A stretch of 64,000 nucleotides of DNA. Source: Eledone cirrhosa. Lineage: Eukaryota. The stretch lies in the NCBI GenBank assembly GCA_964016885.1, contig OZ024751.1, positions 50,964,001-51,028,000 of the forward strand, in the 5' to 3' direction. Of the stretch, positions 1 to 64,000 are shown piece after piece. Below the pieces are notes generated by a model, which saw only the letters and a program-made list of their open reading frames with translations, was not told where the DNA came from and ran no database searches. Within the stretch, counting starts at the first letter, position 1, and every line of letters starts with the position of its first letter. The translations under genes and the position numbers were made by a program.

Positions 1-15
1 ATTCTTTTCTTTGTT

Positions 16-345
16 TTGTGCCTCTCCTTTGTTCTGTCCTATGCCATCTTTGAGAGACAATGCAAAGATAAGAATATAGTGTACATAGGTGAGATAGCTC
101 GTAGTATAGGAGAACGATTAAATGAACACTGGCGAGAGCATCAAGATAGAAAAGAATCATCAGTACTCCAACATGCTAAAATAAAACATAAGGGCAAATT
201 AGAGAACATAGAAATAAAAATAAAATCTACACACAGAAAAGACGCAATGTTTAGACAAATCACAGAGGCAATAAACATAAATGAACTCCAACCAAAATTA
301 AATAGAAAACATGAATGGAATAGCAACATCACAACTTACAATTAA
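16..345 (+). mobile_element. Penelope-like element 3' end: GIY-YIG endonuclease C-terminal fragment
   Basis: Translation has VYIGE-x-RS-x-ERL-x-EH ... QITEAININELQPKLN, the GIY-YIG pattern typical of Penelope-like elements. A hammerhead motif follows about 200 nt downstream, as expected for a pseudo-LTR. Confidence 0.85.
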
Positions 346-541
346 GGACAAAATGAAAACACACACACATAGAACAAACAACCACCTAGTAACATGTAAA
401 TAAACAAATAAATAAACAAATAAAAACACACACAGACACCCGGATGTAACACATGCACAAACTAAGCACACAACACACACAAAAACAAGATGGCATAGGA
501 CAGAACAAAGGAGAAGCACAAAACAAAGAAAAGAATCCCCA

Positions 542-584
542 GTCACTGAAGAGGTCACAGAATGTGTGACGAAAGAACTTTGAC
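542..584 (+). ncRNA. Minimal type I hammerhead ribozyme in Penelope pseudo-LTR
   Basis: GTCA(542-545)-CTGAAGA(546-552)-G-GTCACA/TGTGAC stem II-GAAA(571-574)-GAACT-T-TGAC(581-584). Stem I is GTCA/TGAC, stem III is 2 bp, predicted cleavage triplet CUU. Confidence 0.7.
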
Positions 585-753
585 ACTATATGAACAACTA
601 TCCGGTTGTGGAACCAACCAACCAACCGGAAATTTACAAATTTCTTAAATCTTTAAAATTTAATTTATAATAAATTGGAGTGAAAGCAACTGGTGCATGT
701 GTTTCTTATTGGCAACATGACCCTCCCAAAGTATAACAATATATATATAGATA

Positions 754-786
<33 letters not shown>

Positions 787-1339
787 GGCGAGAGTGAGAG
801 AGAGAAACAGACAGAGACAAAGAATGAGATAAATATAGATATAATGGGAGGAAGGGAGCGGGTAATTTATTGATCCCATGATAAACAATATATGATCAAT
901 TGAAAAATATGTTGAAAGCAGATGGCAAAGAGTTTAACACATTTTAATAGAATCATAGTTTATTGTGTAAGTGTGTGTATATATATGTGTGTGTGGATGG
1001 TGGAATTGGTGGTAGTGATAGTGGCCGTGGTGAGGGTGGTGGTGGTGAGTGGAAAGAGGATGGGTGTCAGTGGGGTATGGGTTATGTGAACCATTAATAA
1101 TTGAAGACGAAAGGAAAAAAAAAACATCTATTGTTTTCTTGTTTTCCTCTTTACTCTCAAAGAAAGAAACGTTTGGTGGGGTAGGGTAGGGTGGGTGGTT
1201 TTTGATACTTGAAATGGTGGTGTAGGGATTAGGGTGGTCAACAGGAAATAAGAGGAGAGAGATGAAACCAAAACAAGGGTGAGAGGAGGAAAGAAGAGGG
1301 TATGAAAATATGTGGTAGCAACAAGATGATGGGAGGTGG

Positions 1340-1585
1340 GTTGTGGCAGTGGTGGTGGATGTGGAGGTGGTTGAGGTGGCGGTGGTGGTGGTGGAGGTGA
1401 TGATGGTGGTGGTGGTGGAGTTGGTGGAGTTGGCGGTGGTGGTGGTGGAGGTGATGATGGTGGTGGTGGTGGAGTTGGCGGTGGTGGTGGTGGTGGAGGT
1501 GATGATGGTGGAGGTGGTGGTGGTGGTGGTGGAGGTGGCGGTGGTGGTGGTGGTGGTGGAGGAGGTGGTGGAGGTGGTGGTGGTA
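1340..1585. repeat. (GGT)n-rich microsatellite
   Basis: Visible imperfect trinucleotide repeat; source of the poly-Pro and poly-Val ORFs. Confidence 0.95.
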
Positions 1586-1799
1586 GGTAAAGGTCTAGAG
1601 TTAATAAAGATGATTGTGTGATTCGGAGAAACAAAGTATGCAGGGGTGGAGTTAGGTCAATAGTGTAAGAGTTGACAACATGCATGTGTGTGTGTGTGTG
1701 CATACATGTATGTATGTATATGTGTATGTGAGTGCATACATGTATATATATGTGTGTATGTGATGTGTGTATGTATGTGTGTGTGCAATTTCTTGGGGT

Positions 1800-2300
1800 G
1801 GTGGAATGATTAAATCGACCCTAGTGCATTACTGGTACTTTATTTTATCAACCCTGTAAGGATAAAAGGCAACGCTAACCTCACCAGGATTTGAACTCAG
1901 AACATAAAGAGCCAGAACAAATAGTGCGAAACATTTGTCTAGCATGGAGTTATGCCCTTTACAGTCTGAGTTCAAATCCCGCCGAGGTTAACTTTGCCTT
2001 TCATCCTTACGGGGTCGATAAAATAAAGCACCAGTAATGCACTGGGGGTAATTGCTGGCCTTGTGCCTTAAGTAGAAACATTATTATTATTATTTCTAAG
2101 GGCGGTGAATTGGCATATCGGTAGAGGGTCGGACGCCATGCTTTCCAGCATAGTTACGTCCCTTTACGGTCTGAGTTCAAATCCTGCCGAGGTTGACTTT
2201 GCTTTTCATCCTTACGGGGTCGATAAAATAAAGTACCAGTAATGCACTGGTAATTGCTGGCTTTGTGCCTAAAGTAGAAACAATTATTATTATTATTTCT
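1800..2300. mobile_element. Cluster of tRNA-derived SINE family B copies (one minus, two plus)
   Basis: Repeated body GAGTTCAAATCC (B box)...GGTTAACTTTGCCTTTCATCCTTACGGGGTCGATAAAATAAAGTACCAG...CCTTGTGCC-AAAGTAGAAAC-(ATT)n. Confidence 0.9.
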
Positions 2301-2309
2301 ATTATTATT

Positions 2310-2620
2310 TCCATTGCACATCATTACTGCTTTACCGAGCACAGCTCTGTGTACCTTGGGTATGTGCAGTGTAGTTTTTGCTGATGTTGTTTCTATTGTA
2401 TTGATAGAACTTTTCATAACATGTGTGCAGTGCCTAGTAGTGCTATCTTTTGTATGTTGTATATATTTATAAGTCCTGGGGTTTTGGTTATGTATTTATC
2501 TGTGTTTTTATCATTCCTAGAGCACCTATTATTATAGGCATTGTTTCTGTTTTCATTTTCCACATTCGAGTTATTTCTATCTCTAGATATTTATATTTGG
2601 AGAGTTTCTCTATTTTCATT
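2310..2620 (-). mobile_element. R4/Dong-type non-LTR retrotransposon 3' end (restriction-like endonuclease C-terminus), decayed
   Basis: KLSKYKYLEIEITRMWKMKTETMPIIIGALGMIK...IALLGTAHML resembles the C-terminal RLE region of this clade. Confidence 0.75.
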
Positions 2621-2905
2621 GGCCTTTCATCCTTACGGGGGTCGATTAAAATAAAGTACCAGTAATGTACTGAGTAATTGCTGGCCTTGTGCCAAAAGTA
2701 GAAACAAGGTAGATTGGCCGTATCGGTAGCGGGTCGGACGCCATGTTTTGACACATAGAGTTACAGCCCTTACCATTCTGAGTTCAAATCCTGCTGAGGT
2801 TAACTTTGCCTTTCATCCTTACGGGGTCGATAAAATAAAGTACCAGTAATGTACTGGGATAATTGCTGGCCTTGTGCCAAAAGTAGAAACAATTATTATT
2901 ATTAT
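2620..2905 (+). mobile_element. SINE family B, two tandem copies
   Basis: Same GCCTTTCATCCTTACGGGG-TCGAT core and (ATT)n tail. Confidence 0.9.
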
Positions 2906-4074
2906 TAATAAATTTTTGATTGCACCCCCATCCTCTAGTATATTTGTTAAAATGGGGGTGAATGTAACAAGAACAAGAATGGTCTGAGTGAATGGGTTTC
3001 ATACATTAGGTTGGAAAGAATGGGCACTTGCTTAAAGAGCCCTTGGTGATCGGAGTGATTTTTACATTTGTGGGGTCCTTTAATTACCCATGGGAGTGGT
3101 TACCCTGTTTTTTTTATTTGCTTTTAGTTTTTTAAGTGGTTTTGTTGTTGTTTTTTATGTTTACCCAGTTTATATAAATTCCTTCTGTCTCTGGAGAAAA
3201 AGGGAGGGAGGAGAAAGAGGGGAGAAGAAGAAGAAGAAGAAGAAGAAGGAAAAAAGAAGGATAAGAAGAAAAAAAGACGAAGAAGAAGAAATAAGAGGAT
3301 TGCTTCTATGTGTATTTATTGTTAACAGAGACAGACTGCTTGTAAAAGAGTTAGTTGACATATTTCATGATATTGATTAGTTAGTAAGTTAGTAAGTACT
3401 ACAGTACACACACTGGGGAAAGTGGAATGACAGGGCGATGATGATGGTGATGATGATGGTGATGATGATGGTAGTGCAGTATTAGTGATATGTAGTGGAA
3501 TGTAACTGCAAATACACCCAATGTGTACTTGCCTTGTGTATCCAGGTTTTTCAGAATAGGTACACATGTCCTGAGAGACAGCTAAAAGAGTTGGCATCAG
3601 GGAGAGCCTCTGCCTATAAAACACTGTCTCACAATATCCTGTCCAATACATAACAGTATCGAGAAGTGAACATAAAACGATGATGATATACATATATATA
3701 TATAGATAGATATATACATACACACACACACACATATATATGTGTGTATATATATATATACACACATATATATGTGTGTATATATATATATACACATACA
3801 CATACACTCATTTATATATATATATATAAACTCATGAATATACGCATATATGTGAGTCCCGGGTTCAATATGGGATAACCATAGTAAGTAAGGTACTCAA
3901 TACATTAATAGAGTGTAAACATCATATTTAATATAGCCATTTCTATATTAAACATTATATATATATGTGTATATATATAAATATAAGTATGTATACATAC
4001 ATACATATATGTATACTTACGTATAGTAGTATGTATATACCATCGTTGCCATTTTGTTCAACACTGACAAAAGA

Positions 4075-4117
4075 ACGATGAACTAGTTTCTAGCTTATTA
4101 GCTGTCATCAGCACTGT
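4075..4117 (-). ncRNA. Minimal type I hammerhead ribozyme (mirror copy)
   Basis: Reverse complement reads ACAGTG-CTGATGA-CAGCTAATAAGCTA-GAAACTAGTT-CATCGT, with one mismatch in stem I. Confidence 0.65.
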
Positions 4118-4831
4118 AAATCTTCCTGTCAGTTGATTGAACGTTTGAAAGTATATACTTTCCTTATGCATATTAACGGCTGAGCACCCTAATTTGCATA
4201 TCGAGTGAGTTAGTTGGCCAGGCGTACCGAAAACGATAAATGGAAAAAATGAAATTTCATTTCTCACTCTTAGTACGGCTGATACTTAAATATAAGTATG
4301 TATACGTACATTCATATATGTATACAGACGTACAGTAGTATGTATATACATACATACACACATATATATATGTACGTATGGGTTTACCGAACATTTATTA
4401 TAATGCTCGGTTTGTTTGTAAACAAACAGCCCGAATTATTAGCCGTACGGTGTTCGGCAACCATCGTTGAACAAAAGAGCAACAATGGTTGCCGAACACC
4501 GTACGGCTAATAATTTGGGCTGTTTGTTTACAAACAAACCGAGCATTATAATAAATGTTCGGTAAACCCATACGTACATATATATATGTGTGCATGTATG
4601 TATATACATACTACTGTACGTCTGTATACATATATGAATGTACGTATACATACTTATATTTAAGTATCAGCCGTACTAAGAGTGAGAAATGAAATTTCAT
4701 TTTTTCCATTTATCGTTTTCGGTACGCCTGGCCAACTAACTCACTCGATATGTAAATTAGGGTGCTCAGCCGTTAATATGCATAAGGAAAGTATATACTT
4801 TCAAACGTTCAATCAACTGACAGGAAGGTAT

Positions 4832-4874
4832 ATGGTGCTGATGACAGCTAATAAGCTAGAAACTAGTTCATCGT
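4832..4874 (+). ncRNA. Minimal type I hammerhead ribozyme
   Basis: ATGGTG-CTGATGA(4838-4844)-C-AGCT-AATA-AGCT-A-GAAA(4859-4862)-CTAGT-T-CATCGT. Stem I is 6 bp (2 G-U), stem III is the palindrome ACTAGT, triplet GUU. Confidence 0.75.
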
Positions 4875-5114
4875 TCCTTTGTCAGTGTTGAACGAAATGG
4901 CAACGATGGTTGCCGAACACTGTACGGCTAATAATTCGGGCTGTACATATATATATGTGTGCATGTATGTATGTATATACATACTACTGTACGTCTGTAT
5001 ACATATATGTATGTACGTATACATACTTATATTTAAGTATCAGCGGTACTAAGAGTGAGAAATGAAATTTCATTTTTTCCATTTATATATATATATACAT
5101 GCACATATATAAAT

Positions 5115-5500
5115 GACATGGTTGTCGTGTCTTTTGACACAACTAAAGGGTCCTCCTAACCCTTTGTTTGGCAAGGTTTCTACCGCTGGATGTCCTTCCT
5201 AATACCATCCACTTTACAGTATGTACTAGGTACTTTCATTGTGTTGATCACCAGCACTAAGGAGGCTGTCATGTCCTTGACACAACTAAAGGGTCCTCCC
5301 AACCCTTTGTTTTGCAAGTTAAATACAGCTAGATCCCTTTCTAATCACCAACCACTTTACAGTGTGCACTGAGTGCGTTTATCATATAGATCACCAACAC
5401 TCGAGAGGTTGTTGTGTCTTTGACACAACTATAGGGTCCCCTCAACCTTTTTAGGCATGATTTCTACAGCAGAGTGCCCTTCCTGTTGCCAACCACCATT
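5115..5500 (-). repeat. Three diverged tandem ~143-bp copies of a LINE/SINE tail-related sequence
   Basis: TTGACACAACTA-AGGGTCC recurs near 5135, 5277 and 5421, with GGATGTCCTTCCTAA-like tail motifs between. Confidence 0.7.
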
Positions 5501-5609
5501 ACGGTTCTACATGGGCCCTTGTTGTCCCAATTATTCTTTTTATTCCATAGTCCTCATAGTACGACCGGCAGCAGACAGGGCAAGAGCTATTTTCTCTAGC
5601 ACACTGTCT

Positions 5610-6055
5610 TATAATCCCAAACACTTCACGCCTTTCATCTTTGCGGTGCAGAACATGAGAAAATCTATTTTTTCTGCCTTTGCCCTTGCCAAATATACCT
5701 GGTGCCTGGTCTTTCTTCTAACTATTTGCTATTTCTCCCTGTCATCCCCTTTCCTCCAGTCACTCCAAACTTATCTTTTTGTTTTTATGGCTCTATCTAC
5801 TTTATCATTCCATCACCCTCCATCTTGCTAGGACCTTGCTCCAGCTGAAGGTCTGGTTTGTGGCTTCCAGCAAGTTGTCCCATAGGAAATACCAGTTTTT
5901 CTCTAGGTTATATGTATCCAACTCCTTTTTTTACTGTCAAAGGCGTCAAGTAGAATTTTTCTGTATTTGTTACCTGCCACAGATTCTTTTAGCTTCCAGG
6001 TCTTCCTTCTCCAGACTGGCTTTTGTCTCTAAGTTTGTTTAGCACTTATTCTAAA
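5610..6055 (-). mobile_element. RTE-clade LINE fragment (endonuclease-RT linker)
   Basis: Minus frame WKEGDDREK*QIVRRKTRHQVYLARAKAEK aligns by eye to WKDGGSREHYQVARKKARRQVYFARREAED of the 25212 ORF. Confidence 0.75.
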
Positions 6056-6457
6056 TTCCCAATCCACACTGTAAAGTGGTCTTGTAGGTGTCATGACAAA
6101 AAGCACCCAGTACACACTGTAAATGTAATTGGCATTAGGAAGGGTATCCAGCTGTAGAAACAAAGCCAAAATCAGTTCTGTATGAGCAAGATATGACCAT
6201 TAGACCTGGCTTGTCTCACAATGGGACAACTCGACTAACCCATGCTAGTGTGGATAATGGACATTAAATGGTGATACGGTGATTGATAATATATATCTAT
6301 ATATCAATATATATATAATATTTAGATATAATGAATGCTTATATTAAATCATATACTAAATATGTTTAAATCTAACAAAGTAAAGATATCAATAGAAGTA
6401 ATTAGTATTTGTTTATAACAAGAAATATATCAATATATGGATTTATTATATTCAAAT

Positions 6458-6499
<42 letters not shown>

Positions 6500-7094
6500 A
6501 ACATACCTACATACAAACATACCTACATACAAACATACATACATACATACATACATATACTCAAGGGAAATAGAGTGTGTAAGCTCTTATGTATAGAAAC
6601 TATTAATATATATACACACACATTAATTGTAAGTTGGTGTAATGTTATTTATAATGCTATTCCAAGAATATATGAGATCATGTTTCTCCTAGCAACAATT
6701 TCTCGTAATGATAACAATATATAAATTTATACATTCAAAACACACTGGGATTTTTGTTATGTCAAAATCTCTTTCTAGCTGAAAAATCTTTGGAAATTTT
6801 AAATACTGAATAATTTTCCTGTCCAGCTTCAATTATTGATTATTGCTTGTTGAAGATTCCATGGAAATGAAACCAATTTCGTCCAGAATTTTTTAAATAT
6901 CTTTGTTTCGTTTAAAGAATTACTCTTTCTCTCTACATCTTGTACTGAAAATTCAATTTTGTTACATATAAAGAAATTTATAATATGATTTAATATATGT
7001 TAATATAATGTGTTAATTGTATTCAAATTAACTGTATTCATATTTATGCTAACAGGGAAAATGTGTTAAATGATGATGATGATATATATATATA

Positions 7095-7915
7095 TAGTAA
7101 CCCACATAGTCAATCAGATAATACAGGACTGATGCAGCAGTACAATCGTAAATTGCTACAAGGGCAAAGGTGATACCTAGAAAGGAGCAACTATAGAGGA
7201 ATAAAACTAATGGACCAAGTTATGAAAATTATGGAAAGAGTTATGGTACAACGAATTAGAGAAGGAGTTGAATTAGATGAGATGTAGTTTGATTTAATGT
7301 CTGGGAAAAGTACTACAGATACTCTCTTTTTAGTGAGGCAACTACAAGAGAAGTTCTTAGCCAAAAATAAGCCACTATACCTAGCTTTCGTTGATCTAGG
7401 AAAAACGTTTGACAGAATGCTTTGATCTATTATCTGGTGGTCCTTAAGGAAATCAGGTGTAGAAGAATGGTTGGTGACAGCAGTGCAAGTCATGTACAGA
7501 GGAACTGTCAGTAAAGTGAGAGGGTGTTCTGAGAACATATTAGCTAGAATAAGGATAGCCTGGAAGAAGTTTAGAGAGTTACTTCCACTGTCGTTAACAA
7601 AAGGTTTCTAGTGTGTCAGAGTTTAAGAGGAATCTGAAGTGGTGTGCAATAGAGAAGACTGCATTGGTAGGGTCATGTGATACACAATGGATGATGATCA
7701 CTGGGTGAAGATGTGCCAGGAAATCCTAGTAGAAGGAAGCCTCAGTAAAAATAGACCAAGGAAGACCTCGGTGGAGGTCGTGAGAGCTGATCTCACGTAA
7801 CTCACAGAGGAGACAACAAAGGAATGTAACAAGTGGAGAGTGCTGTGCTGAAAGGACCTGTCCAACTCATGCAAGCATGGTAAAACAGATGAAAAAACAA
7901 TGCTGATAATGATAA
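7095..7915 (+). mobile_element. RTE-clade LINE, internally deleted RT and 3' end
   Basis: NYRGIKLMDQVMKIMERV, LAFVDLGKTFDR, ARIRIAWKKFRELLPL; contains stops and deletions. Confidence 0.85.
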
Positions 7916-8364
7916 TGATACTGGTGCAAAATTTATTGCAGTTTTTGCTATGATTATGGAATAAACTTTTTCAAACTATGTTTATATAACTTCAGATTTT
8001 TCCAAATGTTGATTTCATCATTGTTGCCAAGATGTCTGTCGGAAAAAAAGATCTTGTATAGAATAAGACTTTCAAATTTAGTTTTGTTTTTAGTTTGATT
8101 GAGGTGAGAATGTGCTTGAAGGTTTGCAGCTTGAAGAATTTCATGTATAAAGGAGGTGAGTGATTACTCTGAGCATGAAAGAACAAGGAGTATGAGTATG
8201 GGTGTGATGAGTGAAATGGGGGATTGGATGGTAAAGTAGGGAGCAATGGAGGAGTCAGTGATAGCTACATATTGGTTGGTGGGAGCTGGCAAGAAGTTGA
8301 AGAATGTGAACAGCTACAATGTGTCATGGTAAGAGGTGTTTAGCATGAGAGGGTGAGGATGGGT

Positions 8365-8962
8365 GGGAGGTAGAATATATGACAGAAGGTGGTGGTGTGA
8401 GGGAGAGTATATGGAGAGGTGATGGTGGAAGGTAGTGTATGGCAAGGTGATGGTGGGAGGTACAGTGTATCACAAGGTGATAGTGGGAGGTAGAGTATAT
8501 GGAGAAGTGATGGAGGGAGGTAGAGTATATGACAGAAGGTAATGGTGGGAGGTATAGTATATGACAGAAGGCAATGGTGGGAGGTATAGTATATGACAGA
8601 AGGTGTGGTGGGAGGTATAGTATATCACAGAAGGTAATGGTGGGAGGTATAGTATATGACAGAAGGTGTGGTGGGAGGTATAGTATATGACAGAAGGTGT
8701 GGTGGGAGGTATAGTATATGACAGAAGATAATGGTGGGAGGTATAGTATATGACAGAAGGTAATGGTGGGAGGTATAGTATATGACAGAAGGTAATGGTG
8801 GGAGGTATAGTATATGACAGAAGGTGTGGTGGGAGGTATAGTATATCACAGAAGGTAATGGTGGGAGGTATAGTATATGACAGAAGGTGTGGTGGGAGGT
8901 ATAGTATATCACAGAAGGTAATGGTGGGAGGTATAGTATATGACAGAAGGTGTGGTGGGAGG
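8365..8962. repeat. 31/32-bp minisatellite with local 63-bp higher-order repeat
   Basis: Unit GGTGGGAGGTATAGTATATGACAGAAGG(TGT|TAAT); the 21-aa periodicity in the overlapping ORFs reflects alternating units. Confidence 0.95.
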
Positions 8963-9084
8963 CAAAACACAAGAGCCCCAGCATGGCCTCAGCCCCTCAG
9001 CTGGAACACAAAATAGAAAATGTAGAAGGTGAAAGACAGTGAAAGACATATCTAATGCCATCCCTTGTTACCCTGTTGTCATAA

Positions 9085-9275
9085 TTGTTTCTACTTTTGG
9101 CACAAGGCCAGCAATTATCCCAGTGTATTACTGGTACTTTATTTTATCGACCCCGTAAGGATGAAAGGCAAAGTTAACCTCGGTGGGATTTGAACTCTGA
9201 ACATAAAGGGCCATAACTCTTTGCTGCAAAGCATGGCATCAGACCCTCTACTGATACTGCCAATCCACCGCCCTA
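9085..9275 (-). mobile_element. SINE family B, full copy
   Basis: Reverse complement of the family body from the GGGCGGTGGATTGGCAG head to the tail. Confidence 0.9.
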
Positions 9276-9652
9276 AGGAATAGAGAGATAATTACAACAA
9301 TAGCCCTGATCCATGATCACAATCTATGATAAAAATGATATATGGTATTTAATGATATGGTCTGAACGTGGAAGAGCCGAACGCCCACTGTCTTTGCCTC
9401 CATCTCTCTCGCCCTCCCCATCTCTCTGTATGGTGAGCAAACGGGGTCCCATGTGCTGGCCTCCCCACAGCCCCGACGAACAGAATGGAGAAGGTGTTTC
9501 CCCGGAGGATGGTAAGGAAGATGCACTGGAAGAGCCATTCCAACTCGCGAGAGATAATGGTGGAAGAGATGTAGGAGTTACAATGATAATGGGTGATGAT
9601 GAGCGGAGAGATCAAATACTATCCATTTTCATTGTTATACAGTGGGCACAGC

Positions 9653-9820
9653 GAAGGCGCATGGCCTAGTGGTTAGAGCATTGGGCTTGCAATCGAAAGG
9701 TTGTGAGTTCAATTCTTGGACCGGGTGATGTGTTATTTCCATGAGCAAGACACTTTATTTCACATTGCTCCAGTTTACTCAGCTGTAAAAATGAGATGAT
9801 AGGACTGGGGTCCCTATCAT
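9653..9820 (+). mobile_element. tRNA-derived SINE family A (CORE-like), 3'-truncated
   Basis: A box TGGCCTAGTGG, B box GAGTTCAATTC, then CORE-like GAGCAAGACACTTTATTTCACATTGCTCCAGTTTACTCAGCTGTAAAAATG. Confidence 0.8.
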
Positions 9821-10209
9821 TAAATTACCCAACACACCTCCAACGAAATATAGCTGGGAGGAGGCCAGCGAAACCTGTACAGGTGAGAGCTGTCACACAC
9901 ACATACAGTGGGCACGGTACAGTAAATATGACAGTGGAGGATAGGATCATAAATAGAGCAATAGAGTGAAACTTAACATAAGTAGATTGGGTGAGAGATT
10001 CAGTGGTATATTATATGTTTCAAGCTCTATCATCACTAGTATAATTGTAATGACTGTTTGGCTACGTTTGTACCAGTAGCTGGTCATATCCAGTATTGTG
10101 TTGTCAGTCTTTGTGTGTTTCAGCTTCCTGATGTTAATCTTCACCACTTCACCACCAAGTCTTGCTAGGTTTTTGTCTTACACACACACACACATGTATA
10201 TGTCTCCCT

Positions 10210-10210
10210 C

Positions 10211-10263
<53 letters not shown>

Positions 10264-10286
10264 TATATATATATATATATATAGTG

Positions 10287-10384
<98 letters not shown>

Positions 10385-10397
10385 TATACATATACTG

Positions 10398-10472
<75 letters not shown>

Positions 10473-10727
10473 TTTATATATATACACACTATATATATAT
10501 ATATATATATACACAGTATATATATATATATATATATAGTATATATATACACTATATATATACACTATATATATACACTATATATATATATATATATACA
10601 CAGTATATATATATATATAGTATATATATACACTATATATATACACTATATATATATATATATATATACACTATATATATACAGTATATATATATATAGT
10701 ATATATATACACTATATATATATATAA
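10210..10727. repeat. Long (TA)n microsatellite; similar TA/CA/TG tracts at 14410-14750, 17250-17677, 19960-20790, 35820-36140, 61620-61990 and elsewhere
   Basis: Direct inspection. Confidence 0.95.
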
Positions 10728-11039
10728 ACAAAGAGAGAGAGAGGTTGAAAGCTTACATATATGATTAGGTATTGATCAAACTTAAGCAAATTTCCTGTCT
10801 GGTTATTGCCTCAATTACTGGCTGATAACTACTCTTCTTATCTCCACAGACAAGAGTAACCATTACTAAAAGAGATAACATTGAAACAGCTAGAGATAAG
10901 TATATGTATATATCTCTCTGTCTGTCTCTGTCATCTCTGTCAGTCTGTATGTATGTATGTATGTATGTATGTATGTATGTATGTATGTATGTATGTATGT
11001 ATGTATGTATGTATGTATGTGTGTGTATATGTATGCATG

Positions 11040-11655
11040 CATAGGCTACGTTGGTACGGTCACGTGATGCGCATGAAAGACGACAGCTGTATAACAAAGT
11101 GCAGGGCAATAAAGATAGACGGTAGTCACGGAATAGGCAGACCCAGAAAAACATGGGACGAGCTGATAAATTCCGACCTCACACGCTTACACCTCTCCAA
11201 GACAATGTCACTGGACCGAGACCTTTGGCGGTACTCAGTAATAGAGAAGACCCGCCTTACCTAAATACAAAGTAAAAACCTACTACAGTCAGTAGGCATC
11301 TCTATCACCCCCCCGTCCCACCACCTCCACCCCATCCACACCGCCCCTTTCAATGTAAAGTTATGTTGGTCCCACAACATCCAGGCCGAAACAAATGAGA
11401 TTGTGTAGGTGTCACGACAAAAAAAACACACAGTCCACGCTGTAATGTGGCCGTGTAGGCAACACGGTAAAAACCTCCCAGACCCACACTGTAAATGTGG
11501 TTGGTGTTAGGAAGGGCATCCAGCTGTAGAAAACCTGCCAGACAGTCCTATGCGAGCAAGACAACCACTCTTGCCTCAAGTGGGAAAACCCCCGTCCAAA
11601 CCCATGCAAGCGTGGAACACGGACGCTAAACCTGATGATGATGATGATGATGATG
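11040..11655 (+). mobile_element. RTE-clade LINE 3' end with (GAT)n tail
   Basis: [11 protein letters not shown]...GRPRKTWDELI; near-identical to 27265-27846. Confidence 0.9.
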
Positions 11656-11713
11656 TATCCATGGTATGCAAAAATATCTATCTACATACCTCTTTCTCTC
11701 TCTCTCTCTCTCT

Positions 11714-11796
<83 letters not shown>

Positions 11797-12322
11797 ACAT
11801 CATTTCACACTTGTTTCCCCTGATAACAAGGGCTGGACATGTCATCACAGACCAGTCAGCCCTCAAGCAGAGCCTCTGGTCTCCATGTAGGGCAAGTGTT
11901 GACATATAATCCTGTCCTCTAATAAGTCTATTTTATCATTGCTCCAGCACTAGGGAAGTTGTCATGTCTTTGGAAAAGCTGAAGAACCTTCCTGACCTGT
12001 CGCTACTGTAACATGTCAGAGCATTGCGTCTTTTCTGTGTTTGGATATGATAGCAATATATCGCCCCTACAACTCCCTCTAGAGTTATGGGACTATGCAT
12101 GTAAATATATATATAGAAAGACCTACCTCTCTAATCCTGGCCCTACATACGTGCACCATCCCCACCCCAGCCAATACTGTAAATGTAGTTGGTATTAGGA
12201 AGAGCATCCAGCCTATAGAAACCAAGCTGAAACAGTTCTGTATGAGCAAGATATAGTCATCTGATCTGACTTGTCTCACAACTGTGATGATGATGATGTT
12301 GATATATATATGTATGTGTATG

Positions 12323-12394
<72 letters not shown>

Positions 12395-12419
12395 CATACA
12401 TACACATACATATATATAT

Positions 12420-12470
<51 letters not shown>

Positions 12471-13689
12471 CCCTATAATTCCACTGCAAAGTGGACATGT
12501 ACATGCCACGGGAAAAAAAGCACCCAGCACTCACTGTAAATGAGGTTGGTGTTAGGAAGGGCATCCAGCCGTAGAAAACCTGCCAGATAGTCCTATATGA
12601 GCGAGACACGGTCACCCGACCAACCTTGTCTCAAGTGGGACAACTCCCGTCTAACCCATGCTAGCGTGGAAGATGGACGTTAAACGATGATGATGATGAT
12701 GATGATGATATATATATAAATAAAAACTAATATTGAAACAGTTGCGGCAACCCAATGTCTACTGTAATTCAAAATTGGAGATACAAGGAAAATGCTGACA
12801 CATATGGAAATATATCCTAAGATATTGGTCATAGCTGTCTTGAAACCATTGTAACACTCTGTCACCTGCCAATATCAATGTAGATACAAGAGTGTTGGCT
12901 CAGTACTTTTACATCTGTCTCCGTACATTAGGACTTGTTAGCCATTCCTCATACCATCTAGATATTACACATTCTATACACCATATTCCTATTCTTTCAT
13001 CTATCTATTTATCTATCTATCTATCTATCTATCTATCATTTATGAAGAAGAGAGCAAAAGGAAGAAAGGAGCACTTGAAAAACACGCTCCTGAAGTTGAG
13101 GGTTGTTCTATCGATGGGGTATTGAACAACCCATTTGTAACGCCTCCCCCCTATTGGAGATTTTGATTGTTATAATTGTTTGTTTTATATTTTTTTTACA
13201 CGATTGTATCTAAAATCCCCGGCATGTCTTTGTTTTGTCCCTTTTTCTTGTGTGCCCTTGTGGCTAATAAAGAAATATATCTATCTATGTCATATCACAT
13301 ATCTGTTACCCTTCACTCTTCTTCATTTTCTCTCTCGTCCTCCTCACTTTTCTATACCCCTAAACTATTTGTCTTCTGATGTACAGCCAACTAGTTGTGA
13401 AACATGTAAAGACAGTCTCTCATCATCATCATCATCATCATCATCACCACTACCAACACCACCATCATTGTTATCATTGGCAGTATTGGTAGGGGGTTGG
13501 ACGCCATGCTTTGCAGCATAGAGTTACGCCCCTTTACAGTCTGAGTTCAAATCCCACCGAGGTTAACTTTGCCTTTCATCCTTACGGGGTCGATAAAATA
13601 AAGTACCAGTAATGCACTGGGATAATTGCTGTCCTTGTGCCAAAAGTAGAAACAATTATTATCACCATCAACATCAGCAGCATGATCTT

Positions 13690-14125
13690 CATATTCCATC
13701 ATCATCATGATCATCACCACTGTCACCAAATACCACCTTCACCACCATCATCACTACCTTAACTTCTGCCACCACCACCACCACTACCACCAACCACCAC
13801 CACCACTACCACCACCAATAACCACCACCATCACTACTACCACTACCACTACCACCACCACCACCACCACAACTACCATCACCACCACCACTATTATCAC
13901 CACCATCACCACCACCACCACCACTACTACCACCACCACCACCACCACAACTACCACTACTATCACCACCATCACCACCACCACCACCACTACTACCACC
14001 ACCACTACCACCACTACCACCACCACCGCCGCCGCCACCACCACCACCACTACCACCACCACCACCACAACCACCACCACCACCACCACCACCACCACCA
14101 CCATTACCACCACCACCACCAGCAC
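13690..14125. repeat. (CAC/TAC)n microsatellite
   Basis: Direct inspection; gives poly-Thr/Val/Gly pseudo-ORFs. Confidence 0.95.
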
Positions 14126-15541
14126 TGCCCCTAGCTAGCAGTAGCACCACAAATTAATCTAATTTCTGTCCCACCACACAGTGATGTACTCAGAGTAATC
14201 AATTAACTGTGGTGTCTGTATATGCTAGAGGTCATTACTAGAGGTCATTCTAATATTTTGGCAACAATGCACCATGTTCTGTACTGTAACCAGGACTGCA
14301 GTCTCTCAAATAATTTCTTCTATTTGTTCACTCAGATATTTGTGTCTTTATCTAACAGACAACACACACTTTACTTCTCTTTACTACACATTGGTTTTTG
14401 GCTGCTTAACATACACACATATGTACACACACACACACACACACACAAACACACGTATGCACATGCATGCACACACACACATATATGCACAAACACACAC
14501 ACAAATGCACACACACACACACATACACACACACACACAAACATATGCAGACAAACGCACACCCACACACAAATGCATGCACACAAACACGCACACACAC
14601 AAACGCACACACACACACACACGCAAAAATGTACACTCAAACATCCACACACATACACACAAACACACAAACGAACACATGCACACACACACACACATGC
14701 ACATACACATAAACAGACATGCATCTAAATATATATATATACAACACACACAGAACAAAAATGCTACCTAAGATTTCAGGACTCAACATTTACCATCACC
14801 CTAGTGATTGGGTGTTGGATGTGTTTAAAAATACTATAAAAAATATATAGTGTTAAATGCTTCTCTATGAAAATGCTGTATAACATGATATATCAACATA
14901 AGTACAGAATTATTTTTTGAATATATTTTGCTAGCAACTCCCATATTAATGTATAATGCTCTGAACTATTCTCTCATTATTACATACTTCTTTGCAGTTG
15001 AGTAAAACTGACATACTAGTTGGTGAGCTATTTTTAGCACTCCTTCTTATCTGTCGCCTGGCCAGTTTTTAATTTTTCATTCTGACCACCATGCATGGGT
15101 TGTTTTTTTTTTTATAAGGGAAAGCATATTTGTTGTGGATGGGTAAAAAATATTTTTTTATTGCAAGAGCAATTCCTTTGATGAAAAGGGTCTTCTCTCA
15201 ATGTTAATTGTCTTAGTTAGTTAAGATAACTGATATAGGTCTTACACTTTGAAACTACAGTAAGGGAATTTTGATATCTGTAAGAGAATCTTGATATAGA
15301 TTTTTTCATTGAATTTATTTTGCTAGTGTCTCCTCACAACAAAAAGAACCCAGCCCACACTGTAAAGTGGTTGACGTTAGGAAGGGCATCCAGTCATAGA
15401 AACAGTTCTGTATGAGCAAGACATGGTTACCTGATCCAACATGCTTCAAGTAGGACAACTTGTCTAACCCATGCTAAAACGGAAAATGGACGTTAAAACG
15501 ATGATGATGATAATATAACATCTGCTTTCTCTACTAGCAAC

Positions 15542-15591
<50 letters not shown>

Positions 15592-15808
15592 TCATCATCA
15601 TCATCATCACACCGTTTTACATAAATTTTTCCATGCTATATATATATATATGTACATACATATATATATCTTTACAGTATTTCACAATATATAGTGCAAT
15701 GGTAAGTGCATTGCTAAGTGATGACACAGATATGTGCTGATGCATACATAAGTGCAAACATACACACACACACTCACACACTCACACACACTCACACACT
15801 CACACACT

Positions 15809-15842
<34 letters not shown>

Positions 15843-15843
15843 C

Positions 15844-16172
15844 GGAGGCACATGGCTTAGTGGTTAGAGCATTGGGCTTGCAATCGAAAGGTTGTGAGTT
15901 CAATTCTCAGGCCGGGTAATGTGTTGTTTCCTTGAACAAGACACTTTATTTCACATTGCTCCAGTTTGCTCAGCTGTAGAAATGAGATGATAGGACTGGG
16001 GTCCCTATCATTCCACTGCAAAGTGGTCGTGGAGGTGCCACGGCAAAAAAGCACCCAGCACTCACTGTAAATGAGGTTGGTGTTAGGAAGGGCATCCAGC
16101 TGTAGAAATGAAGCCAGAATCAGTTCCTGTCCCACCCTTGCAAGCAGGGAAAAGCGGATGTAAAATGATGAT
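15844..16172 (+). mobile_element. tRNA-derived SINE family A, full copy with RTE-like tail
   Basis: tRNA-like head, CORE-like middle, then GTTGGTGTTAGGAAGGGCATCCAGCTGTAGAAA tail shared with the RTE LINE 3' UTR, ending (GAT)n. A sister copy lies at 38358-38690. Confidence 0.9.
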
Positions 16173-16780
16173 AATTAGATGATACACACACACATGTGCA
16201 CATGTATGTATATACTTATGTGTGTATCCGTACATATTTGAGACAGCATTTAGCAATGCTCTTATCATTGCACTATATATTATGCAAGACTGTGAACAGA
16301 GAAAACCTGTTGTTGTAGGTTCAAATTCTACTAACTGCAGTGAGATATTTATGGACTTTAGAAAGGCAATAATTCCTTAACCTAGATTGGTATGGATGGA
16401 TCGCTGTTGGTTTTGATGAATCATGTCTCAGTTGTTCAATCAACAGAGCAACTGGCTTGTGAAATTAACATGTAAGTGGCTGAGCATTTCACAGACACGT
16501 GTATCATTAATGTAATTCTCAGGGAGAGTCAGCATAACACAATATGTAACATGGCTGAACCTTTGAATTATAGGAGACAATCCATCTGATGGGCTTCCAC
16601 ATAGTCTATGTCTACAAAATTTCACTCACAACTCAGTCGGCCTGAGGATATGCTCAATTAATCAAGCAGTGGGATCAAACTTGAGACCTTCTGATTGCCA
16701 AGTGAACTTCTATAGGCAGCATCTGAGGATGATGATATGGATGAGGATGGTGAACAAAAACTAACGATGAAAGTAATGAT

Positions 16781-16827
<47 letters not shown>

Positions 16828-17285
16828 AGTAAACAAAAAGAACAAATGAAAGGACGAACGAATGTTGAAAGAAACGAATGAAAGAAATTTAAAATACAAA
16901 GAAAGAATGACAGAAGAACGAAGACGAAAGAGGGAAGAATTTAAAAAAAAAAAAGACCCAAACTTTTATTGATTTTAATTTCCAGAATCAATGAGTAAAG
17001 ATGGAGAAGAGTATGACTCCACCCCCAGAGTAGCACTCCACCTCTTCAGGTCAAAGGTGAAACAATCTGTAGAGTTCGTATTTCAAACATATTTCAAGAA
17101 TGAGAAGAATGAAGTCACTCTATGGCTCTTTTGTTCTAAAAATTCTTCAGTGAAAAAACTAAAAAAAATCAATAAGGAAATTCACATGATTCCACATATT
17201 GATCTGAGGAAACATTTTATACTCTTCTCCTGTTTTAGATGGTAGTTCTGTGTGTATATATGTGTGTATGTGTGTGTGTGTGTGC

Positions 17286-17317
<32 letters not shown>

Positions 17318-17578
17318 GTATGTAAGTATTTCTAGGTGTATATATGAGTGTATATACACACATGTATATGCATATATATGTACATATATATATATATACA
17401 CACATATATATATATATTCACACATATACACATATATCTATGTATGTATGCATACACACACATATATACATACACATATATATATATATTTATATATATA
17501 TATACATATATATATATATACATATATATAAATACATACATATACACTCCACCACATATATATATCTATACACACATA

Positions 17579-17682
<104 letters not shown>

Positions 17683-20600
17683 TAATTACATGTTAGTATA
17701 ATTATCTTGAATTTTTTTTGTTGTATTTAGACATGTATGATTAAATAGAAGGCTAGTAGAATTATTTATCTATGGTGATTTAAAGGTAAAACTAATTAGT
17801 TTAATTTCAGCTTGATGTGTCTATTGATTTCTTGATTCCTTTCTGCTAAGCAAAATACAGGTTTAAATCAGTTTTTAGAATTGCCTGTTGACATTTCTAA
17901 AGAGAAAAGGTTGCTATAATAGTATTAAGAGGTGTCTTGGTGTATAAATAAATGAATATAAGACGGTGCACCAGAATGGCCTTAGCTGTAACAACAATGA
18001 AACAAAACAAAACAAAACAAAAAAGCTAGACTATAAGAATAAAATAAAATGTAATTCCACTCCCAACTGTGTTCTGTCTTACTGATAGGTAAATATTCAT
18101 ACAGAACTACCTTGCTATCTTTAACCCTTTTGTTAACATTCTAATGTAAGACACTGTCTATGGTTTTCAAATAATTATTCTTATTGTGTTTCTCTCTAAT
18201 GTAAACATTTTTTTATTCTCTTTGTACACAGAATAAAATATAGGGATTGCCTTTACATGTTTCACACAGAAGGAGAATTTATTACAAACTCCTGTTTATG
18301 TCAAACACAAATCAAGATTGAACTGAAATGGCCAATCTAATTTGCATAATGTACATTTCTTTGGCAACAATTAATTAACAGTAGAAACATATTTGCTGGT
18401 GTGTGAGAGATAGATAGATAGACAAGTAAATAGATTGATAGAGAGAAAGAGAGAGAGAGAGAAAAAGGGTGGTGGTGGAATGATGAAAGCAATAGAGATG
18501 GGTGGTGATGAGAGAAAGTGATAAGAAGAGGGTGCCACAGGAAGCGGTGATGGTACAGTATATTGGAAATAAAAAGATTTTGAGCAGGCCCTTATACATA
18601 GCTGTCATAGTGGAAGAAAAAATTAGATTAATGTGATCAGTGGCAGAGGGCAGGCTTTGGTGCCTAGGGTGAGGTGAGGCTTTGAAATATTTTGGGTGGG
18701 CAATCTGATTTGCAATAATTTAATATAGAGTTTCAGAATAATATCACTGTAAAATTTTCTAAATCTGAGGGGACACCATTGAAAAGTGGGGGAAGAATTT
18801 GTCACCCAGTGCCTTCCCATCATCCCTTGGTGATGGACCCTATCTTCTAATGAGACGGCCTCTATTGTGGAACACTCTATCTATTATTTGGTCTGTGTTG
18901 AATATGTCTTAAATTATTGTTATGTGAATGTCATGTGTCTATCAGAATTGTAGGGCTCTCATCATTACATATAATGTTTCTTGGACATTTTTACACCTAG
19001 TGTAGCCTGTCTCATCTTCAAGTCTGAACACAGTAAATTTTTATCCAGAGAAGGAGAGAAAGTGATAAAGAGGAAGTGAAAAAGAGATATAATGGAAGAA
19101 TCACTCCCCAATACTAGACTGAAATTTTTTTTTATTGACCTCAAAAGGATGAAAAGCAAAGTTAACATTGGTGGGGTTTTAATCCAGAATGCAGAGAGTC
19201 AGAGCAAATACAGCAAAGCATTCTATTCAATTTTCTGATGACTCTGCCAATTTGCCACCTCTCATGTGTAATGATAAGTCTTTTAGTTTCATAAAGGTAT
19301 TTTTAATGCCATAATGTTGCACTGTAGGATTTAAAAAAATTTATTATTAAATTTGCATCATTCTGAAACAAGGAATAGATTAGTTTAAATTTAATGACCC
19401 GAATACAATTGAACATTTCATGTTCTGATTTAACTGGCACCACATATCCAATTTTGGCATAATATTCTAACATATATGTATGTGTAGGTGTATAATATCC
19501 CCCCCCCCACTTCTCTTGATATCTACAATTGATAGACAAAAAGAAAGTAAAACAAACAAAAAAAAACAGACATTGTCTGGGAAAGTTACAGTTGAGATAA
19601 CACTAGAATATTGTACAGTGAATAAAAGAAGAAATCACAATTTTTCCACTTCACATCATTAATTCTCAACCTTAACGTGAACCTTGCCTTTTATGAAAGG
19701 TTTAAATATTTTTTCTTTTTTTAACTAGATGAAGGACATGTGTTTAATTCCTTGGGCTACTTGTATTGTATGCAACAATTTAGAAATTGAATCAAGTATA
19801 GAATACTGTTTGTTCAGCGTTATTTGTTAACATCATAAAACTTTCTACCAAATGCAAATCGTTAGCAGAAAGTTTGTTACTGCTTAACTGAGCTTCACTT
19901 TTCTTTTTCTTGAGTAAATACAGGTCAGGCCCTCACATGATGCTAATGTTATTTATGTGTATAGCTATGTAAGTATATGTGTATTTACATTGGTGCATAT
20001 GCATTTGGTGTGTGTGTATGTGCATGTGTGCATGTGCATGTGTGTTTGGTGTGAGTGTGTATGGTGTGTGTATATGTGAATGTGTGTGTGCATATGTGTA
20101 TATTTTCTTGTAGATGCATTCCTGCATGCATACATATTGAAGTATGTATAGAAAAACAGCCACATATCCACATATGCACATATAAAAACAAATACACACA
20201 TATGTGTGTGTGTGTGTGTGTGTGCATATGTATATATTTTCTTGCACATACATACATACATATATATTGAAATATATATATACAAGAATAGCCATACATA
20301 TACATAAACATAGACATATGTATGTGTGAGCGTGTGTGTGAACGTGTGTGTGTGTGTGTGTGTGTGAGTGTGTGTGTGTATGTGTGAGCGTGTGTGTGAA
20401 TGTGTGTGTATATGTGTACATATGTGTGTGTGAGTGTGTGTATGTGTGTGTATGTGTGAGTGTGTGTGTGTATGTGTAAGCATGTGTGTGAGTGTGTCTG
20501 TATGTGTATGTGTGTATGCGTGTGTACATATAGTAATGAACACTTTCTGTAGTGTGTATGAGTGTGTGTATGTGTATGTGTGTATGTGTGTGTGTATGTG

Positions 20601-21077
20601 TATGTGTATGTGTGTATGTGTGTATGTGTGTATGTGTGTGTGTATGTGTGTATGTGTGTATGTATGTGTATATGTGTGTGTGGGTATGTGTGTATGAGTG
20701 TGTGTGTATGTGTGTGTGTGTATGAGTGTGTATGTGTGTATGTGTATGTATGTGTATGTGTGTGTATGTGTATGTGTGTGTGTACATATATAAATGAACA
20801 TTTACTGTATCCCCCTTCCTTCCTTTTAAAGATGCAGTGTTTCTCCATAATGAAACCTCAAGATGACAAATACATCAATATAATAGCGCAGGACCTCACT
20901 TCCTGCCTACTGCCACCTCTTCTACATACCATACTGTGTGTGTGTGTGTATGTCTGTGTGCGTGTCTGTGTTAGTAAATAATCTACAGTAGATATCTAGA
21001 TGATTATATACAGATTCACTGTATGCCTGAAAAAACATAAATCTACACACACACACATATATATATATATGTAGATT

Positions 21078-21139
<62 letters not shown>

Positions 21140-21283
21140 ATATATATAATATATATATATAGAAAGAGAGAGAGAGAGAGGGACAACAGAATTATAAGTG
21201 AAAAAATAAACCAATGAATAAATACCTACATAAATGAAAAGATTGTGTGTATGTGTATGTGTGTGTGAGAGAGAGAGAGATAG

Positions 21284-21347
<64 letters not shown>

Positions 21348-21904
21348 TATTTATATATTTATATATAAAGAGATAGAGAGATAGAGAGAGAGAGTCATAT
21401 ATATATATATATATATATATAAAGAGAGGGAGATAGAGAGAGGTTTTATTGTTCAATTGGAGTGAAATAAATTCGAGAAAATTTTCCATATATATTTTCA
21501 TTATAGAGATTTATACTGCCTATTTATGTCTATTTACTTAGTACAAACACACAGCTACTGTTATGTTCTATATTTGTGGCTATTTACACATAAAATACAT
21601 TTTCATGCTTTCAAACATGACTGCCTAATGGAAGTTTCTTGCCTCACAAAGTAAAGAGTTACTCAAATGTTTAACAACTTTCTGGAAAACAAAAGTCTCC
21701 ACTATGAAATAGTGGCTTTAATATATTTCTATATTATACATACCATAATTCTTTCTCCTTCCATATTATATATTTATCTATTTTTTGTATATGTTTTTGT
21801 GTGTGTATTTATCCAATTGCTTCCAAGAGCATTTAATTTTTGACAATCATGTATAAGCACACTATCACTCTATCTTTCTATTTCATCTTTGATTTCTTAT
21901 TCTA

Positions 21905-21940
21905 TCTTGTGATGAAGGACTAGTGTCCGAAACATAAGAA
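21905..21940 (+). ncRNA. Degenerate hammerhead core
   Basis: gTGATGA-A-GGAC-TAGT-GTCC-GAAAC; C3 is mutated and stems I and III are imperfect. Confidence 0.45.
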
Positions 21941-22370
21941 CTCTTTTCCTACTATATCAAGCATTAAACTAATATATTTCTTCATTGTACTGTGTTTGCT
22001 TTGTTGTTTACACTTATTTTTTGCATATATATATATATATCTGTGTGTGTGTGTATGTGTGTGTGTGTATGTGCATGAGCCCTTAACTCATGATCAAATC
22101 TTGAGCATTAAAACCTGGTGGAGCCCACCTCATTCCAGGTCAGAACAATAGACAATTTCTTCCACAGAGAGAGATTGAGGGATCAAGATTGAGACATTAA
22201 GATCAAGAGATCGAGATTGAGACATCAAGATCAAGAGATCGCGATTGTGAGATCGAGATCAAGAGATCAAGATTGAGAGATTAAGATTGAGAGATCAAGA
22301 TTGAGGGATCAAGATTGAGAGAGAGGGAGATAGATAGATATGTAGAGAGAGAGTGAGAGAGGGAGAGAGA

Positions 22371-22420
<50 letters not shown>

Positions 22421-22669
22421 TTCCCAGTACTGGATAGGTATTTATTGACCTCAAAAGGATGAAACTTTGGCAGGGTTTGAACAGAGTGAGAGATGTGAAA
22501 AGTGGAGAGATGCTGTGCTGAATAGGACCCGTCCAATCCTTGCAAGCAGGGAAAAGCAGAGGTAAAATGATAATGATGATGATGATGATGAGACATAACA
22601 GATACTGTGCTGCATTCTATTCAATGTTCTCACTACTTTTCTTCCTTTCTTTCTCTCTCTCTATATATA

Positions 22670-22767
22670 CAGGGTGTCCCAAAAATGTATACACACTTCA
22701 AAAGCATTCTAATAAATATTGCCTGTAAGGTAATCAAAATGCAAATACATTTTTGGGGGACACCCTG
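22670..22767. mobile_element. Tc1/mariner-type MITE (98 bp)
   Basis: TA|CAGGGTGTCCCAAAAATGTAT ... ATACATTTTTGGGGGACACCCTG|TA: terminal inverted repeats with TA duplication. Confidence 0.85.
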
Positions 22768-22850
22768 TACACATATAAAGACACAGACACATACACACAC
22801 ACACACATATATATATGTATATACATATATACATACATACATACATATAC

Positions 22851-22895
<45 letters not shown>

Positions 22896-22898
22896 ATG

Positions 22899-22947
<49 letters not shown>

Positions 22948-24335
22948 CATACAGAGACAGACATACTCCTATATAAAAGTGTATATGGAAATCATTATAA
23001 TATATTTGATATGGCTTTGAAAATAGAAGCTAAAATAATTCTCAACAAGTCTATATATATGTTTGATATGGGTATATAGTATATGATTTCCATACACGAT
23101 AATGTTTTGGTATTTTTGTTATGATATATTTCAGCATAATATGTATGTATATTATATATTTGAGTGTGTATGTGTGTCAGTGTGAATATGTTTATGGATG
23201 AGGGTGTATGTATTGTATAATTTTTCTACTTATAAATATTTATTCAGAATGAGTTGGCACTTTTGTCATTATATACTTACATTTATAAATACGTATGTGT
23301 TTGTGTTTGCTTGTATGTATAGCTATATATAGCTACATGTGTAGGTCTATATGTGTATATATATATAAAAATATATATACCTATATAAATATATATATTT
23401 GTATATATACATATACATATATAAATATATATACATATATATACATATATATTTATATATACATGCACATATATAAATATATATACATATATATTTATAC
23501 ATATATATATATATATATATATACATATATATACATATATATACATATATATTTATAGATATATATATATATATTTATACACACACACATACACACACAT
23601 ATATATATATGGCCAGCAGCCGCTACATCCAATATACATATGTATATATATACATATGTATATATATACATATACACACACACACATCTATCGTTATTAA
23701 ATGAGCTAAAAGTCTAGTCAATACACCAATGAACTATATATAATATATAAAATGAAAATAGTATATATTGATTTATTAAAAGTTAAATGCCTAAGTAGTC
23801 CTTACTTAAAGTTTTGTGGCGAACAAATTTTTTTTTTGTATCAGATAGCATTTCAAATGGTATTTCAATGAAAAATGTGATTTCTTTAAAAGAAAAAGAA
23901 GTTAAAAGACACAACATAGTGATATGTTCTCTGATGCCATTCATCAATATTGAGTTTGTTGCCATTTATTCTTTTTTGAAATTCAACTTTAAAGTAATTG
24001 TGCTACATAGGTATTCAATATGCATATATATATATAATATATATATATAAATATATATATATGTATGTGGGTCATATGTATATATATATATAATATATAT
24101 ATGAGGGTCATATGTATATATATATATAATATATATATGTGGTACATATATATATAATATAAATGTGGGTCATATATATATAATATATATGTGGGACATA
24201 TGTGTGTATATATATATATATAATATATATTTGTGGAACATATATATATTTTATATAATATATATATTATATATATGTGCAACATATATATATTTCATAT
24301 ATAGGAGTGAGAGAATATGCTCTGAAATCATTAGA

Positions 24336-24425
24336 TGTGTCCGTCGAATCTGTGGGTCCAGAATCAGACAGATCCACACAATGATCGCGTCTCAAGCTGT
24401 CTGCCGGGGAAACAATTGTAACACA
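24336..24425 (+). ncRNA. Degenerate type I hammerhead with long stem II region
   Basis: TGTGT-CCGTCGA (two changes from CTGANGA)-61 nt-GAA-ACAATTGT-A-ACACA. Stem I is TGTGT/ACACA and stem III is palindromic. Confidence 0.45.
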
Positions 24426-24485
24426 CAATAAATTGAGTTCAGATGCATCATTGACTTTTCGTTTTCTATTCTATTTCATATATAT

Positions 24486-24587
<102 letters not shown>

Positions 24588-24646
24588 CTGTGTGTGTGCG
24601 TGTGTGGAACATATCATCATTTTTATATATATATATATATATATTG

Positions 24647-27600
24647 TAAACTTTTCTGGGTGGGAAATGACAATGGGCTGGGTGGAGTAGGAATCATGTT
24701 AGCAGAAAAATGGGTAGATCAGATAATAGACGTAAATAGAGTGAACGACAGAATAATTAAAATAATAGAACTACTGTGACAATAATATTTGCATATGCAC
24801 CCCAATCCAGAATGCCTGGAGTTATAAAAGACAGATTCTATGAGTCGCTAATGCTCACTACCTCCCAAATAATCAACAGTAATTACATAATTATTGCTGG
24901 TGACCTAAATGGTCATGTTGGACAACATTGTGATGACTACGATGGAATGCATGGAGGCTATGGGTTTGAAGAAGGCTCCAGAATCCTGGAATTCTGTGAC
25001 GTAAATAACCTAACTATCTGTAACACAAACTTCAAAAAACGAGACAATCACTTGATCACCTACAGATCAGGGGAACACGCCAGTCAGATAGATTATATCC
25101 TTACCAGAAGACGTGACAGAGTGTCTGTTGCACTAAATCCCTCCCCCATGAAGAATGCACCTCCCAACATAGCCTCATAGTTAGCAACCTCATAGTCAGG
25201 ATGAGATATACTTGACAACAGAGGAGGACTACCCTAAGGAGAAGAATATGGAAGTTAAAGGACCCACAACCAGTAACAAATTTAAAAGCATATTACTTGA
25301 TGCTTTTGACAGTAAGGAAGAGCAATTAGAGACGTACAATATAGAGGAACAGTGGGAATTCCTGAAAGTTAACCTGCTGAAGGCGACAAATGAAATCTGT
25401 GGCTGGAGCAGACCTATAGGCAGGAGGAGAGTAACTTGGTGGTGGAACAGTAAGGTGGAGGAGTCAATCAATGCCAAAAAGCAGGCTTGGAAAGTATGGA
25501 AGGATGGGGGGAGTAGAGAACACTATCAAGTGGCCAGGAAGAAAGCTAGGAGACAAGTGTACTTTGCAAGAAGGGAAGCAGAGGATAGAAAGTTCAAGCA
25601 TGTTCTACAACGCGAGGACCAAAAATGTGAGGTGTTCAGGATTGCTAGGCAATGTGTCAAGCAAAACCATGATATTGTCGGGGAGAAGTGTGTCCGTAAT
25701 GATGATGGTGTGCTTGCCATCACTGACGCTGATAAGAAGGTAGCTTGGAAGTGTCACTACGAGAGGCTACTAAATGAGGAGAATAAATGGGACAAAGATA
25801 GTCTGCCTCACATCGATCCAATAGAGGGACCAGCAGTGCAAGTTGAAGGTAGTATAATAAGTAAGGCAATCAAAGATATGAAGACAGGCAAGGAAGCTGG
25901 GCCTTCTGAGATAGTTGCTGAAATGCTGAAAGCATCTGGAATGGTAGGACACACTATGGTCACCCGAATAGTAAACCAAGCCATACAGAACGGGGTCATA
26001 CCAAATGACTGGCGTAGCAGCATCATCATTAACTGCTACAAGGGTAAAGGAGATGCACTAGATAGAGGAAACTATAGAGGCATTAAATTAATTGACCAGG
26101 TCATGAAGGTCACAGAAAAAGTTATAGCGCAACTAATCAGAGAGCAAATTGATCTAGACGAAATGCAGTTTGGGTTTGTGTCAGGTACCACAGACACCCT
26201 TTTCCTTGTACGACAACTACAGTAGAAGTACCTAGCTAAAAGTAAACCCCTCTACTTAGCTTTTGTTGACTTGGAGAAAGCATTTTACAGAGTCCCCCCT
26301 GCACCATTATCTGGTGGGCCCTTAGAAAACTAGGGGTTGATGAATGGCTTGTGAGAGCTATTCAAGCCATGTATAAAGAAACAGCAAGGTTAGAATTAAC
26401 AACGAATATAATGAAGAATTTAGCGTAAAAGTTGGTGTTCATCAGGGTTCTGTCCTTAGCGCCCTCCTATTTATTATTGCCCTTCAGGCTATAACAGAGG
26501 AGTTCAAGACCGGCTGCCCATGGGAACTTCTCTATGCAGATGATCTAACACTCATAGCTGAATGGATGGCTGAACTAGAGAAGAAATTCCAAACATGGAA
26601 GCATGGCCTAGAATCAAAAGGCCTTAAAGTTAACTTGTCTAACACTAAAGTTCTAGTATGTAGGAAGGAAAATAGGGCACAGGTCCCCTCTGGGAAGTGG
26701 CCATGCTCAGTGTGTAGGAAAGGAGTAGGCAGAAATTCCATTTTAAGTCCCAAATGCAAAGTATGGGTGCATAAAAGATGTAGTGGGATCACAGGTAAGC
26801 TATCTAAGAACGTAGATTTTATATGTGGCCGGTGCTCAGGTGCAATAAGTAGCAAGTGCCCACAGGATACTAGCTCCTTCTATTGTCCAGATGGCTCTAT
26901 AGAAATAGTGGACAGCTTCCGTTACCTGGGTGACAAAATCAGCAGTGGTGGAGGGTGCTCAGAAAGTACAGTAGCCGAGTCAGAATGGGATGGAAAAAGT
27001 TCAGAGAGCTTATACCACTATTGGCCGCTAAAGGTTTCTCTTTAAAAATGAAAGGCAGACTGTATGATGCCTGCATACGAACAGCTATGTTACATGGCAG
27101 TGAGACATGGGCATTGTGTGCAGAAGATCTGCGCAGACTGGAGAAGAATGAAGCATGCATGCTCCGCTGGATGTGTAATAGTAATATACGTGAACAGCAA
27201 AGCACGAATGAACTAAGTGAGAAATTAGGAATAAGAGGGATCAGATGCTGTTTGCTCGAGAGAAGACTACGTTGGTATGGTTACGTGATGCGCATGTGAA
27301 AGACAGCTGTATAAAAAAGTGCAGGGCGATCAAAATTGATGGACGTTACGGAGTAGACAGACCGAGAAAAACCTGGGATGATTTGATAAATTCCGACCTT
27401 ACACACTTACACCTCTCCAAGACAATGTCACTGGACCGAGATCTTTGGCACTATGCAGTAATACAGAAAACCCGCCTTGCCTAAGTACAAAGTGAAACCT
27501 AGTCAGTAGGCACCTCCACCCCCACTACCCCCCCATCAACACCACCCCTTTCTCTGTAAAGTTATGTTGGTACCACAACATCCAGTCCTAAATAAATGAG

Positions 27601-27846
27601 GTTGTGTAGGTGTCATGACAAAAAAAAAAACACAGAGTCCACGCTGTAATGTGGCTGTGTAGCTAACATGGTAAAAACCTCCCAGTCCACACTGTTAGGA
27701 AGGGCATCCAGACGTAGAAAACCTGCCAGACAGTCCCATACGAGCGAGACGACCAATCTTGCCTCAAGTGGGACAATTCCCGTCTAAACCCATGCTAGCA
27801 TGGAAGATAGACGTTAAACAATGATGATGATGATGATGATGATGAT
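24647..27846 (+). mobile_element. Near full-length decayed RTE-clade LINE (APE endonuclease, RT, Cys/His finger, 3' UTR, (GAT)n)
   Basis: APE motifs GGVGIML, GDLNGHVG, QIDYIL; RT motifs NYRGIKL, LAFVDLEKAF, GVHQGSVLS, LLYADDL; C-terminal RLRWYG and RPRKTW. Several frameshifts and a stop at 26223-26225; 5' end truncated. Confidence 0.95.
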
Positions 27847-30169
27847 ATATATATATATAATAGTTTAGATGAGTTGATACAACAACCATTTAAAGGCAAA
27901 GAATATTTCAAAGCTGAAATGTGATTTTGTAGTCTACAACAAGATAAGTAAAGACAGTTCAAAGTTTAATCCAATTGGTAAATTTCCAATCAGAGAGCAT
28001 ATATATAAATGAATAAAAATAACCAGGATTAAATTACATTTAATTATTTAATTGATTGACTAAATTTTCTATCAACTCAACAGCAATATTCATTGTTGAT
28101 CTCTTCAGAGTTTATCGAATAACAAATATTTACCAAACACATATCAAAATATCAATATATATAAATATATTTAACTTAAGCCAAAATCTTGATTAGGGTG
28201 ATATAAGTTAGGGAAAGTAAAATAAATCAGTTTCAATAATTTAATATTCCAAACTGCAGTTTCTGAAATTAAGAAACAATACTAATTATCTCAATAAATT
28301 AAGACAATTAATATTGGAAGAATTATTATTTCTTCAGGGGGAAATTCGTTGTCAAAACAGTATGGTGTGTCCAACAGTTACATCATTGAACTAGTAAATG
28401 GACATATATCTCTCTATATCATGACAATATGATAGGCTTACACAGACAGACAGAATGAGAGACATACAGACAGACAGAATGAGAGACAGACAGACAGACA
28501 GAATGAGAGACACAGAGAGACAGACAGACATACAGACAGACACACACAAGTAGTGGACGAGGAAAGGGACATGGAGTATAAGATACATGTAGTTTCTTTT
28601 TTAAAACAAACCCAAAAAGAGAGCGAATCTTTAATAAACAAAAGTTAAGACAATATGGATTTTTGTATGAAAAATTGATTAGAAATATAGTCAACATCAA
28701 ATTCATTATAAACCCTATTGAAAAGTACAGAAAACCATATTAATTTTTTAAAATAACATATTGTTATTTTAAGATGATAATAACAAATTGTAAAATTAAA
28801 TATATTTTCATTTATTTTCTGACTATCTGTGTTTTTTTTCATAAGAAAACAAACATAATTATAGGAAAATATATGTAATTATATGTATTGACAATTTACT
28901 AACACCCCCCCCCCCCCCGTCTGCTTTACTCTCTCATTTATCTCTTACACTCTCACCTATCTCTCTCCCATCACACTGCATAGTTATGGTGGGGATGGTG
29001 ATGATGATGATGATGATGACGATGATGATGATGATGATGCGGAATTTACCCAATGTGCCTCATAGTAGGGTTGAACCTGAAGACACTTGGTTCCAAAGAA
29101 AACTTCTTCACGACACACACATACACACACACACACACACCAACAACTAAGGTGCTATGTTCAAATCTTTCACAAACATTTCATTGTCTAGGTTCACCTA
29201 ATTTGCTATTGTTATTGTTGTTTAACCCCAGTCACCCTTTATTGAACAGACCTGTGGCTAAAGGCACAGGTGTCTACTTATAAGCCGAGGTTAACTTTGC
29301 CTTTCATCTTTACAGAGTCAATAAAATAGAGTACCAGTAATGTACTGGGTAATTGCTGGCCTTGTGCCAAAAGTAGAAACAATTATTTTCTTTGCCTTTC
29401 ATCCTTACAGGTTCGATAAAATAAAGGACCAGTAATACACTGGTGTCAATGTCATCGACATCCCTCATCCTCCCCAAAATTGTTGTCCTTGTGCCTAAAT
29501 CAGAAATCATTATTTTCAAGAGTGCTAGGTAGGAGAAGTGAGGCCTATTTCTTACCTAGTATTTGCTATAGAAGCCAGAATTGTGCTTTGTAAAAGGATT
29601 GGCTCTATTTTAGATCTCAGCGTGATATTTGGTGGCATACTCAGTTCTAAATTAAACTGTCCAGTACTATTTCTGTCTGTCTTGCAGTTCACATGATGAT
29701 AGCGGCAGTATATGTGGGCCAAAGTAATTTCGGATCAGCAAAGAGGAAATTGATTTTCAGGAAAGGAAATTGATTTTGCAGCTGTTGCTAATGTATCTGG
29801 GTGTTTTAAAATGTGTGAGCATGTGTGTGTGTATGCATGAGTGTGCAGGTGTGAGCACGTGTGTGTGTGTGTGTGTGTGCATATATATGTGTGTGTGTGT
29901 CTGTAATCTTTAGCTTGTTATATTGTTTTAGCCTTCATGAGTATGGCTATGCAAGAACGTCACTGCTGTCTCTCTTTGAACGAAGTCCTTGGTGATATTT
30001 ATTCTACACCAAGTTTACACACACTCCCTCATCGCTCTTATCTTAATTGCAGTGAACCAGGTGTATTATTTTGGTGTTGTATACATCACAGCTTCTTGAA
30101 GGTGCATCTGCTCTAGTTAGCAGAGATCTACAAGACAACAACAGAAGTGGCTGCTCATTGTTGCAGTAT

Positions 30170-30440
30170 TTTACTATTGAGGAGTTCTCTCTGGATGAAC
30201 TTAGAAATGCCATCAATAAGATAAAAAATAATAAGGCACCAAGCTTAGATGGGCTTCCACTAGAATTCTGGAGACTTCAAAAACTTCAAAAACTCCAAAC
30301 TATCTTACTACCCTTTAGTACTGAGACCTTTAACAGAAACCAACCAGAAGAATGGAGTATTTCTATGACAGTACCTATTCCCAAGAAAGGTGATCTGAGG
30401 AAACCAGACAATTATTATCGTGGAATAATTCTGATACAGC
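30170..30440 (+). mobile_element. Non-LTR retrotransposon RT N-terminal fragment
   Basis: FSLDELRNAINKIKNNKAPSLDGLPLEFW...PEEWSISMTVPIPKKGDLRKPDNYYRGI. Confidence 0.85.
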
Positions 30441-30599
30441 CAAAATTTATAATTGCCTTATCTATGTTTATCTGATAAATAGATTGAAGAAATAAGTACT
30501 GAATTTGATATGGTCAAGTAAAACTATTGAAAGTTGTACTCCAGCATGGCCATAACCCAATTACTGGAGCCAATAATCACCAAGGGAGAAATAAATGTT

Positions 30600-31292
30600 T
30601 GCAAAGAAAAGACTTCAAAATCCTTTTTGTAAAACCAAACAACATCTTTCTCTTAGCACTTTATAATAAATTACATTCTTTATGAACTGCTGTAATGTGT
30701 TCACAGTTTGGCTAGAAGGATGTTCATGATATGCTTTTCAACATTTACATCTCTTCTTTCTGACCATTCCTTTTCTCATCCAGTGATTTGTTTTAGATTG
30801 GCTATCCCATAAGCATGAAAAAAAACAAAGACATTTAGTGTAACAACTTTCTTGATTAAGCTGTACATACATGACTTTTCAAATCTTCACATATCTTGTA
30901 GTGTTTGAAGTATTTCAGTTTTTCTAGTACCACTTTCATGGTTTCAGAAATTCCATGTATATGTGCCATGTGGCCAATAAGTACAGAAACAAACATGCTT
31001 CCATTTCTCAAGAAAACACTTAAACTTGTCTTTGAACTGTCAATAAAAAGTCACTGATTGTCAGATTCATATTGACATTTCATTGTACTTAACAAACCAT
31101 TAATATCAAGACAGTAAACAGTCTTCTTCTTCACCAAAGAACTGCAACAGATGTTTTTTAATTTTTTTCTCGATGTCACTAGAAGAATAAATGTTGTTCC
31201 CAAACCTAACAGGTTATTTTGATTCAGCCTTGATCCTAAAAATTCTCCTGAGGTGTTTGGAAGATCTAATTTTGCACTAAGTCATTTAATTC
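30600..31292 (-). pseudogene. Decayed DNA transposase, Chapaev3/CMC-like
   Basis: Minus-strand pieces LNDLV, EFLGSRLNQNNLL, LFIDSSKTSL, LEKLKY...ICEDLK, YTKCLCF, LWDSQ...HW recall the LNDLVRDL / FIDSSKRSLK / CGDLK / CFLCLWDSR blocks of this family; frameshifted. Superfamily name is from memory, not from a search. Confidence 0.7.
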
Positions 31293-31302
31293 ACTTAAAG
31301 GT

Positions 31303-31500
31303 TTAATCCTTTAGGATTTACATTACTCTATATTTACTATTGTATTTTCTTGTTAAACACTTTATCTCACATAATATTGTATCTATATGACTTTGATATT
31401 ATATATTTTGAGAACAATACCTTAACATAAGTATGAGCAGCTGGTTACAGCTGGTTTGAACAGAAAGGGGTGAGAGAATTCTGGCCTAAATTTAGGCCAC
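31303..31500. mobile_element. TTAA-CCCT (piggyBac-like) MITE relic; opposite-orientation sister starts at 33032
   Basis: 31365-31500 is the diverged reverse complement of ~33050-33172, which begins TTAA|CCCTTTAGCATTTAAACCGGCC. A second TTAA family occurs at ~32310 and ~34430. Confidence 0.6.
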
Positions 31501-34016
31501 TGACTAGCATGCATATTTATATTTTTGAGTGAAGTTTGGTTTATGGAAATATTGCAGAGTCCCAACATGTGTGTATGTATGTGTGCCTATGTTTTTTTTA
31601 TATGTCCCATGACTTAGTGTTTCAACAAAAAGAGATTGATAAAATAAGTACTGGAGGTCAATATGACTGACTAAATCTTTCATGTTAGTGTTTCAGCATG
31701 GCCACAGTCTAATGACTGAAACCAGAGAAAGAATAGAAGAATTAAAACATTTAATCTTCCATTCTGGTATTCTTAAAACAATTTCAACTTGTAAACTCTC
31801 AATAGTACCAATCAATATCATTCTCTTTGATTGGCAGTATCGGTAAAGCATCAGACACCATGCTTTGCAACATAGAGTTATGGCCCTTTACGTTCTTGAG
31901 TTCAAATCCTGCCAAGGTTAACTTTGCCTTTCATCCTTACGGGGTCGAGTCAATAAAATAAAGTACCAGTAAAGCACTGGGGTAAATGCTGTCCTTATGC
32001 CAAAAGTAGATTCATATAACTTTGTCAAGATGTCAATTCAATAATGCTTTTTTTTATTCTGAAATTCACAGTGAACACATTTGTCCAGTAAGTACTCACC
32101 ATTATGGAATTCTTAACTATCAGACACCTATCTGAAGATTCTTTGATTATAAAATTCCAAATGAGCATCATTAAATAACTGAAATACACCTGAAGACTAA
32201 TTAATTTTACAATTCATAAGAGATAGACAGAATCAATTAGCAAAAATTTAAGTGTACAATTTCCAATTTTAAAATTCTTGAATCCTTTCAACTATAAAAA
32301 TTTAATAGCTTAATCCTTTTGATGCCAACTGTCCCGAGGAACTATGATGCAAAACTGCTTATTTTAAACAATTTGTATTTAGATATAAACCGAGAGAAAC
32401 TTTTCTTACGTTCCAAACACCAGCTTAATATTAAAAGAAAGTTAGTTATTTTACTAAAACTCAATTTTTATTTATTTTAAAAATTCATTGAGTATTATAC
32501 CCCAATTGAGTATTATACCCCAATAACCCTCTCAGGAAGAAGAAGAAGAAGAAGAAGAAGAAGAAGAAGAAGAAGAAGAAGAAGAAGAAGAAGAAGAAGA
32601 AGAAGAAGAAGAATTGAAACATACCCCCCCCCCCCCCCCCCAACAACAACAACAACGTCATCATCATCATCCATCATCATATTTTTATGTCTACTTTCCA
32701 TGCTGGCATGGATTAAATAGGTTGCCATGGTCTGAAAGTAGACAGGTTAGAGAGAGACCTCATCTTGCTCATATGTTCCATATTTGGTAAGATTTCTATG
32801 GCTGGATGCTGCTCCTAATGCCAAACAACCTTTCAGAGTGAAGACAATGAGAAGTATCATTCAGTCATAGAAACCAGGTGGTGTATTATGTTAGAAATAT
32901 GACCAGGAAACTAATTTATCTTTGAATCTGGAGTTCTGTTCTCCAGCAAAAAGTTAGCAATGCATCTTTTGATTAAAAGTCCTATTCAAGGAGGGTCTGC
33001 ATACTATGTCTTCCGGAATTCTTTAAATCTTTTAACCCTTTAGCATTTAAACCGGCCATATCCGGCCAGAATTCTCTCACCTCTGTAACTGGCCACTCAT
33101 ACTGATGTTAAGGTATTGTTATCAAAATAAATAATATCAAAATCTCATAGATTCAATATTATGTGAGATATTATGTAAGATAAAGCCTTTACTGTGAAAA
33201 TACGATAGTAAATATAGAGTAACGTAAAACATAAAACATAAAACAAAAATAACTCCTGCTTTCTAAACACAGTTGCAATAATAGAGGTGTATATAAAGCC
33301 ATATATGATATGTTTTTGCATAATAAGCATATATAAGTCTTGCTATGAATGTTTTAAGCTGTTATCATGTCACAGATATCTCAGACACACACAGGCACAT
33401 GCACACACACACACACACACGTGCGTGCATGCATACACACATGCGCATGCATGCATACACACACATGTATGCACACACACACACACACACATATATATTA
33501 GCAGTAACAGCGTGATTCATAATAGGGGTGTGTATGATATGTTTATGAATAATAAAGATACATAAGTCTTGCTAAGAATATTTTAAGCTGTGATTATATC
33601 ATAGCTTTATCAGTAACCCAGAGAGAATGTCAGACATTAGTGTTTGAGGGTTTTTAATACATCATTAGTAGCATTTACTCACTTGGTACTGAGACAAAAA
33701 TAAACTCTAGTTTATATACATTTTGCATATAAAATATCTGCTGGAGAAGTTCATTTGTATATAGTGCATGTTTGAATAGGCTGGGGTTAACAATTAAACA
33801 ATTACAATAGTACATATGAACTTTCATTCTTGAGAGCACTTGAAGACTTTTGTCAATCAGCATAAACTAATTACTTGATTTTTATTCTAGAAATACCAAA
33901 ATCTCAATCTTAATTTTTTTTTTACTGTGCAAATTTTAGACATTTTGAGGACCTTAGGTGTGATTTTTTGATTTTTTGATTTGTTTGATTTGTGTTTGAA
34001 TTAAAATAATTATATC

Positions 34017-34361
34017 ATAGAAGAGTCATTTCACCATTCAAATATGCACTCTTTATTTATTTTGTGATGCCAACATTTTTAGCATACTTTTGGTGACATG
34101 GCCAATTTCACATCAGATTTTAGCATACTTTTGGTGACATGGTCAGTTTCACATCAGATTTTAGTATACTTTTGGTGACATGGTTAGTTTCATCTCAGAT
34201 TTTAGAATACTTTTGGTGACATGGTCAGTTTCACCTCAGATTTTAGAATACTTTTGGTGACATGGTCAGTTTCACCTCAGAATTTAGAAGACTCTTCGTG
34301 ACATGGTCAGTTTCACCTCAGTTTTAGTGCGTTTTTTGAATGGATAAAATGACTCTTCCAT
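34017..34361. mobile_element. MITE with internal 41-bp x6 minisatellite
   Basis: Inverted ends ATAGAAGAGTCATTTCACCATTCAAA / TTTGAATGGATAAAATGACTCTTCCAT enclose about 6 copies of TTTTAGCATACTTTTGGTGACATGGTCAGTTTCACATCAGA (34077-34327). Confidence 0.8.
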
Positions 34362-34684
34362 AATGTATTTGCTTAGAAAATTCAATCAAGTAGTAAAATA
34401 AAATAGCACGTTGTTGGATCTGGTAATTTTTAACCCTTTTAAAATCAAACCGCCTGAAATCTCTCCTGATTCTATGATATAAAGCTGTTTGTTTTTATCT
34501 AAAAACCTTCCATCATAATGTTTTATCAGTTAAAGTTTTGTTAAGTTATGTTCCAAACATCAGACTAATAATAAGTAAGTTAGTTATATTACTAAATCCT
34601 TCCAAATTTTTATGATTTTCAAAATGATTTGAAAATCATAAAGAGTGTCTTTTATTAAAAAAATATGGTAATGATAGAGTTTTG

Positions 34685-34868
34685 TTAAAGATGGCTGTTA
34701 ACAGATTCTTCTTTAGAAAAAGTATTTGAGTATCGTAGTAGTTTTATGCTCAGTCTTCTCAATTGGATTTTTACTGGAAGTCCAGAAAGAACTCTCAGAT
34801 CGTCATCCAGATTCTTTGGGAGTTGTAATGCTTCATTATTCTGTTTTTCTATCTTCCGTTCTTGTAAA
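34685..34868 (-). CDS. Candidate terminal coding exon (cytoplasmic tail) of unrecognised membrane protein
   Basis: Acceptor ttttgattatttcag|, phase 2 matching the 52021 donor; 60 open codons LQERKIEKQNNEALQLPKNLDDDLRVLSGLPVKIQLRRLSIKLLRYSNTFSKEESVNSHL then TAA. Confidence 0.6.
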
Positions 34869-35697
34869 CTGAAATAATCAAAACAAAAACAAAATTATCA
34901 TCAACATCATCATCATCATCATCATCAATATCATCACCACCACCACTACCTATACCTCTATCATCTCTATCACCCCCATCACCATCCTCCTCCTCCACAT
35001 CATCATCATCATCATCATCATCAATATCATCACTACCTCCCCCACCAATACCACTACCACTACCACCACCACCACCATCACCATCCTTCTTCTCCACATC
35101 ATCATCTTCAGCAACAACACTGTATGTCTGTTTTCCATGCTGGCACGGATTGGACAGGTTGTTTCGTTCTGATACCTGACAAAGTTAGATGATCACGTCT
35201 TTGTCATATATTTCACTGTTCCCATCCAGAGTCACTGTCTTCTAGACAGGCTGCCCTCTAACACAAACATCATAAGAATCCTTCATTTATATTTCTAAGC
35301 GTTGTTACGATCCACAGAGCAGCAGATCGACATTTGTCATGTGAGAGGGTGTTTGAAAAGCAATAGACCAAAAGGTGGTGAAAACGGGGAAGGTGAGTGT
35401 AATGTGGCAAACATGTCGATACAGGTTGAAAATCATGTCACTGGAGAAAGGTTTTCAAAATACTACATTTTTTTTTAAAGGCAAGATAGGAAAAAGAGAA
35501 AAGGCATGGAATATATATACGACTCTTAGCTTATCTCAGACAAAATTCATTGCATGCATGCTGTGCTGTCAGCCATGGTATTTTATGAGGACAAGAAACA
35601 TTGGCAAGTAGGAATACAGAGAGACAGAGGGAGAGAGAGGAGAGAAAAGACTTTCAAAGGTCCAACATGTCACTGGAGTGAGGATTTCAAATGCTGC

Positions 35698-35748
<51 letters not shown>

Positions 35749-36048
35749 ATAAATCAATGGCAGTGCCCCAGCATGGCCTCAACCTGTTGGCTGGAACACA
35801 TAATAGGGTAGTAGTGTGATATATATTTATATATATATATATATGTGTGTGTGTGTATATATATGAGTATGTGTGTGTATATATCTATGTATATGTGTGT
35901 GTATATATCTATGTATATGTGTGTGTATATATATGTATATATATATGTATATATATATGTATATATGTATATATATGAGTATATATATGTATATATATAT
36001 GTGTACATATATTTATGTCTATATATATATGTGTATATATATGTATGG

Positions 36049-36110
<62 letters not shown>

Positions 36111-36782
36111 GTATGTATGTATGTATGTATATGTATATGTCAGGTCACCACTTGATGCTACTGGTAACATGTATCCCATGGTCGGGTCGTTGGCGACTAA
36201 ACTGGCAACCCCACCAAGGTTTCTTGGTGAGGAGGGTGACTTTGGACATCCTGCAGGACTAAAAACAAAACCTGTCAAAGGGCAAAGGAGCTCTTAAGAG
36301 TCAATGGCCATCCAAAATCACTGGGAGAGATGACCCCTTAGCCTTTGTCAAGGCAGAATTCTAGAAGGAAAACTCTGATATAACACCTGCAACCCTGATG
36401 GTATCCAATGATGTTGACTTGTTCTTCTTTTTGGTAAATATCATCTTGGTTAAGAGAGTGGGACTGGCTTTGTGCAGTGCCTTTGCTCACTATAAAAGCT
36501 TCATGGCACAGGCATTGCTTTATATCTGGAGATCTCTCTGCACTGGTCGTCACATGGTACCATGGGCCCAGCACTATGTGCCAATAATGGTCACAAGTGT
36601 AGTCTTTGTACCAGAGTTTTCAAGTCGCTGGCTGGACTAAAAAGTCACACTCGCATCGGTAGCGGTTCTCCTACATGGATATAAAGTAGTGGCCGTACTC
36701 GAAAACGAGTTGGCAGCCACCATGTATATGTATATATATATGTATATACATATATATATATATATACACATACAAGTATATT

Positions 36783-36824
<42 letters not shown>

Positions 36825-37271
36825 CACACACACACATATGCATTATATACAAACATGGAATCAATCACCCTCAAATGAAATGACGTATTGATTTATTGAT
36901 TATTCCTTTTAGATTCTCTAGCAAAGGCTTCAATAGGTGTAGTGCTGTAAGCTAAAGAAACAAATGAAAGCACCATTATTTTACATGTTTTAGTTTCATA
37001 TGTACTTCCAGCAGAAATATAAATTAAAAATAAACTCAAATATATATATATATATATACGTGTGTGTGGTTGTTGTATATATATATATATATCCACACTG
37101 TAAATGTGGTTGGTATTAGGAAGGGCATCCAGCCGTAGAAAGCCTGCCAGATAGTTCTATATGAGCGAGACACGGTCACCCGACCAACCTTGCCTCAAGT
37201 GGCACAACACCTGTCTAACCCATGCTAGCGTGGAAGATGGACGTTAAAAGATGATGATGATGATGATTTAT

Positions 37272-38092
37272 GTATATGTATGGGTGTTGTCATCATCATC
37301 ATCGTTTAACGTCCATGGGTTTGGACGGGAGTTTTCCCACTTGAGGCAAGAGTGGTTGTCTTGCTCGCATAGGACTGTCTGGCGGGTTTTCTACAGCTGG
37401 ATGCCCTTCCTAACACCAACCACATTTACAGTGTGGGGCTGGGAGGTTTTTACCGTGTTGCCTACACGGCCACATTACAGCGTGGACTGTGTGTTTTTTT
37501 GTTGTGACACCTACACAATCTCATTTGTTTCGGCCTGGATGGCGTGGCACCAACGTAACTTTACATTGAAAGGGGCGGTGTGGATGGGGTGGGGGTGGTG
37601 TGACGGGGGTGTATTTTGTTAGAGAAGCCTACTAACTGTAGTAGGTTTACTTTGTATTTAGGCAAGGCGGGTCTTCTCTATTACTGAGTACTGCCAAAGA
37701 TCTCGGTCCAGTGACATTGTCTTGGAGAGGTGTAAGTGTGTGAAGTCGGAATTTATCAGATCGTCCCAGGTTTTTCTGGGTCTGCCTACTCCATGGCTAC
37801 CGTCTACCTTTATTGCCCTGCACTTTTTTATACAGCTGTCGTCTTTCATGCGCATCACGTGACCATACCAACATAGCCTTCTCTCGAGTAAACAACATCT
37901 GATCCCTCTTATTTCTAATTTTTTCCTTAGTTTATGCTTTGCTGTTCACGTATATTACTATTACACATCCAGCGGAGCATGCAAGCTTCATTCCTCCCTA
38001 GTCTGCCTATATCCTCTGCACACAATGCCCAGGTCTCACTGCCATGCAACATTGCTGTTCGTATGCAGGCATCATACAACCTGCCTTTCATG
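37272..38092 (-). mobile_element. RTE-clade LINE 3' end
   Basis: [27 protein letters not shown]...GRPRKTWDDLI, same family as 24647-27846. Shorter tails lie at ~39550-39935, 54922-55203 and 58013-58243. Confidence 0.9.
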
Positions 38093-38100
38093 TGTGTGTA

Positions 38101-38170
<70 letters not shown>

Positions 38171-38234
38171 CATACATATATATATACACACACATATATA
38201 TATATACACACACATATATATATACACACACATA

Positions 38235-38303
<69 letters not shown>

Positions 38304-38793
38304 TCATCAGCATCATCATCATTGTTTAAGGTCCATCTTCTACGGTAGCATAGGTTATCACATGGCTTAGTGGTTAGAGCATTGGCCTTGCAATCAAAAG
38401 GTTGTGAGTTCAATTCTCAGACCGGGTGATGTGTTGATTCCTTGAGCAAGACACTTTATTTCACATTGCTCCAGTTTACTCAGCTGTAGAAATGAGATGA
38501 TAGGGACTGGGGTCCATATCATTCCACTGCAAAGTGGTCATGGAGGTGCAACAGCAAAAAAGCACCCAGTACTCACTGTAAATGAGGTTGGTGTTAGGAA
38601 GGGCATCCAGCTGTAGAAATCAAGCCAGAATCAGTTCCCTTCCAACCCTTGCAAGCAGGGAAAAAGCGAGCATAAAATGGAATGAATGAAATGAATATAT
38701 ATATATATAAGTAGAAGTTGTATTTAATTTGTTGGAAGTCCGATAAACATAAATGTTTATAACTGATTTAGAGCACTCAACAGATTACTGGAG

Positions 38794-39077
38794 TAAATAT
38801 TCAATGATATTAAATAGATGGAAACTATATTTATAAAACCATATTGATCTAATTATATATATTTCAAGGGCAACCAAGACAACATTGGTACGCTTTCATC
38901 AGATAAAATACAAAGTTTGTTATATAAATAGAGACGTCTCTATTTATAAAACAAACTTAGTATTTTATCTGATGAAAGCGTACCAATGTTGTCTTGGTTG
39001 CCCTTGAAATATATATAATTAGATCAATATGGTTTTATAAATATAGTTTCCATTTATTTAATATCATTGAATATTTA
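38794..39077. repeat. Spacerless palindrome (2 x 142 bp) with a hammerhead-like core on each arm
   Basis: Centre GAGAC|GTCTC at 38935/38936; few mismatches. CTGATGA 38969-38975, stem II AAG..ACCAA/TTGGT..CTT, GAAA 39006-39009. Confidence 0.92.
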
Positions 39078-40382
39078 TATATATATATAAGCATATATAT
39101 ATACATTACCATCATCATTTAACGTCCATTTTCCCAGCTAGAAAGGGTTATCACTGACTGAGTCAGTACTCAAGCAGTGTATTTATGTATATATATATTT
39201 ATATATATATTTATATATATATATATATATATGTTATATGAGTGTATGCCTATATACATACATACACAAACACATAAACCACCCACATCCATATATGCTT
39301 AAAGGTATTTATTTACGCTTTAATTTATATTTTTAATTATCGTGTCTATAGTCTGCCTTTCATAGGTTATAGATTCCATACACTGGTGGTTTTTTTCCCT
39401 GTATTATTGATAACGCACTATATATCTCTCTCTGGTGTGTTACCTTCTCAACATATTATATTTTAAAGGGCTCAGGATCTCTTCTCCTTTGAGCACATTA
39501 TTTACAGGGAATAACGATGGCCTATGCCTTCGTTAATTTATGTAATACAGAAGACCCGCCTTGCCTAAGTACAAAGCGAAACCTACAGTCAGTAGGCACC
39601 TCTAACAAAAATACCCCCCGTCCCACTACCCCCCCCCCCCCCCCACCTCAATGTAAAGTTATGTTGGTACCACAACATCCAGTCCGAAACAAATGAGGTC
39701 GTGTAGGTGTCACGACAAAAAAACACACAGTCCACGCTGTAATGTGGCCGTGTAGGCAACACGGTAAAAACCTCCCAGTCCACACTGTAAACGTGGTTGG
39801 TGTTAGGAAGGGCATCCAACTGTAGAAAACCTGCCAGAGAGTAATACGAGCAGGACAACCAATCTTGCCTCAAGTGGGAAAACTCCCATCCAAACCAATG
39901 CTAGCGTGGAAGATGGATGGTAAACGATGATGATGTATGTATGTATGTACACATCTGTGGGGATTGTGTGTGTGTTAAACCACTAAACACCATACTTATA
40001 TAAATACCAATAAAAACAAAGCCACAGGTGCCAGAGGATTTGAATCACCTAATTATCATTTGTCATGCAGGGACATTATTCAATACAGCTCATTGCATTT
40101 GTGCAGTCATCTATCTGAAATTAGCTCTAGATGTAATTAGTAAAGCTTGGCAATGCACTCACCCAATAAACTATTAAGTATTAGATACATGGGTTTAGCT
40201 ATATCTTTCAGTATATTGGTCTTTTAAATTATTACATTGGGCCTTACAAAGGTTGTATTATTTAATAGAGCTTATGTTATTAATTATAGTTATTAATATA
40301 TATATATATCATCATCGTTGTTTTAATGACTGCTTTTTTCCTGCTAGCAAGGATTGGATGGGTCTATATAGACCAAGTGCGT

Positions 40383-40454
<72 letters not shown>

Positions 40455-40491
40455 TGGAGACTAGGGTGGCTGTGTAGTTGGTAGTTAAGGT

Positions 40492-40651
40492 AGGCTTAAA
40501 AATAGGAATAAAAATAAGACGAAAGCAAGAACGGGGGAGTGGGGAGTTTTCCTCATCAGTTGTCTACTGGTGAAATATCCAAGACCCCAGTAGACAACTG
40601 ATGAAGAACCCCCCCCTCTTGCTTTCTTCTTCTTATTCCTATTTTTAAGCT
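40492..40651. repeat. Imperfect foldback element with CTGATGA on both arms
   Basis: GCTTAAAAATAGGAATAA..TCATCAGTTGTCTACTGG / CCAGTAGACAACTGATGA..TTATTCCTATTTTTAAGC, 16-nt spacer. Confidence 0.8.
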
Positions 40652-40660
40652 TATATATAT

Positions 40661-40730
<70 letters not shown>

Positions 40731-40789
40731 ACACACACATACATATCAACATCATCATCATTTTAATGTCTGCTTTCCTTGTGTGTATG

Positions 40790-41460
40790 TATAGAGAAAG
40801 CTTTCAAAGAATCTAAGGTGCAAGTGCAGCATGAACTCTGAGTGAGCAGCAAAAGATTTATGGTGGCACAATAAAGTGCATGACATACAAGCCTCGGCAG
40901 AAATACGAGATGCTAAATTATTATATCATGAACTGCACACATTATATGGCCCACCTTCCATAGTCTTTGCCCTACTGCAGTTAAAGAATGGAGACAAAGT
41001 GTTGTGTAAGCCTGATGAAATCAAGACAAGATGGCGCAAACACTTTAGTGGCCACCTATCTCTTGTTAATCTGGATGTGATTGAGGTCATGGAGTAGGCT
41101 CCCATCATTAACAAGCTTGATGGTCCACCCACATCGGAAGAGGTTAAGACTGCAGTAAGACAAATGAACACTGTTAAAGCACCTGGAAAAAATGGTATAG
41201 TCCCTGAAGGGACCATCTTTTATTTAACAACATATACCACTAGGTGTGGTTGAAGGATGCATTTCAACGGGACTGGAAAGATATCATTTTCGTCTCCCTC
41301 TTCCAGGAGGGATCAAAAGATGTTTGTGATATCTACAGTGGGATCTCTTTACTATCAGTTGTTGGTAAATATGTGCCATGGTTCTTCTTAATCATCTGCT
41401 GAATACATGCTGCACCTAATATTCTGTTGGAAGCTCACTGTCGTTTCTGTCCATATTGGG
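40790..41460 (+). mobile_element. RTE-type LINE fragment (second family)
   Basis: EIKTRWRKHF, LDGPPTSEEVKTAVRQMNTVKAPGKNGI, GISLLSVVGK. Confidence 0.8.
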
Positions 41461-41556
41461 GCAATGCAGATATTTACATTAGCATTTCATCAGAGAGGTC
41501 TGGAGGAAAACTAAAGTTCTGTGGACCAGGTCACATTTGTATAGTTTTCCTCCAGA

Positions 41557-41667
41557 TCTCTCTGATGAAATGCTAATGTAAATATGCATTGTGGGATAGT
41601 GGATTATATAACAATTTTTCAGCTCTCATGGGTGGTTGCATAACTGCATTGAAACACCTGTAAGAGA
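41557..41667 (+). ncRNA. Type I hammerhead with 82-nt expanded stem II, overlapping foldback 41462-41591
   Basis: TCTCT-CTGATGA(41562-41568)-AATGC...GCATT-GAAAC(41651-41655)-ACCT-GTA-AGAGA. Stem I is 5 bp and the triplet is GUA. Confidence 0.65.
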
Positions 41668-41889
41668 CCCTATTATGTAATAAATACCAGAGGTTTTGCT
41701 ACCTTGGTATATTCATTAATCCCAATATATTTCAGATACACTACACACATAGTCACCCCACATAGTCCTCCCTATACACACATACACACATAGTTCCTCC
41801 CCCCTATACACACATACACACATAGTCCCCCCCTATACACATATACACACTTAGTCACCCCCACATAGTCCTCCCTATACACACATATG

Positions 41890-42255
41890 GAAGATCCTAG
41901 AAAGACTAGCAACAAACTTTGGCATAGAGAGCTGGACCAACCTTTGAAAATTATGCCACTGTGTGGTGCCAATGGCCCCATCTTTCACATCTAGAATAAG
42001 GATCAGATACTGCAATAGCCTGGGTTCAAAGCCCACACCTCTTTAATAAGTTGCCAAAAATCTAGTGAGTTACACATGGTGTGGATGTAGATGTTTTCAA
42101 AAAGCATCTTGAAATTCTACTAACCAAGATCCTAGTTGAACCCACAGCATGAGATGAAGTACATCAATTAACAACCAAGGAAAGCTGGTTAAAGAAAGTG
42201 TAGTGACAATGTTGTTGCCCCAGCTTGGCCTCAGTTAGTCAGCTGGAATAGGTAA
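41890..42255 (+). mobile_element. CR1-like LINE 3' end, decayed
   Basis: Pieces PHLFNKLPK, LHGVDVDVFKKHLEILLTKILVEP; tail GCCCCAGC-TGGCCTCA also occurs at ~8975 and ~35765. Confidence 0.6.
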
Positions 42256-42671
42256 AGAGTATATATTCAATATATCTGCTGTGAATATTCCTATCAATTT
42301 TCGTACATATTTAAACCTCAAGTCTCTTGAGATGTCCACTAAAATAATAAAATATGAAAAACAAATGTGAAAACTAAAAAAAAGATCAAATTATTAAATA
42401 CTTAATGATCAATTAAATAAAATCAATAGTAAAAATTGAGAATCTAATTTGATCTAAAAATAATTTCTGTGACATTATAAAATCAGAGACATCTCTAGCT
42501 TTAATTTCTTCTTTTTTTCTTTCTTTAAAATTTATGAATGAAAAAAAATAAGAAATTTCTTTCTGTTTTTTCATATATTTTATAAACTTTTTGCTTGTTC
42601 TTTTACAGATTTTATTGTAACTTTTGTTTATTTTTTACTTTATATAATTATGTATAATTATTTATAAATTA

Positions 42672-42870
42672 GAGGGCGGTGAATTGGCAGTATCCGTAGA
42701 GGGTTGGACGCCATGCTTTGATGCATAGAGTTACGTCCCTTTATGATCTGAGTTCAAATCCCGTCTAGGTTAACTTTGCCTTTCATCCTTACGGGGTCGA
42801 TAAAATAAAGTACCAATAATGCACTGGGATAATTACTGGCCTTGTGCCAAAAGTAGAAACAATTATTTAT
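42672..42870 (+). mobile_element. SINE family B, full copy; further copies at ~13480, 29280, 31830, 45960-46355, 54235, 63590 and 63868
   Basis: Head GGGCGGTGAATTGGCAG, B box, conserved core and tail. Confidence 0.9.
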
Positions 42871-43190
42871 AAATTAGATTATTGATTGTATATATATATA
42901 TATATAAAACGAAGGAAGTGTGGTAAGGAACCAGATGGACCATAACGCACCAGAGTACTCAATACTTAGAATAGTAGAGTGGGTAATAGGAAAATGTTTA
43001 ACCCCGATAGCAGAGCTCAAGCCGTTTTGACGGCTATTTCTGGACATATATATATATATATGTGTGTGTGTGCGAGTATACACACACACACATATATGTA
43101 TATATGTATATATATACACACATATAAGCACATTTTCCCCTTCCCTTACCCAGTGTATATCTATATACATAATTAAATACACATACACTT

Positions 43191-43232
<42 letters not shown>

Positions 43233-45879
43233 TATATACATATACATATATATACATATCATTATCCTTATTTAACATCCACTTTACTAAACTGGTATGG
43301 GTTGGATGAATTGTTGCAGACTAAGTCAGTACTTAATCAAAGTTACTGTCCCTCCAGATGAGCTATGGTCCATACCTTGCTTAGATGAATTCAGATTTTG
43401 GCATGGTTTCTACAGTTTGATGCCCTTCCTATCACTAACCACTTGGTGGATTTTAATATACCATGATAAAATACACCTGTCCAACCCTTGATAGCTGGGA
43501 AAACAGACATTAAATGATGATGAGGATGATGATGATGATGGTTGTGGTGATGATGATGATGATGATGATGATGTTTGTGGTGGTGGTGGTGATGATGATG
43601 TTGACGATGATGATGACATGTACAGTTCAATTACTACAGGAAGCTTAAGCTGTATAATTTTTAAACTTTGTATTGCTTTCTTTGAAGAACAGTGATTGTT
43701 ATTTCTGGAAGTCTGAAGGGTCCATTCTTCACAAAATCTCCATTAATTAATTAAATAGTATTTTATTTAACTAATTTTTATTTTTTAATCATGGCACTTC
43801 TGATGAGAGAATTTTACCTTCACTGAAATTGCTCATTACTATATACTTGTGTTTGTTTGTGTGTGAGGTTTGTTCATATGTGAGTTTGTGTGTGTTTGTG
43901 GCTGTGTGTGTCAGTTTGTGCATGTTTGAGTTTGTGTGTGTATGTGTTTGCGTGTGTGTATATGCATGGATTTTTTAAAATGTGATTTATACACACACAC
44001 ACACACACACAGATATATATATATATATATATATATTCACACAAATACGCAAATGAAGTAATGATATTAGCAAAATGGTTTAAGATGTTTATGTTTATTA
44101 AGTGTTTAATTTAAAGTTGAAGTGGCTATGGCTGCCTCACTCTTATAACCTAGCTACCTTTCTGTCTATCACACATCACATGCCCCTGAATAACCCCCCC
44201 CCCCCCCCCTCCCTCTATTCACCACACACACACTCTGATCTCCCTCTCACTTTAACATTCTTCTGAAGTTTCCCTTAGCTAATCTTTTCATTATTCCAAA
44301 AATACTTTCATTGACCAATACACATCTCTCTCCCCACCTTCTCTCTCTCTCCACCCCCTCTCTCTATCTCTCTCAATGCCACTTAATCTTTTCTTCTTCT
44401 CTCCCTCTCTGTCTCTTTCTCTCTCTCACTTTTCTTGCCTCTTTTCTCTATTTTTTTTCTACTATCACTGTTTCTTTATCTATCTAGCTATCATCTCCCT
44501 GTCAGTCTTACACCTTAAATTGATAGCTGTTTCATCATCCTAAATTAGTAACCACAGGATAAACATGGACAAATAGGGAATCACAGAGGGTTGATTCATT
44601 AGGATGGTGTACCAGGAAAAGGGGTGGAGCTACAGTAGTGACAGTATAAAAGGTAGGGTGAAGAGACAAAACAAATATTTAGAACCTCGATGGAATAAAG
44701 GTTGTTCTGATTTGTTTTCATTTAGTTGTGGTGATTCTTGGCAGAGCTGTTCTGCTAGAGAATGGGTCGCAGGTGGGGATAGCAATATGGCCACCAGATA
44801 TGATGGTGGAGTCTTTAAAGTCTAAATATATGAACTATCCAGATTAAGTTACAGCAACAACTTCTTTAAATATTTACTGGGAAACAAAAAAATGATATTT
44901 AGATGATTTCTTTATCCTGTGGATACAGTTTTGATCAACTTAATGAGTTCAAAACTGTAATTAATAGTATATCATCATCATCATCATCGTTTAACGTCCA
45001 TCTTCCACGCTAGCATGGGTTAGACGGTTTTGTTCCATTTGATGCGGGATTGGTTGGGAGACCGTGTCTCACTGATATGGAAGTGTCTCTGGCAGGTTTT
45101 CTAAGGCTGGATGCCCTTCCTAACACCAACCACCTTTACAGAGCGGACTGGGGGCCAGATAATAGTATTTAATCTTCAATGGATTATAACCAAAACAATT
45201 ATTATTTTTGTATATATTAAAAGAGAAACACACAAAAAGACTGACATGTGCTTCAAATCAAATAGACTTGAAATAGTATTTGTTGCTTCTTGCCATCTGA
45301 AACAGGCAATAACAAATATCTTATTCAAAGCAATAGATATTGAGGAATTGCAGAAGTCAAATGTCACTTCAGATACCATTATTGAAACAGAAACTGAGAA
45401 TGAAAAGAAAACTTGACATTCAAATAGATAATAAAAAGTAAAAGACAATCAAAATGAAATACTAACCAGCACCTAATTACCTGCTGAAAATACAATCTAA
45501 CAGTCAAACTTTATAGACGTTCTAACTGCAAAATTTGTATTATACTTACTGAAGGTACATCTTAGGAATCAAAAGAGATATCTAGAGGAAAGTAACCTTT
45601 CAACTGTGCAGCAGGAAATATAATTTTTGTTATTAAATGTAATAAATGTAATGAAGATTACATTGGACATATGGGGTTAAATTTGAGGAAAAATATGAAA
45701 CCCTGGTATCAGGCAATATTTGTTAGAGAAAAAAGGAACTTATGTGCAACAAATAAATTCCCTTTGTAACAATATGCTGAGAAAAATTACCTATTAGATA
45801 TGTAATAAGAAATATGAGACATACCTAAACAGATTATGATTATTATTATGAAGAGTAGTCTCAATACAATAAAAATAAG

Positions 45880-45941
<62 letters not shown>

Positions 45942-46703
45942 AAATAATAATAATAATAATTGTTTCTACTTTTTGGCACAAGGCCAGCAATTACCCAGTA
46001 CATTACTGGTACTTTATTTTATCGACCCCGTAAGGATGAAAGGCAAAGTTAACCTCGGCGGGATTTGAACTCAGAATGGCAAGGGCCGTAACTCTATGCG
46101 TAATTCTATTATTATTAATAATAATAATAATAATAATAATAATGATTTCTAGTATAGGCACACGGCCAGTAATTTGGGGGAGGGGAAAGTCGATCAAATT
46201 GACCCCAGTACGTTACTGGTACTTTATTTTATCGACCCCGTAAGGATGAAAGGCAAAGTTAACCTCGGCGGGATTTGAACTCAGAATGGCAAGGGCCGTA
46301 ACTCAATGCGTCAAAGCATGGCGTCCGACCCTCTACCGATACGGCCAATCCACCAATAATAATAATATATTATAATAAGAACGCTGTCTGTCTGTCCGTC
46401 CCTCTGTCCATCACACTCACTTTATATAGAGGGGAGTGCCAAGTGAGAGGTATGTACATAGATAGAGAGAGAAGGGAATGCTGTGTGTTTTTAAGGTGAC
46501 AGAAAGAGGGAGACAGACAGAAAGTTATGATGTTGCCCTCATCTATATATAGAGAGAGGGGAGTGCAAGTGAAAGAGATGTACATAGATAGAGAAAGAAA
46601 AGGAACGTCATTTGTTTAGAGAGAGAGGAGAGAGTGTGTTTGAGAGAGTGTGTATGTGACAGAGAGAGGGAAAAGACGATGTTGTTCTCCTCTAGTAATA
46701 ATA

Positions 46704-46756
<53 letters not shown>

Positions 46757-47329
46757 AGTAGAACTGGAATGAAAATTGCATAAATACTATTGAATATCTA
46801 TATCAACAATGGAAAAAAACCATGGAAGAGCATTAAATAAGGCAGTGAAAAGTTTATTTGTGAGGTGTTTCGGAATAACAATTTCAAAGTAAATTCTGAT
46901 TTATAATGATAAAAATATTTTGAATGTAATTTATTCGGTAACTATGGTAAATTTATTGTTATGTGTCTGTCCGATATTAAAACTGTACATCAATAGTAAA
47001 CAAGACAGTCCAAATGTTCACCTACAATTTCAACACTTTTCAACAGCGATTTCTGATTTGTGAAGTTAAAATGTTTTTGTTGTTGTTGTTTGTTAAATGT
47101 AAAGTGTTTGTTGATAAAATAAATGAATATTATTAGTGGGCTAGATGAGGCTCATTTGCGAGTGATTTTCAAATATTTCAGCAAATATTTTGATTTATGG
47201 TTACTAAAATATATTATTAGTTCTCTTCTATTTAGGATAGAATTCTTTTGGAACAAATGATTTTGTGCCATAAGAATTCTGGCTAAAACACCCATGCACA
47301 TCTTCTGTATATCATACATTATCATTGGC

Positions 47330-47720
47330 AACATGGCAAAAAGCACCTAGCCCATGTTGTAAAGTGGTTGTGTAGATAACATGACAAAAAGCACCCAGCC
47401 CACACTGTAAAGTGGTTATGTAGGTAACATGACAAAAAGCACCCAGCCCACACTGTAAAGTGGTTATGTAGGTAACATGACAAAAAAGAGCCCAGCCCAC
47501 ATAGAAAAGTTGTTGTCATGACAAAAAATGCCCAGCCTACACTATAAAGTGGTCATCTAGGTGACACAACAACCATCACACACTGTAAATGTGGTTGGCA
47601 TTAGGAAGGACATCCAGCCATAGAACTCAAGCCAAAAGTAGTTCTATATGAGCAAGACATGGTCATTGAACCTGGTTTGTATCACAATGGGGCAACTCAT
47701 CTAACCCATACTAGCATTCC
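47330..47720 (+). repeat. LINE/SINE tail with internal 48-bp tandem expansion (~5 copies)
   Basis: CATGACAAAAAGCACCCAGCCCACACTGTAAAGTGGTTATGTAGGTAA; GCACC recurs at 47343, 47391 and 47439. Confidence 0.85.
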
Positions 47721-47779
47721 TATCTCTGGCCACATTAGGCCTTGTGGGGCCAAGGTATTAGGTCAGATCATCACATCAT

Positions 47780-48040
47780 CTGGTCTTTGGCCACCCTCTT
47801 CTATTTACCTCCGGAAGTAGAGCACCATCTCTTACAATCTTCTTTCCGAAGTACACATAACTGTCTACTTCCTTAATCATCTTTCCATCTACAAAAATTG
47901 GTGATGATTTAGTGGTTTTCCCAAGCTGGATGTTAAAGCCTTTTGGCTGGCTCAAAGTGTGGATAGCCTTGAGCATTTCCTTCAATTCTTGTGGTGTATG
48001 GGTTATTAGGATGATGTCATCTGTGAAGTCAGGGTAGCAT
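47780..48040 (-). mobile_element. LINE RT C-terminal fragment
   Basis: FTDDILITHTPQELKEML...VDGKMIKEVDSYVYFG...LLPEVNRR. Confidence 0.75.
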
Positions 48041-48151
48041 AGGAGTTCACTATAAATGTATGTACATATATTTGTATGTATAAATATATAGGTATTGTAT
48101 GCATGTATGTATGTGTATATGTATTTGTTTGTATATATGTATGTGTGTATA

Positions 48152-48184
<33 letters not shown>

Positions 48185-48253
48185 CATGTGTGGGGTGATG
48201 GTGGTGGTGTGTATAAATATATTTATATACATACATATATGTATAATTGTATT

Positions 48254-48288
<35 letters not shown>

Positions 48289-48836
48289 ATACACACACAT
48301 ATATATATATATACAATTAAACATGAAAGAGATAAATAAAAAAACATACATAAAATAAGACAAAAATAAAGCCCAAGTAACTTTTAAAAAAACAAAACAC
48401 ACAAACACGTACACATACACATGTACACACACACACACACACACACATGTACACACACACACACACACGTATACACACACACGTACACATAGAAATTGTA
48501 GAAAGAGATAATGTTGACAGCTGATTGGTTGATTTCTAACGCAACCAATGCAACAAGCAAATTTGGCAAAACTGTTAGATTAGTCAGATATCAAGAATGG
48601 TGAGATAAAAGCTTGGATAAGGCCATTTTATGATATTTCATAATTTCCTCTAGTCTATAATTCATGAGTCTTTCAAAAAAGGTTAGATACCCTTTTAGTA
48701 GACGTGTTATAATAAAGATGGTCATTGGTATCAATTGATATCACACATGATATTGTAGTCTGCTCAATGATAAACATTTCATTTGAAAGTCTTTCTCCAA
48801 ATTTATTGCTGTTGTATTTCACATTCTCCTTCACTT

Positions 48837-48924
<88 letters not shown>

Positions 48925-48930
48925 ATTCCT

Positions 48931-48961
<31 letters not shown>

Positions 48962-49108
48962 AGATCAAAAGATGGTTAAAAGAGTTCCATGTATTTTATT
49001 ATGCGCATTTCAAAAACAAATATCATGGGATGATATTTGCGTTCTCATCAGATAAAATAGGGAGACATGATATGAAGCTTAAAAAACACTTGCGAGCAGT
49101 GAAGTGAA

Positions 49109-49156
<48 letters not shown>

Positions 49157-49159
49157 ACA

Positions 49160-49950
49160 TCAAATACGTTTGACAACATTTACTAACCACCAAGTGTAGA
49201 AGCCAATCAGCAGAACAAGTCTGTCTACATGAGACAGATAACATCATAAGAGTTGGGAAGGAGCTTTTTGAGAAATACTCTCTCAATGTTAACCAAAAAC
49301 ACACACTCAGGGAAATTACACAACACTACCGCAACAAATCAGCAGTTGAAAAGCTGTATGTTTATTAGCAGAAAGTTATGCTTGGCTATTTTATTAGAAA
49401 GCAACAACTAGTAAATTAGCTCTCGCTTTCAAGGATATGTTTTTGCGATCCAGGACCACAAAATAACAAAGAAATACCTGATGCACAAAAAGAGATATGA
49501 CAACAGTTACAGACTCTCTGGAATAAACATCGAGGATGACACTCTTATCATAAGTAGCTGTTTGAAGATATCATCACAATATTAATTACCTATGAGGCAT
49601 AGTATAGTGGCAAAAACACTATACAATGTGACCCATAGAAAGGATGGTCTTGAGGATAAAAATACAAAAGAAGGGCATAAGTACACATAATATGAAAGAG
49701 TACTGGTGGAATGTTCCAGTTAAAACCACAATAAAATGTAAACATAATAGACCAGATATTATGATATGGAACAGAAAAGTAGGCATACACAGTAGTGGAA
49801 ATCATTAGCCATGCAGATGTTAATATAGTGTTAAATATTAGTGAAAAGGAGAATATTTATGCAGATACTCCACTCTGACTATACCGTTAGATTTGTACTG
49901 GTGTTCATTGGGGCTCTGGGATATCTTAGTACAAATCTTGAGAAGTTGAG
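49160..49950 (+). mobile_element. R4/Dong-type non-LTR retrotransposon C-terminal fragment (RLE domain)
   Basis: IISSC...MRHSIVAKTLYN, EYWWNVPVKTTIKCKHNRPDIMIWN, VVEII.HADVNI...EKENIY, IGALGY. Confidence 0.75.
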
Positions 49951-50602
49951 CAACAAACACATACATATATAATTACCTAGTTGATGTTGTCTAAATAGCA
50001 ATGAAAGAGTCTTGTTTCTATGTTAGAAATTAATAAATATAATAAAACTACAAGTGCATACATACATTGTATCTACATAAACAAGCTCCAAATTATTCCA
50101 CATCAACAGGTGAAAAACAAATGAGGAAATCATAAAGAAAGAAGGAAGGAAAGAAAGAAGGAAAGAAAGAAGGAAAGAAAGAAGGAAAGAAAGAAGGAAA
50201 GAAAGAAGGAAAGACAGAAGGAAAGAAAGAGGGAAATAAAGAAAGAAAGAAGGAAAAAGAAAGAAGAAAAAAAATAGAGAAAGAAAGAAACATTTTGCTG
50301 AAAATTGCTTGTATTTCTTGCATGCTCACTAAAAAAACTGTTAAATCAGACTTAAAAGAAAATTCTAGAAAACCCACCCTCAAAACAATATATTGAACAC
50401 AATCCTCCTCACCTCCCATCAGACATTAAGACCAATCAACACCTCACCCAACCACAAATCTTTTTAACAACACATCCCTCCTTTCCACCTGTACATATTA
50501 CCATCATCCTGACACATACTTCTACTTCCCAGACTCCTTAATGAAAAGCTAAACTCTTTTGATTATTGGAAGTAATCAATATGATAGGATGTGGCAATAT
50601 AG

Positions 50603-50666
<64 letters not shown>

Positions 50667-50733
50667 AAATGTATATATATATAGTGGTTGTTAAATGATG
50701 ATGATGATATATATATACATACAAATGTATATA

Positions 50734-50788
<55 letters not shown>

Positions 50789-50790
50789 AT

Positions 50791-50833
<43 letters not shown>

Positions 50834-50835
50834 AT

Positions 50836-50876
<41 letters not shown>

Positions 50877-50878
50877 AT

Positions 50879-50921
<43 letters not shown>

Positions 50922-50963
50922 ATAAAATAAATATATATATATATATATTTACAAATGTATATA

Positions 50964-51034
<71 letters not shown>

Positions 51035-51086
51035 TCATCATCATCATCATCATCATTTAACGACCACTTTCCCTGAGAGAGAGAAA

Positions 51087-51121
<35 letters not shown>

Positions 51122-51274
51122 TTAATATCATAGTTGCATCAAAGCAAATCTCATTTACTGGCAAACATCCATGACCTTTTGGTGGTGTCAAAGAGGAGGT
51201 GCTGTTGTTTGTATGTGTACGTGTGGTGGGGAAAAGTGAACTGATTTTCTGAAGACCACATATACATATAAGTA

Positions 51275-51545
51275 TATCATCACCATCATGGCTTGGTTTC
51301 AAGAATGACGATTATGATGGGGATGGTCCACGTTGACTGCAGGCACACTCATGGTTGTCCAGGTCAAAGCAGAGCAGGCAGGCATAGCTGCAGTGGCTGC
51401 AGCTGGGGTTCTGGTCAGGGTTTGACGACTTAGTCTTGTGGTTCTTCCTCCTGTGACTTTTGTCCTTGAGGGTGGCCTTGCAGGTGTTTTCAAAAGAGGA
51501 GGCAGCATAATAGAAGGTGAGACATCAGGTGTCATGGTTCACAGC
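51275..51545 (-). mobile_element. RTE-type LINE extreme 3' end with zinc-finger-like motif
   Basis: SSFENTCKATLKDKSHRRKN...CSHCSYAC...NHECAC followed by a GAT-rich tail. Confidence 0.65.
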
Positions 51546-52020
51546 TAAGGTGGACCATTGGGGATGGTCGATGTGACAAGCAATAGGGATTTTTTTTAAA
51601 CAGTCCTTCTATCCCCTTCCTAGGTGTCCCCTGTCATGGTGGTCATTGAATTTTATAAACCATCTTTCTCATGAGTAGCTTGGATGGAGGTTAAAAAACA
51701 TCAATGGCATCGATTGGTAGAATTGTCAGAGCATCAAACCAAATGCCATGTGGAACTTATTTATGGGATTTACCTATGTTCCAGCTTTTTACATTCTGAG
51801 CTCAAATCTTCCCTACGTCAACTTTGCCCTTCAATCTTCTGGTAATCAATGAATTAAAAAGTCAATCAGCTAATGCTATTGATTTATCTTCCTATAAGGC
51901 ATCTTAGATATAAATGGAATTTTAATAGGAAAAAAAAATACACCTCCACTACTGTCAACTACAATGACGACAAAACAAAATGCTACAACAGTTGTATCAA
52001 AAGAAAAACCTATTACTTAC

Positions 52021-52350
52021 CCTTTCCAACACCAGTAGATGGCAGATGTTATTGAAAATATGACTGTTAAAGTCATAATTGTCAAACAAAACCAGAGCTC
52101 CCAGAATCTTCCAAGAGTTAGATGCCATGCGGACGGTTTTACAGTATCATTTAAGTTCGATTCTGTTGTAAGGTTTAACTCCTGTCTTACTTCAGTATCA
52201 TACGTTTTGTAAAAATAAATCTCTGTTTCATTGGATACAGATCCATTTACCAATACGAGAAAATCATTTCTTGAAGATTTTTTATTCCTCTCCATATGCA
52301 AATTAGCAGCATCTTGGAATGTACAATTATTTAAGAACCAGATTTCAATT
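52021..52350 (-). CDS. Internal exon: N-glycosylated stalk plus transmembrane helix
   Basis: Acceptor ctctttctctataatttcag|, donor GG|gtaagt, 330 nt fully open (phase 2-2). Sequons NCT, NGS, NET, NLT, NDT, then LWFCLTIMTLTVIFSITSAIYWCW-KG. Confidence 0.85.
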
Positions 52351-52717
52351 CTGAAATTATAGAGAAAGAGTTAATTTAAAAATTTTTAACTTTCAGTTGT
52401 CCTCACAAAGCAGGTTATATGAAAACTTGTAGAATGAATTTTTTTATTGTGTGTGAGTGTGTGTGTGTGTGTGTGAGTATGTGTGTGTGTGTGTGTGTGT
52501 GTGAGTATGTGTGTGTGAGTGTGTGTGAGTGTGTATGTATGCATACATATTCTTTATTATGGTTAAATGCTGAAACTCCAGAGTAACAATGCTCACCATT
52601 TAGCCACAATAAAATGTATATAAAGTATATCAGTATTGAGTACTCGTTCTCCTGTCCGTCAATGTTACGTGTATATATACACACATGTGATATATGTATA
52701 TATATATATACACATGT

Positions 52718-52771
<54 letters not shown>

Positions 52772-52804
52772 AATAATGGAGCTGCGGCGCTGCAAATGGG
52801 TTAC

Positions 52805-53736
52805 ATATGAAAAAGTTTGTCCTCATCAGTGGCCTTCAACCGTCGTAGGCATTTCGTCGCATTAAAGGCCATATACCCCAGGTTGGTGCGAACAACGGCT
52901 AAAAAAAGTCGTTGGGACACGTAAATAAAGGGGACGCTAGGGTAAACAAACAAAATGGTTTAAGCAGCAGAAAGTGATGAAGAAGAAACAAGTCCCAGAT
53001 TTCTATGAATATAAATTCGGTGGAATCGTGAACGAGAGAATAAAGACCATCAAACCTAGTTGAAATGTGAGCAAGGAAGGAATTTCGCACAGGTCTAACG
53101 GGAGGAAGAAGGGGTCTGGTCTGCGAATTCGGTAAACATAAGTTCTGTGAAGTCGCAGACGAGAGAGAGAGAAAAAAAATTTTTTTTCTCTCTGTTTCGT
53201 TTCTTTGTTTGTGTCTTTACCCTCTCTAGCAGTCTCTCTCTCTCTGTTAGCCTCTTCCTCACCTTTCACTCACTCACTCTCTGTCACTACCTATCCTCCT
53301 CTCCTTTCTTCCCGTTTGACCTGTCCGTAATCCTTTTCTCGCGGGCACTTGGCCAAGCCGGTATGAAATTTTTTTTCTCTCTCTCTCGTCTGCGACTTCA
53401 CAGAACTTATGTTTACCGAATTCGCAGACCAGACCCCTTCTTCCTCCCGTTAGACCTGTGCGAAATTCCTTCCTTGCTCACATTTCAACTAGGTTTGATG
53501 GTCTTTATTCTCTCGTTCACGATTCCACCGAATTTATATTCATAGAAATCTGGGACTTGTTTCTTCTTCATCACTTTCTGCTGCTTAAACCATTTTGTCT
53601 GTTTACCCTAGCGTCCCCTTTATTTACGTGTCCCAACGACTTTTTTTAGCCGTTGCTCGCACCAACCTGAGGTATATGGCCTTTAATGCGACGAAATGCC
53701 TACGACGGTTGGAAAGCCACTGATGAGGACAAACTT

Positions 53737-53743
<7 letters not shown>
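52805..53743. repeat. Long inverted repeat (378-bp arms, 183-bp spacer), probably Penelope pseudo-LTR-derived
   Basis: 52805-53182 versus 53366-53743; mirror ORFs 52899-53090 and 53458-53649 are identical. Outer ends carry CTGATGAGGAC. Confidence 0.95.
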
Positions 53744-53807
<64 letters not shown>

Positions 53808-53970
53808 GAGAGAGAGAGAGAGACAAGACTAGAGGCCTGACATATAACCCCATGTTCTACCAAGTGCATTTTATCATGGCATCAACATTAAGGCAGTTAT
53901 CATGTTCTTGGCATTGCTGAAGAGTCTTCTTGACCCTTTGTTTGGATGTGGTTAATATAAATTTACAAAC

Positions 53971-54131
53971 CTTAATTGTTGATCCTGACTGTTTCCTTGA
54001 GTACTAAACTGTTGGCCTTGAGGAAACTGGTTCATATCAGTGTGGAATGGTACAAGATAATAGTCCAGAGGAACCAGGTCTTGTTTTTTACCCATTGTAT
54101 AGGAAATGCTGAGGTTAAACTGAACAACATC
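53971..54131 (-). CDS. Internal exon of the same membrane protein
   Basis: Acceptor gttgtctttgtag|, donor AG|gtttgt. Open frame DVVQFNLSISYTMGKKQDLVPLDYYLVPFHTDMNQFPQGQQFSTQGNSQDQQL; phase 2 end joins 52350 (AG+A=Arg). Confidence 0.75.
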
Positions 54132-54340
54132 CTACAAAGACAACAACAACACCATCAAAAATATTATCTTCATGTATATATTATAATTATTTATGTATTT
54201 ATCACAAAAATGATCGAACAGATTATATATATATAATTGTTTCTACTTTAGGCACAAGGCCAGCAAATTACCCAGTGCATTACTGGTACTTTATTTTATC
54301 GACCCCGTAAGGATGAAAGGCAAAGTCAACCTTGGTGGGA

Positions 54341-54533
54341 ATAATTGAATATAAAAGAGTGATAAACACATATATTTACATATATGTGTTCAAATCGCAA
54401 GGGACCAGATTGAGTCTGACAAACCCTATTGTTCATAGGTAGTATTTTTCTCACCTTAGCGAATCTGGTCCCTTACAATTTGAAATACATATATGTATAT
54501 ATCTGTGTTTATCTCTCTTTTATATTCAATTAT
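54341..54533. repeat. Foldback element (~71-bp arms) abutting a truncated SINE
   Basis: 54341-54411 versus 54462-54533 are reverse complementary. Confidence 0.85.
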
Positions 54534-54639
54534 AATATATGGCTCGGAAAAATCTCTTTCCTAGAGCTATTTTATTGTAAGAGACTATTTTGAGTTTCTA
54601 ACTCAATATATACCTTTGATATACATAACATATATATAA

Positions 54640-54826
54640 CAAAGAAAATGTGGTAAGGAACCAGGTGGACCATAATGCACCAGAGTATTTGATACTTAGG
54701 GTAGTAGAGTGGGTAATAGGAAAAAAGTGAGGACCTGATGGCTGAGCTCCAACCGTTTTGACAGCTAGATCGGATCTAGCTGTCAAAATGGCCGGAGTTC
54801 AGCCACGGGGTCCTGATTCTTTTCCT
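54640..54826. mobile_element. Short interspersed element with terminal palindrome; relatives at ~42910-43045 and ~56625-56780
   Basis: Shared GTGGTAAGGAACCAG-TGGACCATAA...GTAGAGTGGGTAATAGG body; palindrome TTTTGACAGCTAGATC-G-GATCTAGCTGTCAAAA centred on 54772. Confidence 0.75.
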
Positions 54827-55600
54827 TAATATATATATATATATGTATATATACACACACACACACACATATATATATGATGATGATGATGATGATGATG
54901 ATGATATATATATATATATACACAACATCCAGGCCGAAACAAATGAGATCGTGTAGGTGTCACGACAAAAAAAACACAGTCCACGCTGTAATGTGGTCGT
55001 GTAGGCAACATGGTAAAAACCTCCCAGTCCCACACTGTAAATGTGGTTGGTGTTAGGAAGGGCATCCAGCTGTAGAAAACCCGCCAGACAGTCCTATGCG
55101 AGCAAGACAACCACTCTTGCCTCAAGTGGGAAAACTCCCGTCCAAACCCATGCAAGCGTGGAACATGGACGTTAAATGATGATGATGATGATGATGATGA
55201 TGATATATATATACATATATATAATACTAACAAAATTATAGATGTCATGTCTAAGAAAATCATAAATATGCGCCATACCACCTGTAGAAGAAGCTCAAAG
55301 ATTTTAAGGAATAAATTCAAGCATTTATTAAAAATTAAAGGTCGATTGACATATATATATAAAATAAACATATCAAACATTGACAGGTGATAATTTGTAA
55401 AGAGTGTAAGATCACATAGTTACAGAGGTAGCATATTAAAATTTAATGACAACTTCAAATATAGATGCTTTTTAATAATAATGGCTTCTTATATAGTAGT
55501 ATAGTTAATAGAAGCATTGTCATAAGTTTCAAAAAGCCAGTGAATGAGAAGAAATATTTAAAGGGCAAAAGATGACAAATAAAATGAAATAAAATAATGA

Positions 55601-55758
55601 TTTACCCAGTATATTTCAACATGATATTTCAGGGCTAATACCCTCTTTTCAAATGTGGAACGGAAATGGTTCAAACAAAAATGAGCGATCAATGTATTCT
55701 TCCTTCTTGAAAAGTGGGTATTAGCCCTGAAATATCATGTTGAAATATACTGGGTAAA
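55601..55758. repeat. Foldback element (52-bp core arms) with degenerate hammerhead core
   Basis: 55601-55652 versus 55707-55758; minus arm reads TTGAAAA-G-AGGG-TATTAG-CCCT-GAAA. Confidence 0.85.
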
Positions 55759-55840
55759 AGATTACTTTTATTTTATTGGTCAGCATTTACCCTTTATATA
55801 TTTCTACCACATTGTACTGACTTTTTGAAACTTATCAGTC

Positions 55841-55939
<99 letters not shown>

Positions 55940-56204
55940 TAGAATCGATGTCAGCGTTGCAGCATATGTATAAACTTTATTGGCATATTACAATTGTTTC
56001 AATATCGATCTCAGCTCTGCACACTATAGCCACCTTATCTCTGGAATACAAGCCAACACAAGACAAACCTTGTAACGGTATTGAGTGCTTTGAATGGTGT
56101 GCTGCCTGTAACTGTAGTTAGACACCTAACTAACACCTATATATATATATATATTCATCACTATATATATATATAGTGATGAATTTGTTTTGCAAGGTTT
56201 TTGT

Positions 56205-56247
<43 letters not shown>

Positions 56248-56780
56248 TGTATATAACTATAGATTGCTGAAGTTCACGGTGGAGATGACGAAGGACCGTG
56301 ACAAGTGGAGAGATGCTGTGCTGAATAAGACCCGTCCCACCCTTGCAAGCAGGGAAAAGCGGACGTAAATGATGATGATGATTTATTTTGTTTGACCCGT
56401 TTAGCTTGTTCGCTTTTTGGGCTTAGGTGGTTAATGGCTTCTTAACCATCGTCTCAGTTTTGTATGACCTTTTTAACTTATGTTTATAGCTCTGGTACCT
56501 TTATATCCATTGAGCGCTTGTCAACACAATTCGGAAGTTGTGTTTCGGTAATTCCTAACTGCCGAAATGCGATTCTCGCTAAATTCATATTTGTGTATAT
56601 ATATATATATATATATATATTATAAAGAGTCGAGATCCAACGACCAGTCTGGAACTAGCTGTTGAAATGGCAAGAGCTCAGCCGTTGGTCCCGACTCTTT
56701 TTAATATAGTCACACTCTACTATCCGAAGTATCAAGTACTCTGTTGAATAATGGTCTAACTAGTTTAAAACTGGTTTTAT

Positions 56781-56867
<87 letters not shown>

Positions 56868-57114
56868 TTTTTATACACCCACGCTCACATAAAAATATTC
56901 ATATTGCTGTTTTCTTCACTATACATTGATTTTTATTTTATACATGCACAAATATTAGAACATAAGTGCATATTTTCATGTATATATATATGCATATGCA
57001 TGCATATATATATATATATGCATGGTCCCATAACTTCTGAAAAGATCCCATTAAAAGCAATGATTCTTTGCTTAAACTTTAATCTGTTCTTATAATAAAT
57101 ATTTGCTCTACGGG

Positions 57115-57177
<63 letters not shown>

Positions 57178-57215
57178 GAAGAATGAAGAGTAACATGGTT
57201 GGCTGTACAACAGAA

Positions 57216-57324
57216 TATTCTGAGGATTTGATCAGAGGTAAATAATGTAATGGAGATCGAGTGACACAACTTCGAGCGATTAGCGACCTCTAGACTCACC
57301 TGATCAATGAAACAATTGTTAATA
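57216..57324 (+). ncRNA. Type I hammerhead with 82-nt expanded stem II, enclosed by 39-bp inverted repeats (57174-57212 / 57342-57380)
   Basis: TATT-CTGAGGA(57220-57226)-T-TTGATCAG...CTGATCAA-T-GAA-ACAATTGT-T-AATA. Stem II base is 8 bp, stem III is palindromic, triplet GUU. Confidence 0.7.
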
Positions 57325-57558
57325 CCTGAAATAAAGCCCCTTGTTGTACAGCCAACCATGTTATTCTTCATTCTTTCACTATTATTACTCCAAGTATAAC
57401 CTACATAGGAATTACCACAAACTCGCTGCCTAACTATGGAAGCATCTTGTTGAGTTAAACAAAGCCGTACGTTAAAACTATCCACGACGCAGAGTACTCA
57501 CAACCTCTAACTAGATTACTTATAACGATAACTTGTTATATATACATATATATATATG

Positions 57559-57626
<68 letters not shown>

Positions 57627-58238
57627 TATATGAGATTATTGAAGTTTGCTTGAAGTGTTGTGGAATAATAATAAAATTGGTCGTTTTGGAGGCCTCAACA
57701 ATGCAGATGGGTAAATCTCCGGGTAACAGAATCTGGTGGTGAAGAGAGAGATGTAAGAGGAAATCTAGAATGAGACGTATAGTAGTGTGTAGAGCAACAT
57801 AGGAAAGAACGTAAAAATAATAACACGAGATAGAGTTACCTTGGAAAAGATTTAATTATCCCTATATTTCGGATTTCCCATCTATCAACTGGGGGTTTTT
57901 CCGAGGAGGAAAGTTTTTAGTCGGAGAGGAATGGTACGTGGCCTCTGTTGTCTGCCGTTTGTATGTATGCCCACACACATATATATGTCACCAATATATT
58001 ATATATATATATATCATCATCATCATCATCATCATCATCGTTTAACGTCCCTGTTCCACGCTTGCATGGGTTTGGACGGAGGTTTTCCCACTTGAGGCAA
58101 GAGTGGTTGTCTTGCTCGCATAGGACTGTCTGGCGGGTTTTCTACAGCTGGATGCCCTTCCTAACACCAACCACATTTACAGTGTGGGAGTGGGAGGTTT
58201 TTACCGTGTTGCCTACACGGTCACATTACAGCGTGGAC

Positions 58239-58284
<46 letters not shown>

Positions 58285-58479
58285 TGGCGACAGATATATG
58301 TGTGTGTATATATGCATACATACACACATACATGCATACATACATATATACTTGTATATGAATGTGGGCATTACTATAAATCTATTTTCAATCAGATTTG
58401 CTCTAATGCATATAACCATATAACTTACTTTTACCATATCTCTATTGAAATTGTGATGGTATTGATGGTTGTGGTTGTG

Positions 58480-59900
58480 GTGATGCAGCAGTGTGAGTAG
58501 TTATATTGGTGTTAGCATTAGTGTTTATTGATGTTGAAGTTGTTGTTGTTGTGATGATTGTGGTTGTGGTTGTGGTCATGGTTGTGGTTGTGCTTTTGTC
58601 CATGGTGATATTGTTGGTGTTATTAGTGGCAGTGAAAATAGTTAATTTGATGGAAATATATGTGAATGGTGTTGTTGTTGCTGTTGTTGTGGGTGGTGGT
58701 GATGTTGTTGCTGGTGTTGTTATGGATGATGGTGGTGTTGTTGTTGATGATGGTGTTGTTGGTAGTGTTGGTGGTGTTGTTGTTGTGGATGGGGGTGTTG
58801 TTTTGAATGGAGGTGTTGGTGTTGGTGGTGTTGACGGTGGTGTTGGTGGTGGTGTTGGTGGTGGTGTTGGTGGTGGTAGTGAGGTTGTAATTGGTGGTGT
58901 TGGTGTTGGTATTGTTGTTGTTGTGGATGGAGGTGTTGGTGTTGGTGATGTTGGTGTTGGTGTTGTTGTTGTTGTGGATGGAGGTGTTGGTGTTGGTGGT
59001 GTTGTGGATGGAGGTGTTGGTGTTGGTGGTGTTGGTGTTGGTGGTGTTGGTGTTGGTGGTGTTGTTGTTGTTGTGGATGGAGGTGTTGGTGTTGGTGGTG
59101 TTGTGGATGGAGGTGTTGGTGTTGGTGGTGTTGGTGTTGGTGGTGTTGGTGTTGGTGGTGTTGGTGTTGGTGTTGTTGTTGTTGTTGTGGATGGAGGTGT
59201 TGGTGTTGGTGGTGTTGATGGTGGTGTTGGTGGTGGTGTTGGTGGTGGTGTTGGTGGTGGTAGTGAGGTTGTAGTTGGTGGTGTTGGTGTTGGTATTGTT
59301 GTTGTTGTGGATGGAGGTGTTGGTGTTGGTGGTGTTGGTGTTGGTGGTGGTGGTGTTGGTGTTGGTGGTGTTGGTGTTGGTGTTGTTGTTGTGGATGGAA
59401 GTGTTGGTGTTGGTGGTGTTGGTGTTGGTGGTGTTGTTGTTGTTGTGGATGGAGGTGTTGGTGTTGGTGGTGTTAGTGTTGGTGGTGTTGGTGTTGGTGG
59501 TGTTGGTGTTGGTGGTGTTGGTGTTGGTGTTGTTGTTGTGGATGGAGGTGTTGGTGTTGGTGGTGTTGGTGTTGGTGGTGTTGGTGTTGGTGGTGTTGGT
59601 GTTGGTGGTGTTGGTGTTGGTGTTGTTGTTGTGGATGGAGGTGTTGGTGTTGGTGGTGTTGGTGTTGTTGTGGATGGAGGTGTTGGTGGTGTTGGTGTTG
59701 GTGTTGGTGGTGTTGGTGTGGATGGAGGTGTTGGTGTTGGGGGTGTTGGTGGTAGTGTTGTTGATGATGGTGTTGTTGTTGATGTTGGTGGTGGTGTTGT
59801 GGATGATGTTGTTGTGGGTGGTGGTGTTGTGGATGGGGGTGTTGTGGGTGTTGTTGTTGGTGGTGGTGGTGTTGTTGTTGTGGATGGTGTTGTTGTGGTA
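58480..59900. repeat. 1.4-kb cryptic (GGT/GTT)n triplet repeat with internal block duplications
   Basis: Recurrent GTGGATGGAGGTGTTGGTGTTGGT blocks; open in several frames because of composition. Confidence 0.9.
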
Positions 59901-59922
59901 TTTTGCATCACCACAACAGCAA

Positions 59923-60055
59923 ACCACCACTACTCCTCTAGAACAATGTTATTTTGCATCACCACAACAGCAAAAACATCATCATCACAATGATGATGTT
60001 GTTTTTGCTGTTGTGGTGATGCAAAATGACATTGTTCTAGAGGAGTAGTGGTGGT
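59923..60055. repeat. 65-bp-arm hairpin with 3-nt loop
   Basis: 59923-59987 versus 59991-60055, 2 mismatches; partial direct copy at 59899-59923. Confidence 0.9.
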
Positions 60056-60460
<405 letters not shown>

Positions 60461-60780
60461 ATTATATGCTGCTAGATGCACACAATCCTGGTTCACAACA
60501 TATCTAAATACTAAAAATCAATAAACACAAATATCAAGACGTATTGCTTTCTGAATATCTTTTTTTTGTGACTGCCATAGTATAGTGGTACAGTTCTATT
60601 AGTATGTAGTATAGTGGTACTCTTCTATTAGTATGCAGCAGTTATATACACTAAAATACACTAAAATACACTAAAATACACTAAAATACACTAAAATACA
60701 CTAAAATTAGTATGTAGTAGGTAAATACATTTCTAATAGTATGTTTTATAGTGGTATACGTCTATTAGTATGTTGTATAA

Positions 60781-60821
<41 letters not shown>

Positions 60822-61119
60822 TCTACATATGTAGTATTACTATGTAGGTATGTGGTATTGCCATGTAGGGGAGGATTTTTTAGTTGTTTCAAAGAAATAA
60901 CAAAAAGCACCCATCCTCTCTGTAAGGTAGTTGACATTAGAAAGGATATCAAACCTTAGAAAAAAAAAGCCCCAAACAGAGCATATAAAAAAGGGCATCT
61001 ACAGTACTTTTGAAACCAAACTGTATCTCATAACACAGCTGAACACTGAAATAATCACACAAGCAACATACCCTAGTCACAAACAAATATAAACACTTGA
61101 TTTATGAAGTGTATAACTA

Positions 61120-61310
61120 ACCGGAAGGAGATCTGGGAGCAGAACCCGAGAAAGATGGTTGGACAACATCCATGAGCTTGGCTGGTCTTGCGTAGGGATC
61201 CAGCCAGATCAATTGGAGACGGTTGCTTCTGACAGGACCCGCTGGAAGGAGTGTTTGAGGACTCTGCCCCCATGACATTCTCAGGAATAAGTGGGCGAAG
61301 AAGAAGAGAA
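61120..61310 (+). mobile_element. RTE-like LINE C-terminal scrap
   Basis: GRRSGSRTRERWLDNI...ASDRTRWKECL. Confidence 0.55.
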
Positions 61311-61376
61311 GTCGAAATCTAATGGTCAAAATATATATTCTAATAGTAATGCCAACACTATATTAGCTCTGCTTAC

Positions 61377-61481
61377 TAAAGAAGCATTAACATATGACAA
61401 CACCCTTTCAACGTGAAGATGAGACAGTGAATATGTAAAAACATTGAGGAAGGGTCTATAAATTTGACTGTTCCAAACAAA
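61377..61481 (-). CDS. Candidate upstream exon of the membrane protein
   Basis: Acceptor gagccctttgtag|, donor TTA|gtaagc; 105 nt open FVWNSQIYRPFLNVFTYSLSHLHVERVLSYVNASL, phase 0-0, compatible with 54131. Confidence 0.55.
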
Positions 61482-61910
61482 CTACAAAGGGCTCATATGA
61501 AAATATAATAAAAACTTCATAAAAGAGATGAAACTAGATACTAATGATAAAATGTGTATTTAATTAAATAAATCTGAAAGAAAAGCGGTCCCACATGTAT
61601 ACAAATATATTCATATAAGCATATACATATATACATATGCACACACACACACATATATATATCTATATATATGTATATTTATATACATATGTGTTTATAT
61701 ATATATGTATATTTATATACATATGTGTTTATATATATATATATAAACACATATGTATATATATAAATATATGAATATATATATATATAAGTATATGAAT
61801 ATATATATATGTATATGTATGCATGTATATATATATAAATGCATATGTATACATGTATGTATGTGTATATATATATATATATATTTTATATATATATATA
61901 TATGCATATG

Positions 61911-61991
<81 letters not shown>

Positions 61992-62528
61992 TGAGAAATC
62001 AATAATTGATTTAACTAACATGATTCAGCTTCATCTCTACAAATTCACATAACATCCACCCACACAAAAACTACCCTCCCACCAACCACTAAACTGATCT
62101 CCATGCTTTCAATGCATGTTATAAATGATATCTGATGTTTCATAATAAATATTTCAATAAATATACTGTACTATTCAATATCTCGATATCTCTATATCTC
62201 TATATCACAATATATCTCCATCTATTCATTGAAATGTTTTTTTTTTACTCTTCTCTCTCACTCTCTCTCTCTCCCTCTCTGTCTCCCTCCCTCCCTCTCC
62301 CCCTCTCGTTTTAAGTTAGCTATTGTTTCAATTAAACATCCAGACAAACCCCACACATATATATAATACATATGTATGTAAATATACATGTATGCATATG
62401 ATGTATATGTATGTACATATGTGTATATACAAGCATCGAAAACAGACATAAAACAATAATAATGATGATGATATATATACCAATATAAACACACTCCCTA
62501 TAATATATACACACACACACATATATAT

Positions 62529-62529
<1 letters not shown>

Positions 62530-62560
<31 letters not shown>

Positions 62561-62900
62561 TTTATGTCCGCTTTTCCCTGCTTGCAAGGGTGGGACGGGT
62601 CTTATTCAGCACAGCATCTCTCCACTTGTCATGGTCCTTCGTCATCTCCACCGTGAGCTTCAATGATCTGAGGTCTGTTCTCACCACCTCCACCCATGTT
62701 TTTGTGGTCTACCTCTACCAGGACTTCCTTCCTGGCACTTCTTCACCCATTGGTCATCCTCCATGCGCATCACATGTCCATACCACCGCAGTCTCCTCTC
62801 TCGCACACTACATTCTATCCCTCTCAGACATAGTTTCTCTCTCAACACATCCATGTTGGGCCGTTCAGGCACATTGACATTGCACATCCAATGGAGCATA
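62530..62900 (-). mobile_element. RTE-clade LINE 3' end (sister subfamily); tails also at ~22495-22590 and 56270-56382
   Basis: LHWMCNV...LREKL...[23 protein letters not shown]...GRGRP, then (GAT)n. Confidence 0.85.
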
Positions 62901-63331
62901 TATATATATATATATATATACATACATATACATATACATGTAAAACTAATAATATACTTCTTCATTGTACTGTGTCCTTTGCTTTGTTATTTCTGTTTGC
63001 CTTTTGCATACACACACATACACACATATATATATACGTGTGTGCTTATATATATATGTGTGTGTACTTATATATATATGTGTGTGTATATATACTTTGT
63101 TTTATTTTGTTTGTTCTGTTACGAATTTTTTTGTTTTTCTTTGTTTATATTTATGTTTCCAAAAAATTCTTCATTTGGTTTTGTTATTTGAAGGAAGTAT
63201 ATAGTAAAGCAAATAAGATAAATAGTGAAAAAAAAAAACTATATTGATTGTCTCCCTTTATGTGCATATTGTTCTTTTTTTGATCAGTGAAACGAGGTGG
63301 TTGTAGAGGAGCTGGGTGTGATGGTTGTGAT

Positions 63332-63372
<41 letters not shown>

Positions 63373-64000
63373 AAGTGGGAGAAAGGAAGAGGTGATACTA
63401 TTTTTTTCTCCTATTCTGACTTCATTAGATGGTAAGTCTTTCTAAGTTATGATTCAGTAAACTAAACTCCTGATTTGAATCTAAGCATGACGAGAAACAA
63501 AAGAACAACGAAAAAAAAAGACAAAAAGAAAACATTTGAAGATTTTATTCATCATTATTATTGTTATTTTTATTATCATTGTGATGGCATGTTCTGAGTT
63601 CAAATCTTGCTGAGGTTAGCTTTGCCTTTCATCCTTACCGGGTTATTAAAATAAAGTACCAGTAACACACTGGGGTTGATTCAATCAACTTACCCCTCTC
63701 CCAAAATTTTTGGCCTTGTACCTAAATCAAAAACCATAATCGTTATATGGGGTGGGGTGTGGGGTGTGTGTGTGTGTGTGTGTGTGTGGGGGGGGGGGGG
63801 CTATTGTCAGTGAATTTATGTCAAACTTTTGTTTTATTTTGGTGACTTTGGTCACATATGGATTACCTGGCAGTATCAGTAGAGGGTTGGACTCCATGCT
63901 TTCCAGCATAGTTAAGTCCCATTACGGTCTGAGTTCAAATCCCATCGAGGTTAACTTTGCCTTTCATCCTTACGGGGTCAATAAAATAAAGTACCAGTAA

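What the first reader, a model, noticed from the sequence alone, without database searches (positions are those of the whole stretch)
41557..57324. Two hammerheads with an identically sized 82-nt expanded stem II domain
Seen: 41557-41667 and 57216-57324 both have intact cores, paired stem I and a valid NUH triplet. The segment between CTGANGA and GAAA is 82 nt in both (41569-41650 and 57227-57308) although the sequences share little beyond GTAAATA. A third degenerate case (24336-24425) has 61 nt and the same ACAATTGT stem III as the 57 kb motif. The half-cores at 40598 and 53720 also lack a nearby GAAA. Known: typical Penelope hammerheads have short stem II, and descriptor searches with short-stem limits would miss these. 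Inference: a hammerhead subclass with an extra structured domain; the equal length could be chance.
Basis: partly seen in the sequence, partly recalled or inferred. Interest (0 to 1): 0.7.

Follow-up and report, generated by a model that had tools for sequence, protein, structure and literature searches.

The report
Jumping-gene hammerheads with oversized, intron-like arm
Two unrelated repeat families in this animal DNA each carry a complete hammerhead self-cutting-RNA motif whose second arm is about three times longer than in published animal examples; the extra piece is likely a folded extension, but it is also bracketed by splice-like signals, so it may be a small intron sitting inside the ribozyme.

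Summary
Both motifs have intact cores, stems I–III and an 82-nt stem II region; at most 1 of 300 shuffled windows gave even one such long hit. Each belongs to its own repeat family, with independent copies spanning the whole ribozyme, so the cores are not fused fragments. The exact 82 is partly luck: family 1 varies from 82 to about 87 nt and the two inserts are not significantly alike. The 24336 case is a decayed relic. The 53720 'half-core' has its GAAA upstream (rearranged SGC-type candidate), so it does not support the claim. Best reading: Penelope-type, dimer-acting type I hammerheads with a folded stem II extension (about 0.48). New here: the shared GTAAATA is a splice-donor-like word with a YAG acceptor 45–56 nt downstream, inside the basal helix, in both inserts (153 and 91 of 5000 shuffles, thresholds post hoc). 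Removing the 56-nt piece from motif 2 leaves a standard 26-nt arm. A retained intron inside the ribozyme gets about 0.37; there is no RNA evidence and cleavage is untested. The scan noted oversized stem II hammerheads before on other pieces of this genome; no intron reading was listed.

The parts
41462..41543 (-). Family 1, inverted (head-to-head) partial copy: upstream sequence, stem I strand, CUGAUGA and the first ~23 nt of stem II, then cut off
   Evidence: alignment (41462-41511 matches 41544-41591); loose end before 41544 resembles the reverse complement of 41512-41543 (read by eye)
41544..41685 (+). Family 1 forward copy holding hammerhead 1; family similarity ends at 41685
   Evidence: records 6-8 and loose ends at 41683-41686
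41557..41568 (+). Hammerhead 1 stem I 5' strand and CUGAUGA core
41569..41650 (+). Hammerhead 1 stem II region, 82 nt: 5-bp basal helix plus predicted rod-like hairpin
   Evidence: variants
41578..41631 (+). Candidate intron in hammerhead 1: donor-like GTAAAT at 41578; YAG ending 41622 in this copy (45 nt) or ending 41631 in the family majority letters (54 nt)
   Evidence: variants 41628 A>G and 41630 G>A; inferred, no RNA data
41651..41667 (+). Hammerhead 1 GAAA, stem III (palindromic in family variants), GUA cleavage triplet (H17 41662), stem I 3' strand
41679..41684 (+). AATAAA downstream of the predicted cut
40996..41461 (+). Decayed RTE-like LINE into which family 1 inserted (resumes about 41686-41743)
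   Evidence: profile hit 40996-41208, E 1.1e-5; weak to 41363; coverage and loose ends
57175..57212 (-). Family 2, short inverted copy of the 3' end (57342-57379), abutting (TA)n
   Evidence: 38 nt, 94.7%
57216..57226 (+). Hammerhead 2 stem I 5' strand and CUGAGGA core
57227..57308 (+). Hammerhead 2 stem II region, 82 nt: U.U pair, 8-bp basal helix, inner part with two near-equal predicted folds
57238..57293 (+). Candidate 56-nt intron in hammerhead 2: AG|GTAAAT donor-like site (7 of 9 to consensus) and YAG acceptor; removal leaves an 8-bp helix with an 8-nt loop
   Evidence: inferred, no RNA data
57309..57324 (+). Hammerhead 2 GAAA, palindromic stem III, GUU triplet (H17 57320; GUC in 49 contigs), stem I 3' strand
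57330..57335 (+). AATAAA downstream of the predicted cut
57325..57536 (+). Rest of family 2 unit; many copies end at 57382 in (TA)n, this copy runs on to about 57536
   Evidence: loose ends at 57382 (39 contigs in X1, 270 reads in X7) and depth table
24336..24432 (+). Decayed hammerhead relic: 5-bp stem I, core with 2 mismatches, 61-nt spacer without donor-like site, same stem III word, AATAAA
   Evidence: not tested against family copies
55977..56000 (-). 3' half of another hammerhead-like relic (same GAAA/stem III word, AATAAA 7 nt after); no recognisable core upstream
53671..53727 (+). The '53720 half-core': S-G-C ordered (non-circularly permuted) hammerhead candidate; second copy at 52822-52877 on the minus strand. 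Not a long stem II member
40540..40660 (.). Head-to-head half-cores at 40559 (-) and 40598 (+); upstream context cut by the fold-back, no GAAA downstream before (TA)n; class undetermined

Best explanation
These are two type I hammerhead motifs at the ends of two different dispersed repeat families, likely derived from Penelope-like retroelements, in which the normal short stem II helix is capped by a 55-70-nt extension that is predicted to fold and likely stays in the RNA. Shown: cores, stems I-III, family copies spanning each motif, head-to-head inverted arms, (TA)n ends for family 2, AATAAA after the cut site. Inferred: transcripts through tandem copies would pair two palindromic stems III and cut after GUH as a dimer, defining the RNA end used in retrotransposition; the extension projects away from the core, so its length and sequence can drift; it probably slows or gates folding, because both unspliced motifs prefer a non-hammerhead fold by about 6-7 kcal/mol and would need a partner or the element's protein. 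The exact match of 82 nt is coincidence on top of a shared size class.
For: Descriptor hits far above shuffles. Family 2: 2935 contigs laid in run X1, also present in organisms B and C; record 1 spans 57216-57382 with 22 differences and no gaps; no core position is among the 40 best-supported of 121 variant rows, while H17 varies U>C. Family 1: 79 contigs laid in X1; records 6-8 span the motif with 18-23 differences; the stem III variant restores a palindrome in 13 contigs and 18 of 19 X7 reads; H17 varies A>U. The motif 2 stem III region forms a self-duplex of -10.2 kcal/mol. Inner helix 41592-41596/41624-41628 is in both the free insert fold and the constrained fold. Family variants and loose ends give complementary changes there (595 G/A against 625 C/U; 602 G/A against 619 U/C), read by eye and unphased. 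Penelope-type hammerheads have palindromic stem III and act as dimers, weakly in vitro (PMC4209133); the Anolis one needs the element's protein (PMC11167929). A U...U pair at the base of stem II occurs in 14 of 34 rows of File S2 of PMC8557442 (hand count). Inverted 5'-truncated arms and (TA)n targets are Penelope-like traits.
Against: No folding z-score is significant (motifs -0.91 and 0.00; inserts -0.51 and -0.95). In family 2 the shown variants inside helices are all one-sided: 57232 T>C and 57274 G>A break pairs with no partner change listed, though 81 variant rows were not shown. The apparent compensatory pair 41592/41628 is equally explained by two CpG decays. Splice-like signals bracket both inserts more often than shuffles give, which this reading leaves to chance. 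No Penelope reverse transcriptase or endonuclease is linked to either copy, so the Penelope assignment rests on structure only. Cleavage was not tested.
Confidence: 0.48

Rival explanations
1. The insert holds a short spliceosomal intron (about 54-59 nt) that is retained in genomic copies, as Penelope introns are. Splicing would turn the 82-nt arm into an ordinary 26-28-nt stem II and favour the hammerhead fold, so unspliced RNA (the transposition template) stays uncut while spliced RNA cuts. The similar lengths would reflect minimal intron size plus a normal stem II. This can coexist with a folded insert.
For: The only near-registered shared word is a donor-like GTAAAT just inside the basal helix (+9 and +11 nt). 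A donor >=6/9 plus a YAG >=45 nt later inside the basal helix occurs in 153 of 5000 (motif 1) and 91 of 5000 (motif 2; 11 of 5000 at >=7/9) dinucleotide shuffles; it is absent in antisense, and no such donor occurs in the 4 shorter spacers (14, 30, 33, 61 nt). Leaving out 57238-57293 gives an 8-bp helix with an 8-nt loop and raises basal helix probability from 0.13 to 0.94; published animal rows reach 26 nt at most (hand count of 26 rows). No substitution in either GT is among the shown variant rows; all listed family 1 indels fall inside the candidate intron; 3 listed contigs of organism C begin exactly at 57294, the first base after the AG. Precedent: Drosophila virilis Penelope keeps a 75-bp pLTR intron that is spliced in most transcripts (PMC2377424) and ends at hammerhead helix I (PMC4209133).
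Against: The thresholds were chosen after seeing the sites, and the two tests are not independent if the inserts share ancestry. Removal ranks no better than random 45-60-nt deletions (208 of 328 and 58 of 200; the 45-nt option in motif 1 is the worst of 328). The acceptor is not at one fixed place across family 1 subfamilies (one loose-end consensus lacks the distal AG, another the proximal, by eye). The consensus of the organism C loose ends before 57294 does not end in AG (agreement 0.64). The predicted inner helix covers the pyrimidine tract and acceptor. The donor lacks +5 G. No intron-less joint appears among 2935 contigs (also expected under retention). Whether this host splices 54-56-nt introns was not found in the papers seen.
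Confidence: 0.37
2. The extension is neutral filler: independent insertions into loop 2 that the ribozyme tolerates, with no selected structure or signal.
For: No significant folding z-scores; inserts unrelated; stem II in this one window ranges over 14, 30, 33, 61 and 82 nt; one-sided changes in family 2.
Against: No indel inside the family 2 insert is listed at the 5% threshold among 2935 contigs; family 1 subfamilies keep recognisable words and complementary changes inside the insert.
Confidence: 0.11
3. One or both motifs are chance assemblies; in particular motif 1's CUGAUGA was made by a local inversion inside a decayed RTE LINE. This was my first reading.
For: Motif 1 lies inside RTE-like sequence and its core is part of a 48-nt inverted repeat.
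Against: Three independent records span 41542/41559-41685 and two of them have long flanks unlike the window; the RT profile does not match over the motif; shuffles give almost no such hits.
Confidence: 0.04

Closest known systems
[quoted passage not shown] 2021, PMC8557442, passages and Files S1-S2 seen; Cervera and de la Pena 2014, PMC4209133, parts 1-2 of 4 read)
   Same: Type I order, 4-5-bp stem I, palindromic stem III, U...U or single extra base at the base of stem II, place near a (TA)n-bounded 3' end, inverted 5'-truncated arms.
   Different: CUGANGA-to-GAAA distance is 82 nt against at most 26 nt in the 26 animal rows of File S2 and 54 nt in the longest row (Selaginella PLE-X1_sMoe) (hand count). 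No coding partner is shown here.
Drosophila virilis Penelope pLTR intron and hammerhead (PMC2377424 passages; PMC4209133)
   Same: A short retained spliceosomal intron in the pLTR that touches the hammerhead, so spliced and unspliced RNAs carry different ribozymes.
   Different: There the 75-bp intron ends at helix I, upstream of the core, and splicing is shown. Here the candidate lies inside stem II, is 45-59 nt, and splicing is only inferred.
Metazoan non-LTR retrozymes (PMC7229834 passages; bioRxiv 10.64898/2026.07.22.740005 part 1 of 5)
   Same: Non-coding, high-copy repeats with type I hammerheads, thought to derive from Penelope-like elements.
   Different: Defined by tandem monomers of about 150-400 nt (range recalled; about 300-390 in the passages seen) with canonical loop 1-loop 2 contacts and circular RNAs. 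Neither window copy is a tandem of hammerheads, and no RNA was seen.
Naiad 'HHR_half_core' cases (PMC8557442) and type-SGC hammerheads (Eckert et al. 2023, PMC10085705 section 13)
   Same: Core halves far apart or in unusual order that escape descriptors; fits the 52829/53720 motifs.
   Different: The two 82-nt motifs are in ordinary type I (CGS) order and are not SGC.

Membership tests
Type I hammerhead ribozyme | CUGANGA and GAAA core, NUH triplet, C-G-S order | tested here: met
Type I hammerhead ribozyme | Three helices able to form around the core | tested here: met
   Stems 5/5/3 and 4/8/4 bp, although the hammerhead fold is 6-7 kcal/mol above the free ensemble
Type I hammerhead ribozyme | Core conserved across family copies while the periphery varies | tested here: inconclusive
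   No CUGANGA or GAAA change among the 40 shown variant rows in either call, but 81 and 76 rows were not shown
Type I hammerhead ribozyme | Self-cleavage at NUH | not testable with these tools
   No RNA run listed; needs an assay
Type I hammerhead ribozyme | Match to an Rfam hammerhead model | tested here: not met
   the short 4838 motif is also missed at the gathering threshold, so this is a weak criterion
Penelope-like element hammerhead | Short palindromic stem III suited to dimers | tested here: met
   Motif 2 directly; motif 1 in family variants only
Penelope-like element hammerhead | Lies in a dispersed repeat with an inverted 5'-truncated arm and microsatellite-bounded ends | tested here: met
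   (TA)n ends for family 2 only
Penelope-like element hammerhead | Linked to a Penelope RT / GIY-YIG ORF or its pLTR | tested here: inconclusive
   No coding match near either copy; no whole genome to search
Penelope-like element hammerhead | Short stem II (<=26 nt in published animal rows) | tested here: not met
   82 nt against File S2; met only if the candidate intron is removed
Non-LTR retrozyme | Tandem monomers each with a type I hammerhead | tested here: not met
   Single full hammerhead per locus in the window; other loci not examined
Non-LTR retrozyme | Circular RNA transcripts | not testable with these tools
   No RNA holder listed
U2-type spliceosomal intron | GT donor and YAG acceptor | tested here: met
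   6/9 and 7/9 donors with YAG 45-56 nt later
U2-type spliceosomal intron | Branch site and pyrimidine tract | tested here: inconclusive
   By eye: TAAY word at 41609-41612 kept in two loose-end consensuses, pyrimidine tract clear in motif 1 and short in motif 2
U2-type spliceosomal intron | Splice sites fixed across family copies | tested here: inconclusive
   Donors unchanged in shown rows; family 1 acceptor shifts between 41622 and 41631
U2-type spliceosomal intron | Spliced junction seen in RNA | not testable with these tools
   No RNA run available
Type-SGC hammerhead (52829/53720 motifs only) | S, G, C blocks in that order with stems I and III complementary | tested here: met
   locates the blocks; stem I 7 bp in the 52829 copy and stem III 5 bp, read from the sequence
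Type-SGC hammerhead (52829/53720 motifs only) | Stem II of several pairs next to the core | tested here: not met
   Only 1 adjacent pair; failed my filter; an extra-strand helix was not tested

The most novel reading that the evidence does not exclude
A natural hammerhead ribozyme interrupted by a spliceosomal intron: the host spliceosome removes about 55 nt from stem II and thereby switches on self-cleavage, while the unspliced, uncut RNA is the form that retrotransposes. This would give a reason for intron retention in Penelope-like elements and mean that intron-split ribozymes are invisible to current genome searches.
Probability: 0.3. Interest if true: 0.85.

Novelty: new variant of a known kind. 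Interest (0 to 1): 0.55.

Why it matters
At the least, two repeat families carry hammerheads that Rfam and short-stem descriptors miss, so counts of ribozymes in animal genomes and statements that some Penelope-like elements lack them are probably too low. If the insert is an intron, two open questions about Penelope-like elements (what the hammerhead is for, and why genomic copies keep their introns) become one question that a single RT-PCR and a cleavage assay can test.

Tried and rejected
Whole-genome search: no genome is held, so family evidence comes only from two read-laying runs that show 40 of 121 and 40 of 116 variant rows, unphased.

My first reading, that motif 1 is a chance core in RTE coding sequence, came from by-eye frame matches and was rejected.

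A GIY-YIG-like stretch on the minus strand at 57340-57420 was seen by eye. Pfam gave no hit, the phmmer search gave 4 unrelated repeat proteins, and family loose ends do not keep it: rejected.

Two homolog searches with the RTE fragments found nothing.

No RNA holder was listed; this says nothing about expression. The read-end pile-ups at 57314-57317 and 57410-57413 in run X7 sit on AATT words in a reduced-representation DNA library, so I read them as restriction cuts, not ribozyme cuts.

Collection scans: an exact family 2 pattern gave 0 hits in metagenome contigs. A long stem II descriptor gave 115 metagenome and 120 viral loci from partial scans (14 of 64 and 2 of 64 parts); of 240 matches 1 had 4+4 pairs and 1 had 3+3, chance level.

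Rfam at E<=10 gave only microRNA-type hairpin hits on the inverted arms and noise. A SECIS reading was considered by eye and dropped. A third '82' at 56000 (-), a stem-like pairing 82 nt before GAAA, has no core and was counted after the fact: not used.

Literature: searches listed no natural hammerhead with an intron in stem II and no animal Penelope hammerhead with an arm this long; most hits were seen as listings only. Lunse et al. 2017 is not held, and the 2017 terminon paper and Perreault et al. 2011 (recalled) were not seen; they may hold long stem II examples. Motif words were not found in the supplements of PMC8557442, PMC13282606 or 12 of 33 files of PMC10294476, apart from one 10-nt word in an unrelated context. 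Figures and the preprint's supplement could not be seen.


Full report
Setting. The window is AT-rich, microsatellite-rich animal DNA full of LINE, SINE and fold-back fragments. Earlier scan notes call the genome octopus-like; I did not test the species. No whole genome is held.

Observation. A type I descriptor allowing stem II up to 300 nt found 4 hits on both strands: 4838 (14 nt), 41562 (82), 57220 (82) and 49051 on the minus strand (33). A fifth, 38969/38902 (30 nt), has one stem I mismatch and was read by eye. With microsatellites removed and local dinucleotide shuffling, windows with at least one hit of stem II >=50 nt numbered 0, 1 and 0 of 300 under three settings, and none had two. 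The two long motifs are therefore real features. Their inserts are not significantly alike (28 of 82 identical; global score matched by 82 of 1000 shuffles, local by 406, an 8-nt shared word by 84). Neither folds better than shuffles, and both prefer a non-hammerhead fold as single unspliced molecules. The GAAA-plus-ACAATTGT word occurs 3 times against a shuffle mean of 0.085 (0 of 200 shuffles with two or more), each time with AATAAA 6-9 nt after the triplet. So 24336 and 56000 (-) are probably relics of related hammerheads, but 24336 has two core mismatches and 56000 has no core.

Family evidence, motif 2. In run X1, 2935 contigs lay on 57176-57530; the family is also in organisms B and C (29 and 11 contigs) and in raw reads (2867). 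Record 1 covers 57216-57382 with 22 differences and no gap, so an independent copy has the same 82 nt, and no indel inside the insert is listed at the 5% threshold. Among the 40 shown of 121 variant rows none hits CUGAGGA or GAAAC; the cleavage base varies to C in 49 contigs. Changes inside predicted helices are one-sided (57232, 57274, 57277, 57286, 57290), so there is no covariation support beyond the complementarity of the 8-bp basal helix. Many copies end at 57382 in (TA)n, while this one runs to about 57536; a 38-nt inverted copy of the 3' end stands head to head on the left.

Family evidence, motif 1. I first thought this core was a by-product of an inversion in a decayed RTE LINE. The reads contradict that: of 79 contigs laid in X1, records 6, 7 and 8 span the motif with 19, 18 and 23 differences and 2, 5 and 0 gap letters, and the family's similarity stops at 41685 with a different continuation. 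The locus is a head-to-head pair (41462-41543 minus, 41544-41685 plus) inserted into the LINE. Family variants restore a palindromic stem III (41658 C>G in 13 contigs) and keep H17 as A or U. Insertions of 1-4 nt at 41579 and 41612-41614 make the arm 82 to about 87 nt, so the exact 82 is not fixed. Variants and loose-end consensuses, read by eye and unphased, give complementary changes in an inner helix (595 against 625, 602 against 619); the 592/628 pair could be two CpG decays.

The half-cores. At 53671-53727 (+) and 52877-52822 (-) a cleavage block and a GAAA block precede CUGAUGA, the S-G-C order of Eckert et al. 2023; this lead came from earlier scan notes. Stems I and III are complementary but only one stem II pair is adjacent, and the motif failed my filter. 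At 40559/40598 the upstream context is lost to a fold-back. Neither supports a long stem II class.

What the insert may be. The word shared by the inserts, GTAAATA, starts 9 and 11 nt after the core, just inside the basal helix, and reads as a 5' splice site (6 and 7 of 9 matches to the recalled consensus). A YAG follows at 57293 (56 nt) and, in motif 1, at 41622 (45 nt) or at 41631 with the family majority letters (54 nt). Such a pair inside the basal helix arose in 153 and 91 of 5000 shuffles; antisense and the four shorter spacers were negative. The thresholds were set after seeing the sites, and the tests are not independent if the inserts share an ancestor. Leaving out 57238-57293 gives an 8-bp helix with an 8-nt loop (26 nt) and raises the basal helix probability from 0.13 to 0.94, but random deletions of like size do as well (rank 58 of 200; motif 1 ranks 208 and 327 of 328). 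Penelope of Drosophila virilis keeps a 75-bp pLTR intron that is spliced in most transcripts and ends at helix I of its hammerhead, so there is precedent. Against: the family 1 acceptor is not at one fixed place, the predicted inner helix covers it, no intron-less joint is seen in DNA contigs (also expected under retention), and I found no figure for this host's smallest introns.

Mechanism. Shown: anatomy, family status, inverted arms, end positions. Inferred from known Penelope-type hammerheads: cleavage after GUH in dimers through the palindromic stem III, weak alone and possibly protein-assisted. I put a folded, unspliced extension at 0.48, a retained intron at 0.37 (the two can coexist), neutral filler at 0.11 and chance assembly at 0.04.

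Comparison and novelty. Rfam misses both motifs but also the short one. The motifs work like Penelope-type minimal hammerheads; membership of a Penelope element is unproven without a coding partner, and they fail the tandem criterion for retrozymes within this window. Ten literature searches listed no intron-split natural hammerhead, but key papers were unavailable. Earlier scan notes report oversized stem II hammerheads on other pieces of this genome, unchecked by me; look-ups by sequence and for the intron idea returned nothing.

Papers seen. PMC4209133 parts 1-2 of 4; PMC8557442 passages, supplement parts 1-2 of 59 and term searches; bioRxiv 10.64898/2026.07.22.740005 part 1 of 5; PMC10085705 passages and section 13; passages only of PMC11167929, PMC13725137, PMC3846280, PMC2377424, PMC7229834, PMC11649378, PMC13644364 and PMC13282606 (plus its supplement by term search); PMC10294476 term search in 12 of 33 supplement files.

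Verdict. Real, family-level, a new variant of a known kind; interest 0.55, carried mostly by the testable intron reading.

Noticed in passing
window 53671-53727 (+) and 52822-52877 (-): Candidate non-circularly permuted (SGC-order) hammerheads at both ends of a 346-nt, 99% inverted repeat bounded by (TA)n.
   Followed up: partly
window 4039-4910: 431-nt, 98% palindrome with a minimal type I hammerhead (14-nt stem II, palindromic stem III) in each arm (4838 +, 4111 -) and the start of a tandem unit after 4887.
   Followed up: partly
window 49000-49059 (-) and 38902 (-)/38969 (+): Related hammerheads with intermediate 33- and 30-nt stem II hairpins and palindromic stem III; no donor-like site in them.
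   Followed up: partly
window 40540-40660: Tiny head-to-head element with CUGAUGA near each end, no GAAA, ending in (TA)n.
   Followed up: partly
window 57382 and about 57536: Family 2 appears to have two 3' ends about 155 nt apart, and several contigs join 57236-57271 to 57419-57480 on opposite strands, as if copying starts at two sites.
   Followed up: no
window 55989-56082 (-): A 6-of-7 pairing starts exactly 82 nt before the third GAAA/ACAATTGT word, with donor- and acceptor-like words between, but there is no core; counted after the fact.
   Followed up: partly
window 41636-41683, run X7 reads: A family 1 subfamily appears to have a 6-nt palindromic stem III with a GUC triplet two bases earlier (15 reads; read by eye).
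   Followed up: no
window 24761-27299 (+): Fragmented RTE-like LINE with endonuclease, RT and a PHD-like finger (193 homologs); short pieces of it recur across the window.
   Followed up: partly
window 15847-15914 (+): The only Rfam hit at gathering score, tRNA; it heads a repeated element (copies at 9652-9821 and 38359-38664), probably a tRNA-derived SINE.
   Followed up: no
window 52017-52370 (-): 117-codon open frame ending in a hydrophobic segment; may be a host exon.
   Followed up: no
window 58442-59929: 1.5-kb degenerate triplet repeat with open frames on both strands (Pro/Thr-rich on the minus strand) and extreme GC skew.
   Followed up: no
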